The position numbers and the translations under genes were made by a program. Shown here piece by piece: positions 1 to 64,000 of a stretch of 64,000 nt of DNA. The stretch is taken from positions 32,001-96,000 of the IMG/VR virus record IMGVR_UViG_3300036768_001490. One strand, given 5' to 3'. Within the stretch, counting starts at the first letter, position 1; each line of letters starts with the position of its first letter. The notes under the pieces are model-generated. The model was not told where the DNA came from and made no database searches. It saw nothing but the letters and a program-made list of their open reading frames with translations. Source of the stretch: a virus.

Positions 1-302
1 GGGAGGAAGGTAGCGTCGGAGATGAAGGCATCGTCGCGCACGTCGTAGGTGATGCGCGGGTCGAGCCGGGTCAGGAAGACTTCGAGCGGAGAGGAGTGCA
101 GAACGGCCAGGAGCTGACGGACCCGGTAGTTCAGCATGACCCGGTCGGGGTCCGCGCCGAACAGGACGGTACGGACCGTGTCGAGGTAGCTGGGCAGCTC
201 CAGGGCCGTGAACTCGGGCGGCACCATCTCCTCGCCGGGGTAGTCGGCCAGGCGGTCCGAGCCGGTCACGTTCAGCAGCAGCGTCCGCGCGTGGTTGAGC
301 AT
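1..302 (-). CDS. Hypothetical protein, probably baseplate module; runs off the left edge (partial)
   Basis: ATG at 302 directly follows the TGA of the upstream gene; open frame MLNHARTLLLNVTGSDRLADYPGEE... to the window edge. Function from position only. Confidence 0.5.
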   Translation of the reverse strand, partial: MLNHARTLLLNVTGSDRLADYPGEEMVPPEFTALELPSYLDTVRTVLFGADPDRVMLNYRVRQLLAVLHSSPLEVFLTRLDPRITYDVRDDAFISDATFL

Positions 303-767
303 TCAAGCCTCCGGCAACGAGGCCATGTTCACGTCCCATTGGACCAGCTTGAGCGCTACATCGACGACGTGTTCGTCGAAGCTGGTGACGAACCCCTCGA
401 TGGTAGTGTCGCCGATGGTCACGCGCACCGGGTCTTTGTTCTTGGACGTCCGGTTGCTCTTGTACCACTCCATCATCTTGCTGGCGCCGGAGTCGTTGCT
501 GTCGGGGCACTGGCAGGCGAAGGCCAGGCCGGACAGACTGACCTGGCCCATGCGGTCGCCAAACACGTAGATGTAGATGAGCGAGCCCAGCGTGTGCAGG
601 AACTGGACGTTGACCTGCTGGTGGACGGTCAGCTGCGTCACGATGGAGCGCTGCGTCTGGAACGTGATCTCTGCCGGCTGCTGGATAGAGAAACGGATGT
701 CGCACTGCGCTGCCGGGTCGTCCAGCTGGGCCACGGTCCCCGGCTTGGTTGCAAACAGGGTTGGCAT
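303..767 (-). CDS. Tube-like baseplate/tail-tube initiator protein (putative)
   Basis: 154 aa from ATG 767, 2 nt after the tape-measure stop. Beta-rich pattern (QFLHTLGSLIYIYVFGDRMGQVSLSG) resembles tube-fold proteins; located right after the TMP. Confidence 0.45.
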   Translation of the reverse strand: MPTLFATKPGTVAQLDDPAAQCDIRFSIQQPAEITFQTQRSIVTQLTVHQQVNVQFLHTLGSLIYIYVFGDRMGQVSLSGLAFACQCPDSNDSGASKMMEWYKSNRTSKNKDPVRVTIGDTTIEGFVTSFDEHVVDVALKLVQWDVNMASLPEA

Positions 768-769
768 GC

Positions 770-3700
770 CTAGCGCCCTCCTGGTCGATACCCTGGGCTG
801 CCACCCCAGAAGGCAGCCAGGTCGCCGCGGTAGCCCCCGTCGCTGAAGTAGATGTTCAGGCTGCCCTCGATCCGGGACGGCCGCTGCCAGACGTCGGCCT
901 GCTGCTGCCGCTGGTCCTGCTGCCGCATCTCCGCCTGGACGCCGTGGAAAGCCTGGCTGTAGAGCGACAGCAGGTCGCTTTCCGAGCTGTGCTTGCGCCG
1001 GCTGCCGAACTGGAGGAACCTTGTCTTTTCCTGCAACTGGATGGCGCGCTCGAAATCCTGCCATGCGGCCTGGCCTGCCGGGGTCAGGACGTTGTCCTTC
1101 ATCTCGAAGCCGTATTTCCGCTGGAAATTCTCCAGTGCTTCCTGCCGTTTCTTTTCGTCCGTGATCTTCAAGACGTCGAAGTAGGCTTTGGCCATTTCAT
1201 CGACGGCTTCGGTCCCTTGCTTTTTGCTCGCCCCCTCTGCCCGCTTGCGCAGGCTGCGGTGCGTTTCCACCAGGGCGCGGCCCAGTTCCTTGCCGCGCGG
1301 GACGTGCATCATGGCCGCGACGTCCTCGGCGTGCTTGCTCAGGACCCTATCATCTCCTGGCGGGTGGAAGCCGTATTCTTGCAGGATGCCTCGCACGATG
1401 GCCTTGGGGTCTTCGTCCTCGCGTCGGGCAGCCTCCTGCTGCATGCGTTCCAGGCGCTTGCGGATGGACTCTATCCCGGGCAGGTCTTCGCGCCGCAGAC
1501 CTTGTTCCTTGAGGATCTGGTCCAGTTCCTTGGCCGCCCGGTCGCGCTCGTTGAGCACGTCGCGGACCTCTCCCAGGCCGCTCTCGGTGATGAAGCCCTT
1601 GCGCTGGATGTACTTGTCCGGGGACACGCCGAACCGTTGCGCATCCTGGGCAATGGACTGCTTGGCCTTCTGCTGCGCTTCCCTGGCCTCGTCGATCTTC
1701 CTCCGGACGTCGGCCAGCTTCTGGTCGATGCTGGCCCGTCGCTTGTTCTTCTCCTCGTCGTTGATGTCGCTCCCCAGCTGGGCCCGGCCGCGCTCCAGCA
1801 GCGCGGCCTGGGAGCGCAGGGCAGCCTCGGACTGCACCGCCTTGTTGTAATCCGACCTCGCCTGGTCCAGGCGCTTCTTCTCCTCCGGCGTGATGACCAG
1901 GTTCTTGTCCTGGCCCGTGGCGGACTTCTCCAGCGCCTCCAGGCTCACTCCGGTCGTTTCGGCCATGCGCTGGAGCCGGGCCGTGCTGGCCTGGTAACGG
2001 GAGATGGCGTCTTCCTGGTCCGGCGACAGCTGCCGCAGGACGCCGACGCCTCGTGCCAGTCTCTCCACCTGGTACTGTTCCTCGTCCGTCATGACCTGGT
2101 TGCGGTCAATGCGCAGGAAGTCCATTGCCCTGGCCAGGCTGGACATGATCTCTTTCTGCTTGTCCGCAATCTGCTTCTTTTCCTCCGTGCTCAGCCTGTT
2201 CTCCTGGAGCTTGCTCAGGATGCCAAGCTCATGGGCAGCGTACTCCTTGCTGGCCAGGCCCTGCTGGACGGCCCATACCCGATTCTTGTCCTCGCTGGAC
2301 AGCTTGGACGGGTCTCCCTTCAGGCCGAGAATCGCCATCGCCTTGGCCGTGTCGGGTCCGACGCCGGAGATGGCCGCGATGATGTTTTCCATCTCCTTCT
2401 TGCTCAGCTCGCGCTTGTGGCTCAGGTTGAGCAGGTACTTGGCCTCCTCCCTGTCGCCCATCCGTTCGCGCCGTTGCTGCACGCGCCGCTGCAAGTCCTC
2501 GCTCATTCGGTCCAGCGGCAACCGCATCTGCCAGCGCGCGTAGTTCAGGCTGGCCATGCCATACTTTACCGCCAGGTAGCGCGCCTGCTCGTCCTCGCTC
2601 AGGTCCGCCTTGTCCGGGTCGATACGTGCCAGGTAGCGGATGCGCTGGTCCTGGACGAGGCCGAGCTGCACCGTCTTGATGCGCATTTCCTGTTCTTCCC
2701 GGTTCGGGTCTTTGTTCAGCATCTCCTCGGTCAGGCCGAGCAGCTGCATGGCCTCATTCCGGTCCGCGACGCCCTCGCGCATGCGCTTGAGTACATTTTG
2801 CTTCTCGTCCGGGCTCAGCCGGTCCCAGCGCTCACGGCCGTAGATGCCGATGGCTTCATCCAGTGTGCCGACGCCGAAGCGCAGGCCCGTGACCAGGGCC
2901 TCCTGGAACTCGGACAGGTTGCGTGCCTCTGGGTCGATGCCCAGGGCGCGACGGGCGTTTTCTTCCCGACCTAGTTCCATCGCCCGTTCGCGCACGCGGG
3001 CCAGCTGGTCTGGCGACAGGTCCTGGTTCTTGAGCTGTTGCAGCTGCTGGATCTTGTCCTTATCAACGGGTTTGCCTTCGCGCTGGGCCCTGGCAGTGAT
3101 GTCCTGGATCTCCTCGTCGATGACGGCGCTGCGCGCCTCGTGCTCGTCTCCCAGGCGGAACTGCCGCCCCGGCTTGCCGTACTGCTCGCGCAGGGCCTGG
3201 CCAATGGCCAGGTGGCGCTGCTGGATGGCAGCGACTTCCGAGCGCACGCGCGCGATGGTCTGGCGTCCTTCTGGCGTGGTTGGACTGATGTTGTAGTTCT
3301 GGGCCAGGAGGCGGGCCATGTCGTTGGACGTGTGGAGCATCGCCAGCTCCCGCAGGCGTTGCAGGTCGCGCCGCAGGATGTCGCTGTACTCGATGGCCCG
3401 GCCGCCGAGCCGCTGCACTATCTGCGGCGTCTGTACGAGGCGCGAGGCCATGTTTTCCATGTCTTGCACGAAGCGGTCTGTCCGCTCCCGGAAGGCAGCG
3501 CCTTCCTCCGAGGACCAGAACTTGGCAAACCTTTCCTGCTGATCCATCTCGCGCTTCTTCAGGATCATGCGGTCGATCATGGTCTGGTGGACATCTTCTA
3601 TGCTCTTTCCCCGCATGCTCGGGTTGGCTTCCACGAAGCGCTGGACCTCGTCCTCGGTTGGCAGCCGGAATTCCGGCATGGCCTTGAACTGCTTGCGGTC

Positions 3701-6700
3701 TTCTTCCGTGACGGTGTGCATACGATCCATGCGCTCGGCGAACAAGGCGCCGATGGCCTGGGACACGACGTGGGGCGTGCGCAGCCTGTCGTACAGCGGT
3801 TGGACTTCATTCTGGTGCCGTTCGTACTCTTCCTTGGTGTAGGAAGTGCCGTCGGTGTCCTTCCACTTCTCACGGTCGGGCCTGCCGGCCTCTACCCAGC
3901 GCCGGTGCTTTTCCGCCAGTGGAACCAGGCCGCTCCGCTTGGCGTCGCCGGCGAGTTGCTTCTTGACGATTTCCCAGTTCATCCGGTCGGCTGCCTGCTC
4001 GATCTCGTCGGTCCGGACGCCCAGGCGGGCGGCGCGAAGGGTAGCGCTCAGGATCTCGCTGGCCTCACGCTCGGTAAGCATGTTCTGGTTCTGTTCGACC
4101 AGGGCCTTCACGTCTTCCTGGCTGGGGCGCAGCGGCACGAGGCGCCGCTGCATGAGGATGAAGGACCGGACCTCGTCGTCGCTCAGGAACTCGGCCTTCG
4201 CGCTCATCGCTTTGACCTGGTCCGGGTCGATTTCGCCGGCCTCGGCCTGCATGGCCCGCAGCGCCTCCGCTTTGACCTGGGACTCGGGCGCGTTGGCCCC
4301 TAGCATCTGCCGCGCCTTGGCCGTCTCGAAATTGAACATTTTACTGAGCCGGTCGTCCAGCTTGAGTTCATCGAGCCTCTTCTGCGCTTCCTTCAGCTTG
4401 TCCTTGTCCGCTTTATCGCCGAGCGACTTCAGGATGGCGACCTGTTGCTCCGCCTCGATGTACTGGGAGATGCGCTCGATGTCCTTTTGCTTGCGCGTCA
4501 GGAGGACAGCGGACGCCTCCGCCACGCCGATAGGCTTGCCCTGGAAATGCTCCCTGACGTAACGGATGTCACGGGGATCGACCTCCTGGCCGAAACCGCC
4601 GCGCAGGCCGACAATGTCGTTCTGCATGGTGATAAGGTTGCGCGCCTCGCCCTGGAAGCGCTCGATGTCTTCCTGGGACATTCCTTCGGCCGTGAACAGG
4701 CCGAAGGGCTCTCCTGCCTTCACCAGCTCGACGGCCTGGGCATGGAGTTCGCGTTGGGCGACGCGGATACGGTCCAGCAGGCTGGCGCGTATCTCCGGGT
4801 CTGACTCGCGCTGGACCTGATCCTGCATGTCTTCCAGTTCCCGGCGCTTCTCCTGGATCTGGCGGAAGCGCGGCATGAGCGCCCGGTTGATGTCCTGCTT
4901 GCGGATGCCGCCCAGGGCCTGGGCAATGACCGCTTGCAGGCCGTTCGGGTCGTCGGGTCGGACGTTTTGCAGGGCTTCCACGGCACGGGACAGGATGGTG
5001 CCCCTGCCCAGCGGCGCCAGCGCCTTCTGGTTTTCGGCATGGAAGCGCGCTTGCATCTGCTGCCGGTCGGCCTCGTCCAGCGTCAGCCGGTTGTGCAGGC
5101 GGTGTACGTTCTGCACATTGCCGTGGCCGCGAAAGACGCTGGAACGCAGGGCCACGTTGGCGCTGCCGATGAAGCGGTCCGCGGTCTGGCGCAGGAATTG
5201 CCGCTGCTGGCCCTCGTCCATGTCGCCGAACACGTCTTCGTGGCCGGCTGCCCGCAGCTCCTCCCGCAGGATGTTCGCAATGGCGTCGTTGCGCATCTGC
5301 GTGTCAGAGAACTCCTCGGTGCTGAGGTCGAAGATGCGCCGGTTGGCCCGCTGGTACACGTCATCGGCTGCCCGGTTGGCCCGTTGTCTTGCTTCTTCGG
5401 CAGGGAGCCCTTGCCGCTCCAGCTGCTCCCGCAAGCGGCCCTGCAAGGTGCCGCGCAGGGACATGCCGATGAAGTCGCGCACCTCGTCTCCCTGCAACCG
5501 TCGGACGAGCGCGTCCAGGCCGAGGTTGGAGATCTGCTCCCGGTTGGTTTCGCGCTGTTGCAGCATGCTGGCAATGTCGCTGCTGCTGATGTTCGCTGGC
5601 CGCCCCTGGCGGTCCTGGGCTGACTGCATCAGGCGGTAGAACTCGCTGTCGCTGATGTTGACGCTGCGCAGTTGACCTGTCTCGTCCCGGAAAGTGCTGG
5701 CGCCGGTGCGGACGGCCTGGACGTAGCGGGCCGCGGCGGAGTCCTCCTGGAAGCCGCCGACCTGTTCCGCCAGGCGCACGGCTGCGGCCATGCGGTTTGC
5801 CAGGTTCGAGGCGGCCGCCTGCACGCGCAGGTTCGCGTCCATCTGCTGCATCTGGTCCGCGTTGAACACGCCCCAGGCAACGTGGGCGGCGTGTCCCTGG
5901 GCGCGGTAGGCGCCGCCGAAGCCGAGTGCTCCCTGGGTCGCCTGCACGCCGAAGATGGGCTCCAGCCCGAGTCCGGACGCCCGGGCCTGAGCGTGCTGCT
6001 GCAACATGAGGGCGTTGTCGAGCGGCACCCCTGTCTGCCTGGCCAGGTTGTACGTCTGCCGGGCCATCATACCCAGCCTTCCCGGGTCGATCTGCCCGAG
6101 GGAGCCTCCGGTCAGGGCCTCCAGCCCAGAGATCAGTTCCTGCATGGGGGCGTTGGGCCGCCCCATGTCGCCGAAGATGTCGCGCATGGCCGCCACGGCG
6201 GCCGTGTAGGAGCGCAGCGACCGCTTGACCCGGTCCGTATCGAAGGAGCGGATCCTGTCCGCTACCGTAGAGTCGAGCGCGAGCTTGTCGATGTCCTCGG
6301 GCGTCAGCCGGTCCAGCCCCTGACTGACGTTTACTTTTTGCGCCCGCGCGGCCCGCGCCAGGTCGTCGGGCTGGTGCCGCTCCATCTCGATGATGGCGCG
6401 CATGGCCTGGGAGCGCGGGTCGTCCGGCCGCCATTCGCCCCAGCGCCGTTCCGTGGCGGCGGTGCCGAGCATGCCGCGCGCTTGCAGTTCCTGGATGAGC
6501 GCTCCGGCCTGGCCGGCGGATATGCCCAGCATCCGCGGCAGGTTCTCGTCCGAGTACAGGTCGGCGAAGATGTTCCGTGCCATGCGGCCTGCCGACTCGC
6601 TAGACATGCCCATGCGCCCCGTGACCGGGTCTATGCGGTAGCGCCCCGCTTCCATGATGCGCCGGGCCAGGATCACGGACGATCCCTTGATCCCGCCGAG

Positions 6701-7147
6701 CTGTTCGATGAACCCTGGCATGAACTCGGCAAGGAACGGTGTGACCGTGACGGCCATGTCGGCCAAAGAGTGGGCAGCGGCGCGCTGCTGGACGCCAAAG
6801 GGGGTGCCAGTGATAGCGGCCAGGCCGCGGAAGGAGCGGAAGAACTGTTCCCGGTCGGAGCGGGCTGCCTCGCGCACGGCTTCCTGGATCATACCCTGGA
6901 AGCGCTGGTACATGATGCGGTCGTACAGGTTCTGGTCGTGTCCGACCCCCATCGGTACCATGCCGACCTGGCCCATCATATGGCTCAGCATCGGCTGGAG
7001 GAACATGCTGGCCAGCTGCCCGAGTCCGCCCTGGATGAAGGGTATACCTTGCAGCGACGAGGCATACGGGGCCGGCTGGCTCGGGTCCGCCAGCGGGATG
7101 TATCCGGCGGACATCTGCGTGAGCATGGCCGTGGCTGACTGCTGCAT
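770..7147 (-). CDS. Tape measure protein
   Basis: 2125 aa, A/R/E/Q/L-rich helical composition with Gly/hydrophobic stretches near the N-terminus; follows the chaperone pair, downstream of sheath and tube. Confidence 0.75.
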   Translation of the reverse strand: MQQSATAMLTQMSAGYIPLADPSQPAPYASSLQGIPFIQGGLGQLASMFLQPMLSHMMGQVGMVPMGVGHDQNLYDRIMYQRFQGMIQEAVREAARSDREQFFRSFRGLAAITGTPFGVQQRAAAHSLADMAVTVTPFLAEFMPGFIEQLGGIKGSSVILARRIMEAGRYRIDPVTGRMGMSSESAGRMARNIFADLYSDENLPRMLGISAGQAGALIQELQARGMLGTAATERRWGEWRPDDPRSQAMRAIIEMERHQPDDLARAARAQKVNVSQGLDRLTPEDIDKLALDSTVADRIRSFDTDRVKRSLRSYTAAVAAMRDIFGDMGRPNAPMQELISGLEALTGGSLGQIDPGRLGMMARQTYNLARQTGVPLDNALMLQQHAQARASGLGLEPIFGVQATQGALGFGGAYRAQGHAAHVAWGVFNADQMQQMDANLRVQAAASNLANRMAAAVRLAEQVGGFQEDSAAARYVQAVRTGASTFRDETGQLRSVNISDSEFYRLMQSAQDRQGRPANISSSDIASMLQQRETNREQISNLGLDALVRRLQGDEVRDFIGMSLRGTLQGRLREQLERQGLPAEEARQRANRAADDVYQRANRRIFDLSTEEFSDTQMRNDAIANILREELRAAGHEDVFGDMDEGQQRQFLRQTADRFIGSANVALRSSVFRGHGNVQNVHRLHNRLTLDEADRQQMQARFHAENQKALAPLGRGTILSRAVEALQNVRPDDPNGLQAVIAQALGGIRKQDINRALMPRFRQIQEKRRELEDMQDQVQRESDPEIRASLLDRIRVAQRELHAQAVELVKAGEPFGLFTAEGMSQEDIERFQGEARNLITMQNDIVGLRGGFGQEVDPRDIRYVREHFQGKPIGVAEASAVLLTRKQKDIERISQYIEAEQQVAILKSLGDKADKDKLKEAQKRLDELKLDDRLSKMFNFETAKARQMLGANAPESQVKAEALRAMQAEAGEIDPDQVKAMSAKAEFLSDDEVRSFILMQRRLVPLRPSQEDVKALVEQNQNMLTEREASEILSATLRAARLGVRTDEIEQAADRMNWEIVKKQLAGDAKRSGLVPLAEKHRRWVEAGRPDREKWKDTDGTSYTKEEYERHQNEVQPLYDRLRTPHVVSQAIGALFAERMDRMHTVTEEDRKQFKAMPEFRLPTEDEVQRFVEANPSMRGKSIEDVHQTMIDRMILKKREMDQQERFAKFWSSEEGAAFRERTDRFVQDMENMASRLVQTPQIVQRLGGRAIEYSDILRRDLQRLRELAMLHTSNDMARLLAQNYNISPTTPEGRQTIARVRSEVAAIQQRHLAIGQALREQYGKPGRQFRLGDEHEARSAVIDEEIQDITARAQREGKPVDKDKIQQLQQLKNQDLSPDQLARVRERAMELGREENARRALGIDPEARNLSEFQEALVTGLRFGVGTLDEAIGIYGRERWDRLSPDEKQNVLKRMREGVADRNEAMQLLGLTEEMLNKDPNREEQEMRIKTVQLGLVQDQRIRYLARIDPDKADLSEDEQARYLAVKYGMASLNYARWQMRLPLDRMSEDLQRRVQQRRERMGDREEAKYLLNLSHKRELSKKEMENIIAAISGVGPDTAKAMAILGLKGDPSKLSSEDKNRVWAVQQGLASKEYAAHELGILSKLQENRLSTEEKKQIADKQKEIMSSLARAMDFLRIDRNQVMTDEEQYQVERLARGVGVLRQLSPDQEDAISRYQASTARLQRMAETTGVSLEALEKSATGQDKNLVITPEEKKRLDQARSDYNKAVQSEAALRSQAALLERGRAQLGSDINDEEKNKRRASIDQKLADVRRKIDEAREAQQKAKQSIAQDAQRFGVSPDKYIQRKGFITESGLGEVRDVLNERDRAAKELDQILKEQGLRREDLPGIESIRKRLERMQQEAARREDEDPKAIVRGILQEYGFHPPGDDRVLSKHAEDVAAMMHVPRGKELGRALVETHRSLRKRAEGASKKQGTEAVDEMAKAYFDVLKITDEKKRQEALENFQRKYGFEMKDNVLTPAGQAAWQDFERAIQLQEKTRFLQFGSRRKHSSESDLLSLYSQAFHGVQAEMRQQDQRQQQADVWQRPSRIEGSLNIYFSDGGYRGDLAAFWGGSPGYRPGGR

Positions 7148-7149
7148 CC

Positions 7150-7704
7150 CTATCTCCTGGCTGCCTTTGCCGCCTGCTCTAGTGCCTCGGCCCTGCGGCG
7201 GTCACGCTCTGCGATGGCTTTTTCGATCCGGTTGCTACTTTCCTTATCCCTGTTCCGTTCAGAACGCTTGCGCTCCGTCTCGCGTTTGAACTCTTCAGCC
7301 ATCTTGTCGAGGCGGGCACGGACCTCCGGGTCGCTCGGGTCGCCAAAGACCGACTTGTACAGCTCAGTGAGTCTGTCTATTTCGGACTGGACGGTGTTGT
7401 CCCCTTTCTTCTGCGCGGCCCACGGCTGGAGAAGGTGAATGATGTCGCGGAGGATCGCCTGCGCGCGCTTTTGCGCCTCGGCAAAGTCCTCGTCCCGGAT
7501 GCCGCTGTTGCCGACCAGGGCCAGCTGGTAGTGCAGGGCCTGCATCAGTCCTTGGACCTCGTCGTCGTCAGCCAAGGCGCGGATGAGCAGGTTGGCCCGG
7601 CGCCACCAACGTACGTCGCGGACGTCAGCCTGGCGGAAGTCGATGATCCCGCGCGCCGCCGCCCGGATCGTCAGGACTGCACCCTGGTCGGTCGCCAAAA
7701 ATCC
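7150..7704 (-). CDS. Tail assembly chaperone, downstream (T-like) segment, probably reached by -1 frameshift
   Basis: Open frame overlapping the end of 7671..8984 in the -1 frame at GGATTTTTG; no convincing independent start with SD; lies immediately before the TMP. Confidence 0.5.
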   Translation of the reverse strand, partial: GFLATDQGAVLTIRAAARGIIDFRQADVRDVRWWRRANLLIRALADDDEVQGLMQALHYQLALVGNSGIRDEDFAEAQKRAQAILRDIIHLLQPWAAQKKGDNTVQSEIDRLTELYKSVFGDPSDPEVRARLDKMAEEFKRETERKRSERNRDKESSNRIEKAIAERDRRRAEALEQAAKAARR

Positions 7705-8984
7705 GAGTGGTACGCCATTGCCTCCATCTTGGCCACCAGCCGGTTGAACTGGTGGCACGTGTTGTTGACCACGCGGAAGACCGCCTCGGTCTTGAGCACC
7801 TCGCGGATGATGTACTCCTCGATGCGGGGCAGCGGCGTGGCATCCTGCTGCAACAGGTAGCTGCCGTCGTCGTCCTTCCACCAGAAGCCGGTTCCGGACT
7901 CGTTGGTGCTCTTGGACAGAGCGTCGGGCAGGTCGTGGAAGAAGCCTCCCTGGTCCGGCAGGCCGTTGCTGCGGAGCTGCTGGAGCTGGAGGAACAGCCG
8001 GTAGCGGTTAATCTTTTCCCAGAAGTCTACCTCGGTAGGCAGCTTGCCCAGGGCTCGGTCGCTGAACGCCTGCTTGTAGACCGTGTCAATCTCCCTGGGC
8101 GTCAGGGTGCGGAAGACGACGGTGACGGCGCCGCCAAACAGTTCGTACTCTTTCGACCAGCAGCGGGCCCCCAGCAGGGCGTGCAGGAACGACATCTTGT
8201 CGGCGTAGGGAGGCTCGGGGACGTCCGGCTGGCTCAAGTCCCACAGGCAGTGAGGGCAAAAGGAAGGCTGGACTTCGGCCCCCGTTTCCGTCCTGTACTT
8301 CTCCTTCTCCTTTTCCTTTTCTGCTTTGGCGGCAGGCGCCGCGCTGGGGGCTTGCCTTGGCCCTTCGGTCGGAGCGTCCTGGGTAGGGGTAGCAGCAGGT
8401 GGTTGCCGTTGCGGCCGGTCGTCCTCGATCTCCAGGACGGCCGCCTGTTCCGGCTGCCTTGACGCTGCTGCCTTCGGGACCGCGATAAGGGCCTGGTGCA
8501 TCATCGGAGCGGCGCCCTTGTCGTTCTTCTCCTGGCTGATCGCCTGCTGGAACTTGGCCAGGCTGTGCATGGCTGACAGGATGCTGGCGCGTTCCTCCGG
8601 GTTCAGTTCGTGCAGTTCCTTGGTCACGGGTGGCTGGAAGGCCGTCACCTTTGCTTCCGCTGGCAAGATGACTGCTTCTCCGGCCTCTGCTTTCTTTTCC
8701 TTGGCTGCCTGGACCAGCAGGCCGGTCACTCCGGATGGCGGGATCGGCATGTCCTCGGTCCAGCCGACAGCTTCCAGCGCCGCTCGCTCTTGCTCGGTCA
8801 GGTTGGACGGCACCACGCCGGCCGCCTTGCCGGCTGGAGTGGCAGACCGTCCTCCTGCCGTGGCCGTGGCAGGAGGAGGTGTAGGTGCGGACGCGGGTGG
8901 CGGCACCGGTGCCAGCCCCTGACCGGTGGCCCGCGCTAGCAGGTCGTCCCGTGCTTTTCTGGCCAGGTCAATGTCTCTCGGCAT
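7671..8984 (-). CDS. Tail assembly chaperone (G-like) with Pro/Ala-rich N-terminal extension and CPHC motif
   Basis: C-terminal half (GGAVTVVFRTLTPREIDTVYKQAF...) has the pattern of myovirus tail chaperones; position upstream of the TMP; ends ...SDFW at a T-run. Confidence 0.5.
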   Translation of the reverse strand: MPRDIDLARKARDDLLARATGQGLAPVPPPASAPTPPPATATAGGRSATPAGKAAGVVPSNLTEQERAALEAVGWTEDMPIPPSGVTGLLVQAAKEKKAEAGEAVILPAEAKVTAFQPPVTKELHELNPEERASILSAMHSLAKFQQAISQEKNDKGAAPMMHQALIAVPKAAASRQPEQAAVLEIEDDRPQRQPPAATPTQDAPTEGPRQAPSAAPAAKAEKEKEKEKYRTETGAEVQPSFCPHCLWDLSQPDVPEPPYADKMSFLHALLGARCWSKEYELFGGAVTVVFRTLTPREIDTVYKQAFSDRALGKLPTEVDFWEKINRYRLFLQLQQLRSNGLPDQGGFFHDLPDALSKSTNESGTGFWWKDDDGSYLLQQDATPLPRIEEYIIREVLKTEAVFRVVNNTCHQFNRLVAKMEAMAYHSDFWRPTRVQS

Positions 8985-8993
8985 GACTGTCCC

Positions 8994-11732
8994 TTAACGG
9001 ATGAGTTTGTAGTTAGCTGCCATCGTGGCGCCGGCTTCCCAGTCTTCCAGCTTCGGGTCTTCGTATGGTCCCGGCCTGGCCATGTCGTGGCCGGCGCCTG
9101 TGTCGAACATGTTCAGCTTCTTCAACTTGAGAAAGACGCCTGGCTCCTCCAGCCACTTGCGCCTTCCCGGCCAGGGGTAGGTCTGTTCTCCCTGGTAAAT
9201 GACCGGCTTCTCGTCCCAGGGTCTTCCGCCCGAGCCGAGCCCGGTACGGCTCATGGCCATCCAGCGCGCTTCCAGCCATTTGAGCTGCTCGGTCCTGTAC
9301 TGCTTGCCTGGGTTGGTCGGAGGGTCGCGGAAGCTGAAGTGGACGTCCTGGATTGTGTCGTCGCTGCCGAGCTGGGTGGGCTGGTAGTAGCGCTGCGCGA
9401 CCTGGAAGCGGTGCTTGGCGGTGCCGGCCGTGCGCAGGGCCTGGGCCGCAGCCACCACGGCGGCACAGGTACTCTCCAGGGACGTGGCGAAGCCGTCGGG
9501 CACCTTGCCGAGGAACATGCCCTTCTTGTCTGCCATGACGCCGGCCGTGGCAAACGACTTGGTGCCGTAGACGCCGCCGCGGACGACGATGCCGCCGTCC
9601 TTGTAGGAGATCAGCTTGCCGCCGAGCAGCAGCTTGACCTCGTCAAAGATGGCATTGCTCTTGCCGAAGGAGTAGACCTTGCGGACGGTGCTGTTGCTGT
9701 CGGACGGGCCGTAGTAGAAGTTGACCTCCCCCGGCGTGAACACGTTGATGTTGTCTCCGGCCAGGTTGAGCCGGGCGCGTCCCTTGTCCGCGTCAATGAA
9801 GACCCCGTCGCTGGCCGAGCGTAAGTAGACCTCCTTGCTCAGGATGGCGCCGACCGACTGGTCGCACTTGATGATGACGCCAGAGGCAATGACGTCCTCG
9901 CCGTACCTTTGCCGGTACATCTGGGTGCGCCCCTTGGCCTTGTTCTCGATCAGGGTGCCTCCTCTGCCGCCGTTGCCGGACAGCAGCTGCATGTTGCGCT
10001 CCGCCTTGAGGCGGACGTCCTTCTCACTGGAGGAGGCATCGAAGGAGCCCCTGGCCCGCAGGCAGATCTGGTCGGCGAAGCCGAGCAGGTCGGTGCCGGG
10101 GAGCAATTTGACCTTTCCCGGCGCCTCGATGACCACGTCGCCGCCGCCCAGCAGGATATGTTCTCCGCAACCGGCGCCCAGCTGCACAGTGCCATCGTCG
10201 TGGAAGACCAGGAACGACTCGCGCTCGAAGTAGTCCACCTGGCCGTAGCGCTGGTCGATGTGCAGCTTGCGCGGCTGCGCGTCCGGCACGAACGGCCGGT
10301 CGGCCAGGTCTGCGAAGGGGACGTTCTCCTGGATACGGCTGAAGCTGGTCAGCTCGTTCTCCTGCTTGAGCGTGTAGTCCCCCCGGTGGTAATGGAACGG
10401 GTGCAGGGCCTGCCAGTTGACCAGGTAGGCGATGACGTCGTTGACCCCGGCAGCCAGGCGCATGTGCCGGTGCGGCCCCGTGAGCTGGATGTCCTTGATC
10501 CGGTGCTGCTCTCCGCCGCTGCCGACCACGCCGGAGAAGCGGTAGTTGTTCCGGTCCGCGTCGTCGCCGTTCTGGTCCTCGGGCAGGCGCTTCTGGAAGG
10601 GCACGACCAGCTTGCAGCGCTTGCCGATGTACAGCCGCTTGGCGGACACCAGGCTGTAGGAGCCGTCCAGGCCGATGTGTTCGCGGAACAGGCCGTCGTC
10701 GGGCGGGTCGCCGTTGTCCCGGTAAAGGCGCCTGCCGCCGCTGCGGCCCGGGCGCATGACCGTGCGGAAGTGCCCCTGTCCCTTGTAGCCGCCGTACTCC
10801 TGGTAGCGGTAGCATGGCTGCACGTCCTCGGCGCCGTCCATCAGGTCTATCTTGCCGCGGGGACGGTCGTACTGGACCTCGCGGTCGCTGAATTCCTGGG
10901 TGAACGGTGTGCCGCGGTCGTACAGTCCCAGTGCCTCCCAGGGGTAGGCGGCGATGCCGCGGAAGTAGTGGGCCTCCCCTTCGTCGTCCACGCCCTCCTC
11001 CTCATGCACGGAGGACTCGACCCGGAGGTACTGGCCGGCAAGCCGACACCAGGAGTCGTACCAGGACAGGAACAGGCCGCACATCTCGTTGGCCCGCACC
11101 TGGACGAGCCAGTCGTCGATGGTGATGGCCAGGCCAGTCGGAGTGATCCAGCCGTGCTCGAAGGCGGTAGCGTCCTGGGGGCGGTGGGCCGAGAAGTCCA
11201 TTGTCCCGCCTTCCCGGGACAGGCCCTTGATGGGGAACTTGTGCGCTTCCTCGCGCTTCATGCCGGAGTTGCCGCCCTGGACGATCCAGTCCGGGCAGAC
11301 CACCTCGCCCCTGGCCACGAGCGGTGGCAGGACGCCTAGGATGACCCCCCAGTGCAGACCGTTGGGGATGAAGACCAGGACCGAGCTGCCCGGTGGCAAC
11401 GGGCCGGTGCGGCGGGGGCCGCAGGGCACCAGGCCGGTGTCTTCCGCCTTGCAGGCGGCGATGAAGCCATTGCCGTCGCCGCACTGGACCTTGTACCAGT
11501 TGAGATAGGGGATGGCATGGACAACCAGGCCGCGGGTGAGACGGCCGGTGGAGCCCAGCGACTGCGTGCGCTGCTGGGACACGCGGAGGGAGTCGCCGAG
11601 GGTGCCGCCGCTGGTGCCGACCAGGGCAGACAGGGAACGCACCCAGTCGTCTAGCTCGTTGATGCGTCGGTCGGCAGGAGGCGTGAGGGGGCTGAAGCCG
11701 CCTGGGTCGGCGCGCGCTCGCTCGTGCAGCAT
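8994..11732 (-). CDS. VgrG/gp5-like baseplate hub-spike protein (putative)
   Basis: 912 aa; OB-fold-like N-terminal segment (YKVQCGDG...LPPGSSVLVFIP...GVILG) followed by beta-strand-rich repeats; within the tail module. Confidence 0.5.
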   Translation of the reverse strand: MLHERARADPGGFSPLTPPADRRINELDDWVRSLSALVGTSGGTLGDSLRVSQQRTQSLGSTGRLTRGLVVHAIPYLNWYKVQCGDGNGFIAACKAEDTGLVPCGPRRTGPLPPGSSVLVFIPNGLHWGVILGVLPPLVARGEVVCPDWIVQGGNSGMKREEAHKFPIKGLSREGGTMDFSAHRPQDATAFEHGWITPTGLAITIDDWLVQVRANEMCGLFLSWYDSWCRLAGQYLRVESSVHEEEGVDDEGEAHYFRGIAAYPWEALGLYDRGTPFTQEFSDREVQYDRPRGKIDLMDGAEDVQPCYRYQEYGGYKGQGHFRTVMRPGRSGGRRLYRDNGDPPDDGLFREHIGLDGSYSLVSAKRLYIGKRCKLVVPFQKRLPEDQNGDDADRNNYRFSGVVGSGGEQHRIKDIQLTGPHRHMRLAAGVNDVIAYLVNWQALHPFHYHRGDYTLKQENELTSFSRIQENVPFADLADRPFVPDAQPRKLHIDQRYGQVDYFERESFLVFHDDGTVQLGAGCGEHILLGGGDVVIEAPGKVKLLPGTDLLGFADQICLRARGSFDASSSEKDVRLKAERNMQLLSGNGGRGGTLIENKAKGRTQMYRQRYGEDVIASGVIIKCDQSVGAILSKEVYLRSASDGVFIDADKGRARLNLAGDNINVFTPGEVNFYYGPSDSNSTVRKVYSFGKSNAIFDEVKLLLGGKLISYKDGGIVVRGGVYGTKSFATAGVMADKKGMFLGKVPDGFATSLESTCAAVVAAAQALRTAGTAKHRFQVAQRYYQPTQLGSDDTIQDVHFSFRDPPTNPGKQYRTEQLKWLEARWMAMSRTGLGSGGRPWDEKPVIYQGEQTYPWPGRRKWLEEPGVFLKLKKLNMFDTGAGHDMARPGPYEDPKLEDWEAGATMAANYKLIR

Positions 11733-11871
11733 GGCTTCTTCTCACCTTGCGGTGCGTCTGTGGGCCTGCATGGCCCTGGGAAGGAGGAAGGTGTCCTATC
11801 CTCCTCCTTCCAGTGTTCATCCGGCCGCTGGACGTCCCTGGCCAGCGCTTGCTACCGGTCTGGAGGTCGGT

Positions 11872-12339
11872 CTATCTCACTTCCAGACCGGAGAAGATGA
11901 CGGTTGCATTGGTATTGACAACCATGTCGTTGGCATTGACGGACAGTCCCACATTGGTCAGCACGGCTCCCTTCATGTCCCATGTGTCAGGATCGGCGGT
12001 GAGACTCATGCCTCCGAAACAGAAGTTAGATGTGTGGATGGTCAATCTGTTGTCATCACACACGTCTCCGTAGCGGTCGTAGAAAGTGAGAACCTGGTTT
12101 CCCGGACCAAGGATGTGTCCAATGGTACAGGTGCCCTGTGCTCGTCCACTGACGTAGTAGTAGTGTGTTGGAGCACCCCAGTTGCCTAGCTCATAGACGC
12201 GCGTAACGTTTAGTGAGTATTGCAGGTTCAGGTTCTGCATCAGGATCCCGAGTCCCGTCACCGAGCCACCGATGACGCCTTCCTGCGCGTGCATGGCGCC
12301 GCCGTAATTGACTTCTGCCCGCTTGAATACGTCTGGCAT
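11872..12339 (-). CDS. Tail tube protein
   Basis: 155 aa directly downstream of the sheath with strong SD (AGGGAGG); motif QNLNLQYSLNVTRVYELG...GRAQGTCTIGHILGP is typical of contractile-tail tubes. Confidence 0.7.
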   Translation of the reverse strand: MPDVFKRAEVNYGGAMHAQEGVIGGSVTGLGILMQNLNLQYSLNVTRVYELGNWGAPTHYYYVSGRAQGTCTIGHILGPGNQVLTFYDRYGDVCDDNRLTIHTSNFCFGGMSLTADPDTWDMKGAVLTNVGLSVNANDMVVNTNATVIFSGLEVR

Positions 12340-12354
12340 GGTTTCCTCCCTGTC

Positions 12355-12437
12355 CAGAAGCCCCGGTCCTGACGACCGGGGCGGCTTCCTTGTGCATTAA
12401 GGTTTGGCGGCCGGCTGCTTACTCTCCGGCCGCCAGT
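12355..12437 (-). terminator. Two tandem GC-rich stem-loops in the sheath-tube intergenic region
   Basis: Inverted repeats TGGCGGCCGG/CCGGCCGCCA and CCCCGGTC/GACCGGGG; only a weak U-tract (CTTCT) after the second. Confidence 0.4.
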
Positions 12438-12443
12438 GGACGG

Positions 12444-15290
12444 TCAGATGACAAGGTGGATCTCGACGTTGTTGAACGGATAGGGAACTTTCAGGTTCAG
12501 CTTCACAACGATGCGGTCCTTGAGCGTCAGGTGCTGCCGCGGGCCATCCACGATCTCGGCGTCGATTAGCTGGCCGCCCAGGTTGGGTGTCGCGGACTCG
12601 GTCTTGAGCAGGTCGATCAGTATGTTCGTTTCCGCGCGCAGCCGCGACTCGATGGCTGGCGTGACGTTGGTGACGCCGATGAAGGGACGGAACTGGTCCT
12701 TGAAGCGGTAGCTGATCGAGTCCACGTTGGACGTCAGCATTTCCTCGCGCTGGTTGATGTCGCTGTAGCCTCCCGTGGTCAGGGCGTGCCGCGTGAAGAT
12801 CTGGCCGACGTCCGTTTCCATGCCGCGCAGGTCTTGCGTGACGATCCAGGTGCCGCCCGTAGCCATGATGTCCAGCTGCGACCGGTTGAACTTGGCGGTC
12901 GTCCGCGGGACATCGGAGAAGCCGACGATCTCCAGGTGGGTCATGCCCTGGTGCGGCAGGATGCCGGAGCGCAGGCCAGCCAGGGCAGCGTTCAGGAAGT
13001 AGCCTTCCTGGACCGTGCCGGCGGACTCGATCCGGTCGGGCCAGGTGGAGCGGATGCGGCGGTCGCCCCAGGCGCCGGAATTGCGCGCGATCTCCTCGGC
13101 TTCCTCCGTAGCACTCAGGTTCCGCCAGATTTCAAACCGGGCCGGAACCGTGATCGGCGCGCCGACACTGGACAGCAGGCGCAGCTGGTCCTCCGACTGG
13201 ACCTCGTCCACGAGGAACTCGCTGTACTCCTCGTTGCCGAAGCCGTCCGTGGTGTACAGCAGACGGACCACGTCGCCGGCGCGGACCTTGTTGCGCAGGA
13301 AGTCGGCGTTGCCCGACGTGCAGCGCAGGATAGTGTACTGGCTGCCAGGGCTCAGGGGATCGTCCTCGACGACGCCTAGGGCGACCTTGCCGTCCGACGT
13401 GGTCGGCTCGGTGTGGCCCTGGACCTTGGAGGTGGTGGACACAATCGGGATCTCGGGGATCCCTTCCTGGTTGACCCAGAGGACGCGCCAGAGTCCCTGT
13501 TCCGGGCTGGACATTGCCTTGACGTGGGCAGCGTACAGGTCAAGGACCGTCCGGCGGCGCGTCAGCGGCACCAGGCCATAGACGTCGTCCCGGCCAAGCA
13601 GCAGTTCCAGGACGCCGGCCCATGCCTCGTCGTCGTCCGGGTCGCAGACGGCGGTGAACTTCACCTCGGAGCCGTTGCTGTTTTCCAGGGCCTTGAAGAC
13701 GCCCCACTTGAGCGGGTTGTCCGGGTGCAGGGCGCCGGAGATGACATTGTTGATGTCACCGACGTCCCGGATGGTGCCGACCTCGTGGCAGAGGTCTTGG
13801 AGCCAGTACCGCACCTCGACGAACATCTCGCCGTAACCCTTGCTGGGCTCCGAGTGGACAGCGAGGGGCTGCTGCACGCCGTTCAGGGTCCACGTCTCGT
13901 CAAAGGCTATGATGCCGGACTTGACCGTGATGTCCGTCTCGCTGGTCTCCCAGTTGGTCAGCGGGGCGAAGCCCACGCGGTTTTTCTCGACCTGGAGCAG
14001 CGGCTTGAGGATGAACAGCGTGAGGTCCACCTCCGAGCCGTCCGGGATGCCCGGGTGGAGGCTGTGCCCCAGCTCCAGGGTGCGCCGCGGCCCATCGGCG
14101 ATGCCCGTGACGGGGATGTAATAGCGGTCCCCCTTGCGCAGGCCGAGGCCGCTGAACGACACGGTGACGCCGAGCGTGCCGACCGGGACGGCCACTCCGG
14201 CATTGGGCACCACGGTCGGCCCGCTCAGGTCGATGCCGTTGGTAGTGCTGACCTTGATCTGCGGTTTGACCGAGCTGGTGTACAGCCCGCCGCGCGACAC
14301 GGTGATGATGTAGGTGGTGTCCTTGCGGCCGTCGTAGGAACCGCCCGAGGTCGGCAGGGGCTGCACGAAGTTGTCCTGCACGGTCACGCGCCAGCGCTGT
14401 CCAGCGATCAGGTCGTCCGGGCTGACGTTGTTCATCCCGGCCGACAGTGAGCAGGCCGCCGAGCTGTCTGTGTCGAAAATGACGCGGAGCCCGCGCGTGC
14501 CGATCACGGTCGGATGCCCCGCCGCTGACGGCACGACGCTGGCGACGTCGTCCTCGCCGGAGCCCGAGATGACACGCAGGCGGGCCAGGGTGAAGTCGCC
14601 GTTTACCGAGCCCTCTGTGACCAGGATGTCATAGGTTTCCTCGATGTGGCCACTGGGCAGGCCGTCATACAGCGTGTGGTCGGACGTGACCGTGACGCAG
14701 TTGTCTGGGCCGTCCGTCTTGACCACGAACGAGGTGGCTGACTGCGTGCCCGGATTGTTGCTGTCTACCTCGGCGGGGCTGATCACGCTGGGCAGCTCGT
14801 CGCTGATGATCCCCTTCACGTAAGTCCACAGCGTCACGGGCGTGCTGCCGGCGATGCCACGCACCTTGACCACGTCGCCGACCTGGACGTCGCGGTCGAG
14901 CAGGCTGGAGTGGCGGGGGTAGGCATCGCCGTTGCTGGCAAAGTTGACCGTGGCAGAACGAATACGGTTGCGGTAGCCAGCGGTCTTGGTGATGACGGAT
15001 CCCTGGCCGATGGTGTCGTGGAAATACTGGAGCAAGGCGTCCTTCAGCCAGAGCTTGACGTAGCTGAAGTCTGCCTTGCCGCCGGCGGGACGTTCCGGCC
15101 ACGGGTAGGCAGTGTCTACCAGCCGGTCATAGAAGCCGAGACGCCCCTGGTCCCTCTCGTCACTGTCCGCGTAGCGGATCAGCTTGGCATGCGGTCCGCT
15201 GATGTGCGCGCGCAGCGGGTTGGCCACTGCGCTGGGGACAATGCGGAACTCCTGGAACACCAGAACCTGGGGGAGAACATAGGTAGGCAT
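12444..15290 (-). CDS. Contractile tail sheath protein
   Basis: 948 aa; C-terminal sheath-type domain (...NVDSISYRFKDQFRPFIG...DRIVVKLNLKVPYPFNNVEIHLVI); followed by the tube gene. Confidence 0.75.
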   Translation of the reverse strand: MPTYVLPQVLVFQEFRIVPSAVANPLRAHISGPHAKLIRYADSDERDQGRLGFYDRLVDTAYPWPERPAGGKADFSYVKLWLKDALLQYFHDTIGQGSVITKTAGYRNRIRSATVNFASNGDAYPRHSSLLDRDVQVGDVVKVRGIAGSTPVTLWTYVKGIISDELPSVISPAEVDSNNPGTQSATSFVVKTDGPDNCVTVTSDHTLYDGLPSGHIEETYDILVTEGSVNGDFTLARLRVISGSGEDDVASVVPSAAGHPTVIGTRGLRVIFDTDSSAACSLSAGMNNVSPDDLIAGQRWRVTVQDNFVQPLPTSGGSYDGRKDTTYIITVSRGGLYTSSVKPQIKVSTTNGIDLSGPTVVPNAGVAVPVGTLGVTVSFSGLGLRKGDRYYIPVTGIADGPRRTLELGHSLHPGIPDGSEVDLTLFILKPLLQVEKNRVGFAPLTNWETSETDITVKSGIIAFDETWTLNGVQQPLAVHSEPSKGYGEMFVEVRYWLQDLCHEVGTIRDVGDINNVISGALHPDNPLKWGVFKALENSNGSEVKFTAVCDPDDDEAWAGVLELLLGRDDVYGLVPLTRRRTVLDLYAAHVKAMSSPEQGLWRVLWVNQEGIPEIPIVSTTSKVQGHTEPTTSDGKVALGVVEDDPLSPGSQYTILRCTSGNADFLRNKVRAGDVVRLLYTTDGFGNEEYSEFLVDEVQSEDQLRLLSSVGAPITVPARFEIWRNLSATEEAEEIARNSGAWGDRRIRSTWPDRIESAGTVQEGYFLNAALAGLRSGILPHQGMTHLEIVGFSDVPRTTAKFNRSQLDIMATGGTWIVTQDLRGMETDVGQIFTRHALTTGGYSDINQREEMLTSNVDSISYRFKDQFRPFIGVTNVTPAIESRLRAETNILIDLLKTESATPNLGGQLIDAEIVDGPRQHLTLKDRIVVKLNLKVPYPFNNVEIHLVI

Positions 15291-15323
15291 CTTGTCCTCG
15301 CCTCCATGCGAGAAAGAGCGTGG

Positions 15324-16022
15324 TCATTTGGTTTCTTGCAACAGCACCCCGTCCAGCAGGACGCTCAACGGCACCTTGCGCAGCTTCAGGGACTCCTGCT
15401 GGAGTATCCAGCCCTCGCCGTAGGCCCAGCCCACGGTCACGGGGATGACAAAGCTCTCCCTGGACTCCTCAACTTCCGCGGCGGCACCGACTTCTGTGAC
15501 TTGCCAGTTGTACAGTCCCAGGTACTGACGGATGACCGGCGAGAACTGGGTCAGCTCCCGCTGCACTTCCGTTGCCAGGATCTCCGCGCTCGCGCCCGAC
15601 TCGTGGATGCAGAACACGGTATGCGACCCGACCCAGAAGGTCTGGTACTGCACGAAACCCTGTTCGGTCGTGCCGACCACGTCCCCCAGCATCATGCGGA
15701 GGTTCTGCCGGCCGTTTGCCTTGATGATGCAGGCGGGTCGCTTTTCCACCAGCTCGCCGCGCCAGCGGTGGATGCTTTCCACCAGGATACCAGTTCGCTC
15801 GTCCTCACGCCAGACCAGCCCACGCAGGTCCGGCTCCTCGATGTTCAGGGGGGTGCTGAAGTGCCGGACCAGCAGGTCACGGATCAGACCCGTTATCATG
15901 ATGGGCCGCCAGCCGAGCGAGCACAGGGCGCTGGGCGTGATCGGCTGGAGCTTGTCACGGCCGGACGGCGGTTGCGGCGGCTGCGGAGGCTGGGGAGAGC
16001 ACCAGCTGGCCGGTGTGCTCAT
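15324..16022 (-). CDS. Tail completion/terminator protein (putative)
   Basis: 232 aa immediately upstream of the sheath; size and position fit; SD present. Confidence 0.45.
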   Translation of the reverse strand: MSTPASWCSPQPPQPPQPPSGRDKLQPITPSALCSLGWRPIMITGLIRDLLVRHFSTPLNIEEPDLRGLVWREDERTGILVESIHRWRGELVEKRPACIIKANGRQNLRMMLGDVVGTTEQGFVQYQTFWVGSHTVFCIHESGASAEILATEVQRELTQFSPVIRQYLGLYNWQVTEVGAAAEVEESRESFVIPVTVGWAYGEGWILQQESLKLRKVPLSVLLDGVLLQETK

Positions 16023-16233
16023 GGATCACTGGCTCCTTCCCAAACATGACCCGGATGACGGACCGGATGTCCGGCTCGTAGGAGCGCAGGTCCAGACGCT
16101 CCAGGCCGAGGCGCTGCCGCTGTCTCCCTGGACTGGCCGGGGCCGGCTGCTGGCCGTGTTCTCCCCTGGGAGGGCGACGGAACTCCGCCAGGGGTCCAAT
16201 GGTCGCGGCGGCGCGGCGGGGATAGTAGGGCAT
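15955..16233 (-). CDS. Small hypothetical protein
   Basis: ATG overlaps the upstream TGA (TGATG), but the ORF overlaps the next gene by 68 nt. Confidence 0.3.
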   Translation of the reverse strand: MPYYPRRAAATIGPLAEFRRPPRGEHGQQPAPASPGRQRQRLGLERLDLRSYEPDIRSVIRVMFGKEPVIHEHTGQLVLSPASAAAATAVRP

Positions 16234-17123
16234 CAGTTCTCCTCGTCCGTGGACAGCAAGCCAATCCTGGCCAGCTGGTCCGGTATCTGGATCGTGTACA
16301 CGACCGAGGTGAACGGCACCGGCCGCAACTGCACCTGGGCCACCAGGGGCACGCCGCGCATCTCGGCCGTGTGCTGGACATTGTGGACGTAGTAACGGTC
16401 GTCCGTCTGCCGGGACACCCAGATGTCGCCTTCGGACAGCAGGTGGGAGCCCAGCATCTCCGCGGTGAGGACTACGTCCTGGATCGTGCCGCGCGCCTGG
16501 CCTCCGTCCAGCTCCGTGCGCCGGTACTTGGGCTGGACCTCGGCCCAGACGCACGCCATTGGGTAGTAGTAGCCGCAGCGCTTGCCCGTGCCGTAGCAGT
16601 CCGGGCAATTGGGGTCGCGGACCTCCCGGGTCATGGGGTCCAGGCAGGTCGGACAGTCCGCGCCGGTCCAGCGCCGCTTGAGCAGGTAGCCATCCTGTCC
16701 GCCGGGTCCGAAGCGGTAGCCCAGCAGGCGCTGCCGGACGATCTCCCGGGCCAGCCTCCAGCTGCGCCGGTCCAGCACGCCCATGCCGCCGGTAGGGAGG
16801 CTATAGTAGGTGCCCTGCGACGTGGTCAGCTTCACCCGGTAGTGGGTCCAGTTGGTCTTGCCCCAGACACGCTGCTCCGGGTCGTGGGCAAAGTAAACGT
16901 TCTCCACCGGCAGGCCCACGTCGGTCCAGTCGTCCGCGTCCGGGTTGCTGGTCGTGCCGACCTGGAGCTGGAACACGAGCGGGGCAGGGTCCGTGAACGT
17001 GTCCAGCAACTCCCACATGATCCGGGTCATGCCGCGGACCAGGTGGCTGACCACGACCCGGTCGAAAACGGTGTCGCAGGACGACGGCAGGCACGGCTGG
17101 CAGGTGCTGCGCTGCTCGGTCAT
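16233..17123 (-). CDS. Neck/head-closure protein with Zn-finger (putative)
   Basis: Motif LLKRRWTGADCPTC...DPNCPDCYGTG (CxxC..CxxCxGTG); located between head-tail adaptor and tail completion gene. Start chosen at ATG 17123. Confidence 0.5.
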   Translation of the reverse strand: MTEQRSTCQPCLPSSCDTVFDRVVVSHLVRGMTRIMWELLDTFTDPAPLVFQLQVGTTSNPDADDWTDVGLPVENVYFAHDPEQRVWGKTNWTHYRVKLTTSQGTYYSLPTGGMGVLDRRSWRLAREIVRQRLLGYRFGPGGQDGYLLKRRWTGADCPTCLDPMTREVRDPNCPDCYGTGKRCGYYYPMACVWAEVQPKYRRTELDGGQARGTIQDVVLTAEMLGSHLLSEGDIWVSRQTDDRYYVHNVQHTAEMRGVPLVAQVQLRPVPFTSVVYTIQIPDQLARIGLLSTDEEN

Positions 17124-17303
17124 GGCCACGCTGTCCTTCTCCCCCGGTACGCGAAGGCGACTGCCCCATTGAAGTAGGAGAGGCAAGGCAAGGTCAACTT
17201 CAACTTCCGTCCTGGCTGATAGCTAAAGAAAGCATTTCCGTCCGAAGGGCGGCCTCGCTCCGTCATGTCCCGTAGGGATGGGGCCTGGGGTTTCCTGTCC
17301 GAC

Positions 17304-18287
17304 CTAACGGACCCGGTAGCTGTAGGCAGACCGGACCTCGCCCAGGAAGCCCTTGAGGTTTATTTCGACCTTCTTGTTGTAGAGCCAGGTCATGTATTCA
17401 TTCCACAGTTGCTGGCCGTAGGCCAGGTATTCACTCTCCTTGTTCTTGTCCGCGATGGCGACGCCGCCTGCCTGGTGCTGGAGCGCATTGCGCCGGTAGT
17501 GGTGCGCCGCGTAAATGTGCAAACGGGCGATGATCCCCTGCTTCCAGTGGAAGCGGAAAGGGAAGTCCCTGGGCGTGAACGTGCGGACCGGCGGCGGTAT
17601 CTCGTTCCAGGCTTGCACCGGTTCCAGGATCGCCTGGAGCAGCTGGTCGTCGGCAAACTCCACGTTGTCGAGCAGGTACTGGTTCTCCGCCGGGTCTGAG
17701 TCCATCATGGCCATGCGGATCTCGTTGATGGTCGGCGGCCCGAGGTCGTCAGCCAGGGTCTCCCGTTTCAACGGGTAGAGGGAACGCTCCACAGACAGCA
17801 GGCCGTCGTTGACCAGGACGACCTTGCCGGCGCCGTTCCGGATGGCCCAGGACAGCTGGTAGATGCCCGCCCGCTCAACAATGTCCTCGCGCAGGGTGGC
17901 CTGCAAGACCCCGGCCAGGGGGTCGTGGGACGTGACTGGCAGCTCCCAGACAGGGTTGAGGTCGCTCACAGGTCCGTGCGCCAGCGCGTCCTTGACGCGC
18001 AGCACGGCGGTGCCGCCTCCGCCTGGCTCCGGGACGGTGGACAGGCTGCTGGAGCTGTCCGACAGCGCGCCCTCGACGTCCAGGTAGCCGGACAGGTCAA
18101 CCGCGCGCCCCCTGCGGTCCCGGAAGACGTGCTCCAGGGTGGCTGCCACGCCCTGGTCCACGATGAATGCCTTGACGCGGCGCAGGACCGGGCAGTCGTC
18201 CATCTCGTGGATGCCGGCCCGGACCACTTCCAGGGCAGGCGCTCCAGCGGGACCGCTGACATGCAACGGCTCGACAATGATGGCCAT
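17304..18287 (-). CDS. Head-tail adaptor/neck protein with N-terminal Ig-like domain (putative)
   Basis: 327 aa; N-terminal half beta-rich, C-terminal half helical (PPTINEIRMAMMD...NEIPPP...); position in the neck module. Confidence 0.4.
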   Translation of the reverse strand: MAIIVEPLHVSGPAGAPALEVVRAGIHEMDDCPVLRRVKAFIVDQGVAATLEHVFRDRRGRAVDLSGYLDVEGALSDSSSSLSTVPEPGGGGTAVLRVKDALAHGPVSDLNPVWELPVTSHDPLAGVLQATLREDIVERAGIYQLSWAIRNGAGKVVLVNDGLLSVERSLYPLKRETLADDLGPPTINEIRMAMMDSDPAENQYLLDNVEFADDQLLQAILEPVQAWNEIPPPVRTFTPRDFPFRFHWKQGIIARLHIYAAHHYRRNALQHQAGGVAIADKNKESEYLAYGQQLWNEYMTWLYNKKVEINLKGFLGEVRSAYSYRVR

Positions 18288-18315
18288 GACCTTGCTCCCC
18301 TTTCCGCCGTCCGGG

Positions 18316-18966
18316 TCAGGTCACGACAAGGTGGACGACCCTTGGACGGATCACGCCCTGCTTGAAGACCAGCAAACTGTAATCGCCCACGTCCAGCATC
18401 ATGGGGGACGTCCAGCGACCGTTGACGTCGGTACTGACTGTGGCGACCACGAACTCCTGGCTGCGCCGGCCAGAGGCGTAGTCCGCGTAGCGGAAGCAGC
18501 GGATGGACGCATTGTCCACGCGCACCCCCGTACTCGTTTCAACCGCCAGGTTGTCCGGGCCGCCGTAGTCATGGTCCACCTGGATAGGTCCGCTGCCCTG
18601 CAAATCAGCCATTTTGGCCGGTGTCACGTCGCGCAGGGAAGCGACCGTGTCCACCGCGGTGTCGGCGGCCAGGCCGATGACGCGAATGGACACCACGTCG
18701 CCGCCCTCCAGCGGCACGGGACGGCTGACAATGATGGTCTCGTGGCAGGACGGCGGCACAGCCACGTCGCTGTCAGGAGAGAGCGGCACGCTGTTGAGGC
18801 GGATGCGGGCCCGGTACAGGCCGCCGCCGGCCAGTGGCCTGGCAGGGCTGCCCAGTGCCACCCGGGCCATGACCTCGATGGGGGCCGTCCCGGTGTAGAC
18901 GTAATGCAAGACCTCGACCTCGTCCGCGATGCTGATGTTCTGCTTGACCACGCGCGCGAGTTCCAT
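18316..18966 (-). CDS. Hypothetical beta-sandwich virion protein
   Basis: 216 aa with SD; C-terminal motif (TVSTDVNGRW...LDVGDYSLLVFKQG) resembles transthyretin/carboxypeptidase-regulatory-like folds. Confidence 0.4.
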   Translation of the reverse strand: MELARVVKQNISIADEVEVLHYVYTGTAPIEVMARVALGSPARPLAGGGLYRARIRLNSVPLSPDSDVAVPPSCHETIIVSRPVPLEGGDVVSIRVIGLAADTAVDTVASLRDVTPAKMADLQGSGPIQVDHDYGGPDNLAVETSTGVRVDNASIRCFRYADYASGRRSQEFVVATVSTDVNGRWTSPMMLDVGDYSLLVFKQGVIRPRVVHLVVT

Positions 18967-19056
18967 TCTCCACCCCTTTGCCTCTGCCTCCTCCGTTTCC
19001 TGGCATGCGCGCTGGTCCCTGGCCAGCGACCAGTGTGGGCTTTCCGCTGCCGTCTG

Positions 19057-22000
19057 CTAGAACATCTGGCCCCCTAGTATGGTAACGAAGATCGGGCAGG
19101 AAAAATTGCCGGTGTGATGGCCGGCGCCATGCACAAACAGGTTGTGGCCGAACCATTCCCCGGACGCGATGCCGTCAGGGTACACGGTCACGGCGCCGCG
19201 ACGGACTTCCGGCATGCCTAGGGCAAGGGCGGAAGAGGTTCCTGCCGGGGCAAGTACCAGTGCCAGCCGCACTGCACCGGACCCTTCCTCGGACGGTATG
19301 CCTGTCGGCGAAACCGTCAGCCCCATGTACGGTACACTGCATGCCTCTTCCGATGGAATCCCGACAGCATGGATGGTGTAGGTAGTCAGCTGGGTGACAG
19401 GGGTGCCGAATAATTCTCCGGATGGAATGCCACTCGGGGATACCGTCAGCTGGACATGTGACGTGCCAAACGATTCTCCGGATGGAATGCCACTCGGAGA
19501 TACCGTCAGACGGATGACAGTGGTGCCGAATACTTCCCCGGATGGAATGCCACTCGGGGATACCGTCAGCCGGATGACAGAGGTGCCGAATAATTCCCCG
19601 GATGGAATGCCACCAGGAGATACTGTCAGCTGGATGACAGGGGTGCCGAATAATTCCCCGGATGGAATGCCACTCGGGGATACCGTCAGCTGGATGACAG
19701 GGGTTCCGAATACTTCCCCAGATGGAATGCCACTCGGGGATACCGTCAGCTGGATGACAGTGGTGCCAAACTCTTCCCCGGATGGAATGCCACTCGGAGA
19801 TACCGTCAGGCGGATGACAGAGGTGCCAAATGCCTCTCCGGACGGAATGCTGTCCGGTGCAATGATTAGTGTGTCCAGCTGGACATGTGGCGTGCCAAAT
19901 ACTTCCCCGGATGGAATGCCACTCGGAGATACCGTCAGCCGGATGACAGAGGTGCCAAACGCTTCCCCGGACGGAATGCCACCAGGAGATACTGTCAGAC
20001 GGATGACAGAGGTGCCGAATACTTCCCCGGACGGAATACCACCAGGGGATACCGTCAGCTGGACACGTGGCGTGCCAAATACTTCCCCTGGTGGAATGCC
20101 ACCAGGAGATACCGTCAGACGGATGACAGAGGTGCCAAATGCTTCTCCGGATGGAATACCACTCGGAGATACTGTCAGCTGGATGACAGGGGTGCCAAAC
20201 GATTCTCCGGATGGAATGCCACCAGGAGATACTGTCAGCTTGATGACAGGGGTGCCGAACGATTCTCCGGACGGAATGCTGTCCGGTGCAATGATTAGTG
20301 TGCCTAGCTGGACATGTGGCGTTCCAAACGCTTCTCCAGACGAAATACCACTCGGAGATACCGTCAGCCGGATGACGGAGGTGCCAAACGCTTCCCCGGG
20401 CGGAATGCCACTCGGAGATACCGTCAGCTGGATGACAGTGGTGCCGAATACTTCCCCGGACGGAATGCCACCAGGAGATACCGCCAGACGGATGACAGGG
20501 GTGCCAAACGCTTCCCCGGGTGGAATGCCACCAGGAGATACTGTCAGCTGGATGACAGTGGTGCCAAACGCTTCCCCGGGTGGAATGCCACCAGGAGATA
20601 CTGTCAGCTGGATGACAGTGGTGCCGAATACTTCCCCGGATGGAATGCCACCAGGAGATACCGTCAGCTGGATGACGGGGGCGCCAAACGCTTCCCCGGA
20701 TGGAATGCTGTCCGGTGTAACGATTAGTGTGCCCAGCTGGACATGTGGCGTGCCAAACGATTCTCCGGATGGAATGCCACTCGGAGATACCGTCAGACGG
20801 ATGACAGGGGTGCCAAACGCTTCCCCGGGTGGAATGCCACCAGGAGATACCGTCAGACGGATGACAGTGGTGCCAAACGCTTCCCCGGACGGAATGCCAC
20901 CAGGAGATACTGTCAGACGGATGACAGGGGTGCCGAATACTTCCCCGGATGGAATGCCACTCGGAGATACCGTCAGACGGATGACAGGGGTGCCAAATGC
21001 TTCTCCGGACGGAATGCTGTCCGGTGCAATGATTAGTGTGCCCAGCTGGACATGTGGCGTGCCAAACGATTCTCCGGATGGAATGCCGCCAGGAGATACC
21101 GTCAGGCGGATGACATAGGTGCCGAATACTTCCCCAGATGGAATGCCACCAGGAGATACCGTCAGCTGGATGACAGGGGTGCCGAATACTTCCCCGGATG
21201 GAATGCCACCAGGAGATACTGTCAGACGGATGACAGAGGTGCCAAACGCTTCCCCGGATGGAATGCTGTCCGGTGTAATGATTAGTGTGCCCAGCTGGAC
21301 ATTTGGCGTGCCAAATACTTCTCCGGATGAAATGCCACTCGGAGATATTGTCAGACGGATGACAGAGGTGCCAAATGCTTCGTCAGACGGGATGCCGGTG
21401 CAGCGGACGGTGAGGCGAAGTCTGGCCGTGCCGAATGATTCCCCAGATGGGATGCCGGTCGGCTCCAGCGGCGCAGGCTCCAGGGCAATCAGCACCGAGG
21501 CCCAAGCAGCTGACCCACTTGCGGTATCGACAACGGTGCCGGTCGGCGACGTGCTGAAATACTCCCGGTCATGTAGGGCTACGGAGCCGCGTTTCCCGCC
21601 TGCGTTTGTCAGGTAACACTGCTGCGTGCCGGAAGTGGCGTCCTCGAAGCGGTAGGTGTACCCTGTGGGGGCCGTGCGCGTCCGGTCATACCCCATGCCG
21701 TTGCAGGCCAGGATGAAGCAACCGGCTCTGGTCGGCGTGATGCTATTGTGTTCGATGGTCGAGTCGCTGCCGGTGTTGAGGGTGCCTACCACGTTGGCAG
21801 GACTGCCGGTGCGCTTGACGCCGCGGTAAGCGGCAATGCCTCCAATCGGCGCGGTCCCGCTGGAGTGCGTCACCGTCAGGTTGGGCGTGGTGCCTGCGTA
21901 GCGGAAGTACCAGACAGACAATCGGCTGGTAGTGCCGCCGCCGTTGCCCTGGACAAGCTGCGTCCAGCCCGAGAAGGAATGCGCCACGTTGTCCGAGGAG

Positions 22001-22113
22001 TGGACAACGGCGATCCAGACGTCATCCACCTGGGGCGAGGGCGGTGCCCCCAGCGTGATGTTGCCGCTGGCGGCGGAGCCTTCGTCGCCGACGCCAACAA
22101 ACGTGATCGGCAC
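19057..22113 (-). CDS. Large virion appendage/fibre protein with about 38 tandem 20-23 aa repeats
   Basis: 1018 aa; globular beta-rich N-terminal domain then PxGIPSGExFGTxVIxLTVS repeats. Confidence 0.7.
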   Translation of the reverse strand: MPITFVGVGDEGSAASGNITLGAPPSPQVDDVWIAVVHSSDNVAHSFSGWTQLVQGNGGGTTSRLSVWYFRYAGTTPNLTVTHSSGTAPIGGIAAYRGVKRTGSPANVVGTLNTGSDSTIEHNSITPTRAGCFILACNGMGYDRTRTAPTGYTYRFEDATSGTQQCYLTNAGGKRGSVALHDREYFSTSPTGTVVDTASGSAAWASVLIALEPAPLEPTGIPSGESFGTARLRLTVRCTGIPSDEAFGTSVIRLTISPSGISSGEVFGTPNVQLGTLIITPDSIPSGEAFGTSVIRLTVSPGGIPSGEVFGTPVIQLTVSPGGIPSGEVFGTYVIRLTVSPGGIPSGESFGTPHVQLGTLIIAPDSIPSGEAFGTPVIRLTVSPSGIPSGEVFGTPVIRLTVSPGGIPSGEAFGTTVIRLTVSPGGIPPGEAFGTPVIRLTVSPSGIPSGESFGTPHVQLGTLIVTPDSIPSGEAFGAPVIQLTVSPGGIPSGEVFGTTVIQLTVSPGGIPPGEAFGTTVIQLTVSPGGIPPGEAFGTPVIRLAVSPGGIPSGEVFGTTVIQLTVSPSGIPPGEAFGTSVIRLTVSPSGISSGEAFGTPHVQLGTLIIAPDSIPSGESFGTPVIKLTVSPGGIPSGESFGTPVIQLTVSPSGIPSGEAFGTSVIRLTVSPGGIPPGEVFGTPRVQLTVSPGGIPSGEVFGTSVIRLTVSPGGIPSGEAFGTSVIRLTVSPSGIPSGEVFGTPHVQLDTLIIAPDSIPSGEAFGTSVIRLTVSPSGIPSGEEFGTTVIQLTVSPSGIPSGEVFGTPVIQLTVSPSGIPSGELFGTPVIQLTVSPGGIPSGELFGTSVIRLTVSPSGIPSGEVFGTTVIRLTVSPSGIPSGESFGTSHVQLTVSPSGIPSGELFGTPVTQLTTYTIHAVGIPSEEACSVPYMGLTVSPTGIPSEEGSGAVRLALVLAPAGTSSALALGMPEVRRGAVTVYPDGIASGEWFGHNLFVHGAGHHTGNFSCPIFVTILGGQMF
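19148..21462 (-). repeat. Coding tandem repeat array, 60-bp unit with periodic 69-bp variant
   Basis: By manual count, about 34 well-conserved plus 4 degenerate units; the 23-aa variants are units 3, 7, 12, 19 and 26. Confidence 0.95.
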
Positions 22114-22163
22114 GGGTGCGCCTCACCACACCATGCAGAGACAGGTCCAGGAGGGGACTCTTC

Positions 22164-22433
22164 TTACCCCCCGGTGCTCTGGCTGCCACCGGGCTCGCCG
22201 ACCGCAGCCGTCGAGGCGATGCTTTCTGCCGCTACGACGCGCCGGAGTGCTTCCTTCTGGTCATCGAGCAGTCCGGTCCACATGTTCTCGGCCTCTGCTT
22301 GGGCCAGCAGCTTGTCCCGCTGGGATACCAGCTCCAGGATCTGCGCCCGGCGGGACTCACGCTCTGCCGCCAGGGCGGCGCTGAGATCCGCGATCATCTC
22401 CTCCAGCTCTGCGATCCGTTGCGCTGTGTTCAT
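22164..22433 (-). CDS. Small coiled-coil hypothetical protein
   Basis: ATGA overlap with upstream gene, SD GGAG; 89 aa heptad-like sequence. Confidence 0.55.
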   Translation of the reverse strand: MNTAQRIAELEEMIADLSAALAAERESRRAQILELVSQRDKLLAQAEAENMWTGLLDDQKEALRRVVAAESIASTAAVGEPGGSQSTGG

Positions 22434-22960
22434 TCCTGACACCTCCTGGCTGGCGGCCGCACCGCCACGGTGGGCCTGCCAACGGAACCCCGGGGACGGA
22501 TGCCGCCGCACGCGGCGGCACTCTGGCCTGCCTCGTACAGCTTGCGTTGGTCGGAAGTCAGTTGCAGCGGTATGCCCAGGCACCAGAGGAGGGCCTGGTC
22601 CGCAATCTGCCGTTCCGCCACAGCCGCCGTGTCGGCCTCGACCTCCTTGGCCTGGGTGTAGGCGGCCTTGCCGACCTCGTAGGCTGACTCGTGCGGCGCC
22701 TCCAGCCACAGCCTCCCGTCCAGCTCGACCAGGACCATCAGACCGAACCGGCGCACGACGAGCCGTCCGTCTCCCACCCGTTCCGGTCCGAGGTCTGCTG
22801 GCTCCGTGCCCGTGGCCGCGTAGCGGCGCGCCTCCTCAAAACGGCGCTTGAGCGCCAGATAGAAGTCCACGGCGGCCGGCCAGCTCAGGCCGATGCCTCG
22901 GCCGTTGCTCGTGATTACTACCCAGTTGCCGCGACGACCGACCCTGCATTCCTGCCGCAC
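22430..22960 (-). CDS. Hypothetical protein
   Basis: Open frame; likely GTG start 9 nt after the 17-bp AT-rich motif; two internally similar halves. Confidence 0.5.
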   Translation of the reverse strand: MRQECRVGRRGNWVVITSNGRGIGLSWPAAVDFYLALKRRFEEARRYAATGTEPADLGPERVGDGRLVVRRFGLMVLVELDGRLWLEAPHESAYEVGKAAYTQAKEVEADTAAVAERQIADQALLWCLGIPLQLTSDQRKLYEAGQSAAACGGIRPRGSVGRPTVAVRPPARRCQE

Positions 22961-22969
22961 GGGAAAGTT

Positions 22970-22986
22970 CCAAAATCCGTTTTTTA
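22970..22986 (-). promoter_or_regulatory. 17-bp AT-rich motif TAAAAAACGGATTTTGG, copy 1
   Basis: Identical to 45801..45817; both copies begin at a TAA stop and precede a GTG start. Confidence 0.5.
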
Positions 22987-23394
22987 CAACTTGAAGATGC
23001 GGTTCGGCCCGTTGTCCCACTGGATGATAATGTCGCCGCCGTTCGGTGTCACTGGCAGGCCCGTGGCCGTGTCGATGAATGCGATCAGGTACTTGGCCGA
23101 CTCGGAAGCTGGCGTGTCATCGTAAATGACAATCGACTCGACAGAGGCCCCGGACACGGTCGAGAGCGTGACGTCGGCCGCGTCGGCCACGCCCGCCGTC
23201 GAGGTCTTGGAAGTGAAGTTGCCGCTGGTGGCGACCCGCGCCCCGGCAGCGATGTCGTCGAGGAAGTCGTCGCTGGACACGGACGGCGTATCGACGCCGT
23301 GGTCCACCAGGACCAAGCGGATGTTGTCCGCTGTCCAGTCGATATTTGCATCCAGGAAGTGCCCGCGGGCAGAGTCAAACAATGCATTGGCCAT
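22984..23394 (-). CDS. Conserved phage virion structural (minor tail-type) protein
   Basis: 136 aa MANALFDSARGHFL...GLPVTPNGGDIIIQWDNGPNRIFKL, a pattern I recognise from many phage genomes; strong SD. Confidence 0.65.
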   Translation of the reverse strand: MANALFDSARGHFLDANIDWTADNIRLVLVDHGVDTPSVSSDDFLDDIAAGARVATSGNFTSKTSTAGVADAADVTLSTVSGASVESIVIYDDTPASESAKYLIAFIDTATGLPVTPNGGDIIIQWDNGPNRIFKL

Positions 23395-23421
23395 CAGTGG
23401 CAGTCCCCTTTCTCCCTAGAC

Positions 23422-25065
23422 CTAGATGAGGGGCGATTCCGCAATGACCGTCTCGCTGCCGTCTCCCCACAGGGCGACCAGCTGCGAGCGCGTCCCCATG
23501 CCGCTGCTCAGGCTCAGGCTGCCCGTGTCGTTGCGCAGGTAAAGACGGACCCGGTTGGGCAATGGTATCTGGGGCGCCGGGATCTCTTCCAGCTCGATGT
23601 AGTCGCCGATTCCCACTCCCTGGGCTCCCTGGGCTCCCTGGGCTCCCTGGGCGCCACCGCTGCTGCTGTGCGTGAAGCTGAGGACCACCTGGTCGTTCGC
23701 GGCAAAGGAGCCGTTGCCGGTGATGTAGGACACCGTGAACTTGCGGTAGCCGTTGCCGTTTATCACGTTGCCGCTGACAACGTAGACGGCGAACCGGCTG
23801 CTGTCATCTTCCTTGAAGATGCGCAGGATGCCTCGGTGGGAGACCGGGCCCGTGTCGTCGAAGCTGTCCAGCCAAGAGGTCCGGTCCGCCAGCAGGCGGT
23901 CCAGGTTGTCGGCGTAGATGGTCGTGACCGAGGACGGGACGGCGTGGTCGTAGCGCAGGTAGCCGGGCCCCGGGTCCGAGTCCAGCAGAGACGAGGAGAA
24001 CGTGTATGGCGCGCTGTTGCCGCCGGCGTCTCCCCGGCTGCCCTGTGCCCCTGGCACGCCCTGGGCGCCTTGCGCCCCAGGTGGTCCCTGCGCCCCCTGG
24101 TCGCCCTGGAAGCCGGCGTCTCCGGGGCTGCCCTGCGCCCCCTGGGAACCTGTGGCTCCAGGCTGTCCCTGCTCGCCGGCGGGGCCCTGGGGGCCCTGGA
24201 GTCCGGTGCTGCCGGCAGGCCCCTGTTCCCCCGGCACGCCCTGGGCTCCCTGCGGACCAGGGTCGCCCTGTGCCCCCTGGTTCCCCTGGTAGCCCTGGTC
24301 GCCCGGGATGCCTGGCTCCCCCTGGAACCCCTGGGCTCCCACGGCGCCCTGGGCGCCTGTCTCACCCTGCGGTCCCATCGGACCCTGGGCCCCCACGGCG
24401 CCCTGGGCACCTACCGGACCTTGCATGCCCATTGGACCCTGGGCCCCTGTTGGCCCCTGGGGACCAGCATCTCCCTGTTTCCCCTGGGCACCGCTCAGGC
24501 CGGCCATGCCTTGCCTGCCCTGTGCCCCCTGGCTGCCCTGGGCGCCCACGGCACCCTGGGGACCGGCCGGCCCCACCGCGCCTTGGGCGCCGGCCACCCC
24601 CTGCGGCCCCTGGGGACCGGCACTTCCCTGCTTGCCCTGTGCTCCTTGGCTGCCCTGTACGCCGGCTGGACCCTGCGCCCCCACCACTCCCTGGGCGCCG
24701 ACCGGACCCTGAGCCCCCGTCTGGCCCTGGGGGCCTGCTGGGCCCTGCGCCCCCACTGTGCCCTGGGCGCCGACCGGACCCTGAGCCCCCGTCGGACCCT
24801 GGGGGCCTGCTGGTCCCGTGGCGCCGGGCGGACCCTGCTGGCCCGTGGCACCCTGGGCGCCCTGTGGACCTGGACTGCCCTGGCTGCCCTGGAAGCCGTG
24901 CGCTGGCCCCTGGAATCCCTGGGCGCCGACTGGACCGGGCTGGCCCTGGTATCCCTGGTGGCCACGGATGCCTTGGTAGCCGCGTAGTCCCCGCGGGCCC
25001 TGGCTCCCCTGAAAGCCGCGCACGCCGCTGGGACCGGGCGGGCCTTCCCGAGCGGTGGTTGTCAT
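23422..25065 (-). CDS. Collagen-like (Gly-X-Y) fibre protein
   Basis: About 113 G-X-Y triplets (GAQ, GPQ, GFQ) then a globular C-terminal domain and a short (GAQ)4; SD GAGGAGG. Confidence 0.9.
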
Positions 25066-25078
25066 CTCGCCTCCTCGA

Positions 25079-25113
25079 CAAAAACGGCGGGCCCGGTAAG
25101 GGTGCCCGCCGTT
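25079..25113 (-). terminator. Rho-independent terminator
   Basis: 10-bp stem AACGGCGGGC/GCCCGCCGTT running into a T5 tract on the minus strand, just before the collagen-gene SD. Confidence 0.7.
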
Positions 25114-25156
25114 GCGGGTCCGCGCGACCGACGCGCCGGCGGTGACTGGAAGAGCC

Positions 25157-25504
25157 TCACGGCCCGGACAGGGAAACGTTCCAGCAGGGATCGGCCACGC
25201 CGAGCACGCCGTTGGTCAACTTGAGTGTGCGGACGGAGCCTGGATGGTTCGTGTCCTCCAGGACGGGGCTGGGGGTCTGGATGATCTCCAGGTCGCCACG
25301 TTGCAGGGCGCGCTCGAAGGCGAGGATGGAGCGGCGCGCCTCTCCCCGCTCGAAGCGGACCAGGGACTCCTTGATGTCGCCGAAGACGGTGAACTCTTCT
25401 CCGGCATCCAGCTCGCGTCCGTGCGGCGGCAGGAAGCCGAACTTCTTCCGTCCGCCCGACGTGTTCTTGACGGTGGAGTACAAGCACTGCATATCGTAAG
25501 GCAT
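25157..25504 (-). CDS. Hypothetical protein (head module)
   Basis: 115 aa, SD GAGGAGGG. Confidence 0.65.
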
Positions 25505-25557
25505 GGGTGCCCTCCTCGGTCATCCGGGGAACAGCGCCGCCGGCGCTGGCCAGCTAC

Positions 25558-25995
25558 CTACCGCGACGCTTCCAGCTGTGCCTGGATTTCGGCTGCCTCG
25601 GCTGCCTTCAGGGCCAGGACCGAGTTGTACAGGATGGGGTTGCGGCACAGGTCCACGGCTGCCTGCCACTTGGCCATTTCCTCGTTGGCGGCCTGGGCCT
25701 GCTTGATGCTTCCGTCCAGACCGTGCGAGCTTACGACGTGGTCCAGCATCCGGTTGGCCACGAAGTAGGGGTTAACCGCTGTCGAGCCGGCGTCCTGCGC
25801 CTGCTTGACCACGGCGTCGTGCTCGACCAGGCGCAGCTTGCCGGCCGTTTCCAGCATCCACTGCGCCTCTTCCGGGCTACGGGGGCAGTAGCCGGCTGCA
25901 GCGCACTTGTTGAAGAACACCTGCTGGTGGACGGCGGTGAACAGGTTGTTGTAGGCCGTCTGGACGTCTGGCAGGACGGACTGGTTCTCGTTCAC
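25558..25995 (-). CDS. Hypothetical protein with K-x-A sites
   Basis: Likely GTG start at 25995 with SD GGGAG; 4 of 6 Lys are in K-x-A. Confidence 0.6.
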   Translation of the reverse strand: MNENQSVLPDVQTAYNNLFTAVHQQVFFNKCAAAGYCPRSPEEAQWMLETAGKLRLVEHDAVVKQAQDAGSTAVNPYFVANRMLDHVVSSHGLDGSIKQAQAANEEMAKWQAAVDLCRNPILYNSVLALKAAEAAEIQAQLEASR

Positions 25996-26043
25996 GGGTA
26001 TGTACTCCCAGGACAATTATGGGTCGGCCGGAGCCGCCACGGG

Positions 26044-26400
26044 TCACATGCCGCCAAGCAACTGCCGCAGGCGCGCCAGCTCCTCCGCGCTGAGCGCCTC
26101 CTGCTTCTGGAGCGCCTGTTCGCCGCCGGCCTCACGCAAGAGCTTGCGCAGCAACAGCTCCCGGAGCAGCTGGTCCGTGGCCGTGTCCGGACGAGAAGGC
26201 TGCTGCACGACAACGGGACTGAACACCGGCGCCGGATAGTAGTAATAGCTGAAGTAAGTGACGTAGGCCGGCGATGGAGAATACACCGACCGGCTGGCAG
26301 AGGAGTAGCACGAGGAGCCATGTGCCGCCGCCGGCGCCGCCAGTCCCAGCAGGCTGGCAAGGAACATGGCCGCCGGCACCAGGAACAAGGATGGCCTCAT
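26044..26400 (-). CDS. Small protein with N-terminal signal peptide
   Basis: MRPSLFLVPAAMFLASLLGLAAPAAA-HG (AxA cleavage-like site), Tyr/Ser-rich middle, helical C-terminus. Confidence 0.6.
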   Translation of the reverse strand: MRPSLFLVPAAMFLASLLGLAAPAAAHGSSCYSSASRSVYSPSPAYVTYFSYYYYPAPVFSPVVVQQPSRPDTATDQLLRELLLRKLLREAGGEQALQKQEALSAEELARLRQLLGGM

Positions 26401-26430
26401 GGATGGTCCCCTTTCTGTCCAGCGGAAGGA

Positions 26431-26829
26431 CTAGCCCTGGTTCTTGAAGAAGTCCTGTCCGATCATGCCGTTGTTGCGGTAGTAGTCGCGCGAGCGCGGG
26501 ATGCCGAGACTGTCCAGCTCGATCTTCCAGGAGTTCGGGCTGTGCGGGATAGGCGGCGCCGACGGGTTGGTCTCATGGTTTGCGATCTCGTCCTTCCTGT
26601 CCGCCGCATAGAACCGGCGCGTGCTCCCCTGGTTGTTGCGGATTGAGGTCCGGACCAGCTCCGGCACGCCAGGCGTGTACCCCTGGCCGGCGACCGTGCC
26701 AGGCGGCTGGACAACGTTGACCCGGGTAATGGCCTGGTCCACGTAGACGCCACGAGGGGCCTGGCTGTTGGCAGCCAGCGTCGTGCGCACGGGCTGGGCC
26801 TGGGGCCTTGGGTCGTTAGGGCTGCTCAT
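26431..26829 (-). CDS. Hypothetical protein
   Basis: ATG 26829 with SD GGAGGAGGG, directly downstream of the MCP. Confidence 0.6.
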   Translation of the reverse strand: MSSPNDPRPQAQPVRTTLAANSQAPRGVYVDQAITRVNVVQPPGTVAGQGYTPGVPELVRTSIRNNQGSTRRFYAADRKDEIANHETNPSAPPIPHSPNSWKIELDSLGIPRSRDYYRNNGMIGQDFFKNQG

Positions 26830-26908
26830 GGTCTGTCCCTCCTCCGTCACCGGAGGCGGCCGGCACGGCCGCTCCTCCCTTCCCTGTCCTGTCCGTCGTC
26901 TCCGCTCC

Positions 26909-27850
26909 TTACTGGAAGTCGGCGCGGGCCAGACCGCCCGTATGGCCGATGGCGCCGCCCAGCGTCTCGTAAGCGAAGAACTCCAGCATGTATGCTTCGC
27001 GCCGGATGTACATGGTCGTGTCTTCCAGCAGGTAGCTCTTGCCGATGAACTTCGGATCCGCGAACTGGTAGATAGTGTTGGTCGGCACCAGGCCCTTCTT
27101 GATCGTGATAATCCAGTTGACGCCGAGGAACTGCTGGAGCGACCAGCCGTTCTTCATGATGTCCTCGGCCAGCGTGCCGCCCATCTCGTTGTGGGTGAAC
27201 TTGCCCACTTCCTTGATGGTGATGTTGTTCAGCAGGCAGACGTGGACCTCCAGGTTCGACGGCGTGTTGGGCATGATCTTGAGGCTGTCCCAGAGCGTGT
27301 CCCGGGTAATGCCTCCAGCGATGACCTCGTACTGCACCGTGCCAGAGGTCGGCACGACCAGGCCAGGTCCGACCAGGGCCGCGTTGACAGCGCGGAGGAA
27401 CTTGCCGTCCTCCTCTGCCAGCATGTCCTTGATGGCGTTGTCGGACAGCACCTGGCGGATGTCCATGACCCAGGTACGCAGCTCGTCCACGTCCTTGGTG
27501 AAGCGCTGCGTGACGATGCGGTCGAACATGACCCGGTAGCGCGGGCCGCGGATGTACAGGTTCGTCGGCAGCGTGGCGAAGGGGATGGAGATGGCCGCGG
27601 GGGAGTCCGGTTCCTTGTCCACCACCTTGACCGGCTTGTCCGTGTCCACCTGCCGGTCCAGCTCGTCGTTGGTGATCTGGAGCGGCGGTATGAGGCGCCG
27701 GTAGAAGCCGTCTTCACGCATCTTGGTGCGCGTGAAGTCATTGATCCCGTCGATGGCCTGCTTCTCCATGACCGGGTCATTGCTGGAGAGATACTCGAAG
27801 GCGGCCTCGGACATCATCTTCGATTCTTCTCGCGTGAGTACCTGGGGCAT
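26909..27850 (-). CDS. Major capsid protein (HK97-fold)
   Basis: 313 aa, last gene of the protease-scaffold-decoration-capsid order; sequence pattern (FTRTKMREDGFYRRLIPP...AEEDGKFL) fits HK97/encapsulin-like capsids. Confidence 0.75.
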   Translation of the reverse strand: MPQVLTREESKMMSEAAFEYLSSNDPVMEKQAIDGINDFTRTKMREDGFYRRLIPPLQITNDELDRQVDTDKPVKVVDKEPDSPAAISIPFATLPTNLYIRGPRYRVMFDRIVTQRFTKDVDELRTWVMDIRQVLSDNAIKDMLAEEDGKFLRAVNAALVGPGLVVPTSGTVQYEVIAGGITRDTLWDSLKIMPNTPSNLEVHVCLLNNITIKEVGKFTHNEMGGTLAEDIMKNGWSLQQFLGVNWIITIKKGLVPTNTIYQFADPKFIGKSYLLEDTTMYIRREAYMLEFFAYETLGGAIGHTGGLARADFQ

Positions 27851-28042
27851 GATCGGTAGACCTCCGTGCAGAAGGTATGTTCATCCTTGGAAACGGGGCG
27901 GCCACGGCCGCCCTCACCTTCCGGACCGTCCGCCTTTCTAGTGGCGGCACGCCACGGCCGGCATGTGTGAAGACGGTGCGCCCCAGGCATACGACCATGC
28001 GCTGCGCCGCCGGGGCGGCCCCGGCGCGGCGCTGCCGGGCCA
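27851..28042 (-). promoter_or_regulatory. Structured 190-nt leader upstream of the MCP
   Basis: At least three GC hairpins (GCCGGGG/CCCCGGC; CCGCC/GGCGG; GGGCGGC/GCCGCCC) before SD GGAGG. Confidence 0.35.
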
Positions 28043-28573
28043 TTACGACGGGAATACGGGGAACGGCCAGAAGGCGACCGCGTCGTGCCCGTAGCCGTTG
28101 TCCACAATGCCGCGGCTGACGAAGCCGACGATCATGTCGGTGTACAGCGTACCCGGCCGTAGCTTACCCGCGTGGACGCCGGACAGCGGCGAGGTCAGCG
28201 GCGTGTTGATGTTGAAGGTGTCCGTCTTGACGAAGGCAGTGCTCACCAGCTCGTAGGCGCCCACGGCCACCAAGGCCATCGCCTGCCCGGTCGGGTTGAT
28301 GGCAACCCACACCCCTTTCTCAGTGGCCGGGTCGCCGCCATCGTTCTTGACGTCGGGATCGTTGGAGCCGTTGAACATGAACAGGGGCATCACCCGGAGC
28401 GTGCCCACGCCCAGTTCGTACTTGCCGTCCGCGTTCAAATGGACCACGGCACCCGGCGGCACGTCCTGGGTGACGGTCTCGTCGAACTCGGTATGGAAAT
28501 CGACGGCGGCGGGGGCTGGCCAGCCCTTCAAAGCGTTCAGCGTGTTCGCCGTCATCTGGCGAGGAGCGGACAT
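28043..28573 (-). CDS. Head decoration/cement protein (putative)
   Basis: 176 aa directly upstream of the MCP; beta-rich, size typical of lambda-D-like decoration proteins. Confidence 0.5.
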   Translation of the reverse strand: MSAPRQMTANTLNALKGWPAPAAVDFHTEFDETVTQDVPPGAVVHLNADGKYELGVGTLRVMPLFMFNGSNDPDVKNDGGDPATEKGVWVAINPTGQAMALVAVGAYELVSTAFVKTDTFNINTPLTSPLSGVHAGKLRPGTLYTDMIVGFVSRGIVDNGYGHDAVAFWPFPVFPS

Positions 28574-28642
28574 AACGGTATCCTCCGTGAAACCCTTGCT
28601 TCGTGCAGTCCATGCACTTCCGTCGCGCCGGTCCGGCTTGTC

Positions 28643-29128
28643 TTACTTGCCGATCAGGGCCAGCAGCGGCCTGTCCGAAGCCTTGACGAACGAGGTCTTG
28701 CGCCCGACCACCGGGTCGTTCAGCGAGTCGTACTCGCCCTCCTTGGTCAACGGCCCGTTCCCAGGGACGTAACCCCCGTTCAGGCCCAGCGATCCCGGGT
28801 CTACAGCCTCGCCGTTGTCGCCGGCCGACTTCGCCCTGCCCGACTTGAAGGCAACCAGCTTGTCCACAGCGGACTTGAGCAGCTGCATGGTCTCAGCGTG
28901 GCTGTTGAGCATGGCGGCGGCCGCCTCCTTCTGGTGCTTGGCCACCACGCCCACGTCAATCATGTAGTTCAAAAGCGCGCCCCGCAGGTCGCTGGCCCGC
29001 TTCTGCGCGCGGCGGTGGACCTCGATCTCGTCCAGCGCTCGCTTGCCCAGGAAGCTGGAGACCTCGACGTACCGGATCATGTTGTCCAGCAGCGACGAGG
29101 GCACGGTGATGTAGGTGTTGGTGTTCAA
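28643..29128 (-). CDS. Head-associated helical protein
   Basis: 161 aa, TTG start with SD GGAGGAG; 5 K-x-A sites. Confidence 0.6.
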   Translation of the reverse strand: MNTNTYITVPSSLLDNMIRYVEVSSFLGKRALDEIEVHRRAQKRASDLRGALLNYMIDVGVVAKHQKEAAAAMLNSHAETMQLLKSAVDKLVAFKSGRAKSAGDNGEAVDPGSLGLNGGYVPGNGPLTKEGEYDSLNDPVVGRKTSFVKASDRPLLALIGK

Positions 29129-29211
29129 TTTTCACTCCTCCGTGAGCACGGGTGTCCTGGCCGGACATCCGCGTGGACGGTCCCGTCCGGCGCCGGTCGG
29201 CATGTTCCGCG

Positions 29212-30558
29212 TCATGCGGCGGCGGCCCGGCGCGCCCGCGAGCGCTGCACGATCTCCTTGATGTAGTTGCGCATCTCAGCGACCTTCGTACCTGCCCGCT
29301 TCTGTGCCTGCGCCGACTTGTCGGCCGCCGGCTTCTCGGTAGCAGCCGCCGCGGCGGCCGGCGCCGCGCCGCCGTCGGGCGCGGCCATGTCGTTCGCCAC
29401 CTCTTCGGCAATCGCGGTTTCGAGTTCCTCCGGGGTCACGCCGAGCTGCTCCAGGACATCGACCAGCTGGTCGGCCTCCGCGTCATCCGCGTCGCCGCCT
29501 TCTTCCCCGCTGTCACCGGTGCTCAGCGCATCCAGCAAGGCGTCCTCGGCTGCGGCATCATTCGCGGACGAGGATTCGTCCGTAGACGGCTTGTTGTCAT
29601 CAGCGGCGGCAGCAATAGCAGCTGCGACCTCGGGCGGTATCTCGTTGCCGGCGCCCGCCTGCTGGGCCGGGTCTTCGCCCGTCGCGGTCTTCTCCGCACC
29701 GCCGACCAGGAAGTTGTCCATGAAGCAGATGAAGCGGTCGGCATCGTCCGACGCCGTCTTGATGATCTCGTACATCGTGTTGACGACCAGACTGTCTGCC
29801 GCCTGCTTGTCGAAGTTGCCGCTCAGCAGGCTTGCCATTTCCCAGCCGGCCTGCTGGGCCAGCCAGGGGTCGATCTGGGCCTGCTTCTGCTGCTGGCCGG
29901 CGTACGATGCATACGGTGCGCTCTGGACCTGGCTCAAGTAGGCGATCTGGGCGCAGACGGTGTCGCCGGCCTCTTTCATCAGCCGGGCCAGCTGCTCCAG
30001 CGGCGTGTTAGAGTCCAGGGCATACTTGTGCCCGTCCAGCTCGTCGTTCTCGGTGGAGGCAGGATGGTCCGTGCCGCCGAGGCCGCCCTCTCTTTTGTCC
30101 TCCTTGCCGGCCTTGGCGGACTCCGTTTCGTTCTTAGGGTCTTCGCCCGTGGGCTGGACGTTGGTGCCGATCTGCATTTGGTCGTCTGCAGCCGAGCCGC
30201 CGACGCTGACCGCTTCTCCCTCTGCTGTCTTCTGCCGGCCGCCGGGACGGCGAGCGAAACGCGCGGCCAGGTCGAAGATGTTGAAGGCGCCGTTGGCGCT
30301 GCCTACCTTGGCCTCGGATGCATTCTGCACGCTGGGAGGACCTTGGTCCTCGTTGACGTCCTCCGTGTTCTCGTCGAAACGTTCTCCCGTGGTGACGTCC
30401 TGCAAGCGGTCATCCACCTCACCGCTTGGATGATCGGTCTCGCCGCCCTGGGAACCAGGTTCGCTGAGAGGCTGATCGTCCTCAGCAGTCTTGATCTGGC
30501 CGACTTGCCGAAGGAACTGCTCGATGGTACGGATCGAATTCTGCGCGGAGGTAGGCAT
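29212..30558 (-). CDS. Capsid scaffold-like acidic protein
   Basis: 448 aa, D/E/A-rich low complexity with basic C-terminus, between protease and MCP; 12 of 19 Lys are in K-x-A. Confidence 0.6.
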   Translation of the reverse strand: MPTSAQNSIRTIEQFLRQVGQIKTAEDDQPLSEPGSQGGETDHPSGEVDDRLQDVTTGERFDENTEDVNEDQGPPSVQNASEAKVGSANGAFNIFDLAARFARRPGGRQKTAEGEAVSVGGSAADDQMQIGTNVQPTGEDPKNETESAKAGKEDKREGGLGGTDHPASTENDELDGHKYALDSNTPLEQLARLMKEAGDTVCAQIAYLSQVQSAPYASYAGQQQKQAQIDPWLAQQAGWEMASLLSGNFDKQAADSLVVNTMYEIIKTASDDADRFICFMDNFLVGGAEKTATGEDPAQQAGAGNEIPPEVAAAIAAAADDNKPSTDESSSANDAAAEDALLDALSTGDSGEEGGDADDAEADQLVDVLEQLGVTPEELETAIAEEVANDMAAPDGGAAPAAAAAATEKPAADKSAQAQKRAGTKVAEMRNYIKEIVQRSRARRAAAA

Positions 30559-30639
30559 GTGACTGCACTCCTTTGCAAGTTTCCGGCCGCGTGTGTTCCG
30601 TCACGGCGGCGAGTGGCCTTCGTGGACTGGGCCCGTTGG

Positions 30640-32157
30640 TTAGCGTGCCTGATTTTGGCAGCACGACAACCTTGCGGTCAAGAGGAAGTCATCATCGGAC
30701 CCGGCGATCCGCTGCAGGGCGGCCACCTTGTAGACCGCGTAGTCGCGGGCCAGCTCCTCTGCTGCCTGGTCGTCGTGGTCCGCTGCTGCTGTCCTGGCCG
30801 GCGCGGCCGCAGCACCTTGCCGCAGCGCGGCCCGCTGCGCGCGCTGGAAAACGGCATTTTTCTCCAGGGAGTAAAGACAGCGCACCCGCTCGGCGTAGCG
30901 GCGCTGGCTGGCAGACGCCAGCTTCTCTCCGGGCGCGTAACGGTTCCGCGACAGCCTTCTTTCCAGGCTGCCGTCCGCGATCATGCGACGGTAGACACCA
31001 GGCAGTCGGACGGCGGCGGCAGAGGCCAGCGCTGCGCGCTTGGTCAGGCGGGCAAAATCGCGCAACGGCAGGATGATTTTCTGGTCCGCCAGGGCGCCCA
31101 GGGCAGCGGCCATCTTGACGTTGTCATTGTCGCCCAGGCCAATGGCATCCAGGTCGAAGTCGGGTTGCACGCTGGTGGTGAAGGCGTACCGGGCCGCCGC
31201 ATCTGCCGGGTCGCTGGCTGCGCCGACCTGGTCCTCCAGGTCGGCCAGGCCGTGGGCCAGCTTCACCTGTCCGGCCAGGAAGAGCGCCCGGCGGTCTGCC
31301 CAGGGACCGTCCTGGGCCAGAACCACGTCCAGCGGCGCCAGAACGCCAAGGTCGTCCGCCAGCTGGGCCCCGCCGCGATACCCGGGCAGGAGGTCGGCAG
31401 CTGACTTGGTGAGATAGTCGGCCTTACCGCCGTAGGCGATGCGGTCCGCTGGCCGGAAAACGGCGCTGATGTCGAACCAGTGCGGCTCGTCGTTGTCCAC
31501 GTAGAGGATGCGCGCGTCGTTGCCGTGCTTGACTAGACGGGTGAGGTTCTCGGCGCAACCTCCCCCCTTGCAGGAAGCAGACGTGCAATACTCCTCGCGC
31601 GAGCGCGCCCGGTTGCCGCACTCGCTGCACACGTCGTAGGGCACGCGGCACGCCATGCTGACCGGGATGTCGTCACCCCGGGCGAGCTTCTCCAGCTCCC
31701 GGTCGGCCACCCGGCCGCCGTTCCGCTCGGCCGCGGACTTCTCCCTGTTGAGGGCCACCAGAAGCTCGACGCGGCGCATGTCCGGGTTGTAGGCGGACAG
31801 CCGGACCTGGCCGTAGCTGATGTTTGGATCCTTGTTCTTGTGATTGCGGTAAAAACGGGCGAACTTGACGAAGGTGTCGTGGTACTTCTTGCAGACCGCT
31901 TCCCGGAAGGCGTCGCCGTTCCGGTTGGGGCCGTATGCCTCCGACGCCCCCAGAGCGATCAGGTGGACCGGTTCCTCGTCCGCGGCAATCTTGACTGTGT
32001 CCAGGTAGGGCAGGAAGACGTTGGCGGAGCCGGAGGCACGCTTGATGAACTGCCGGCGGTCGTGACCGCGCAGTCTGCCGGATGCCATCTTGACCAGGGA
32101 TGCCACCGGGCCGTCAAAGTCCCAGCCGGACGGGCTGACGATCTTGACCATCGCCAT
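30640..32157 (-). CDS. Prohead maturation protease (HK97/assemblin-type Ser protease)
   Basis: Candidate catalytic His (FYRNHK) and Ser (PVSMACRVPYDVCSECGN), plus FDISAVFRPADRIA, matching the S.G/xC...CSxCG and ElS.V..PA motifs of phage prohead proteases. Confidence 0.7.
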   Translation of the reverse strand: MAMVKIVSPSGWDFDGPVASLVKMASGRLRGHDRRQFIKRASGSANVFLPYLDTVKIAADEEPVHLIALGASEAYGPNRNGDAFREAVCKKYHDTFVKFARFYRNHKNKDPNISYGQVRLSAYNPDMRRVELLVALNREKSAAERNGGRVADRELEKLARGDDIPVSMACRVPYDVCSECGNRARSREEYCTSASCKGGGCAENLTRLVKHGNDARILYVDNDEPHWFDISAVFRPADRIAYGGKADYLTKSAADLLPGYRGGAQLADDLGVLAPLDVVLAQDGPWADRRALFLAGQVKLAHGLADLEDQVGAASDPADAAARYAFTTSVQPDFDLDAIGLGDNDNVKMAAALGALADQKIILPLRDFARLTKRAALASAAAVRLPGVYRRMIADGSLERRLSRNRYAPGEKLASASQRRYAERVRCLYSLEKNAVFQRAQRAALRQGAAAAPARTAAADHDDQAAEELARDYAVYKVAALQRIAGSDDDFLLTARLSCCQNQAR

Positions 32158-32178
32158 GAGTTCTCTTGCCTCCTGCTT

Positions 32179-33633
32179 CTACTTCCGCTGTTGCTGCTGT
32201 TGCTGCTGTTGCTGCTGTTGCTGCTGTTGCTGCTGTTGCTGCTGCGTGGTCGTCGTGGGCTTGACGTGCTTCCGTACCAGCTCGCGCAGGCTTTCATGCC
32301 GCTTCGCTTCATCTCGTCTGACGTTGTACAACAGCTCTAATGCTGGCGGTAATGCATAGACTGCTAACCGGCCGCCGACACGTACGCCCTTGCTGGGCGA
32401 GGCGTACTGGTACGGTCCAATCCGGCGCAAGGGTCGTCCTGCCTGTCCCTCGGGAGATTTAAGGTAGCCCTCCTGCTTGTATTCGGAAAGTTGGTGGCGG
32501 GTAAGTTGCATCTTGACGGGATGGTCGATGCCTGTGGATTGAGTGCTTAATTGCGGTTCTCCTCCTGTGGTGGTTCCTCCTTTCGTGGTTTCTCCTTTCG
32601 TTGTTATCTTCGCCGGCGGGTTGTAAATCACCTCCGCTAAGACTTCGTCACGAGGCCCCGTCGTCGTGGAGGCTCTGCTCAGCAGTTCCATTGCCGTCAT
32701 GCCTTTCTCTCTGCCCGTCGCCAATGTGGAATAAACCCTCTCCATTCGTTCGGGAGTAGCACCAGGCTTTGGGGTTTTGAGGTCGGGAGCAGTTCCTTTT
32801 TCGGCACTAACTCTATTCAAGATGTTGATGACTTCTTCTGGCAATGGTGGATTGATTTCTCTCATTCCCTTAGCCAGATGCAATGGTTCAATAGAAGCCT
32901 TCGGCCGGAGGTAGCCGACGCGGAGCCATTCCCCCGTGCGCAGTGGCTGAGTATGTGTCAGGATGTCAACGACCCCCAGGGCCGGCAGGATGGAAGAAGA
33001 GACCGGCAGATTCTTGTCTATGAACGTGTCGCCTCCTCGCCAGGGTTGAAACGTCCTCTTCGCCACGGCTGCCAGGTTTTCGTAGATGTTGCCAGCGTAC
33101 CTTCGGGCCGTGGAAGGCTCGGCGGTCAGATTCCTGACCTGTTCAGACAGCTCATCCAGCTTATTCTCGTCGATTACCACTTTCTTGCCGCCGCCGATGT
33201 CCACCTCGATCTTTTTCCCTCCACTTGCATCTCCTCCTCCACTGCCGCTACTCCCCTTGTTGCCGCTTCCACCCTGGCCGGAGCCGGCGGCCGGGCCACC
33301 TACTCCCATCAGGTGGGCGGCCCCTCCGCCCACTATGGTGCCCGCCAGACCGCCAAGCAGGGCAGGACCGAGGATGCTCCTCCGCTCGTGCTCTTCCTTT
33401 TCCTGGTTGCTCCAGATGGTGCCCAGTCCACCAATGGCAGCGCCGCCGACTCCGCCAATCAGGGCGCTCGCGGCCGTCGGGTTGGCCTTGGCCCATTCGC
33501 CAAAGGAGGTAAGGAAGTCGCGCTCTTTCTGGGCCTTCTTCTCCAACGGGGTCGGTAGGCGCGTGCGCAGCTCCACGGCGCGGCGGGCCAGTGCCTCCAC
33601 CGCTCCTTCCAACGTGGTCCGGTCGGGGTGCAT
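32179..33633 (-). CDS. Glycine-zipper putative internal virion protein with C-terminal poly-Q
   Basis: EKKA after a 30-aa leader, two GxxxG-rich hydrophobic helices, lower-GC interior, 19-Gln tail. Confidence 0.6.
   Translation of the reverse strand: MHPDRTTLEGAVEALARRAVELRTRLPTPLEKKAQKERDFLTSFGEWAKANPTAASALIGGVGGAAIGGLGTIWSNQEKEEHERRSILGPALLGGLAGTIVGGGAAHLMGVGGPAAGSGQGGSGNKGSSGSGGGDASGGKKIEVDIGGGKKVVIDENKLDELSEQVRNLTAEPSTARRYAGNIYENLAAVAKRTFQPWRGGDTFIDKNLPVSSSILPALGVVDILTHTQPLRTGEWLRVGYLRPKASIEPLHLAKGMREINPPLPEEVINILNRVSAEKGTAPDLKTPKPGATPERMERVYSTLATGREKGMTAMELLSRASTTTGPRDEVLAEVIYNPPAKITTKGETTKGGTTTGGEPQLSTQSTGIDHPVKMQLTRHQLSEYKQEGYLKSPEGQAGRPLRRIGPYQYASPSKGVRVGGRLAVYALPPALELLYNVRRDEAKRHESLRELVRKHVKPTTTTQQQQQQQQQQQQQQQQQQQRK
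32188..32244 (-). repeat. (CAGCAGCAA)n microsatellite encoding 19 Gln
   Basis: Direct read of the sequence. Confidence 0.95.
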
Positions 33634-33679
33634 GGCAACCTACCTCCCTGTCTCCTCCTGTCTTTGCCAGCTGTCCGTC

Positions 33680-35020
33680 CTAGCCAAGCACCGACTTGGG
33701 TGCCGAGGCGATCTCCTTCGTGAAAGGAGTTATATCCCTGCTCTGGGCCATGATCCGCTCCGTGTCTGCCAGTTCCTTGGCCTCGAACGGCTCCATCAGC
33801 CCCGCCAGCCGACGGTGCAGTACCGGCCGCAGCAGGGCCGCGTTGTCCGCCACGCGCGGCGCCACCTGGGAGATCTCGTTGTATGCCTGGAGTACCTTGT
33901 CCGGGTCGTAACCCGAAATGGGGTCGTCCGGGTCCGTCATGAATCGGGTCAGCATGGCATGCGACCGGATCTTGCGCAGCTCGTTCCGGTGGGTCGGGTC
34001 TTCCAGTTCTAGCCAGATGTCCTCCAGCAGCTCCTTCTTGGTCTGGGGCACGTTTTCCAGCAGGCGGGACACCATCGAGCCTGCCGTGGCAGCAATCGGA
34101 GTGTTGAACATCACAATGTCAGCGGCCGCCTTGTCACTGCCTCGTTGCGGTCCCGGCGGCCGTGGACCGCTGGCCTGAACGAAAGGGCGGAACGCTTCCT
34201 CCCGTACCGTGGCTTCCTTGGTCCGGCAGGCTGCCAGGGCCTGGCGGGCACGGACGCAGTCCTCCGCCGCCTGGATGCAGGCGCGGATGGAAGAGAACGG
34301 CTCGCTCTCCAGGTCCAGGGGCGACTTCTGGACCGTCAGTCCTGCCGCGGCCCGCTTCTCGCGTAGGTGGGCCTGAGAGTAGACCAGGTCAAGGAGCGGC
34401 GGCGCCGCGTTGCCGAAATAGGTCCGGGCCGCCTGCTCGACCGCGGCGAACGGCAGCCGGTCACGCGCCGTTTTCTTGAAGTAGTGTACCAGGCCGCCGA
34501 CATGGTGCCGGACCCGGTCGGCCGCCGCCGCTGCCCGGCGCGACCATTCCTCGGTCATCTGCTGGTGCCGCTGCACCGCGCCGTAGGCCCTGTGCAGCGC
34601 CGCCATTGAGTCCCGCGGATACGGCGCCGGGCGGTCAGCCAGAGGCGGCATCTCCCGCGCCGCCTTCTCCCGTGCGGGCCGCTTCCACCAGCGGTCCGGC
34701 GGGGAAGCATACTCATCCGGTAGGCGCTCCGACGCTTTCTTCTCGCCGCCGTAGAGATCGGCAATGACCTTCTCCGGGTCCGCCAGCGGATAGCTGGCCA
34801 GCTTGTCCAGGACGTTGCCGCCGCTCTGCCACTGGCCCAGCTGCCGGCCAGTGTTGTAGGCGTGGGCCACCAGCCGGATCTTGCCCGGCCCGAACTTCTC
34901 TTCCCGGGCAACCTTGGCCAGGGCCTGGTCCGGCGCCATGCCCCCTTCCACCAGGTCGTTGGCGCGCCGGACCGCTTCCACCAGCTGCTGCTCTTCCGCC
35001 GAGTCGATGGTCTGGACCAT
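33680..35020 (-). CDS. Hypothetical helical protein with K-x-A sites
   Basis: 446 aa, strong SD. Confidence 0.7.
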   Translation of the reverse strand: MVQTIDSAEEQQLVEAVRRANDLVEGGMAPDQALAKVAREEKFGPGKIRLVAHAYNTGRQLGQWQSGGNVLDKLASYPLADPEKVIADLYGGEKKASERLPDEYASPPDRWWKRPAREKAAREMPPLADRPAPYPRDSMAALHRAYGAVQRHQQMTEEWSRRAAAAADRVRHHVGGLVHYFKKTARDRLPFAAVEQAARTYFGNAAPPLLDLVYSQAHLREKRAAAGLTVQKSPLDLESEPFSSIRACIQAAEDCVRARQALAACRTKEATVREEAFRPFVQASGPRPPGPQRGSDKAAADIVMFNTPIAATAGSMVSRLLENVPQTKKELLEDIWLELEDPTHRNELRKIRSHAMLTRFMTDPDDPISGYDPDKVLQAYNEISQVAPRVADNAALLRPVLHRRLAGLMEPFEAKELADTERIMAQSRDITPFTKEIASAPKSVLG

Positions 35021-35041
35021 GCCGTCCCTCCTTCCTTCTCG

Positions 35042-36079
35042 TTAGGGCAGCGGCGCCTCCTTGCGCGCGGCAGCGCCGGACTTCCGGCTGGGAGCCGGCA
35101 ACTTGTCCGGCCAGTCCTTGCCCAGGTCCGGCGCCTGCCCTCCGGCCGCGACCTGGAGCAGCTCATCATCGCGCAGCTCGGCCGCCATGCGGTCGAAGCG
35201 ACCGACCTCCGTGTCGCGGTATACCTTGTCCCCCTCGTCGCCGAAGGCCCAGGGGATCTCGTCGATCATGGCCTGGATGTGCCGCTCCGTGACTGTCCGT
35301 TGCTGCTCGCGCGACTCCTCCGAGCGCTCGAACTCGATGATGCGGGCGTGGATCTGGAACAGCTCCATCGCGTTGTACTTGTTGACCTCGAACTGGAGCG
35401 CCGCCTGCACGGAGCGCCGCCGGATGATGGCCGCCCAGGTCGCGTCCAGCCAGTTGGCCATGTCATCTGGCGACGTCAGCGGCTTGCCGACAGGCAGCGC
35501 GTGGATGAAAAAGTCAACCAGGTGCGGGCCGCCGAAGTAGGCGAACAGCTTGAGCGAGGCGTCTAGGAACGGGTGAGCCACGGTGCTGTCACGCGGCATG
35601 ACCACGCCGTCGTGGCTGACCGGCGCGGGGGCATAGTGCCGGTCGAACGCGGGCAGCAGCACCTGCTTGGTGATCCAGTCCCGCGCGTTCAGGTGCTCGA
35701 CCACGTTGAAGAACAGTGCCTCGTACCAGCGGATGGCGCCTGGCGTCGTCTTCATGACCTCGGCGATGTGCTCGAAGCTCTGTCGGGCCAGCAGGCGCGC
35801 CTCGATGAACAGGGCCCCTTCCGGCTCGCTGCTGTACCGCTCGTGGAACTCGTGCGCGTAGTACAGGTCGGGCATGTCCCAGAACAGGCGCTCGCGGTCA
35901 GCTTCGCTTTCGATGTGCTGCCAGCGCAGCTGGAACTTGCGCGCGGCCCGGATGAACTCGTCGTCGTGCCGCGTGCAGCGGCCGGGATTGGACCAGCGCA
36001 TCATGGACATGACCCGTTCCCAGCGCCAGTCTGGCCGACAGAAGAAGCTCTTCTTCTGATAGGTGGCGTTCAACTTCAT
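35042..36079 (-). CDS. Hypothetical protein
   Basis: 345 aa, strong SD (GGGAGAGG). Confidence 0.7.
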   Translation of the reverse strand: MKLNATYQKKSFFCRPDWRWERVMSMMRWSNPGRCTRHDDEFIRAARKFQLRWQHIESEADRERLFWDMPDLYYAHEFHERYSSEPEGALFIEARLLARQSFEHIAEVMKTTPGAIRWYEALFFNVVEHLNARDWITKQVLLPAFDRHYAPAPVSHDGVVMPRDSTVAHPFLDASLKLFAYFGGPHLVDFFIHALPVGKPLTSPDDMANWLDATWAAIIRRRSVQAALQFEVNKYNAMELFQIHARIIEFERSEESREQQRTVTERHIQAMIDEIPWAFGDEGDKVYRDTEVGRFDRMAAELRDDELLQVAAGGQAPDLGKDWPDKLPAPSRKSGAAARKEAPLP

Positions 36080-36094
36080 GCTTGTCCTCTCCCC

Positions 36095-36556
36095 TTACTG
36101 GCCCACGCACTGTTCGCCGCCGATGCACAGGGCAAACTTCTTCGCGCCGGACCCCTGCGGCGCGATCTTGACGTACAGCTTGCGCACGTTGCCGAGCTGC
36201 CGCCCGGGCGGCTGCCGGTCCTGACTGTAGAATATGAAGCCGTAGCCACCGGTGGCCGTGTCCGAGAAGTAGATGAGCTTGCCGTTGCTGCCGTGCAGGT
36301 CGGGCGTGACCCGATAGCAGTCGGGCGGGATCGGACCCGTCTCGGATCCGACCGTGTCGGACATCTCCGTCCCCTCCAGCACGCTGACGTGGTTGTACAG
36401 GGCCACGGTCAGGTCGGCGAGGACGCCGTCGTACTGGACCACGATGATCTTCGAGACCGACGTGCGGCTCGGAAAGTCCACCGCGACAACCCGAGCGTCG
36501 CCACCCTGGATCTCGATGCCCGACATTGGCGGAATTTCGTAAGGCACGCCCCCCAT
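36095..36556 (-). CDS. Hypothetical protein
   Basis: 153 aa, 2 nt after the upstream stop. Confidence 0.6.
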   Translation of the reverse strand: MGGVPYEIPPMSGIEIQGGDARVVAVDFPSRTSVSKIIVVQYDGVLADLTVALYNHVSVLEGTEMSDTVGSETGPIPPDCYRVTPDLHGSNGKLIYFSDTATGGYGFIFYSQDRQPPGRQLGNVRKLYVKIAPQGSGAKKFALCIGGEQCVGQ

Positions 36557-36558
36557 TG

Positions 36559-39243
36559 CTAGTTCCTCGCTGCTTCCAGGACGCTGGGCTCGGACGGGTC
36601 GGGGTTGCCCACGCCGTCCAGCAGGCTGCCGATGCCCTTGACTGTCTTCTCCTGGAGGAACAGGCAGACGTCGCCCAGCGTCTCAAAGGCGTTCCGGATG
36701 GAGTCCTCCAGCTCGGGCAAGTCTTGCTTGCCGTAGCGGTCCTCGAACTCCTCCTGGTGCCAGTAGAACATGAACAGGATCCGTCCCAGCTTGTCCAGCG
36801 CCTTCATCAGGTCGCCCAGGTAGCGGTCGATGAGGGTTTCCTGCCGCACCGACTTGAGCATGCCGCTTATCATGGCGGTGTCGAAGACCTCCTTCTGCCC
36901 GGACATGACCGCCTGCTGCGCCACCTGCATGGCCCGCTCGTCCGGCAGGTAGAAGGGGTCGTAGGCGGACGGGTTGGCCAGCTGGGACGACAGCGCGTCC
37001 ACCGGCAGGAACTCCTCCTGCGGGTAGATGGCAGGGACCGCGCCCAGGCCGCTGGGCTCGACCCCCAATAGCGGCGGCGGGAGCGCGGGCGCCTGCGGCC
37101 CCGGTTGCAGGTCCGTTCCCAGAGGCAGAGGGAAGCCCTGGCCGTACTTGACGAAGTAGGTGACGGGGCGGCCGCGCAGCCGGCTGGCGGCTGCTTCCTT
37201 GAGCATGAGGCGTGCCTGCTTCTCGCGCAGGCCGTGGTCGCGCACCAGGGAGATGAGCGCCGCCTTCTTGGACATGCGCTCCTGTCCGCGCTCGCTCCGG
37301 ATCCACACCTCGCCGGCACCCGTGTCGTGCAACCGCACCTGCGGCAGCGTGCCTTGCAGCATGAACTGGACGTCAATCAGGTTGCCTGGCTGGATCGGAG
37401 TATCAGCCGAGCCACTGTGGCCGCTGTCCTTCGCCTCGTCGTCCTCTTCCGCCCCGGAAGGCGCTTCGACCGTGATGACCTTGTAGTCTGCCGGCACGTA
37501 CAGCTCTCCGTTGACCGAGCGCAGGCCGGAGCCCCGCCGCCGGTTGATGACCAGCCAGTCGCCTCCTTGACCGTAGACCATCCACTCGCGGTGGCGCGGC
37601 CATTGCCTCCGGGCCGCTTGGCCAGGAGGGACGTCCCACCAGCGCACCTGGTCCTGCCATTCCACCCGGTAAGTGCCGTCGCCGTAGTCCTCCAGCACGC
37701 GGAACGGCACCGTACCCGAGCCGTTGGCGTGCAGGGCGACATAGGTGCCGCCCTCTTCCAGGCTGTCCACGCTGTCCAGGCCACGGACATAGTCCACGAA
37801 GTCCTGGCGCACCGGACAGTCGCAGGTCTTGACCCAGATGTTGTGGCGGTGCGTGTTTAGCCAGTCCCGCGGCCGTTCCCGCCGCAGCACCAGATAGAAG
37901 TCCTCGCGGCCGCGGCCGGAGTGAGGATGGCAGATGACCACCATCTCCTGGAAAGTGCCCGGCTTCTCCAGCACTTCGTACAGGCCGCTCTCCGCCGGGT
38001 TGGCCAGCTCCATCCGGACCTGCGTGTTGTAGGCGATGCTGGTGTCGTCACCGTGCGGGTCGCGCTGGTCCCGGATGAGTACCGTGTCGCGCAGCAGCCG
38101 CTCCCGTTCCTCCTCGGTCAGCTCGTCCTTGTTGACCGTGATGGGCACGTCGCCGTCCACGTCCAGGGCGATGACGGTCAGGCTGGCCTTCTTGGGCTCC
38201 TGCTCCTGCTCTGCCTCGTTCAGCAGCGCCGGCTGGGGCTGCTTATTCTTTTTGTTGCGCCGCAAGGGACGGGGAGGAACGATGTAGGACTCCGCTGCCT
38301 TGGTGACGAGGCTGTCCGCCGTGACCAGGGCCTGCTCGGCCAGGCGGCGGAAGAAGTCGGCGCCGTAGAACTGGTCGAAGCCTTTTTTGATGAGAGGATA
38401 CTTCAGGTAGCACTGCTCGAAGGCTAGCTTGAGCAGAGGGAAGTCCGCCAGGAAGCCGGACAGGTCGAACCGGTGCGCATGGGGTGCCAGGGCAGCCTTC
38501 CAGGGGGACGCCACGACCTGGTCCAGGCGCAGGTCGGTGGCGTCCTTGACCAGGTCGGGGTACAGGGCACTAGCCTTTCCGACTGCCAGGGCGCAGGCAA
38601 GCGGAAGGAATGGCCGGGCCCAAGCGGCAACGTGGACCGGCAACACCTGGCCGTGCCGGTCGGCGGCATACTTGGAGACGGACGGCGGCAGCTGGAGGCG
38701 GGTCAGATTGGGCATCAGGCCGCCAAGCTGGAAGGTGGTCTGATCGGACGGCTCTCCCAGGGTGTGGGGCAGGCGCGAGATCAGGTGGTTGACCCAGTTC
38801 TCCTTCAGGGGGACAAAGGTGTTGTACTTCTTGATGTAGAGCAGCTCGTGCCCTTTCAGGTCGCCATTGAGGAAGAAGCAGGGGACGTAGAGCCACTGGT
38901 CTCCCACCTTGAAGCCGAACAGGCCCACCGCCTTGGTGTTGTCCTCGTTGCGGTCCACGAGCTGGAAGCCGATAATGAAGTCCAGCAGGCGCGGGCTCTT
39001 GTCCTTGATGTAGGAGTAGGCAAGCGAGGAGAATGCCTGCTCGAACCCTTGCTCCTGCTCGCCGCCCAGGGACGCTGTCTTGAAGTGGGTGGTAGCACAG
39101 GAGCGCAGGTGCTGCCGGAGCGCCCGCGGCGGCAGGGCCGAGCGCCAGTAGGAACCGACCGCCGTGGCCCGTTTCTCGAACAGCGACTTGCGCGCGGTGT
39201 ACATGGCTGACGTCACCTCGTCCTTGTTCCTGGTCACGGTCAA
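36559..39243 (-). CDS. Large hypothetical protein, probably virion-associated
   Basis: 894 aa, start overlaps upstream stop; EKRA and KTA near the N-terminus. No family recognised. Confidence 0.7.
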   Translation of the reverse strand: MTVTRNKDEVTSAMYTARKSLFEKRATAVGSYWRSALPPRALRQHLRSCATTHFKTASLGGEQEQGFEQAFSSLAYSYIKDKSPRLLDFIIGFQLVDRNEDNTKAVGLFGFKVGDQWLYVPCFFLNGDLKGHELLYIKKYNTFVPLKENWVNHLISRLPHTLGEPSDQTTFQLGGLMPNLTRLQLPPSVSKYAADRHGQVLPVHVAAWARPFLPLACALAVGKASALYPDLVKDATDLRLDQVVASPWKAALAPHAHRFDLSGFLADFPLLKLAFEQCYLKYPLIKKGFDQFYGADFFRRLAEQALVTADSLVTKAAESYIVPPRPLRRNKKNKQPQPALLNEAEQEQEPKKASLTVIALDVDGDVPITVNKDELTEEERERLLRDTVLIRDQRDPHGDDTSIAYNTQVRMELANPAESGLYEVLEKPGTFQEMVVICHPHSGRGREDFYLVLRRERPRDWLNTHRHNIWVKTCDCPVRQDFVDYVRGLDSVDSLEEGGTYVALHANGSGTVPFRVLEDYGDGTYRVEWQDQVRWWDVPPGQAARRQWPRHREWMVYGQGGDWLVINRRRGSGLRSVNGELYVPADYKVITVEAPSGAEEDDEAKDSGHSGSADTPIQPGNLIDVQFMLQGTLPQVRLHDTGAGEVWIRSERGQERMSKKAALISLVRDHGLREKQARLMLKEAAASRLRGRPVTYFVKYGQGFPLPLGTDLQPGPQAPALPPPLLGVEPSGLGAVPAIYPQEEFLPVDALSSQLANPSAYDPFYLPDERAMQVAQQAVMSGQKEVFDTAMISGMLKSVRQETLIDRYLGDLMKALDKLGRILFMFYWHQEEFEDRYGKQDLPELEDSIRNAFETLGDVCLFLQEKTVKGIGSLLDGVGNPDPSEPSVLEAARN

Positions 39244-40415
39244 TAGTAATTCGAGTTCAACAGTCTGTTGATGTCGTAGGCGGCGTATTGCTGCGCCTGC
39301 TGCTGGCGTTTGCGTTCGTCCTTCTTCTGCGGGAGGATGTGTTCATACGTGAACGCCTGGGGGCGATAGTTAAGTTTAACTGGAGCGTATGGATTCATGT
39401 ACGCATGGTGGATCTGGTTCCCCCGTTGCTGGTAACGGCCTGGACCAAAATGTGACAGGTAGCCGAGGCTGTCGTCTACTTCGTCATCAAACTTCTGTTG
39501 TCCAGGTTGTGCCGGCTGAGCTGGTGGCTTCGCTGGTGGCTGCGCTGGTGGCTGCGCTGGTGGCTGCGCTTGCTGCATCTCGGAAGGATGGTACGTTACG
39601 TTCAACGGTATAGGAAATCGCATATTTTCGCTCTTACTCTCTGGATTACTCCTGTAATAAGTTTGCCAGTTGCCCGAACCTTTTGCGAGTTCTCGCAGTT
39701 CTCCGAGCCTTGATGTTGGAATAAATTCCATCTGCTGACTGCTCCGCAGGCTTTCTATTTGGTCATTCAGCACTTGTTTACGAAAAGGATTGGTTTCATT
39801 GTTGGCCTCAGTTTCCAATAAACGTATGGTTTCAGCAATTCTTTTGCCAACGTCCGATTTGCTGTACTCGTAGTCGTATTCCTTTTTTAACTTACTTAAT
39901 GCCTTCTGTGCGCTATCCAAGTAATACTGGGCATTCACTGATCCGCCGAAAGACTTTGGTAGGGAATCTAGGAGGGTATAATCTGAACCAAATTCGTTTT
40001 TCTTCAGCTGATTTATCAAACGCAGCTTCTTGCTAATATCTCCCGCTGATCCAATATCACTGTATAGTGATCGAACCAACTCATTGTAACGCTCCATAGC
40101 GTTTTGGTAGGCTTCCTCCGCTGGAACCTCTTTGAAGAAAGGTGACAACCAGGGTGGCGGAGCGTCTTTTGCACCATATTTCAGATCACGATGAACGTCG
40201 GATATATGGCCATATAATCCTGTGCCAATACCAGTAATCCCGAGAGCACCGAGTATTTTTCCGTAATGATTTCTTAAAAGATTAGTAGCAGAGCCAAGCA
40301 ATGGAATCCTTGGCCCTCTGTACAGAGCATCCTTGTACAGACCATTGCGGCGGCAGATGTCGTCCAGTGTGGCACGGCAGGCGAGCGCCAACCCCGCGGT
40401 GAGTTCCCTGTTCAT
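39240..40415 (-). CDS. Low-GC hypothetical protein with a high-GC N-terminal leader
   Basis: ATG 40415 with SD GAGAGG; sampled interior line is 38% GC; QPPA repeats near the C-terminus. Confidence 0.65.
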   Translation of the reverse strand: MNRELTAGLALACRATLDDICRRNGLYKDALYRGPRIPLLGSATNLLRNHYGKILGALGITGIGTGLYGHISDVHRDLKYGAKDAPPPWLSPFFKEVPAEEAYQNAMERYNELVRSLYSDIGSAGDISKKLRLINQLKKNEFGSDYTLLDSLPKSFGGSVNAQYYLDSAQKALSKLKKEYDYEYSKSDVGKRIAETIRLLETEANNETNPFRKQVLNDQIESLRSSQQMEFIPTSRLGELRELAKGSGNWQTYYRSNPESKSENMRFPIPLNVTYHPSEMQQAQPPAQPPAQPPAKPPAQPAQPGQQKFDDEVDDSLGYLSHFGPGRYQQRGNQIHHAYMNPYAPVKLNYRPQAFTYEHILPQKKDERKRQQQAQQYAAYDINRLLNSNYY

Positions 40416-40446
40416 GGTTTCGTCCTCTCTTCCTTCAGGCATGGCG

Positions 40447-40452
40447 ATTATA
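40447..40452 (-). promoter_or_regulatory. Candidate -10 box TATAAT
   Basis: Perfect hexamer inside palindrome GATTATAATC, about 32 nt upstream of the 40415 start; no clear -35. Confidence 0.4.
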
Positions 40453-40485
40453 ATCACCAGCGCCGGTAAGTTGCCAGCCTGGCCG

Positions 40486-43400
40486 TTACCAGCCAAAGGT
40501 CTCGCGGAACTGGCGTCTCCAGTGCAGGGGATTGAGCGCCGGCAGCGTTCTGCCGCCCGTGCCTGGAATGACCGCATTGCCTGTCAAATAGTCATCCCAG
40601 CCGGCCGCGGGACGCGAAAGAACGTCAACGATAAATTCAGTAGCATTGACAGCTCGGCGGAGGCCCTTGGTGTCCTTGGTGCCCTTCGCGTTCTCTTCAG
40701 CTAGCGCGCCAGCTAGAGCGTCCCTGACCAAGGTGGCCTCTTCCAGCATCTTCCCTCCCGTGAGCGGGTTCAGCGCTTCCTTGCGCTCCTCGTGACTGAA
40801 CGGGTTGATCATCTTGTGCCCCATCGCCATGTAAGTGAGGGACTGGGTGGGCGAAAGTTTGGAACTTTCTATGACAAGCTGGGCAGGCGTCTTGGTCTTG
40901 GCAATTTCCACATCGCGGATGAATTTCTCTTCCTGTTGGCTCAAACTTTCTCCTCTGGCCTTCTTGGCCTTGAGCCTCTCTGCTTCGGGGATGTCCTTTT
41001 CATGCAGTTGCTTCATCACGATCTTCTCGGCCTCCGTGGCAATGCCTTCCGCCTGCGCTGACATCGTCGTGCCGGCCGTGTGGATGTCCGCGACCGTCTT
41101 GGTAATGTTCTTAATCAGGTTCATGCTGCCTTCTGGGTTGTTGCTGTCCCGCTCAACGCGCGTGATCCCCTTGAACAGCCGGTGGAGCGAGTCGGCGACG
41201 ACGTTGCCCAGGGGGCCGTAATCCTTCGCACGCTCGTCTTCACTCAGCTGCAGTGCCGGCGTGAACGCGAAGGGGTCCACCGCGTTTCCACTCGCCAGCT
41301 CGCCTCGCCGGAGCCTGTCAGCCTGGTGTTTCCGGATGAGATTGCCAACGGCCGCCTGCGCCTCGAAGTGCTTGCCGATGTTCGACTCGGACGTCAGCTT
41401 GCTCTTGGCGGCGCCGTCGTCTGCCTGATCTTCGGACAGTGCCCGGTACAGGTCTTTGAAAAGGTTGTAACCCTCCACGCCCAGCTGGGCCCCTCCTTCC
41501 AGCATGATACGGCCGGTGTTGACGTGGTTGGAGCGAATGCCAAGTGCCGTGAGCAAGTTCATGCCCGGCTGCTGCCGCCACTTGTACAAGTCGAACAGGT
41601 CGGCCGTTCCCTGGATGGCCTTCTGGTTCTCGCTGCGGAACTTTCCCTCGGACGAGAGCAGCCGGTCCCAGCCGCCCTCTTGCCAGTCCTCCAGAATGTT
41701 GCTTCCGGCTTCGCCCAGGCCAGCGATAATAGCCGCAGGATTGACGACATATTTGCCTAGCCAGCCGGCCACGTTGAGCATCTTCGTGCCGCCGGACGTC
41801 AGTCCTCCCGCCGCGTTGAGGAGCCGAGCCGTAGTTCTTTCGCCCAGCAGGCGTTTCGCCACGTTGCTGGACGCTAGCCAATTCAGGGCCGTGCCGGTGC
41901 CTTGCATTCCACTGCCGGAAATCGAGGACAGCGCCTGCACGCCGGAAAACGGCAAGGACGCCAGGCTGACATAATTGTGCCACTTGAGCTGATTGTCGTC
42001 TTTCTTGCCTGCTGCCTCTGCATTATTGCTATTGTTTACGGCGGCGTCGCTATTGTTTACGACAGCATCTTCATGGCCACGGCCCAGGTCGAAGGCCAAG
42101 TAGGCCGGCGGCACAGCATACTGGTGGGGCGAGTGGGACGATTGGGAATACGGGTGGGGCAAGTGGGGCGATTGGGAGAAATCGTAGCTGAAGGTCCGCG
42201 GGCCGGTGACGTAGTCACCGTAGTCAGGCTGCTGCTGGCTGTTCTCGCCGGGACGTCCCGTCCCAGGCAGGTATCCTGGCGGCACCGGTCTGCCCTGTCC
42301 CTGCTGGCCTGGTCCAAAGGGCTGGTACTGGTACTGGCCGCGCACGTAGGGGCTCCGGCTGGTCAGGACATGGATCGCGTTCGGGTCCAGCAGGGAGCCG
42401 AAGCGGATGGCAGAGCCGACCAGGCCGCCGAAGCCAGAGTTGGGATCGTTCGGGTTGCCGCCGCCGCGGACAAACATGGCGGCCTGACGCGGATCGTCGT
42501 GCTGCCACATCATGGGTCTGCCCCGCGTGTACTCCCCCTGGTGCGGCGCGTACTGGTAGGGCTGGTACATGGTGGCGGGAGTGCGCACGACGCCGCGGAA
42601 CGGGTCTGGATTCCGGACAGAGGTTGGGCGGGTGGCCCCGGCGGTATGGGAGTTCCCTGCTGGCTGTGCCGCCGGCTTCGCCCCGCCGGAAGGATTCGCT
42701 CCGCCAGAGGCCGCCACCGGCTTGCTGCTGTCCTTGTTGTCGTCGGCGGCGGACTTGCCGAAGAACTGCGCCTCCGCCTGCCGCAGCAGGGCGTCCGCTT
42801 CCTGCCGCTGCGCTTCCTGGTCCCAGGACGACTTGTACCAGCCGCGGAAGATGCGGGACAGCATGCTGCCGCCCTCGTCGCTGCCGGCAGCTGCCGGAGG
42901 AGGTAAGTCGAGCGCCAGGCCGTCCGTGGCTACTAGCCGCGGTGCCGTCTTTCGCCGCGCCCCTCCCCGGGCGCTTTCCTCCATGCCGTCGGGAACGGTC
43001 CCCGGCTCCGGCTGACGTACCGGTCCGACCAGGCCGAAGTCCGAGGCCCTGGCCAGACCCGGCACGAAGCTGGTGCCGGACTCGTCCCAGCCGCGCCCCC
43101 GGTGGACGGCCTCCAGCAGGCCACCCTTGATGCCGGAGCCGTACATGCGCGCCAGGACGTCCGGGTCGTGCTGGAGAGAGTACATGCCGCGGATCATCTC
43201 GCCCTGGAACGGCGGCGGCTCGTCATGGACGACTACCCGCCGGATGCCGAACTGCTGAAGTTCCCGGATGACGCTGGGACGGACCCGGGTGCCGATGGTG
43301 TAGTGCAGCACCGGCTTCTCCAGGTACTTGCCGACCGCGCGGCGCACGTCCAGCTCCTGGTGGCCGGCGCGGGGCTGGTAGTTGTATTCCAGCGTGGCGT

Positions 43401-45372
43401 AGGGCACCACGTCGTCCGGCAGGTTCCCGCCGAACTCGTCCGTCAGGCGGACGTGGTTGATAAGGCCGCGGGCCAGGATTTCCACGTTGCGGCGGTTGAC
43501 CTTCAGCCCGGCCGACCGCATGGCGTCCGTGTAAGCCTGGACAAAGTAGCGGCGCCCCTCGCCGATGCCCTTGTGCTGCACGATCAGGTGTGGCTGCGGG
43601 ATACCGTCACTGATGACGTCACCGGCCTCGACCGTGTCGCCAGGACGGACCCGCAGGTTGAAGCCGGCGCCGACGTAGTGCCGGGTGCCGTTGATCCAGA
43701 CAAACTTGCCTCCGGCCGGAGCGTCCTCGATGCGCTCCACCGTGCCATCCTCGGTCGCGTGCGCTGCTCCGCCGCGGAACACCTTGGGCACCTGGATCAG
43801 CTGGTTAATGTACTGGAAACCGCTCACGGCCTTCTCACGTCCGGCCACGCCACCGCTGTGCTTGGCCGAAAGCTGCGCCTGCGACAGCGGCTCCGACAGG
43901 GCCTGGGCGGCGGTGAGGCCAACCTGCTCGCCGCGGCCAGGCAGAACGCCGCGTTCACGCACACCAACGTCCCGTGCGTAAACACCACCATCAGGACTGC
44001 CGCCCACCACCGGACTTCGCACAAGAATGCGAGCATGGCCTCTCCGCCGGATGTCCTTGAGAATCTTTGGCGTCAGCACCGTGTTCTTCCGGTACGGCCC
44101 CACGTCCTGAGCCAGCAGGGCGCCCTCGTTGTCCGGGTCGTCCACGTCCACGGGAAGTCCGCGCGGCGTCGGGTCGTCCCGCGGGTCTTCCTCGTCCACT
44201 ACCACCAGGCGGTGCGAGACCTGGTTGAGCTGCTTGCTGTTGGACACGACCATGCCGTTGGCCAGCACGAACAGGTGGTCCGGGTGGTCCACTTCGATGT
44301 CATAGGTCGGCCGCCAGCCGACTTCTTCCCGCCGCACCAGGCGGCACAGCAGGACGTGCCTGTCCACCGGCCGCCGCGGCTCCTCTCCGTACCCGACCCC
44401 GGCCGGGACAAGGGCCGGCTGCCGCGGCCTCGCCGCCACCAGGCGGAGGCCGGCAGCTGCCACCTGACGCAGCGGCAGCAGGAGGTAGGGACGTCGTCCT
44501 CCCGGCGGCGCTGCCAGGACACGGTGGTCCTCTGTCGCCTCGATGGTGATGGCGGCCCTGCCGGCGCGGAAGACGTACCGCCAGACCCGGCGGAGACCGT
44601 GGACAAACAGGGCCCGGACCCGCGTGGGGAACGTCCGTCCCCGCCGGTCGGCACCGAGGACAAGGTCGCCGGGACGCAGCTGCTCGATGGGGACGGAAGT
44701 CCCTTCCGGCCGGCACACCTGCGTTCCTTCCGCCAGGCACAGGAAACCGGCGTCCTGCGTGGAAAACTTGGTCGCCATGACGCCCTTGCGCGCCCCGTAG
44801 GTGCCTGCCCAGTATTCGACTGGCCGGTAGCCCTCGCTGTAGGACGACAGGATCGGCAGAGGCAGCACGTCGTCGCGGTGGTCGGCGAAGAGCAGGCCGG
44901 TGCCGCGCAGCTCCGCCAGGTTCATGGCGTTGCCGCGCGAACCGGACAGCACCTGGAAGGCCAGTGGGTTTTCCTCCCGCAGCGATTCCTGGTAGACCTC
45001 GTCTGGAATCTTCTCGGCCGCGCGGCCCACGGTCAGGACCAGCAGGTCGTTCCGCTGCCGGTCGGTCAGCCGGTCGTCGTCAAGGATCTTCTTGACCTTG
45101 GACCACAGTTCCCGTTGCTTCCGACGGGCAATCTCGGACTTGGCCATGTGCCGCAGGCCGAAGGAGAAGCCGCCCGTCTCCGACGCGGCCTGGCGGCCGA
45201 TGTCCGCCAGGTGCTTGCTAACGTCGCGGTATCGCTCCGTATGCTTCCGCGCCAGCTGGCGCAGCAACTCCGCCATGCCCTTCTTGTCCAGGACACGCTG
45301 GTAGTCGCGCAGGTCTTCTGGCAACGTCTCGTTGACCAGGAGCTGCCCCATGCTGGTGCGTAGAACTGGCAT
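40486..45372 (-). CDS. rpoC: Phage RNA polymerase beta-prime C-terminal subunit (bridge helix, trigger loop) with a mini-intein and an ~850-aa non-RNAP C-terminal extension
   Basis: YSEGYRPVEYWAGTYGARKGVMATKFSTQDAGFL/SKQL matches the bridge helix (FREGL..EYF..THGARKGL.DTALKT..SGYLTRRL); AAQALSEPLSQAQLSAKHSGG matches the trigger loop (AAQSIGEPGTQLTMRTFH.GG). Confidence 0.85.
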   Translation of the reverse strand: MPVLRTSMGQLLVNETLPEDLRDYQRVLDKKGMAELLRQLARKHTERYRDVSKHLADIGRQAASETGGFSFGLRHMAKSEIARRKQRELWSKVKKILDDDRLTDRQRNDLLVLTVGRAAEKIPDEVYQESLREENPLAFQVLSGSRGNAMNLAELRGTGLLFADHRDDVLPLPILSSYSEGYRPVEYWAGTYGARKGVMATKFSTQDAGFLCLAEGTQVCRPEGTSVPIEQLRPGDLVLGADRRGRTFPTRVRALFVHGLRRVWRYVFRAGRAAITIEATEDHRVLAAPPGGRRPYLLLPLRQVAAAGLRLVAARPRQPALVPAGVGYGEEPRRPVDRHVLLCRLVRREEVGWRPTYDIEVDHPDHLFVLANGMVVSNSKQLNQVSHRLVVVDEEDPRDDPTPRGLPVDVDDPDNEGALLAQDVGPYRKNTVLTPKILKDIRRRGHARILVRSPVVGGSPDGGVYARDVGVRERGVLPGRGEQVGLTAAQALSEPLSQAQLSAKHSGGVAGREKAVSGFQYINQLIQVPKVFRGGAAHATEDGTVERIEDAPAGGKFVWINGTRHYVGAGFNLRVRPGDTVEAGDVISDGIPQPHLIVQHKGIGEGRRYFVQAYTDAMRSAGLKVNRRNVEILARGLINHVRLTDEFGGNLPDDVVPYATLEYNYQPRAGHQELDVRRAVGKYLEKPVLHYTIGTRVRPSVIRELQQFGIRRVVVHDEPPPFQGEMIRGMYSLQHDPDVLARMYGSGIKGGLLEAVHRGRGWDESGTSFVPGLARASDFGLVGPVRQPEPGTVPDGMEESARGGARRKTAPRLVATDGLALDLPPPAAAGSDEGGSMLSRIFRGWYKSSWDQEAQRQEADALLRQAEAQFFGKSAADDNKDSSKPVAASGGANPSGGAKPAAQPAGNSHTAGATRPTSVRNPDPFRGVVRTPATMYQPYQYAPHQGEYTRGRPMMWQHDDPRQAAMFVRGGGNPNDPNSGFGGLVGSAIRFGSLLDPNAIHVLTSRSPYVRGQYQYQPFGPGQQGQGRPVPPGYLPGTGRPGENSQQQPDYGDYVTGPRTFSYDFSQSPHLPHPYSQSSHSPHQYAVPPAYLAFDLGRGHEDAVVNNSDAAVNNSNNAEAAGKKDDNQLKWHNYVSLASLPFSGVQALSSISGSGMQGTGTALNWLASSNVAKRLLGERTTARLLNAAGGLTSGGTKMLNVAGWLGKYVVNPAAIIAGLGEAGSNILEDWQEGGWDRLLSSEGKFRSENQKAIQGTADLFDLYKWRQQPGMNLLTALGIRSNHVNTGRIMLEGGAQLGVEGYNLFKDLYRALSEDQADDGAAKSKLTSESNIGKHFEAQAAVGNLIRKHQADRLRRGELASGNAVDPFAFTPALQLSEDERAKDYGPLGNVVADSLHRLFKGITRVERDSNNPEGSMNLIKNITKTVADIHTAGTTMSAQAEGIATEAEKIVMKQLHEKDIPEAERLKAKKARGESLSQQEEKFIRDVEIAKTKTPAQLVIESSKLSPTQSLTYMAMGHKMINPFSHEERKEALNPLTGGKMLEEATLVRDALAGALAEENAKGTKDTKGLRRAVNATEFIVDVLSRPAAGWDDYLTGNAVIPGTGGRTLPALNPLHWRRQFRETFGW
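44239..44739 (-). mobile_element. Mini-intein (167 aa) in the RNAP bridge helix
   Basis: C1 LAEGTQV; block B ATEDHRV; block F/G TYDIEVDHPDHLFVLANGMVVSN followed by Ser; no endonuclease. Confidence 0.9.
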
Positions 45373-45374
45373 GG

Positions 45375-45794
45375 TCACTTCACCCACACCCTCTGGCCGT
45401 CAGCCAGGCGCAGGCAGCGCGACCGAGGGGAGAACAACCAGATGGTGATGCGCGGCTGGTTTGCCATGCATACCTCGCGGCAACGCCATACATGGTGCTC
45501 GTCCTGGCTGCTGGACACCAGCAACAGGACCACAGGCAGGCGTCGGGAGCGGGCGCCGTAATAGAGGGACTTACCCACTGCCTCGGCCCAGTCGGGTGCC
45601 CAGGCCACGGCGACGGCATGGTGAGGGGTCAGAAGGTCGATGCGCGTGCCGTCGTAGTTGCTTGCCCCGGCCTGGGCCGGCAGGCCGCTGGAGGTCAGGC
45701 TGGCTGCCAGGCATCCAGCCCAGTCCTCCTCTTCGGGAACGTTGCCGCCGGTCAGCAGGCGGCGCAGCCACGACCGGAAGTGCTGGAGCATCAC
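45375..45794 (-). CDS. Small PD-(D/E)XK-like protein, apparently degenerate
   Basis: DGTRIDLLTPHHAVAVAW..DWAEAVGKSLYY resembles the DGTRxD...AIExD...WAEAIGQ pattern but lacks the acidic ExD residues. Confidence 0.4.
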   Translation of the reverse strand: MMLQHFRSWLRRLLTGGNVPEEEDWAGCLAASLTSSGLPAQAGASNYDGTRIDLLTPHHAVAVAWAPDWAEAVGKSLYYGARSRRLPVVLLLVSSSQDEHHVWRCREVCMANQPRITIWLFSPRSRCLRLADGQRVWVK

Positions 45795-45800
45795 GCCGGC

Positions 45801-45817
45801 CCAAAATCCGTTTTTTA
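45801..45817 (-). promoter_or_regulatory. 17-bp AT-rich motif TAAAAAACGGATTTTGG, copy 2
   Basis: Identical to 22970..22986. Confidence 0.5.
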
Positions 45818-46639
45818 GCTGTCCGCGGGCACCTGCCCGTCCGCTGGGACCGGGACCGCCACGTCCACTTCCTCCTGGTCCTGCTCCTGTCGGGACCGTC
45901 CCTTCCGGGACCGTCCCTTCCGGGGACGCTGCTCCGTGGTCGCGTCAACGGCAGCGTCCGCTTCCTGGACGAAAGAGGAGGGAGAAGGGACGTCCTCCGT
46001 CTCCGCCGCTGGCAGGTTGGCTGGATGCAGCAGGCATTCATCCACGGGGCCGCTGCCTGGGTCCGGACGCGGCTGCCCTCCGTCCTGCTGGGCCCGGGCC
46101 GCCGGGGCCTCTTCGGCCGGAGTGTAGGACAGGCGGCATTTGTGGTACTGGTCCTCCGTGATGACCTCGCGCGTCACCATCATTTCCAGGGCAGCGCGGG
46201 TCCGGCGCAGCAGCGCTCCGGCGCCATGCCGGACGTAAATGACCAGGCCGATAGCACCCTGGTGCAGCCGGGCCGCCGCTTCCTGCAAGACCTCAGAGAT
46301 GTCTCCTTCCTCACGCACGACCAGGCGGTCGTCGCCTCCTGTGGGCCAGAAGGCGGTCCTGGCCGGCGGCGGCGCAGCGGCCGTCCGCTCCGGGCAGCGG
46401 TAATACTCATCCGCCGAATAGAGGACGTCCGGGTAGCGCGTGGCCGGTCGCCTAGCCAGCCGGCAGGCCGGCGCGGGCCGCGCCCGCGTGTAGCACTCCT
46501 TGGTCACGGCCGAGACGTCGTTGCTGGCGTAATACCTGTCCGCGCTGCTCCGGTCGCGCCAGAAGTTTGTCCGCCGGGAAGGGATGGATCTGCGTGGAAG
46601 TTCCGGTGCCAAGGGCATTCCCTCCTTGTGTGCCTGCAT
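45815..46639 (-). CDS. Hypothetical protein with acidic/Pro-rich C-terminus
   Basis: 274 aa open frame filling the gap between co-directional genes. Confidence 0.5.
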   Translation of the reverse strand: MQAHKEGMPLAPELPRRSIPSRRTNFWRDRSSADRYYASNDVSAVTKECYTRARPAPACRLARRPATRYPDVLYSADEYYRCPERTAAAPPPARTAFWPTGGDDRLVVREEGDISEVLQEAAARLHQGAIGLVIYVRHGAGALLRRTRAALEMMVTREVITEDQYHKCRLSYTPAEEAPAARAQQDGGQPRPDPGSGPVDECLLHPANLPAAETEDVPSPSSFVQEADAAVDATTEQRPRKGRSRKGRSRQEQDQEEVDVAVPVPADGQVPADS

Positions 46640-46678
46640 GGCAAGGGCCGTTTCCGCCTGGGATTATCACCCGTCACG

Positions 46679-46960
46679 TCACTCGCGTGGACGGGGTCCA
46701 GCGATCAGCTGGGCTCCCGGGGGTGGGCCCGACAAACGGATGCGGTCCACCACGGTCGTCTGGGAGACGCCGAGGCGGCGCAGCAGGCGGTTAAAGTCCT
46801 CCATGCCCGCCATGCTGGCCGAGTAGGCGCCGTCCGGGCCGTAGTGAGCGGCGGCGAAGATCGGCGTGCCGTCGTCCGTCTCCAGGATGACCTGGCTGAC
46901 CGGAAGGACCAGTACCTGCCCGCGGCCAATGCCGTCGAGCGGGATGAGCTTGGCGATCAT
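46679..46960 (-). CDS. Small hypothetical protein
   Basis: 93 aa, ATGA overlap with the upstream gene, SD AAAGG. Confidence 0.65.
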   Translation of the reverse strand: MIAKLIPLDGIGRGQVLVLPVSQVILETDDGTPIFAAAHYGPDGAYSASMAGMEDFNRLLRRLGVSQTTVVDRIRLSGPPPGAQLIAGPRPRE

Positions 46961-47787
46961 GCAGCGCCGCCCTTTGCCGCCCGTGCCGCCTGGCGGAAAC
47001 GGGCAATGGCAGCCGCCCGGTCCTGCACGGCGCTGAAGCCACTTGTGTCAAAGGATGAGCCGTCAAAGGCGTGGCCGTTGCCGCGGTAGGCCCGGCGGTC
47101 ATGCGCCGGCTTCTCTGCCCCCGGCTTGCCCGCCGGCTGTATGCCCTCCAGGGGAGGAATGGGAGGGATCGCGCCCTCCTCGCCCCCTGCGCCGTCAGCA
47201 GACGGGTCGATGCCAGGCATGGGACCGCCCGTGGTCGAGGCGTGGGCCAGGTTCGTGAGGTCTTGCTGGGTGGCGACCATCTCCGAGGCAGGGATCTTGA
47301 TGCCGAGCTGGTCGGCGATGCGTGCCTGGATCTTCAGGATCGACAGCAGCACGGCGTTGGTGTCGATCTTGGGCTTGATGACGCCGCCCGTGTTGCCACC
47401 GTTGCCACCGTTGCCACCGTTGCCACCGTTGCCACCAGAACCGTTGCTCGACTGCATCTGCTGGATCTGCTGCTGGAGCTGACGTACCTGGTCCTGCAAG
47501 GCAGCCACGTCCGCGCTGTTGTCCGGCGACGGCGGTGGCGACGGCATGCCGCCCGCTGCCATCATGCTGGGGTCTGCCGGCATGCCGCCCGCTGCCATCA
47601 TGCTGGGGTCTGCCGGCATGCCGCCCGCTGCCATCATGCTAGGGTCTGCCGGCATGCCGCCCGCTGCCATCATGCTGGGGTCGCCGGCGGGCACGAAGGC
47701 ACGCTTGTGGAACCCGCCCAGGTTCCGCCGTGCCATCTTGAGGACTTCAAAATTGACCAGATGGTCGTCGCGCGTGGGGGCGCCCAT
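46957..47787 (-). CDS. Low-complexity protein with GMPADPSMMAAG and GGN repeats
   Basis: ATG 47787 with SD GGAG; HKRA-F after a 30-aa leader; 36-bp repeat x4 (about 47544..47690) and 9-bp repeat x5 (47392..47436). Confidence 0.65.
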   Translation of the reverse strand: MGAPTRDDHLVNFEVLKMARRNLGGFHKRAFVPAGDPSMMAAGGMPADPSMMAAGGMPADPSMMAAGGMPADPSMMAAGGMPSPPPSPDNSADVAALQDQVRQLQQQIQQMQSSNGSGGNGGNGGNGGNGGNTGGVIKPKIDTNAVLLSILKIQARIADQLGIKIPASEMVATQQDLTNLAHASTTGGPMPGIDPSADGAGGEEGAIPPIPPLEGIQPAGKPGAEKPAHDRRAYRGNGHAFDGSSFDTSGFSAVQDRAAAIARFRQAARAAKGGAA

Positions 47788-47879
47788 GTGAAAGCTCCAT
47801 TTTTCGTGGTCACGTACCGTGTGGCCCAGTCTACCGTACCTTGCCGGGCGCACACCAGTCCGCTTCGTCCGCCGCCCCC

Positions 47880-48380
47880 CTACGACGCCCGCCGCGGCCG
47901 CCGGAGACGGCGCCACAGCCGGCGGAGCGGCCGGACGTAGTAGTGGCCGACGAAGCCGCGGACCAGGGGCCAGCCGAGAGCCCGGCGGACGTCGTTTTCC
48001 CAGGCCGTGATCGGGCACTCGGCCCGGCTGCACACGGACCAGATGATGGCGAAGCAGGCAGGAAAGGCCAGATACCACGGGGCGTAGAACGGGGCGACGC
48101 AGAAGGCGGCCGCGTTCGCGCCCACCAGGGCCGAGTGGAACAGCCAGATCGCGGCCCAGCGGAATATGAGCCACGTCCGCTGCCACTCCCGCTCCCGGAC
48201 GGCCCCCACCTCCTCCGCTGCCCGGCGCAGCATGGCCAGCGACTGCCGGAGCGAGTCGTTCGTGCTGGTCTGGCCCACGGCCTCGTCCAGGGCGGTAAAG
48301 AGACAGCGCAGGTCCGCGTCCGAAAGGTACTCCCGTGCCAGGGCCAGGATGTTGCTGGCCTCCTCGGTCGTTGTTGGCAT
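47880..48380 (-). CDS. Membrane protein, DUF2784-like
   Basis: Two hydrophobic helices followed by CPITAWENDVRRALG...GFVGHYY, resembling the CPLT.lE..LR...GFI.HY motif. Confidence 0.45.
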   Translation of the reverse strand: MPTTTEEASNILALAREYLSDADLRCLFTALDEAVGQTSTNDSLRQSLAMLRRAAEEVGAVREREWQRTWLIFRWAAIWLFHSALVGANAAAFCVAPFYAPWYLAFPACFAIIWSVCSRAECPITAWENDVRRALGWPLVRGFVGHYYVRPLRRLWRRLRRPRRAS

Positions 48381-48381
48381 G

Positions 48382-50136
48382 TCAACCTCCCAGGATCTCG
48401 ACAGGGGTGTCCACTGTGATTTCACCGCGCCGATAGGCCCGGATGGCATCCTGGCGGGAACGGAACACGCGCGGGCGCTTCCTTGACACGGAGCGCCGCC
48501 GGGTGGACTCGTACAGCCCGCCCAGGTACTCCTGCCCCGGCATGTGTACCGGCGACTGGAAGTCCGCCGGCGAGAACAGGGACCGGCTGGGCAGCAGCCG
48601 GTCGTATGCCTCCTTCACCGCCTCCGGCGACGTCGGCACGTGGAACTGCATGGCGTCGCCGTCGAAGTCGGCGTTGAACCCCTTGGTCACGAGGGGGCTC
48701 AGGTGGATGGTGTTTCCGCTTACCAGCCGGGGGCGAAAGGCCAGGATGCCGAACTTGTGCAGCACGGGGGCCCGGTTGACGTACACGGGGCGCTCTTCCA
48801 TTTCCTCTTGCATGATGGAGCGGGCCAGCGGCGTCCGCTCCCGGACGTGGCGCAGGGCCTCGCGGATCGGCAGGCCGCGCCGCCGGAGCCGGCGGACGAT
48901 GAACTTGCTGTAGACGTCGAACGCCTGGTTCTCCGGGATGCCGATGGAGTCCATGTCCATGTCCGGGTCCGGCGTGATGACGGCCCGGCCGACGTTGTCC
49001 ACGGTGGTGGAGAGCAGCTTGCGCTGCATCGTGCCGAACTTGGGGGATTCTCCGAAGATGCTCTTCAGGATCCCACTGACGCCCTTCTCCTGGAGCTTGG
49101 GGTGCATGGGCTCGCCGAGACCCACGACGGCCTGGAAGGCGTGGTAGACGGCCAGGCGCTCGGGGCCCGCGTTCTTCTTGCCCACCTGCTTGACCATGTC
49201 GTTGTAGTTGCGGATGGCGTCCAGCAGCTCCTTGTACAGGTAGTTGGGGTCCGATATAAGCGGGATGCCCGTGTCTCCCAGCATGGACACGGGCCGGAAG
49301 GCAGGCGGCAGCACGGGCACCCGATGCAGCACCCAGTCGCGCGGGTGCAGGCCGAGCTTCTTGGCGCTGTCCAGGTACTGCCAGCGACGGATCGCCTCGT
49401 CCCGGTGGGAAGCGCGGCCGTACCGCCACTCCGCCCGGGCCTTGTCCAGCTCCTTGTCCAGGTCCAGCTGGTCCAGCGCCTTGGCCACGGCCTGGGGTCC
49501 GCTGCCGTACCCCGGCAGAGACTCGTCTCCGGCCAGCACCGCCTCGAACTTCTTCTGCGTCAGGCCCAGGATGCGGCGGATCGGCTCCTCCATGACCGGG
49601 TTCGGCAGCGGCTCGGGCAACTCGATGGCGGCCCAGCGCCGGCCGCCGTGTCCACCCGTCAGTTTGGGGTCAAACAGGCCGCCGGGGATGGGACTCATGT
49701 TGTCGTCGAAGCGCACCAGCTCCCCGGAACGGATGATGCGGTTGCCTGCCAGCTCCTTGACGTCCTGGTCCGTCAGGGCCATGACGTTTGCCCGGTGCCC
49801 GTCCGGGACGACATTGATGCCTGCCGCCTTCAGCTGGTGGACGAACTTATCGTACACGTAGGGCACCTTGGGCTTCACCGGCGTGAAGCCCAACATGAAC
49901 TGGAGCCAGAACTGTTCGTTCTTCTGTCCCCGGATGAGGCGGGCGTCCCGGAGCGTCTCCGTGGCCCCGTGGGACATCAGGGCGTTGACGTCCAGCATGG
50001 ACAGCCTCTTCGAGTTGCTGACGAGCACGCCGCAGACCGCGTACAGGTGGACGTCAGCGACCGTGATGTCGTAGACATCGGCCAGGCTGTCCCTGCCGGC
50101 AGACGGACAGTATGGCCGGACCTCCCTGACGCGCAT
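48382..50136 (-). CDS. rpoC: C-intein fused to RNAP beta C-terminus and beta-prime N-terminal half, including the catalytic NADFDGD
   Basis: NRAPVLHKFGILAF...GFNADFDGDAMQFHVP (motif at 48655..48675), VPVLPPAFRP and GRAVITPDP; N-terminal extein SKRLSMLDVNALMSHGATETLRD aligns with beta [23 protein letters not shown]. Confidence 0.9.
   Translation of the reverse strand: MRVREVRPYCPSAGRDSLADVYDITVADVHLYAVCGVLVSNSKRLSMLDVNALMSHGATETLRDARLIRGQKNEQFWLQFMLGFTPVKPKVPYVYDKFVHQLKAAGINVVPDGHRANVMALTDQDVKELAGNRIIRSGELVRFDDNMSPIPGGLFDPKLTGGHGGRRWAAIELPEPLPNPVMEEPIRRILGLTQKKFEAVLAGDESLPGYGSGPQAVAKALDQLDLDKELDKARAEWRYGRASHRDEAIRRWQYLDSAKKLGLHPRDWVLHRVPVLPPAFRPVSMLGDTGIPLISDPNYLYKELLDAIRNYNDMVKQVGKKNAGPERLAVYHAFQAVVGLGEPMHPKLQEKGVSGILKSIFGESPKFGTMQRKLLSTTVDNVGRAVITPDPDMDMDSIGIPENQAFDVYSKFIVRRLRRRGLPIREALRHVRERTPLARSIMQEEMEERPVYVNRAPVLHKFGILAFRPRLVSGNTIHLSPLVTKGFNADFDGDAMQFHVPTSPEAVKEAYDRLLPSRSLFSPADFQSPVHMPGQEYLGGLYESTRRRSVSRKRPRVFRSRQDAIRAYRRGEITVDTPVEILGG
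50014..50136 (-). mobile_element. Split intein, C-terminal half (41 aa)
   Basis: MRVREVRPY...VYDITVADVHLYAVCGVLVSN followed by Ser; own ATG with SD GGAGG at 7 nt. Confidence 0.85.
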
Positions 50137-50167
50137 GCTACGCCCTCCCTGGAGACCGCGCCGGACC

Positions 50168-53100
50168 CTAGCACTCCATCAGGTCGTCTCCCGCCGCCAG
50201 CTGGCACGCCAGCTTCCTGCTGCCATCTTGCAGCACGAACTCATGGTTGCGGGTGCATACCAGCGTGGCTCCGTCCGCCAGCTCGACCTCCACCAGCGTG
50301 GACGCGGGCACCCGGTAGTGGAACCAGTCCGTGACGGCGTACCAGCCTGCCTCCTGGCCCTCCAGGCCCCGCGCGCGGACGCGCAGAGGCAGACGTCCCT
50401 CCACCACCTGCCGGATCGTCCGCGGCCCCTGGTCCGTGTGCAACACGGTGTCGCCCAGGAAGCAGCCCATTTCCCCTCCCTTGGACGGGCTCTCGTCCAG
50501 GGAGTACGCGCCCCCGCCGCGGCCCTGGCCCTTGGAATTGCCGGACAGCATCGGCTTGCCGTTGCGACGGACATACAGCAGACCTGTCTCCATTTCCGCG
50601 CAGTAGACGATGCCGTTGTAGTCCTTGGTCCAGAAACGGCCCTCGCCCGGACCGGCCCAGGCATCGGTGCGCTCCGGCACCACGCGGCAGACCCAGGAGG
50701 GCAGGAAGTGGGAACTGGGCCCGGGCGGCCGCCGCTGCACGATGGCGCCAAGTCCCGCCCGGATGAACAGCTCCTGGAAATCGTCCGCCAGGCCCCGGGA
50801 CAGGGACACGTAGCCCAGGCGCCGCCCCGCCTCGTCCCTGCCGCAGCTAGCCAGCCAGGCGGCACAGGTCCGGCGCAGCACGTCCGGCGGCTGCTCCAGC
50901 AAGTGGCGTGGCAGGCGCTTGGAGCGGGCATGCCCGCCGTACCGCCGCAGGTGTTGCGCAAGAGGACGGTGCGCCAGGACGTAACCCTTACCGGGGACGT
51001 ACTCCCACGGCAGGGCCAGACGTTGCAGCAGCTCCTCCAGCGCCGCAGCCCGCGCCGGCCCGTCGCCCGGCTTTTGCCCACGGACGAAGAAGGTGACGTC
51101 CGCGCGCCGCGGCGTCACCCGGGCATGGCCCGCGCCGGCCCACCAGCCGACCAGCTCGGCGTAGTCCCCGCAGTCCATCTCCTGGCCGCACACGAGCAGT
51201 CTGGCAGCGCAGACCTGGCCATTCTCCACTGGCCAGCCAAACTGGGGCACGCGGAAGCGGCGGCCATGCACCTCCTGCGCCGGCAGCAGGGCGCACACCG
51301 GGTCGGGACACTGGCCCAGGTCCGCGTACAGGCGGTGGTTTCCCGTGACCAGGTAGTCGAGGTCGCGGCTCGTGAAGCCGTACAGGGTGCCACGGAAGGA
51401 AGCCCGGATGAGGCGCAGCGGCCGCTCGAACACCAGCCGGCCGCCACGCACCGTGGCCAGCTCGTCGTCGCAGCGCACCTGGGGCCAGGGCACCCAGCCA
51501 CGGGCAGTCAGGGCCTCCGTGGCGGCATCGAAGCACTCCGCCGTGTGGTGCAGCTTCATGAAGAAGCGGTTGCCGGTAGCGATCCCGCGGACCTTCATGT
51601 CCCTTTCCGGCCAGAAGATGTCCTCGGTGTCCTTCAGGCCGTGCCGCTCCAGCTGCCGCCGCACCCAGGCGGTCATGTCCTCCTCGCCCTCGAAATCAGT
51701 CACCTTGATGGGGCGTCCCAGCTTCCGGGCCAGCTTGCCCAGCATGGCCTCCGCGATCTGGGCCGGGTTGACACGGGTGATGACGCCGAGCGGGTTCAGC
51801 AGGACTTCCAAAGGCTCGCCGTCCTCGCCCCGCGGCATCAGGCTGTCTGGCACAATGGCGGCGACCACGCCCTTGTCCCCGTAGCGCCCGGACATCTTGT
51901 CGCCGACCTGCATTGGCTCGACGGACTTGACCACGACGACCGGCCCGCTCTTGCTCCAGACCACGTCGGTGACGACGCCCGGCTGGTGGTGCTTCCACAG
52001 CACGCTCTCGTCGTTGTACCCAGGCTGCTTCTTCCGGTGGACCTTGTTCTGTGCATGCTCCCGCTGCCGCGCCGCCAAGATGAGCGGGTCGCCGTACTGG
52101 ACGACCGTGCCCGGCTTGACCGTGCCGTCGTCGTTGATGGTGTCCAGCACCTTCCGCTCGAACTTCTGGGGAAAGAGGCCGATGAAATCGCGCTTGCCCA
52201 GCTTGTGTCGGTCGCTCACCTCCAGACTGTGCTGGTACATGTGCTCGGACGACATCTTCTTGGCCATGCCCTCGGAGATCACGACGGCGTCCTCGTAGTT
52301 GTACCCCAGGTAGGGCCAGTAGGCCACGCGGGCATTGACCCCCAGGGCCATCGCGCCGTTGTTGTCCGTGTAGTTGCTCCGGGCCAAAAGCTGGCCGCGT
52401 CGGAAGTTGTCGCCTGGTCGGACCAGGGGGATCTGGTGGATGAACGTCTTGCGGTTGAATGGATAGTTGTCGTACAGCTCGATCTCTTCCTTCCGGCCAT
52501 CCGCGTACTGGACCTTGATTACTCCGTCACGGACGTCGATGACCCGTCCGTCCGCACCAGCCTCCACTGCGCCAAGGTGCTTGCCGTACTCTTCCTCAAA
52601 AGATCTCTTCCCCTTGGACTCTGGTGTGCCGGATTGTACAAGCGGAGCCTCGGCGGCGATGAGAGGAAGGGCCTGCGTAATGTAGCGGCTGCCCATCGCC
52701 ACGCGCTGTCCCTTGACCATGCTTTTAAGCGGCACCAGGTTGCCCAGAGGGCTGAACGTGTCCTCGAAATGAGGGATGACAAAGTCGATGTCTTTCTTGC
52801 GCACATAGGACAGTTTGCCTCCCTTCATCACAGGCACGCGCTTGCTGTCCCAGCGGAGGACGTCCGGCGTGGCCACGGCCGCGTCGGCCAGGTCGCGCGG
52901 CCCCTTCCAGACCAGCTTTCCCCTCCGGTCGAGCAGCTGCACGTACAAGCTGCCGTCACTCCCCTTGCGCGCACCCCGGGCCACATGCAGGTCCACGCCT
53001 GCCCGGAAGCTGTTACCAGACCAGTGACCCGGAGTGCCGTCCCGGCGGACGTAGAGAAGTCCGCCCGGCACCGTGGCGCAGTAGACGGGGCCGTCGTAGT

Positions 53101-55258
53101 CCAGCCGGTAGTAGGACGCTGGCGATGCGCCCCATTCCTCGTCGCCAGCATAGAGGCGGACGCGGTGCCGGCGCCGCTGCCCGTCCGGCTCAGGACGCAG
53201 CACGCTGGGGATGCCCAGCGTGAAGGCCAGCAGGACCATCTGCTTGGCCAGGGCCAGGCTGCTAGACTGGAACTGGACGAACCGGCCGTGCCGGTCCTTC
53301 CTTCCACCGGCCAGCAGCAGGACCGCGTACAGGCGGCGGCGGGACTCCAGGCTGCCGGCCAGCAGACAATCCGGCAGCCTGCGGCCGTGTGGACCGTCCA
53401 GCTCCCGGCAGAGACCGGCCAGGCGCCTGTCCTCCAACACGAAGACCTGGCCGGCCGCGTCATACTCCCAGACAAGTCCCAGGCGCGTCAGCAGGGCGGT
53501 GAGCCGCGCGTGCTGGGAACGGTACGCTTGCGGACGGCAAGACAGGCGCAGCCTGTCCGGGTTGATGACGTCTTCCTCCTGGTCAGCCGTCCCGGCCGCG
53601 GCCGTGTACCAGCAGACCAGCTCCGCCCAATCCTCCGCCGACCCGGGCCGACCCGAGGTCCACTCCTCCCAGGCACCGTATAGATCATCGCCGCGGTAGC
53701 AGGGACCGCCGCCGAGATGGAGGCGGGGCCGGCCAAAGGCTGCCGCGGCCGTCTCTTCCTGGTAAGTCCCGTCCGCCTGGCCGCGCGGCCGCACCCACAG
53801 GCGATGGTCCGGCGTGACCAGATAGCTCAGCAGCCGCGTCCGCACACCCAGCAGCTTGCCACGGTAATGGCCACAGTGCAGCTGCGTGGGCCGGTGCCAC
53901 TCCACGGTGCCACCGACCAGGCAGGCCAGCTCGTCCTTCTGGGCCACTTCCGGCCACGCCTTCCAGCCGGAGCGAGTCATCACCTCGGTCCGGGCGTCGT
54001 AGCACTCCGGCGTGCGCAGCGGGTCGATGAAGCCCAGGTGCGACGGCTGCACGGAGCGGGCCTCGTCCGGAATGGAGTCGATGTTCGGGATGCCGCCCTC
54101 TCCCATGCGCGTGATCCGCGTCTGCTTGTCAAACACTTCCGCCGGGTTGATCTCCTCCAGCGCCTCTGCCAGGCCGCTGCCCAGCAAGACCTCCTCGATC
54201 TGAGGCGTCAGGGCACCGCTCGGCATCTTGTCCAGCGAGCCGGCCAGGGAGACCTTGCGGAACAGCTGCGCCAGGGTCCGGCCGTGGTCGCGGGCGATGC
54301 GCTCGGCGAACATGTCCTCGGGACCGAGGAAGACCTGGTAAGCCAGGTGGTCGCGGTCGTCCGGGTCGGTTTCCCGGCGGCTGACCTGGAGCAGCTTCTG
54401 CGTGGCCTTGAGGATGACCTCCTTGCTGAGCCGGTCATACGGCTGCCCCAGGGTGTGGCGGGTGACTTCCGGGTCCAGCTCCATCGCCTGGAACTTGGCG
54501 ACCAGCTTTTGCCGTTCGCTGCCCTCGTCCCCGTCCCGCTCGTTCTTCCGCAGCAGGCGGTCGGCCAGTTTTCGCATGGTCCCCCGGTCGGGATACTGGG
54601 CATTGGCGGCGTACAGATCGTTGCCCCAGTAGGCCCGCACCTCCCGGTCGGTGGCCCCCATAGCTTGCAGCAGCGGCAGTAGCGGCATCTCCGCCTGGCC
54701 CAGGCGGATCTTGAACAATCCCTTTTCTGGGTCCAGGAAGTAACGGTGCGAGACGCCCTTCCCTGGCAGCACGTTGACGTGGCTTTCCAGCTCCCCGTTG
54801 TCCTTGATGCGGGTGAAGATGCCCGGCCGCAGCCGTTGCTGGTGGCTGACCGTGTACTCGTTGCCCCGGTGGATGAACGTCCCCAGGCTGGACAGATAGG
54901 GCACGCGCGCGATGACCTGGGTGCGACGTTGTAGCTCCTTGCCAGTGGCCGAGTCCTCCAGCACCCAGGTGCCCTGCAAGCGCCGGGCCAGCGTGCCGCC
55001 CGTGAGAACGGCCTGCTTGCGCTGACGGCGAGAGAAGCGCTCCGGGTCGGCCCACTTCACGTCGGTCAGGCGCAGACGGTGCTTGCCGTCATCCAGCGGA
55101 GCAATGGACTGGGCGGCATGGAGCACGTTGTCGTAGAGGGAACGGCGCGTGGCATCGGTGTCGCCAAAGGCGCGCAATGCCGGCAGAGGTGACGGCGGAG
55201 CCGCGCCGGCGCCGGCGAGCACGGCGTCGGCCCTCGTTGGTGGCAGTAGCGACGACAC
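50168..55258 (-). CDS. rpoB: Phage RNA polymerase beta subunit with two cis-inteins and a C-terminal N-intein
   Basis: GFIDPLRTPE (cf. GRVCPIETPE), QRVAMGSRYITQAL (cf. RALMGANMQRQA), GDKMSGRYGDKGVV (cf. GDKMAGRHGNKGVI), FMKLHH (cf. MLKLNH). Likely GTG start at 55258 with SD AAGGAAGG. Confidence 0.9.
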   Translation of the reverse strand: MSSLLPPTRADAVLAGAGAAPPSPLPALRAFGDTDATRRSLYDNVLHAAQSIAPLDDGKHRLRLTDVKWADPERFSRRQRKQAVLTGGTLARRLQGTWVLEDSATGKELQRRTQVIARVPYLSSLGTFIHRGNEYTVSHQQRLRPGIFTRIKDNGELESHVNVLPGKGVSHRYFLDPEKGLFKIRLGQAEMPLLPLLQAMGATDREVRAYWGNDLYAANAQYPDRGTMRKLADRLLRKNERDGDEGSERQKLVAKFQAMELDPEVTRHTLGQPYDRLSKEVILKATQKLLQVSRRETDPDDRDHLAYQVFLGPEDMFAERIARDHGRTLAQLFRKVSLAGSLDKMPSGALTPQIEEVLLGSGLAEALEEINPAEVFDKQTRITRMGEGGIPNIDSIPDEARSVQPSHLGFIDPLRTPECYDARTEVMTRSGWKAWPEVAQKDELACLVGGTVEWHRPTQLHCGHYRGKLLGVRTRLLSYLVTPDHRLWVRPRGQADGTYQEETAAAAFGRPRLHLGGGPCYRGDDLYGAWEEWTSGRPGSAEDWAELVCWYTAAAGTADQEEDVINPDRLRLSCRPQAYRSQHARLTALLTRLGLVWEYDAAGQVFVLEDRRLAGLCRELDGPHGRRLPDCLLAGSLESRRRLYAVLLLAGGRKDRHGRFVQFQSSSLALAKQMVLLAFTLGIPSVLRPEPDGQRRRHRVRLYAGDEEWGASPASYYRLDYDGPVYCATVPGGLLYVRRDGTPGHWSGNSFRAGVDLHVARGARKGSDGSLYVQLLDRRGKLVWKGPRDLADAAVATPDVLRWDSKRVPVMKGGKLSYVRKKDIDFVIPHFEDTFSPLGNLVPLKSMVKGQRVAMGSRYITQALPLIAAEAPLVQSGTPESKGKRSFEEEYGKHLGAVEAGADGRVIDVRDGVIKVQYADGRKEEIELYDNYPFNRKTFIHQIPLVRPGDNFRRGQLLARSNYTDNNGAMALGVNARVAYWPYLGYNYEDAVVISEGMAKKMSSEHMYQHSLEVSDRHKLGKRDFIGLFPQKFERKVLDTINDDGTVKPGTVVQYGDPLILAARQREHAQNKVHRKKQPGYNDESVLWKHHQPGVVTDVVWSKSGPVVVVKSVEPMQVGDKMSGRYGDKGVVAAIVPDSLMPRGEDGEPLEVLLNPLGVITRVNPAQIAEAMLGKLARKLGRPIKVTDFEGEEDMTAWVRRQLERHGLKDTEDIFWPERDMKVRGIATGNRFFMKLHHTAECFDAATEALTARGWVPWPQVRCDDELATVRGGRLVFERPLRLIRASFRGTLYGFTSRDLDYLVTGNHRLYADLGQCPDPVCALLPAQEVHGRRFRVPQFGWPVENGQVCAARLLVCGQEMDCGDYAELVGWWAGAGHARVTPRRADVTFFVRGQKPGDGPARAAALEELLQRLALPWEYVPGKGYVLAHRPLAQHLRRYGGHARSKRLPRHLLEQPPDVLRRTCAAWLASCGRDEAGRRLGYVSLSRGLADDFQELFIRAGLGAIVQRRPPGPSSHFLPSWVCRVVPERTDAWAGPGEGRFWTKDYNGIVYCAEMETGLLYVRRNGKPMLSGNSKGQGRGGGAYSLDESPSKGGEMGCFLGDTVLHTDQGPRTIRQVVEGRLPLRVRARGLEGQEAGWYAVTDWFHYRVPASTLVEVELADGATLVCTRNHEFVLQDGSRKLACQLAAGDDLMEC
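50171..50464 (-). mobile_element. Split intein, N-terminal half (98 aa)
   Basis: C1 FLGDTVLHT; block B VCTRNHEF; ends GDDLMEC-stop with no block F/G. Confidence 0.85.
50537..51535 (-). mobile_element. Intein 2 in RNAP beta (333 aa) with degenerate LAGLIDADG domain
   Basis: C1 FDAATEALT; block B VTGNHRL; end VYCAEMETGLLYVRRNGKPMLSGN followed by Ser. Confidence 0.9.
53012..54004 (-). mobile_element. Intein 1 in RNAP beta (331 aa) with degenerate LAGLIDADG domain
   Basis: C1 YDARTEVMT; block B VTPDHRL; end VYCATVPGGLLYVRRDGTPGHWSGN followed by Ser. Confidence 0.9.
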
Positions 55259-55298
55259 GGCTTGCCCCTTCCTTGCCAAGTCACCTTCCCGTCCGCCG

Positions 55299-56297
55299 CT
55301 ACCGTGTCCGGCCGGACGGAGCGCGGCCATGTCCCCCTTCTGTCCCGGCAGGCACTGGCGGCACCATGACCGGCTCGGGAATGGCGTAGATCGCGTCCGG
55401 CTGCTGCTCGAACAGGCGCCGCTGCTGGCGACGCAAGGCGTTCTCCAGGAGCTTCCGCCGCGAACGCTTCTCTATCCGGTCGTACACGATGGCCCCCGTC
55501 AGCAAGGCGCTGAGGCCGGCATAGGCCCCATAAATGCCGGGAAGGCGCTCCAGGAAGCCGGGAATGCGATCCATGAGGCCGCCGATGTCCAGTGCCTCCT
55601 TTTCCAGGGAAGTGCCCAGCAGCTGCTGCATCCTGCCCCACAGTGCGTCGAGCGCCTTGCCGACCTTGACCATGTCCGGCTCGTCCTTCTCCTGGCCACG
55701 GTCGGCGGCCTTCTTGGGAGAAACGCCAGGCAGCGACTCCAGGGGCTCGTCGTACTGCGCGAGAATGGCCTGGCGGAACTCACGCCGCGCCTTGCTCAGC
55801 TCCTCCTCGTTTTCCCGCCGCCGCTGCTCCCGGAGCAGGTTCGTCAGGCCACCGTAGCCCAGGCCGAAGCCGCCGAGCGCGGCGGCGAACATGGCGGGGT
55901 AGTACCAGGGGAAGCCACCCTTGGAACGGGGCGGCGACACCTCCACCTGCACCTTCTCCACCTGCCCCTCCTTCACCTGCCCCTGCGGGGACTCCTCCAC
56001 CGGGTAGGGCAGCGGCAGCAGGGCAGGCCCCCAGCGCCGACGCTTGCGCTGCTTCGAGCGCATCATGTTGTACATGCCCACCGCGCTGGCGCCGGCGGCG
56101 CCGATGCCCAACGAGGCAAGGCCCAGTTTGCGGATGTCCTGCAATGCCTCGTCCTGGAGCTTGGACAGCTTCAGCCGCTTCACCGCGTTGACGAAGTTCT
56201 GCACGTCGTCCGGCGTGACATTCATCCCTTGCTTACTGGCGATTTCTTTCACCTGTGACGGGGAGAGAAAATTCGCGTTGCTGCGGAGGCCAAACAT
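55299..56297 (-). CDS. Glycine-rich multi-helix protein, putative internal virion/membrane protein
   Basis: 332 aa, three Gly/Ala-rich hydrophobic helices each followed by basic residues; KKA and EKEA sites. Confidence 0.6.
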   Translation of the reverse strand: MFGLRSNANFLSPSQVKEIASKQGMNVTPDDVQNFVNAVKRLKLSKLQDEALQDIRKLGLASLGIGAAGASAVGMYNMMRSKQRKRRRWGPALLPLPYPVEESPQGQVKEGQVEKVQVEVSPPRSKGGFPWYYPAMFAAALGGFGLGYGGLTNLLREQRRRENEEELSKARREFRQAILAQYDEPLESLPGVSPKKAADRGQEKDEPDMVKVGKALDALWGRMQQLLGTSLEKEALDIGGLMDRIPGFLERLPGIYGAYAGLSALLTGAIVYDRIEKRSRRKLLENALRRQQRRLFEQQPDAIYAIPEPVMVPPVPAGTEGGHGRAPSGRTR

Positions 56298-56667
56298 GTC
56301 CTAACTCCACTGTCTTGTCACTCAAGAACGGCGTGCGCGTGCCATCTTCCAGGTAATACTCAAACCACTCGACGTAATGCTTGGTGGTCCCGCGCCAGAA
56401 TCGTTCCAGGTAAAACAGCTGAAACCAGCCGTTGCCGCAACACTCCATGACGTCGCAGAACAGCTTGTTCTCCCGAGGCACGGTCACGTCAAAGAACGCA
56501 TTGCGGAAGTCCGAGACCTTGACGACGCGAGCCTCGTACTCGTCCTCGGGCAGCACGGGCGCGGTCGGCCCACGGAACGGCAGGCCGTCCACAGACGACC
56601 TGCCCCACCAGAGCCGCTGCCCGGCGCTGTGCGTCCGGTTGCTGAACTTGACCAGGCTGGAAGGCAT
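56233..56667 (-). CDS. Hypothetical protein
   Basis: 144 aa aromatic-rich open frame; overlaps the next gene by 65 nt. Confidence 0.5.
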   Translation of the reverse strand: MPSSLVKFSNRTHSAGQRLWWGRSSVDGLPFRGPTAPVLPEDEYEARVVKVSDFRNAFFDVTVPRENKLFCDVMECCGNGWFQLFYLERFWRGTTKHYVEWFEYYLEDGTRTPFLSDKTVELGHVWPPQQREFSLPVTGERNRQ

Positions 56668-56685
56668 GGACGACGCTCGCGGGTT

Positions 56686-57096
56686 CTAGGGGAAGACACG
56701 CCCCGTCTTCCGCTTCTTCTTGGCATAGTCCTTGATGGCCCGCCGGCGGCGGAGGGCTTCCGTCTCCCGCTTGTACGCCTCCACCAGCTCCATGTTCTTG
56801 ACTTCCTCGATGTCCTGGTAGTCGATGTCGGTGGCGCGAGACAGGGCGTAACCGCCGATGCCGCCAATGATGGGCGGAGCAGCCAGAGCCAGCGGTAGGC
56901 CGTACATGAACAAGCCCTTTGCGACCCCCTCGCCCAGGCCGTACAACTTGTCCAGCATGCCCGTGATGAAGGCGCGCTTCTCCAGCAGGTCGTTGGCTGC
57001 CTGGACCCGTTCCAGCATCTGCGCCGGTGTCAGCTGCTCTTCCACACAGCGGGAGAGGAAGCCGACCTTGAAAGCCTCCCTGGCAGAAAGCGCCAT
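56686..57096 (-). CDS. Small glycine-rich putative internal virion protein
   Basis: Leader AFKVGFLSRC...EKRA-F then hydrophobic helix LPLALAAPPIIGGIGGYAL. Confidence 0.65.
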   Translation of the reverse strand: MALSAREAFKVGFLSRCVEEQLTPAQMLERVQAANDLLEKRAFITGMLDKLYGLGEGVAKGLFMYGLPLALAAPPIIGGIGGYALSRATDIDYQDIEEVKNMELVEAYKRETEALRRRRAIKDYAKKKRKTGRVFP

Positions 57097-57119
57097 GCCC
57101 CACGTCCTTCCCATACCAT

Positions 57120-57509
57120 TTACAGCCCGCCGCCGTATCCTGGCATGACCAGGCTGAGAGGACGACGGCGCACCAGATCCCGGCGGGCACTCGCGTCCGA
57201 CGGCATCCCCTGCTGCTGGGCCTTGCGGCAGACCTCGATCATGGCATCCAGGTAGTCTTGCAGGCGCTGCCGGTTGGCCTGGTCGAACTGGTCCTCCGTG
57301 TAGGGCACGCGCCGGCTGTTGTTGAGCATGTCCTGGATGCTGCGCAGGCGGTGCAGGCAGGTGCGGACGGAAATGACCTCATACGAGTTGTCCCGCTCGT
57401 CCTCTATGTGGATAAGGCCGCGCTCGGCCCAGAAGCGGAGAGGACCCAGGCGTACCAGGTCGCCAGCGGTCCCTGTGACCGCGCCGTCCGTGAACGTGGT
57501 ACTTCCCAT
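57120..57509 (-). CDS. Hypothetical protein
   Basis: 129 aa from ATG 57509. Confidence 0.6.
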   Translation of the reverse strand: MGSTTFTDGAVTGTAGDLVRLGPLRFWAERGLIHIEDERDNSYEVISVRTCLHRLRSIQDMLNNSRRVPYTEDQFDQANRQRLQDYLDAMIEVCRKAQQQGMPSDASARRDLVRRRPLSLVMPGYGGGL

Positions 57510-57549
57510 CAGCAAGCCATCCCGTCTTGCCGGCGAAGAGGGATCGGAA

Positions 57550-57576
57550 CCCGCCCCGGCACCGCGCCGGGGCGGG
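57550..57576. terminator. Perfect 11-bp GC stem-loop
   Basis: CCCGCCCCGGC-ACCGC-GCCGGGGCGGG, intergenic; U-tract weak. Confidence 0.4.
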
Positions 57577-57627
57577 CCGTTCGCAGCCCTCCTGCACGTC
57601 GCCACACATCACGTGAGGAGGAAGCTC

Positions 57628-58035
57628 TCAGTACGGCACCCAGTTCTGTGACGGTCCGGCGGCGCCAGGCCAGCCAGCCTGGTTGAACACGTGGACCAGG
57701 CCGTCCACCAGGACAGCGACGAGCCGGAGCCACAGCTTCTTGAGGATGGGATCAATCAGTCCCGCCTCCAGGAATTCCGGCACCTTGGGAATGTCTATCG
57801 GGGCAATGACCTCGTCGTAGAACTTTGCCGCGGCCGCCAGGACGGCCTCCTTCTTGTCCGCGCCGCTGGCGCCGCGGAACTGTTCTGCCAGCAGCACCAG
57901 GAACGTCACGGCCCGGATCGCCATCGACCAGACCTCGTCCAGGGAGAGGTTGGCCGGCATGCTCTCCCGTGCGCGGGTAATGAATTTGGCCACGTGGCCA
58001 TCCATCTGCTCGGTCAGGTTGCTGTCACTGTCCAT
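57628..58035 (-). CDS. Small helical protein, possibly holin-like
   Basis: GASGADKKEAVL motif and amphipathic/hydrophobic helices; assignment weak. Confidence 0.35.
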   Translation of the reverse strand: MDSDSNLTEQMDGHVAKFITRARESMPANLSLDEVWSMAIRAVTFLVLLAEQFRGASGADKKEAVLAAAAKFYDEVIAPIDIPKVPEFLEAGLIDPILKKLWLRLVAVLVDGLVHVFNQAGWPGAAGPSQNWVPY

Positions 58036-58077
58036 TGCATGTCCTCCGTCCAAGTGTCCAGTAAAGTGACCTTCGCC

Positions 58078-59349
58078 CTAGCCGCCAAAGAGCTTGGGGA
58101 CCGCGGCGCCGATGATGCCAAGGGCCACGTTTCCTAACCCGAAGGACTGGGGAGAGAAAGGCGTACCGACTAGCAAGTTGAGGACATCGCCGACCAGCAC
58201 GCCATTCATGTAATTGCCCGCCGCGTTCATGGCCAGCTGCCCCAACTGGTGGAAAGTCACCCGGCCAGGGCGCGACTGCGGGTCGGGCATCTGTTGCGCC
58301 GCGTACATGGCTCCCATCGTCGAGCCGGCCAGCCTCGGTGAGGCCCCCGACTGCCACAGCGTCTGGCCCAGCGCGTTGATGTTGACGTCATAGGTTGACG
58401 GCTGGCGCCGCGCGTCATCGCCCAGAGTGTCGGCGAAAGCCCGCTTGATGAAGAAGTCCACGGCTTTCCGGTAGGGCTCCGCCAGCGGCACGTCCGCCAG
58501 CTGGTCCGACCCTCCCTTACCCATCCACGCCGACCGCGGCGACGGAGAAGGGGAGTTGCCGCCGGCGCCCATGCTGTTGATGCGGATGTCATGAAGCTGC
58601 TGGATAGTGTCCTTCCAGGCACTGCTGGGCTGCTTGCTGGTCGTCAGGCCATCCTTGCCGGAAAGGTCTGCGTTGGACAGGGAGGCCGTGTCGTCCCCCG
58701 GCTCGCCCCGGAGCAGCTCCGGGTCGTTGAAGCGGCGGCCGGTCATCTTGTTGGTGATGCCCCACAGCAGACCAGGAGAAGCACCCACCAGACCGCCAAG
58801 GATGAGCCCCGTGGTGCCCAGGTTGTCGCCGAACTGGTCGGGCAGCACAGAGGCCAATAGCTTGCCTCCGGCCCAGCCCAGGCCGGCGCCAAGCAGGCCC
58901 GATGTCAGCATGGCAGCCAGAGGGGAAGCCTGGTTGGGCAGGCCGATGACCGGATACTGTCCGGGAAAGAAGTTCAGGGCCTCGCCGATGCGCCGCAGCA
59001 CCTTGCTATACGCGACTTTAACCCAGCGCGTGTCCGGGTCCGACAGCTCGTCCAGGGACAGGGGAGACTGCCGCACCGCCGTGCGGCCGGCCCCGTGTTC
59101 CGCCGCCAGCTTGCAGCGGGCGAAATCGGTAGCCGTTGCCTGCGGGGCAAACAGGGCCACGCGGCCGCTGTCCGCGTGGCAGTAGTAGCCGACCGGGCTC
59201 AGAGTGTAGACGCCGGCAGCGCTCTGGCGCACGTCATGGGCCAGGGCGGCGAGCTTCTCGGCCCAGGTGTCGATGGTTTCCGGCAGTTCTTCCCAGCGCA
59301 ACATCCGTGCCTCCCACTTGGGGCCGGGAGAGTCCATTCCCAGGACCAC
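58078..59349 (-). CDS. Glycine-zipper putative internal virion/membrane protein
   Basis: 423 aa; GLLGAGLGWAGG and GLILGGLVGASPG helices; IKRA-F site. Confidence 0.6.
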   Translation of the reverse strand: MVLGMDSPGPKWEARMLRWEELPETIDTWAEKLAALAHDVRQSAAGVYTLSPVGYYCHADSGRVALFAPQATATDFARCKLAAEHGAGRTAVRQSPLSLDELSDPDTRWVKVAYSKVLRRIGEALNFFPGQYPVIGLPNQASPLAAMLTSGLLGAGLGWAGGKLLASVLPDQFGDNLGTTGLILGGLVGASPGLLWGITNKMTGRRFNDPELLRGEPGDDTASLSNADLSGKDGLTTSKQPSSAWKDTIQQLHDIRINSMGAGGNSPSPSPRSAWMGKGGSDQLADVPLAEPYRKAVDFFIKRAFADTLGDDARRQPSTYDVNINALGQTLWQSGASPRLAGSTMGAMYAAQQMPDPQSRPGRVTFHQLGQLAMNAAGNYMNGVLVGDVLNLLVGTPFSPQSFGLGNVALGIIGAAVPKLFGG

Positions 59350-59414
59350 GGCTGCCGCCCATCATAACCGGCCGCTCCTGGCCAATCCAGAGAAAAGAGG
59401 CCAGGGCAGGCCGG

Positions 59415-62228
59415 CTACAGCTCGCAGCGGTCGCCGGTACAGGCCCAGGAGCGCACGGGGCTGGCACTGTCCTCCTGCTCGTAATGCACCAGCTTGGCCC
59501 AGTTAAGCGTGGGAAAGCTGGCCACGAACTCGTCGTACTGCGCGCGGGTGAGTTCCTCGTTGGGGGCGTAGGTGTAGCGGCCGTTGTCCTTGGGCAGGAA
59601 GCTCAGGCCGGTGATATGGTCCCAGTGTTCCTGCCGGTAGACCCAGGCGCCGACCTCCAGCCACTCGTCGGCGTCGATGTAGATGGTGGCGGACACGGAA
59701 TGCTCCGCGTAGTTCTTCTTCCAGCTCAGCCAGTTCTCCAGCTGCTGCACCGCCGTCAGGTCGTCCCGCGTGATGGCCCCCGCCGGCGCCGCCTTGGGGA
59801 AGCCGAAGACCAGCAGCTCGCCCGGTGCCTCCGGGGCCGGCGCGTGCGGCACGCCACTGTCGATCAGGAAGCGGGCGATGGCGCTGTCCTTGCGCTCGCG
59901 CACCCAGCGGACCTGGTAGGGGGCGAAGCGCGGGCTGATGCCGGCTGCGCAGTCAAAAAAGATGCTGGAATCGCCGCCTGGCTTGATGCACGTGTCCGCG
60001 GCAGACAGGGCGATGCCGAAGCGGGGCGCGTACTGGGCCTTGGTGTCATGCACCACCTGCCGGAGGGCGCGCTGCAACTCGGCCAGACCCGCCGCGCCGT
60101 GATGCAGCAACGGGCAGTCGGCGTGGCCGGTGATGTCCACGCCTAGCAGCCGCTCCTCCTCGCAATTCTTCTTCCAGTCCGGCCGGATGTACTGGAACTG
60201 GGTGCAGGTGGACTGCATCAGTCCGAACAAGGTGGCCAGGCGGACCTTCCGCTTCAGGGAGTCCACCGTGTCGTCCGGCCGGGCGACCGCGATGCTCAGG
60301 TTGCAGAACTCATATGGCCGCAGGATGACCTCGGCGCACGGGTTCACGCCGAAGCGGGCCTTCCTGCGCCGCGCCGGCCGGTGGTTGACCGCCGCCTGCC
60401 GGTTGTAAATGCCGCGCTCGCCCGAGCGGGAATTGAGCAGGGCCAGCCACTCCCGCAAGAAGACGTCGATGGGGGGCCGTTCCTCGTAGACGGCCGAGTT
60501 GTTGGCCATCGTCAGGTACTTGCCGTCCGTCCAGTACGTCCGGTCGTTGTACCAGTCCCCCGACTTGATGTCGCGCATGCCGGCCGAGGCCAGATCGGAA
60601 AGGGACAGCGTTGCGGCCCGGCGCACGCCGCCGACCTGGACGATGCGCCCCGTGAAGCAGGCCAGACGGTGGGCGTCCGTGTCATCCAGGTAGCGACCCT
60701 GGCGGGCCAGGATGACGTTACGGCTGAACTCCATCAGCTCCAGAAACGGGCCAGGCCCCGAGGCCAGACCGCCCTTGGTACGAAGACGGCTGCCGGCCGG
60801 ACGCACGCCGCTGACGTCGAAGCGCACGTCATGGCCGTCAAACCAACGCTGGAGGGCCTCGAAGTAGGCCGTGCACCAGCCCTCCGTGCTGTCGGTCACA
60901 GCAAGGACGTCCGCCTTCTTGCCCCGCTGCTTCTTGACGCGCGGCAGCTCGCCGACGTAGTCCGACTCCACGCTGAAGCCGACCCCCGTGCCCTGCATGA
61001 GAATGTAAAGCATCTCAGGGAACGAGAAGATGTCCGCCATCGGCTGGTAGGCGCAGTTGCCAGTAACGATGCAGCCGTCCAGGACAAAGGACTGCTCGCC
61101 TGGCACCTCCAGGCACCAGACGTCCGTGTCCTCGCCGTGGCTGCCCACTTCCAGGACGAGAGGAGGCAAGGAGGCCGCGTCCGTGCCACCGGCGTCCGCG
61201 GCAAGGGACACGGCCTCGGCCGGAGCCGGGCACAGCTTGTCTCCGGCCACGATCCACGGCAGGACGTTGCCGTCCTGGCCAAGCCAGCGGTGGTCGCGCG
61301 TGGCATGCACGACATGCCGCTCTAGCCCCCGCGCCAGCACGATGGGATAGGTCACGTCCCTGCCGTAGCAGCGCACCGTGGCCGTGCGCCAGTTCCCCAT
61401 GTGGGTCAGGACGTCCACCGTGTCACCGTCAGCAAAGTCGAGAAAGGAACGCACGCCGTCCCGCGTCCAGAAGCGCGTGTCACGCCGCAGGCAGTTGTAC
61501 ACGCCGACGTGGCAGCGGTCGAGAGCCGGCCCCGCCATCTGCACCACGCGCAGGGCGGGGGACACCTCCAGGCGGTACATGGCGTCCGCCAGCTCGTCCC
61601 ACTCGGCCGCCGATAGTTTGCCGGCCACCAGCGGCAGGCGCTGGAACCAGGGGATGACCCGCTCGTACACTGCCTCCCGCCACGTCTCGCGCCGGCCGTC
61701 CTGGTCGCGCCAGCGGGAGAACTTGCCCATGAACTGGTAGTATTGCAGGTCGGTCGGAAAGTGCTTCCGGTCCTCCAGGAAGCGCGCGGCAACCTCGGGC
61801 GGGATGGGGCGCAGCTCCCGCGCCCGGCGCCGCTCCTCCCGGTAGTTCTGGTACTGCTCCGCCGCCTCGAACAGGCCGGCGCCCCACAGCTGCTGGATGA
61901 CCAGGCGCTGGACCTCCTCCACCCCCGGACGGGTGATGCCCTGGGCCGCCAGGTTGTTGCAGACGGCACGGGTGATCTGTTCGATCAGCGCCTGCTCCTC
62001 GCCAGCTCCCGGCACAAGGGAAGAAGGGCCACCGGCGTCCGCGCGGATGCTGTGGAAACACCGGGACAGGGCCCGGCGGATCTTGTCCGGGTCGAAGGGG
62101 ACGGCCTGGCCGTCCCGCTTCACGCACGTCCAGCCCGCGGACATTTCCTCGGGAGTGAGTGCTTTGCCGTTGCGAAGACCGGGATGGATGGCCGCTGCGC
62201 GCGCGGCCGACGAAGTGCCATGTTGCAT
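59415..62228 (-). CDS. nrdJ: Class II (adenosylcobalamin) ribonucleotide reductase with N-terminal ATP-cone and a mini-intein
   Basis: VKRDG...FDPDKI ATP-cone; YN/CAY proximal Cys; GTGVGFSV; GVNPCAEVIL...CNLS radical-site motif; C-terminal CTGDRC redox pair. Confidence 0.9.
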   Translation of the reverse strand: MQHGTSSAARAAAIHPGLRNGKALTPEEMSAGWTCVKRDGQAVPFDPDKIRRALSRCFHSIRADAGGPSSLVPGAGEEQALIEQITRAVCNNLAAQGITRPGVEEVQRLVIQQLWGAGLFEAAEQYQNYREERRRARELRPIPPEVAARFLEDRKHFPTDLQYYQFMGKFSRWRDQDGRRETWREAVYERVIPWFQRLPLVAGKLSAAEWDELADAMYRLEVSPALRVVQMAGPALDRCHVGVYNCLRRDTRFWTRDGVRSFLDFADGDTVDVLTHMGNWRTATVRCYGRDVTYPIVLARGLERHVVHATRDHRWLGQDGNVLPWIVAGDKLCPAPAEAVSLAADAGGTDAASLPPLVLEVGSHGEDTDVWCLEVPGEQSFVLDGCIVTGNCAYQPMADIFSFPEMLYILMQGTGVGFSVESDYVGELPRVKKQRGKKADVLAVTDSTEGWCTAYFEALQRWFDGHDVRFDVSGVRPAGSRLRTKGGLASGPGPFLELMEFSRNVILARQGRYLDDTDAHRLACFTGRIVQVGGVRRAATLSLSDLASAGMRDIKSGDWYNDRTYWTDGKYLTMANNSAVYEERPPIDVFLREWLALLNSRSGERGIYNRQAAVNHRPARRRKARFGVNPCAEVILRPYEFCNLSIAVARPDDTVDSLKRKVRLATLFGLMQSTCTQFQYIRPDWKKNCEEERLLGVDITGHADCPLLHHGAAGLAELQRALRQVVHDTKAQYAPRFGIALSAADTCIKPGGDSSIFFDCAAGISPRFAPYQVRWVRERKDSAIARFLIDSGVPHAPAPEAPGELLVFGFPKAAPAGAITRDDLTAVQQLENWLSWKKNYAEHSVSATIYIDADEWLEVGAWVYRQEHWDHITGLSFLPKDNGRYTYAPNEELTRAQYDEFVASFPTLNWAKLVHYEQEDSASPVRSWACTGDRCEL
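61056..61493 (-). mobile_element. Mini-intein (146 aa) in NrdJ
   Basis: C1 LRRDTRF; block B ATRDHRW; end VWCLEVPGEQSFVLDGCIVTGN followed by Cys. Confidence 0.9.
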
Positions 62229-62431
62229 GGCTTCTCCTCCCTATGGACACTGGAAGTACCGTCGTGTGCCCGCGTGCCACCGCACCGGCGCCCTCCGCGC
62301 CTCGCAGCCAGGACCAGTGACGTCCGGCACCTCCCCGGCCCGGTGGTGGCGGGACAGCTACCCGGGACCCAGCGCTCCTGCCCGCGTCCTGCCTTTCCTT
62401 ACGCGCCCGGTCCCGGACTGCCACAGTGCCT

Positions 62432-62437
62432 ATTATA
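62432..62437 (-). promoter_or_regulatory. Candidate sigma70-type -10 box TATAAT upstream of nrdJ
   Basis: Perfect hexamer in the intergenic gap; only a weak -35 (TTCGTA, 18 nt spacer). Confidence 0.45.
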
Positions 62438-62499
62438 CTGCGGTCCGTCCTCTCCTACGAAGTATTTTCCGGCTGACGGCGACGCCCCGGGACAGGCCG

Positions 62500-63603
62500 T
62501 CAGCCGTCCTCCTCCCCTTCCTCATCCTCCTCATCACCCTCCTCGTCGCCGTCGTCCTCCATTTCCATCGCCCCCAGCACGTCCTCCGGCGACAACATGA
62601 CGCAGGTGTCCTCCTGTACGACCGTGACGCTGACCTGCGCCGGGCCGCCTGCCAGCCAACCGTCGCCCCAGTAGGCGTCCGCAGCCACGCCGTCCTCTCC
62701 TGGGCGTCCAGCAGGGACAGGCAGGCAGCAAGCGTCCCGGCCGACACGGACGTCGTCGGCGGGAACCTTGTGCTTCTTCAGCCAGTCCCGTACCTGCTCC
62801 TCGTCCGCGCGGGACGTGCAGACCACGAGGCGGGCGCCGGCATCATGCAGACGGCGGGCCCACTCCAGCGCGCGCTCCCGGGGGCGCCCCAGGCCCGCGC
62901 CGCCCTTCCCTTCCTCCTCATCCTCCTCCTCCGGGCCGCCGTCCAGCAGGACGCTGTCCAGGTCCACCGCCAGGGTAAACGGCTCCTCCTCGGAACGGGC
63001 GCGCTTGACGACCCGCAGGGGGGCCACGGCGTCGGCGCCCTTCTTCGTGTCGTTCCGTCCCAGCACGCCGCGGCGACGGCAGGCGACGACCACGTGGAAG
63101 CCGTGCGTCGAGTCGGGCAGGGAGGGCAGGCCGTAGCTGCGGCGCAGGGCCTGCAACTCGGGGGAATGCACGCGCACGGACCAGATCCTGGCCATCCCAG
63201 GCCAGTGCCAGTCCTCGTCCGGCGCGGACTCGTACAGCCTCCCCAGGGAGTAGTGGAACTGCTTGCCCCGCTCCGTGATCTGGTCCGCGCCGCCGGCCCG
63301 CGCCACCTCCTCGGGGTGCATGACGACGATGTGCGCATTCATCCGGCCGCCGTCCCGTCCCGGCGGCAGCTCGACCCCCGGGGCGCCCAGGGCCGAGAAG
63401 ATGCCGTGGACCAGGGCATTCGGCACGGACAGCAACAGCCAGTCGCCGGCGGACAGGTAGAGCTGGCCGGCCAGGTCCGAGGACAGTTCCGGGGTGCCAC
63501 CGTCCTCCTCATCCTCCGCTGCCTGCTTGGTCAGGGACTGGCCGAGACGAAAGACGGCTGCCACCCAGTCCGGCAGGCCGTCGCGCACGCGCAAGATGGA
63601 CAT
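62500..63603 (-). CDS. 2H-phosphoesterase-like domain fused to a HAD-like phosphatase domain
   Basis: Two His motifs AHIVV and FHVVV about 80 aa apart; then AVDLDSVL (motif I), CTSR (motif II), ADAYWGD (motif IV-like); acidic tail. Confidence 0.55.
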   Translation of the reverse strand: MSILRVRDGLPDWVAAVFRLGQSLTKQAAEDEEDGGTPELSSDLAGQLYLSAGDWLLLSVPNALVHGIFSALGAPGVELPPGRDGGRMNAHIVVMHPEEVARAGGADQITERGKQFHYSLGRLYESAPDEDWHWPGMARIWSVRVHSPELQALRRSYGLPSLPDSTHGFHVVVACRRRGVLGRNDTKKGADAVAPLRVVKRARSEEEPFTLAVDLDSVLLDGGPEEEDEEEGKGGAGLGRPRERALEWARRLHDAGARLVVCTSRADEEQVRDWLKKHKVPADDVRVGRDACCLPVPAGRPGEDGVAADAYWGDGWLAGGPAQVSVTVVQEDTCVMLSPEDVLGAMEMEDDGDEEGDEEDEEGEEDG

Positions 63604-63635
63604 TCGCGCCTCCCCGCGCCTTGCCTGTTCCGCGC

Positions 63636-64000
63636 CTACTTCATGAGCTGGGCAATGATGGCACCCAGGGACATCAGGGCGCTGATGATGACGCCTGCCA
63701 CGCCGGCAAGCAGCTGGCCCTGCGTGACCACCCGCGCCGCCTGGATACCGTTCAGGTGTTTCTGCAAGGAGGCAATGTCCCGCGCGTGCTGACTTTGCAC
63801 CACGGCCGCCCGCGCGTACATGACCTCCAACTCGGCCAGACGGTGCATGAGAGAGGGCTGGCCGTTGCCGTCCCGGACCAGCTTGACCAGCAGCTTGAAG
63901 TCGTCGGCCAATGTCTCCTGGATGCGCTGGATGCCGGCCAGCTGCACGCCCAGGCCGTGCTGGTACTTCGTGTTCTCGCGCAGGTCCGAGCGCAGCTCGC
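63636..64000 (-). CDS. Coiled-coil protein with C-terminal TM helix, possibly lysis-related; start lies beyond the window (partial)
   Basis: Open frame from the right edge; ends LLAGVAGVIISALMSLGAIIAQLMK. Confidence 0.45.
   Translation of the reverse strand, partial: ELRSDLRENTKYQHGLGVQLAGIQRIQETLADDFKLLVKLVRDGNGQPSLMHRLAELEVMYARAAVVQSQHARDIASLQKHLNGIQAARVVTQGQLLAGVAGVIISALMSLGAIIAQLMK

Follow-up and report, generated by a model that had tools for sequence, protein, structure and literature searches.

Organization of the polymerase locus

Analysis of the window (the whole 64,000-nt stretch of DNA studied here, positions 32,001 to 96,000 of IMG/VR record IMGVR_UViG_3300036768_001490) led to three genes on the minus strand, at 40486-55330, which together encode one bacterial-type RNA polymerase (RNAP) of an uncultured 183-kb microbial-mat phage (Table 1). 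Gene 1 (P0001) is an ORF of 1720 aa at 50168-55330 matching the Pfam family Rpb2_6 (E-value = 4e-49), gene 2 (P0002) an ORF of 584 aa at 48382-50136 matching Rpb1_2 (E-value = 8e-28), and gene 3 (P0003) an ORF of 1633 aa at 40486-45387 matching Rpb1_5 (E-value = 2e-15), with the ATG at 45372 as its likely start. Gene 1 carries beta up to approximately E. coli residue 1266, together with two large predicted inteins, and closes with the 98-aa N-half of a split intein. Gene 2 opens with the 41-aa C-half, followed by the last 68 residues of beta, a linker of about eight residues and beta-prime as far as E. coli residue ~559. The remainder of beta-prime is found three small genes further on, in gene 3, along with a bridge-helix mini-intein and a tail of 848 aa. 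This is the single RNAP set of the whole record, laid out in an order that no cell is known to use; the record (182.7 kb) is ~84% complete and a subunit or a second RNAP could therefore have been missed.

Table 1. Features of the RNAP locus, with positions in the window
Feature	Position	Strand	Remarks
Beta extein 1	54005..55330	-	P0001 aa 1-442; ends ..IDPLRTPE = E. coli beta E565; abuts extein 2 in intein-free L010
Intein 1	53012..54004	-	331 aa; Cys1, TPDH block B, ..SGN then Ser+1
Beta extein 2	51536..53011	-	492 aa; beta double-psi barrel, RNA_pol_Rpb2_6 4e-49
Intein 2	50537..51535	-	333 aa; paralogue of intein 1; after ..MKLHHTAE (~E. coli beta 1240); ..SGN then Ser+1
Beta extein 3	50465..50536	-	24 aa; ends ..GGEMG (~E. 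coli beta 1266)
Split-intein N-half	50168..50464	-	98 aa; Cys1, TRNH block B; then TAG stop
Out-of-frame spacer	50137..50167	-	31 nt; ribosome-binding site AGGGAGGG 6 nt ahead of ATG
Split-intein C-half	50014..50136	-	41 aa; ..VYDITV..GVLVSN then Ser+1
Beta C-terminal end	49810..50013	-	68 residues, to ..AAGINV (E. coli beta 1337 of 1342); from profile search and alignment
Linker and beta-prime N-half	48382..49809	-	~8 linker residues; clamp helices kept; zinc ribbon deleted; ends ~559
P0004	46957..48186	-	Pro/Ala-rich; likely start internal to the ORF; without Pfam family
P0005 and P0006, small ORFs	45375..46639	-	conserved in nearest relatives only
Beta-prime C-half extein 1	44740..45372	-	starts MPVLRTSMGQ; ends ..DAGFL in bridge helix (~E. 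coli 796)
Mini-intein 3	44239..44739	-	167 aa; Cys1, TEDH block B, ..VSN then Ser+1; Hint_2 E 4e-4
Beta-prime C-half extein 2	43033..44238	-	402 aa; trigger loop; second zinc site lost
In-frame tail	40486..43032	-	848 aa; without known family; no cysteine; low-complexity stretches

The end of beta in gene 2 was located with a nine-member family profile, which matches E. coli beta 1211-1337 of 1342 (E-value = 3.5e-13) and has its final position at the AAGINV motif. In the same ORF, P0002 matches B. subtilis beta-prime at 143-539 (E-value = 9e-52) and E. coli beta-prime at 180-546, while multiple alignment places its ..NVMALTDQDV.. stretch at approximately residue 18 of E. coli beta-prime. These data bear out the claim of the preliminary description that the C-terminus of beta continues into beta-prime within 48382..50136. 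BLASTP of the 78-aa beta end against Salmonella RpoB had given a match in the wrong register (E-value = 0.06), and the family profile search was used in its place. Alignments to solved beta-prime chains identified the magnesium site NADFDGD at P0002 aa 488-494, and the bridge helix and trigger loop are also present.

P0003 starts just ahead of the TSMGQ motif, the counterpart of TTVGR in the alignment. As P0003 residue 30 pairs with residue 12 of cyanobacterial RpoC2, the split in cyanobacteria is placed ~18 residues beyond that of the phage, which cuts upstream of the TTxGR segment; the earlier placing of the cut near, not at, the cyanobacterial split is therefore correct. The break in beta-prime falls within the same permissive stretch, past the catalytic barrel, in cyanobacterial and chloroplast rpoC1/rpoC2 and in the phiKZ/AR9-type enzymes (PMC7598289). 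The phiKZ-type enzymes differ in that their beta is divided into two or three pieces, they have no sigma, they occur as a virion and a non-virion set, and they have diverged much further; the single RNAP set and the sigma-like gene of our phage (see below) set it apart from them.

Concerning the gap between genes 2 and 3, the stop codon of P0006 is 2 nt ahead of the start codon of the beta-prime C-half, and in ten relatives tblastn places a P0004 homologue immediately behind the beta/beta-prime-N gene. A homing endonuclease was considered as the cause of the beta-prime break and rejected, since the conserved gap gene is Pro/Ala-rich and has no nuclease domain. The tail is partially conserved in relatives L007 and L008, and long beta-prime-C ORFs are confined to the nearest clade. 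No Pfam or PHROGs match was obtained for the tail, P0004-P0006 or most neighbouring genes, and an atlas search with the tail returned unnamed viral clusters only (scores <0.8). A scan of 40000-56500 found no sigma-70-like promoters, and no RNA runs were listed as holding the stretch.

Inteins and the break in beta

The inserts at all four intein sites are missing, exactly and in frame at the predicted junctions, from relative L010, and intein 1 is also missing from most relatives. All four can be identified as inteins, as each also carries Cys1, a TxxH block, Asn at its end and Ser+1. The middle of intein 1 contains a weak LAGLIDADG-like region (LAGLIDADG_3, E-value = 0.035, under the cut-off). 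The penultimate His is absent from all four, GN or SN being found instead. Of the 18 PDB matches to the N-half of the split intein, 16 are inteins, DnaE split inteins among them (E-values 0.018-0.2), while the C-half had no meaningful PDB match; Pfam and PDB matches of the two halves are weak (best E-value = 0.018).

The break between genes 1 and 2 consists of a stop codon, a change of frame and a ribosome-binding site before the ATG. The region 49900-50600 is unchanged in two separately assembled Logan contigs from two microbial-mat runs; these runs may be the source samples. A frameshift or assembly error at this boundary was ruled out by the ribosome-binding site, the separate contigs and the existence of split relatives. 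Since the boundary is formed by a split intein, beta itself is broken, a distinctive feature of this locus that the preliminary description had not included. Homologous intein halves occupy the same beta site in relatives L007, L008 and L009, which are likewise split there, with spacers of ~1.9, 0.3 and 0.4 kb, respectively; in L007 an ORF of 637 aa, which had no Pfam or PHROGs match, sits between the halves. As in naturally split inteins, each half has an ORF to itself, that of the C-half opening with a start codon of its own. The split intein of this polymerase is new. It resembles the split inteins of fractured genes (Dassa et al., 2009, PMC2677866) and of DnaE in having an N-half of ~100 aa and a C-half of ~40 aa on neighbouring genes of the same strand. 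It differs from them in its host protein, which is the RNAP beta subunit, in its spacer of just 31 nt without an endonuclease gene, and in the missing penultimate His. The split inteins of this family share one site and differ in spacer length, from 31 nt to 1.9 kb, a series that may correspond to consecutive steps in the origin of split inteins. What this window would add is an RNAP that needs protein trans-splicing for its wholeness.

Alternatively, the halves might bind without splicing, or gene 1 might be a decaying remnant, leaving an enzyme of three non-covalent chains or a dead one. The penultimate Ser in place of His and the weak database matches of the halves would agree with that. 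However, Cys1, TxxH, the terminal Asn and Ser+1 are retained in all four split relatives (47-64% identity), the reading frames of the exteins are all intact with a strong codon-position GC bias, and this is the record's sole RNAP. The His is also absent from the three other inteins of the same enzyme, so its loss is tolerated or compensated. We regard a non-splicing or dead enzyme as very improbable.

Distribution among phages

The end of beta and the front of beta-prime share one frame in 80 of 80 IMG/VR relatives. The two-chain layout occurs in ~64 of 82 loci, including that of the cultured Salmonella phage Arash, and in 70 loci the beta-prime C-half has a gene to itself, a median of 958 nt away. 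In all split members beta-prime breaks at one alignment position. Thus, a layout of beta plus the front of beta-prime on one side and the back of beta-prime on the other is common to many phages, and the partition that the preliminary description called non-canonical is real and conserved rather than an accident of one genome. No description of the fused or two-chain layout was found in the literature searched, which took in few subscription journals.

Arash (OQ632216; PMC10585845), with an RNAP of gp206 (1525 aa) and gp216 (606 aa) and the sigma gp10, and Vibrio phages D69, D148 and D181 carry beta and the front of beta-prime as one fusion and the rest of beta-prime in a gene of its own, cut at the same alignment position as here. 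Like our phage, the Arash group has a deleted zinc ribbon, the GGLFDxxxTGG motif and a gp10-like sigma. However, Arash has an identity of only ~30% with this phage and, unlike it, has no inteins, an unbroken beta, a second zinc site, a tailless beta-prime C-half and an adjacent portal gene. The paper on Arash labels these two proteins beta and beta-prime without further qualification and is silent on the fusion (PMC10585845). The family as a whole is prone to being mis-annotated as "beta" plus "beta-prime".

A single, fully fused chain is present in three relatives and in many more distant phages. Such single-chain polymerases of IMG/VR phages (e.g., L293-L299, L075, L077, L086; 2000-2500 aa) belong to the same clade (support 99-100) and share with this phage the order of beta then beta-prime, the motif and the loss of the zinc ribbon, but their chain is unbroken; no paper on them was found. 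Among cellular enzymes, the RpoB-RpoC of Helicobacteraceae and Wolbachia likewise join the C-terminus of beta to the N-terminus of beta-prime (PMC7483510), although these have alpha, omega and zinc sites and their beta-prime is unsplit.

Phylogenetic position and motif states

The fused phage polymerases form their own clade (support 99-100), outside 27 bacteria of nine phyla and outside the mReC group. Bacteria are monophyletic at 100 under both LG+G4 and the C20 site-mixture model, the family of this phage is separated from them with a support of 100, and its clade with Arash and D181 is supported at 96-99. Hence the exteins do not branch inside the bacteria sampled, in line with the preliminary description. 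Its interpretation as a whole is only partly supported. It had suggested the mReC lineage, but a clade of mReC type, made up of L363 (152,423 bp, a bona fide mReC contig from the supplement of the mReC paper) and ten contigs like it, has a support of 100 and excludes this family. Moreover, it had called the enzyme deep-branching, which the tree does not show: at its base, bacteria, mReC, the fused clade and the TM30/Va2 phages form a polytomy, and branch lengths there reach 1-1.7 changes per site. Viral contigs scanned with the beta-prime of Rhizobium phage TM30 alone gave no match, while an alignment query was successful.

The mReC phages (Weinheimer and Aylward, 2020, PMC7481178) are also uncultured tailed phages with a bacterial-type RNAP outside bacteria, and no alpha was reported for them. 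They differ in their low GC, in having beta-prime then beta as separate, near-full-length genes, in a retained zinc ribbon with the GLFSxQIFGP motif and in the two RNAP sets of some members, against the one set found here.

In every member of our family the zinc ribbon is deleted: 32 alignment columns, with C70, C72, C85 and C88, are gone, as the reported lack of the beta-prime Cys cluster had implied. The second zinc site (C814, C888, C895, C898) is also lost in this subclade, its cysteines being replaced. No cysteine occurs in the 2119 extein residues and 848 tail residues, compared with 29 in the inteins. The motif of the fused phage clade is GGLFD[PE]x[LI]TGG, that of giant-virus Rpb1 is GGLFDPRM, while bacteria have DGLFCxxIFGP and mReC GLFSxQIFGP, so the earlier comparison of GGLFDP to the archaeal/eukaryotic type was well founded.

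It is most likely that the clade started with a full fusion of beta to beta-prime. The novelty would therefore lie in later breaks of a fused gene and not in a primitive partition. The fully fused L329 nests among split members, making a single origin of the beta-prime break uncertain. Another account would have the polymerase captured fairly recently from a bacterium and then evolving fast, its outside position being a long-branch artefact and the partition late tinkering. It could draw on the stem branch of 1-1.7 changes per site, the skewed amino-acid make-up and the bacterial type of the enzyme, with its E-value of 1e-52 to bacterial beta-prime, clamp helices and a sigma-70-family partner. 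However, no phylum is prominent, the best 80 of 599 bacterial RpoC matches being all 33-37% identical and spread over many phyla; furthermore, bacteria remain monophyletic at 100 under both models, and the GGLFDP state is common to Rpb1-type enzymes, not to bacteria. A recent capture is thus a serious but lesser possibility. At the other extreme, the fused phage polymerases could be an old sister lineage of all bacterial RNAPs, originally a single chain free of alpha and omega, with GGLFDP, common to them and to archaeal and eukaryotic enzymes, as the ancestral state, and here being dismantled by gene insertion and a split intein while still working, cysteine-free and virion-delivered; we hold this to be unlikely.

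Accessory subunits and genome context

Searches of the window and of the 182.7-kb record, at its ~84% completeness, detected neither alpha nor omega nor sigma region 2. PF01000 and PF01192 had no match in the record, while 14 of 14 control genomes matched. The absence of alpha, omega and sigma genes noted in the preliminary description thus holds for the window itself, but a sigma-like gene, a homologue of Arash gp10, is located at G000:C1:29062-29805, only 2.2 kb outside it (tblastn E-value = 8e-15; PHROG 351, 1e-14; Sigma70_r3, 33.8 bits, above the cut-off). The RNAP genes are part of a long same-strand block that includes head and tail genes. A candidate head protein at 26909-27850 matched PHROG 2522 at 5.5e-5 only and had no Pfam hit at E 0.01, hence a major capsid protein of the T4 gp23 type (PF07068), a trait of the mReC clade, was not recognised in it. 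In contrast to Arash, where the portal gene is adjacent, ~45 kb separate it from the RNAP genes here, a distance that does not favour a virion role.

Proposed assembly and delivery of the enzyme

We consider it likely that the phage has here a bacterial-type RNAP of its own, the only one detected, produced from three genes whose products are spliced into two chains and, by analogy with Arash, delivered in the virion. The three contiguous inteins would splice in cis, whereas the halves of the split intein would bind each other and splice in trans, yielding a beta/beta-prime-N chain of ~1501 aa and a beta-prime-C/tail chain of ~1461 aa. The covalent tether between beta and beta-prime would stand in for the alpha dimer and omega during assembly, and the sigma-like gp10 homologue would confer promoter recognition via the retained clamp helices. 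The enzyme is probably packed in the virion and delivered with the DNA, as suggested by Arash, and the absence of cysteine and zinc sites, as well as the added tail, may be adaptations to such delivery. As for its history, the wider phage clade would have started from a single gene in which beta was fused to beta-prime, the insertion of a gene would then have cut beta-prime at a permissive loop ahead of the TTxGR segment, and in this lineage a beta intein would subsequently have become split.

Virion delivery leans on mass spectrometry of Arash virions, in which gp206 had the most spectra (3516), gp216 had 1210 and gp10 was detected, compared with 1333 for the major capsid protein (PMC10585845). 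That proteome lists 116 "virion" proteins, and its authors raise over-abundance as an alternative (PMC10585845); carry-over of an abundant enzyme is therefore conceivable. In that case the two-chain enzyme would not be a virion protein: host RNAP would transcribe the early genes and the phage enzyme with its sigma the middle and late ones. Such a division would suit the presence of a sigma-family factor, as in phages that redirect transcription late, and RNAP genes that are not adjacent to the portal gene. Nevertheless, gp206 spectra exceed those of the major capsid protein, the enzyme is devoid of cysteine and zinc and bears a tail of 848 aa, and its genes share a strand block with head and tail genes. 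We find carry-over rather unlikely and favour delivery in the virion.

To our knowledge, every cellular RNAP relies on an alpha-type platform to bring its two large subunits together. The tether between beta and beta-prime appears to let a large phage clade manage without alpha, omega and zinc. Breaks at two defined points are also tolerated, and the clade thus offers a natural experiment that can show which links the enzyme cannot do without. With Arash and the Vibrio phages available in culture, the assembly of the enzyme, its dependence on sigma, and its possible virion delivery and rifampicin resistance are accessible to laboratory tests. Concerning the tail, although the virion RNAP of Thermus phage P23-45 is unrelated, highly divergent and single-chain, and the tail here has no recognisable family, that enzyme offers a likeness to the tail fusion, being a two-barrel polymerase fused in frame to a large virion-type polypeptide (PMC10770324).

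Organization of the RNA polymerase genes

All RNA polymerase homology of the record, a single linear IMG/VR sequence of 182,719 bp (~84% complete by CheckV; the window is its bases 32001-96000), is confined to three minus-strand ORFs, namely P0001 (beta), P0002 (end of beta and front of beta-prime) and P0003 (remainder of beta-prime with a tail). P0002 opens with 41 aa that end in ..VLVSN and are followed by Ser. The next 68 aa align through the family profile with E. coli beta 1211-1337 of 1342 (E-value = 3.5e-13), ~8 linker residues separate the beta end from the beta-prime part, and the remainder covers beta-prime ~18 to ~559, clamp helices and NADFDGD included. Three small ORFs (P0004-P0006) lie downstream of P0002 and upstream of P0003. 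The start of P0003 is most likely the ATG at 45372, which lies 2 nt past the P0006 stop and agrees with the M-L-K/R-T-T start in relatives. This ORF resumes beta-prime from the TTVGR-equivalent segment onward, and its bridge helix is interrupted past ~E. coli residue 796 by an insert of 167 aa. Polymerase homology stops near aa 785, and the following 848 residues, without known family, recall phage P23-45, whose virion polymerase is fused to a tape-measure protein (PMC10770324).

Features of the polymerase region, its surroundings and related loci (window positions unless prefixed; G000:C1, whole record; L-numbers, related phage loci)
Feature	Position	Strand	Remarks
P0001, 1720 aa	50168-55330	minus	beta, interrupted twice
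P0001 extein 1			ends ..RTPE, aa 442; 331-aa insert next
P0001 extein 2			492 aa; contains Rpb2 domain 6 (4e-49); then 333-aa insert
P0001 extein 3			24 aa; then 98-aa segment with Cys start and TAG stop at end
P0001/P0002 spacer			31 nt, out of frame; AGGGAGGG 6 nt upstream of ATG
P0002, 584 aa	48382-50136	minus	downstream of spacer
Four inteins (C-half for the split one)	53012-54004, 50537-51535, 50014-50136, 44239-44739	minus	
P0004 and homologues	46957-48186; L018:11604-12374; L007:11841-12578		Pro/Ala-rich, conserved C-terminal helix; in gap between polymerase genes
Tail protein, strong match	19057-22113		same gene block as polymerase genes
Major head protein, weak match	26909-27850		same gene block as polymerase genes
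Collagen triple-helix repeat protein, 547 aa	23422-25065		Pfam Collagen, 5e-55
Ribonucleotide reductase	59415-62228		ATP-cone and B12-type insertion domain; PHROG 367, 2.5e-118
Sigma-70-family-like gene, 248 aa	G000:C1:29062-29805 = L006:1471-2214	minus	Arash gp10 homologue; 2.2 kb left of window
Fused beta to beta-prime frames with in-frame stops	L300:4046-9817; L305:3995-9901		

Inteins and the split intein

On sequence grounds, the four inserts are inteins. Each begins with Cys, contains a TxxH block and has Asn as its last residue with Ser at +1; the usual penultimate His is missing from all of them (GN or SN at the end, not HN). In the intein-free relative L010, about 55-67% identical over the exteins, none of the four is present, and the exteins join exactly and in frame where the junctions are predicted. 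By homology, the pieces of 98 and 41 aa make up a split intein as its N-half and C-half. Inteins account for 16 of the 18 PDB matches to the N-half, DnaE split inteins included (E-values of only 0.018-0.2), and homologues of both halves occur at this site in the three closest relatives, where they are on different ORFs ~1.9 kb (L007), ~0.3 kb (L008) and ~0.4 kb (L009) apart. The junction was reproduced without difference in two independently assembled contigs, possibly from the source samples. Interruption of the fused chain by a naturally split intein is the feature peculiar to the present lineage.

In L007, the closest relative, a 637-aa ORF without Pfam family (8091-10004) lies between the intein halves, an arrangement that recalls the 'fractured genes' with a free-standing endonuclease. 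Intein 1 is a paralogue of intein 2, and copies of the two occur elsewhere in the polymerase of relatives. Two near-identical contigs from different metagenomes (L012:5804-5932, L072:8564-8692) have a beta frame apparently broken by a stop a few codons past an intein.

Layout across the phage family

Eighty-two related loci were surveyed, comprising 80 IMG/VR contigs (≤235 kb) and two cultured phages, Arash of Salmonella and D181 of Vibrio. The end of beta and the front of beta-prime share one ORF in 80/80 IMG/VR loci. The whole of beta lies in the shared ORF with beta-prime-C on a separate ORF in 64 loci; in nine others with whole beta, beta-prime-C was not found in the locus or was lost at the contig end. 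Three loci hold beta and beta-prime entire in one ORF of ~2040-2080 aa, and the beta core is on another ORF in six, three of them via the split intein. The layout is a family trait. Arash shows it in gp206 (1525 aa) and gp216 (606 aa), named beta and beta-prime in its description (PMC10585845). The separate beta-prime-C follows 636-5389 nt downstream (median 958). All split members have the break at one common alignment position, at which fused members join the two segments by 2-4 residues and bacteria have a variable loop. The break belongs to the permissive region common to cyanobacterial and phiKZ-type splits (PMC7598289) and precedes the cyanobacterial site by ~18 residues.

By tblastn, ten relatives have a P0004 homologue immediately downstream of the beta/beta-prime-N gene. 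P0004 was considered as a homing endonuclease and rejected, being a Pro/Ala-rich protein; a role as a partner of the polymerase or as a protein inside the virion is possible. In D181 (L002, 5241-10755), beta is encoded by ORFs of 515 and 1006 aa that flank an annotated homing-endonuclease gene, and no intein homology was detected at this division.

Phylogeny and other phage polymerases

In a concatenated beta and beta-prime tree (46 rows, 1967 columns, LG+G4), a branch with support 100 and a stem of 1.7 changes per site parts the family from 28 bacteria of nine phyla. Beta-prime trees rooted on giant-virus Rpb1 (100 rows, LG+G4; 57 rows, LG+C20+F+G4 PMSF) recovered bacteria (100), the mReC type (100) and a fused phage clade including the present family (99-100). 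The split members cluster within that clade (96-99), and one fused member, L329, nests inside their group. Placement of the exteins inside a bacterial clade, named as refuting in the preliminary description, was not obtained in these trees, and among 599 bacterial RpoC matches the top 80 all have 33-37% identity and come from many phyla. The base is an unresolved polytomy, and the deep branching proposed in the preliminary description was not demonstrated, with long branches, skewed compositions, quick searches only, and several phyla and all archaea absent.

A second IMG/VR scan revealed three kinds of phage polymerase. In the one-chain kind, found in dozens of phage contigs, beta and beta-prime occupy 2000-2500 aa. 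In the second kind, two low-GC contigs (L300 and L305, 0.34-0.35), single in-frame stops are the sole interruptions of the fused frame, which suggests a reassigned stop codon. The separate-gene kind, of low GC and with beta-prime (~900 aa) preceding beta (~1000 aa), is mReC; L363 is a 152,423-bp contig in the mReC supplement, where its beta has 1006 aa and its beta-prime 933 aa, and each supplement row examined has two different near-full-length proteins (PMC7481178). In supplement file 5, several contigs are listed with two different beta/beta-prime pairs (~1000/900 and ~1365/1005 aa; PMC7481178), so that each such phage would carry two polymerase sets.

A deletion removes the zinc ribbon throughout the fused clade. 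The second beta-prime zinc site persists in Arash, L075 and L293 and is replaced in the present subclade. Ahead of the deletion, the motif is GGLFD[PE]x[LI]TGG in the fused clade and GGLFDPRM in Rpb1-type enzymes, as against DGLFC for bacteria and GLFS for mReC; the likeness of GGLFDP to the archaeal/eukaryotic type, noted earlier from the sequence, is borne out on the basis of two or three positions. Cysteine is absent from 2119 extein and 848 tail residues, with 29 in the four inteins, and the mature polymerase (40486-55330, exteins and tail) would be cysteine-free.

Sigma-like gene and proposed working

Searches of the ~84% complete record gave no alpha, omega or sigma region 2, for which control genomes gave matches. 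The gp10 homologue matches by tblastn (E-value = 8e-15), PHROG 351 'sigma factor' (1e-14) and Sigma70_r3 (33.8 bits, above cut-off). In Arash virions gp206 has the most spectra (3516), gp216 has 1210, and sigma gp10 was found too (PMC10585845).

Alongside the gene content, junctions, conservation and clade observed here, a working scheme can be proposed. Cis- and trans-splicing would yield two chains, a predicted ~1501-aa beta/beta-prime-N chain and a ~1461-aa beta-prime-C/tail chain. The beta to beta-prime tether, likened to the fusions that occur naturally in Helicobacteraceae and Wolbachia (PMC7483510), may stand in for alpha and omega, a phage sigma would direct the enzyme and, by analogy with Arash, the enzyme may be carried in the virion. 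Taken singly, the elements are all known, namely multisubunit polymerases in phages, fusion of beta to beta-prime, splits of beta-prime, and split inteins; no description of their combination, or of the fused phage clade as such, was found in the literature searched.

Genome surroundings

Record GC is 65%, the minus strand holds almost all genes showing a coding-type GC pattern, and the region is present in two microbial-mat metagenome runs. A portal homologue (G000:C1:130804-132003) has 29% identity to Arash gp204; in Arash the portal adjoins the polymerase genes, whereas here they are ~45 kb apart.

Follow-up and report, generated by a model that had tools for sequence, protein, structure and literature searches.

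An uncultured phage of ~200 kb carries, in a gene for a fused β and N-terminal β′ chain of its multisubunit-type RNA polymerase, what is very probably a genuine naturally split intein of class 1, with Cys1, a C-terminal Asn and Ser+1, and to judge from the sequence the working polymerase chain is most likely joined after translation. The gene lies on the minus strand of the window, i.e., the 64,000-nucleotide stretch that was analysed (IMG/VR record IMGVR_UViG_3300036768_001490, positions 32,001 to 96,000). The anatomy of the two halves, their conservation among relatives and their homology to inteins all support the original prediction of a naturally split intein at the canonical split position.

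Translation of the minus strand reproduces the predicted anatomy, namely a 98-aa N-half with Cys1, a TRNH motif and a TAG at 50168, followed by a gap of 31 nt with its own GGAGG Shine-Dalgarno site and a 41-aa C-intein that ends in SN-Ser (Table 1). The complete ribosome site reads GGGAGGG (50149-50143), and its GGAGG core is separated by 7 nt from the ATG of ORF B. No promoter-like or terminator-like site was found in the 31-nt spacer, and this is the sole basis on which we infer that the halves are co-transcribed. ORF B is in the +1 frame relative to ORF A, and the remark in the original prediction that removal of one base at the TAG would give a contiguous frame is arithmetically correct: altering the length by a single base in the 8 nt that precede the TAG fuses the frames through a 12-aa linker. 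At the other end of ORF A the choice of start codon accounts for the difference between the stored protein P0003 (1,684 aa) and the full open frame (1,720 aa).

Table 1. Coordinates of the split polymerase gene and its parts in the window.
Feature	Position	Strand	Remarks
ORF A, β-like RNA polymerase N-part	50168..55330	minus	ends in N-intein
N-extein segment 1, β-like part	54005..55330	minus	start codon ambiguous: ATG (55330) or a GTG 36 codons downstream
Contiguous intein 1, 331 aa	53012..54004	minus	inserted after DPLRTPE
N-extein segment 2, β-like, catalytic barrel domain (Rpb2 domain 6)	51536..53011	minus	Pfam Rpb2_6 E 4e-49
Contiguous intein 2, 333 aa	50537..51535	minus	inserted after KLHHTAE
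24-aa extein segment SKGQGRGGGAYSLDESPSKGGEMG between intein 2 and N-intein	50465..50536	minus	
N-intein (IntN), 98 aa	50171..50464	minus	translation, alignments with 5 relatives, PDB profile matches
TAG stop closing the N-half gene (ORF A)	50168..50170	minus	translation; same aligned position in relatives
31-nt spacer between the halves	50137..50167	minus	contains GGGAGGG Shine-Dalgarno site
C-intein (IntC), 41 aa including start Met	50014..50136	minus	blocks F and G, then Ser+1
ORF B, C-intein + β C-end + β′ N-half	48382..50136	minus	ATG at 50136
C-extein: β C-terminal region + β′ N-half with NADFDGD, 543 aa + stop	48382..50013	minus	Pfam Rpb1_2 E 7.7e-28

The C-terminal end of ORF A reads ...SPSKGGEMG/CFLGDTV...VCTRNHEF...AAGDDLMEC (extein/intein) directly before the TAG, so that block A of IntN is formed by Cys1-Phe2 and block B by T-R-N-H, with GDDLMEC as the last residues. 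Both Cys1 and the T-x-x-H signature are present in 17 of 17 related split N-halves, which represent distinct 50%-identity clusters from a search of 1.8 billion proteins with a pattern that left residue 1 free, so that Cys1 was not preset. The T, N and H of block B are likewise invariant in a six-row alignment of N-halves. When compared with solved chains, the N-half profile matches the Mtu RecA mini-intein (E 7e-5) and the Npu DnaE IntN (E 4e-4), and nearly all structure matches listed are inteins or intein-like domains. The Pfam model Intein_splicing gives E 0.018 on the N-half, its 15.3 bits being under the cut-off of 35.8. The N-intein profile, when run against IMG/VR, found no loci beyond three already known.

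IntC occupies the opening 41 residues of ORF B, MRVREVRPY...DVYDITVADVHLYAVCGVLVSN, after which the C-extein continues as SKRLSMLDVNALMSHGA. Block F is recognized as VYDITV...H and block G as LVSN, with Ser+1 immediately following, and Asp23, His30, Asn41 and Ser+1 are invariant in all six C-halves of the alignment. In all copies of the family the terminal Asn is preceded by a serine (V-S-N) and not by the usual histidine; a penultimate histidine is common among active inteins, although not universal, and its absence is not taken to disqualify the class-1 assignment. For the C-half, every match to solved chains is above E 0.01, the best being those to the C-terminus of a mini-intein chain labelled as replicative DNA helicase and to Npu IntC (E 0.37). 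The local charges of the halves are a loose fit, in that the GDDLME segment at the end of IntN is acidic and the MRVREVR segment at the start of IntC basic as claimed, but the net charges of the entire halves are −4 and −1, respectively.

The insertion site coincides with conserved bacterial β sequence, and an intein-free homologue can be aligned to bacterial β through the junction. When the exteins are joined, they align without gaps with those of intein-free relatives (PSKGGEMG-SKRLSML compared with PAKGGESG-SKRISML), which bears out the claim that ligation restores a conserved β motif. The spliced chain is computed to be 1,465-1,501 aa long, according to which start codon is used, in good agreement with the predicted single product of ~1480 aa with both catalytic barrels, and with the intein-free relatives, where one contiguous gene encodes ~1,470-1,500 aa. 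The two contiguous inteins further upstream are 34% identical to each other; kinship of the split halves to intein 1, to intein 2 or to the β′-C mini-intein was considered and rejected, with no significant similarity found.

In a modelled complex of IntN+5 with IntC+5 the score was 0.81 against 0.01 for the best control (of 80 solved complexes 58 attain the benchmark mark for this score, and of 110 mismatched pairs 2), and because similar complexes have already been solved, the model shows likeness to split inteins and not independent proof of binding. The model runs have at least 94% of contacts in common, with a partner pLDDT of at least 79, and IntN and IntC are thereby predicted to associate into one fold.

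Of the 75 related viral loci that could be scored, 71 are uninterrupted at the site and encode one contiguous ORF. Where the site carries a contiguous intein, this is either a mini-intein (148-163 aa) or a full intein (368-388 aa); LAGLIDADG_2 is present in both full inteins that were scanned against Pfam (n = 2), and the end ...LVSN/SK is common to eight contiguous alleles. The original prediction held that nothing intervenes between the halves, which is true of the window genome, with its 31 nt, but not of the 10 other split loci examined, all of which have one or two small ORFs at this place; the bare spacer is found only in the window. The intervals in the relatives range from 170 to 1,900 nt, and the gene within them is a small ORF rich in Pro and Ala, in which neither a nuclease motif nor a match to Pfam or PHROG was found. 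A homologue of this ORF was not found in the genome of the window by tblastn, HMM or motif, nor in the flanks of ~70 intein-free loci. The 31-nt spacer resembles the 3′ end of the relatives' ORF only in the region of the ribosome site, and the loss of the ORF is therefore something that we infer from phylogeny. In a tree of the exteins, a single clade with 100/100 support unites six split loci with two that are intein-free, which indicates that the split state has been kept through substantial divergence; the split inteins have diverged to 37-63% identity while the catalytic residues stay constant.

Since the two frames are so readily fused, and other phages have, at this site, contiguous mini-inteins whose linkers are about as long (P0036, P0103), it might be argued that an unbroken mini-intein of ~150 aa is what the gene really encodes, and that the break is a frameshift from assembly or sequencing, or a very recent mutation. 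The junction, however, is letter-identical in three assemblies, i.e., in the window record, in a JGI contig of 114.6 kb and in a contig from Logan (SRR11727984), which may share their reads or stem from related samples and hence are not fully independent. The junction contains no long homopolymer, and the closest relatives, with 63-73% extein identity, are all split. Inspection of related genomes, as had been advised, shows that the intein is broken and restarted at the same aligned residues in 10 related metagenomic loci, with different DNA between the halves. The TAG of the window is at the aligned position of the stops in L002, L003, L004, L085 and L086, and ORF B starts at the same aligned residue as its counterparts, preceded, as they are, by a purine-rich ribosome site. 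The identical assemblies, the 10 relatives with the same break and the conservation in 17 of 17 N-halves make an assembly frameshift very unlikely and answer the caveat that had been raised, and a contiguous gene disrupted by either error or recent mutation is highly improbable. The same break in 10 related loci and the match of the N-half to solved inteins are far more than chance could produce. A contiguous, cis-splicing precursor could also arise by programmed +1 frameshifting or recoding of the stop codon, giving a peptide that spans ...DDLME-x-ARVRRGLQGGRSMRVREV, and the +1 offset, the short gap and the strong Shine-Dalgarno-like GGGAGGG just downstream of the stop are features that would suit such an event. 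A slippery motif is nevertheless absent before the TAG, and if the TAG is read as sense, two further in-frame stops follow, first TAG and next TGA, such that the frame of the C-intein is never reached. TAG is moreover a routine stop in this genome, where it closes 80 of 198 long open frames, and the relatives, whose halves are set apart by 170-1,900 nt with a further gene, have no need of recoding. Both forms of recoding were thus rejected as exceedingly improbable.

The halves may, alternatively, associate but no longer splice, which would leave either a non-covalent clamp or a two-chain polymerase as in phiKZ-type phages. Split β and β′ chains are tolerated by multisubunit phage polymerases (PMC7824862), and the missing penultimate histidine would be compatible with lost activity. 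This reading is unlikely, given that the nucleophiles and the residues of blocks B and F, needless for a mere clamp, are invariant over many diverged copies, that 139 aa would be left within one of the most conserved β segments, and that the chain is uninterrupted at that point in intein-free relatives.

According to the preferred reading, that of a split intein active in trans, both halves would be expressed as adjacent genes from one transcript, the second being translated by means of its own Shine-Dalgarno site. The 98-aa and 41-aa halves would meet after translation to form a HINT fold, in which a thioester at Cys1 would be attacked by Ser+1, followed by cyclisation of Asn41. The ligated exteins would read ...SPSKGGEMG-SKRLSMLDV..., within a β segment that matches conserved bacterial sequence, and trans-splicing together with the two upstream cis-splicing inteins would yield one chain of ~1,465-1,500 aa with both catalytic barrels, like that of the intein-free relatives. 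With respect to origin, the split intein is probably a relic, kept by vertical descent, of a mobile LAGLIDADG intein that lost its endonuclease and was broken at the endonuclease insertion loop, with a further loss, in the window genome, of the small ORF found between the halves of its relatives.

The same pair of nucleophiles, Cys1 and Ser+1, is used by gp41-1, NrdJ-1 and IMPDH-1, and phage split inteins of this type have halves of ~88-105 aa and 37-40 aa, near the sizes in the window. The fractured-gene inteins gp41-1, gp41-8, NrdJ-1, IMPDH-1 and NrdA-2 are also from phages, are encoded by adjacent genes on the same strand, and share the break point at the endonuclease insertion loop (Dassa 2009, PMC2677866). 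They differ in the host proteins, which comprise eight types of enzyme for DNA synthesis, repair and packaging rather than an RNA polymerase (Dassa 2009, PMC2677866), and in the intervening gene, a GIY-YIG or Vsr-like endonuclease compared with the Pro/Ala-rich ORF without nuclease signature in the window's relatives. A free-standing homing endonuclease between the halves, which is the criterion for a fractured gene, has no place in the 31-nt gap of the window, but the gp41-7 locus, where the halves are adjacent without an intervening endonuclease gene, provides a precedent (Dassa 2009, PMC2677866). There is no close similarity between the window intein and those of the Dassa type, none of which is among its matches to solved structures. 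With cyanobacterial Npu and Ssp DnaE (PDB codes 4lx3, 4qfq and 1zd7) it shares the canonical split position and the class-1 mechanism and, as was proposed, the sizes of the halves (~100 aa and ~36-41 aa); homology to Npu DnaE is detectable for the N-half (E 4e-4), whereas the C-half match remains at E 0.37. The +1 nucleophile is a cysteine in DnaE and a serine in the window intein, the host proteins differ, and the DnaE halves are encoded at distant loci of a cellular genome, in contrast to 31 nt apart in a phage. The contiguous inteins P0036, P0103, P0061, P0134 and others have the same insertion point (GG..G/C ... LVSN/SK) and homologous splicing regions, but are single-chain, and no paper describing them was found.

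The window intein is a known kind of split intein in a new host gene, and its mechanism is conventional. A search of the literature for split inteins in RNA polymerases found only engineered T7 polymerase systems and the PolB split intein of phage MIJ3, in line with the earlier statement that no natural example was known, and naturally split inteins would hereby be extended to a transcription enzyme. The full, mini, split with passenger gene, and bare split forms at one site would constitute a natural series for how inteins become split, and the dozens of diverged Cys1/Ser+1 pairs are candidate orthogonal tools, use of this split intein for protein ligation being plausible. The suggestion that splicing gates activation of the enzyme is not supported by the data. 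It is likewise doubtful, although conceivable, that the split is a working part of the maturation of a virion polymerase, where trans-splicing and the two cis events, one of them only 24 aa away, would set the timing or stoichiometry of assembly of the packaged enzyme, and where the small non-nuclease ORF, which accompanies only the split intein in the relatives, would be a new intein-associated factor. If so, the ORF might encode, for example, a virion-targeted protein or a helper of splicing or maintenance, and the window genome would show the system running without it. Virions of Salmonella phage Arash, a distant cultured relative, contain the uninterrupted homologue as the most abundant of the species detected (PMC10585845). 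For the entire clade of uncultured ~200-kb phages, the core of the polymerase would rely on protein trans-splicing.

The RNA polymerase genes of this uncultured phage lie in an IMG/VR source record of 182,719 bp (completeness estimate 84%, G+C ~65%), of which the window represents bases 32001-96000. Translation of the window, together with its coordinates and motifs, agrees with all that the original prediction stated about the sequence. The stop of ORF A is 31 nt from the start of ORF B, which is preceded by GGGAGGG, and a search for promoter-like or terminator-like sites between the two ORFs found none. The C-intein at the start of ORF B reads MRVREVRPY...VYDITVADVHLY...GVLVSN, followed by Ser-Lys-Arg, and the beta-prime N-half of the same ORF carries NADFDGD (Pfam Rpb1 domain 2, E 7.7e-28). 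The two contiguous inteins in ORF A are paralogous (34% identity), both with the end G-N/S, and Pfam detected an endonuclease domain in neither. Since intein 2 ends only 24 aa of extein away from the N-intein, three splicing events would be required for one chain.

Polymerase ORFs and inteins in the window, and small ORFs between the intein halves in related split loci (L numbers)
Feature	Position	Strand	Remarks
ORF A, beta-like RNA polymerase chain	50168..55330	minus	Pfam Rpb2 domain 6, E 4e-49
Intein 1, contiguous, 331 aa, in ORF A	53012..54004	minus	
Intein 2, contiguous, 333 aa, in ORF A	50537..51535	minus	
N-intein, 98 aa, C-terminal end of ORF A	50171..50464	minus	CFLGD..., TRNH, ...GDDLMEC, then TAG
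ORF B: 41-aa C-intein, then beta C-terminal region and beta-prime N-half	48382..50136	minus	
Small ORF	L002:4091-6001		
Small ORF	L003:5717-6001		
Small ORF	L004:5600-6001		
Small ORF	L085:9350-9733		
Small ORF	L086:6850-7368		
Small ORF	L088:7840-8133		
Small ORFs, two copies	L089:7921-8523 and 8538-8831		
Small ORF	L090:8238-8567		

The gene for the beta-prime C-half (40486..45387) is extended at its C-terminal end by about 850 aa of non-polymerase sequence and contains a 167-aa mini-intein (44239-44739, minus strand; CLAEGTQ...MVVSN/SKQ) unrelated in sequence to the split intein. Between the polymerase genes, a minus-strand ORF (46957..48186) encodes a low-complexity protein, in which a 36-nt tandem repeat (~47542-47688) specifies DPSMMAAGGMPA about four times.

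The insertion is absent between the KLHH and NALLSHGA motifs in 71 of the 75 scorable related viral loci, and the intein-free loci that were read directly have a single uninterrupted open frame of about 1,450-1,500 codons. Residue for residue, the joined exteins of the window (…SPSKGGEMG-SKRLSMLDV…) align with the intein-free sequence (…APAKGGESG-SKRISMLDV…). When an intein-free homologue is aligned with bacterial beta, the alignment crosses the junction (akgges..gskrismldvnall) and extends to the beta C-terminus; the original mapping of the junction to a conserved beta motif was thus right, and the segment that carries the insertion is strongly conserved. As had also been foreseen, joining the exteins is predicted to give a single chain with both catalytic barrels (1,465-1,501 aa), equal in content to the contiguous metagenomic proteins P0036 and P0061 and to gp206 of Salmonella phage Arash (1,525 aa).

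Four lines of evidence bear on an assembly error or recent frameshift, the reservation attached to the original prediction. The stretch between the end of the N-intein and the ATG, TAG and spacer included, is letter-identical in three assemblies, possibly from related samples or the same reads: the window record, a 114.6-kb contig from JGI sample 3300035183, and, for run SRR11727984, a Logan assembly of 21 kb. In three related IMG/VR phages (L002-L004; ORF B identity 63-71%), this site is occupied by the same intein. Their N-half genes stop at the residue aligned with the window's stop (GDDLMEV, GDDLLEG, and GDELQGA, each before the stop codon), their C-half genes restart at the residue aligned with the window's restart, each with its own purine-rich ribosome site, and 290-1,900 nt of other coding DNA separates the halves. 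When 1.84 billion representative proteins were searched exhaustively with a profile, 980 matched at E <=0.001, and in 25 of the best 150 the intein occupies exactly the polymerase site of the window; 18 of these end 95-117 aa past Cys1, and seven are contiguous. Cys1-Phe2 and T-x-x-H occur in 17/17 split N-halves, found with a search pattern that left the first residue free. Seven further contexts share one layout, i.e., beta with the N-intein, one or two small ORFs, and the C-intein with the beta-prime N-half. Judged from sequence, these four lines (assemblies, L002-L004, profile search, and further contexts) for practical purposes exclude an artefact. As for a programmed frameshift or recoding of the TAG, neither restores a contiguous frame, and neither is usable in the relatives.

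Among solved chains, the Mtu RecA mini-intein (E 7e-5) and Npu DnaE IntN (E 4e-4) are hit by the N-half profile. Every C-half match has E >0.01; the best is to the C-terminal end of a mini-intein chain recorded as replicative DNA helicase (E 0.035; Npu IntC, E 0.37). With Pfam alone, the split intein scores below threshold. Contiguous alleles at the same site are either mini-inteins (148-163 aa) or full inteins (368-388 aa), and a Pfam scan of two full inteins showed a LAGLIDADG_2 endonuclease domain in both; the position of the break is exactly that of the endonuclease domain, or of the mini-intein linker, in these alleles. Copies that are only 37-63% identical are invariant at Cys1, T-x-N-H, Asp and His of block F, the terminal Asn, and Ser+1, and the penultimate position is family-wide Ser in place of the usual His. 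A modelled IntN-IntC complex scored 0.81 (best control 0.01), with partner pLDDT >=79 and at least 94% of contacts common to runs. This mark is reached by 58/80 solved complexes and 2/110 mismatched pairs, and is to be read as likeness rather than independent proof, since split-intein complexes have already been solved. We infer that the two halves come together and that splicing follows the standard class-1 route. The original reading of a natural split intein in a phage RNA polymerase is confirmed: on the evidence of sequence, the element is correctly interpreted as a split intein of canonical type, new in its host gene and conventional in its predicted mechanism. Splicing as a gate on enzyme activation is unsupported.

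That nothing lies between the halves holds for the window, the sole such case among 11 split loci, but not for the other ten, each of which has one or two small ORFs (56-637 aa). These share an N-terminal helix ([FL].[FLV]LA..A..LR.K.A) that closes with a K-x-A motif, a central region rich in Pro and Ala, and a C-terminal R..RYGG, the Gly codons of which double as ribosome site for the C-half gene. Pfam and PHROG give no match to them, they lack any nuclease motif, and their HMM has no hit in the sequences flanking some 70 intein-free loci or anywhere in the window's genome; the family is seen solely between the halves of this type of split intein. The empty gap is most simply read as loss of the small ORF, and the likeness of the spacer to the small ORF's 3' end is confined to the ribosome-site region.

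The closest known arrangement is that of the "fractured genes" reported from environmental phages (Dassa 2009, PMC2677866), which encode enzymes of eight types acting in DNA metabolism and packaging. Their halves are separated by the gene of a free-standing endonuclease, GIY-YIG or Vsr-like, except at the gp41-7 locus, which has none. Here, in contrast, the host protein is an RNA polymerase and the passenger ORF in relatives is non-nuclease. Our literature search found no paper on a split intein occurring naturally within an RNA polymerase; it returned engineered T7 polymerase systems and the PolB split intein of phage MIJ3. The closest cultured relatives are the ~180-kb phages Arash and Vibrio phages D181, D148, and D69 (~32-33% identity). 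Arash gp206 (OQ632216.1 130093-134670), which bears no annotation beyond "beta subunit", fuses beta and beta-prime-N in one uninterrupted gene, and its product ranks first by spectral count among the proteins detected in virions (PMC10585845), which suggests that the window-type enzyme may be packaged in virions.

In a ribonucleotide reductase-like ORF of the window (59415-62228, minus strand), translation indicates an apparent further intein, CLRRDTRFWTRDG ... IVTGN/C. Four metagenomic proteins off the polymerase site (P0075, P0099, P0102, and P0129) end in a homologous N-intein and stop at the same ...DDEL.E position, and the terminal part of P0075 resembles a DNA polymerase motif; other genes may thus also host this split-intein lineage. 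The split intein is a member of a sizeable undescribed family. In the C-extein tree, six split and two intein-free loci form one clade (support 100/100), and the remaining twelve loci are intein-free. The split state has thus been kept over considerable divergence, which argues for function.
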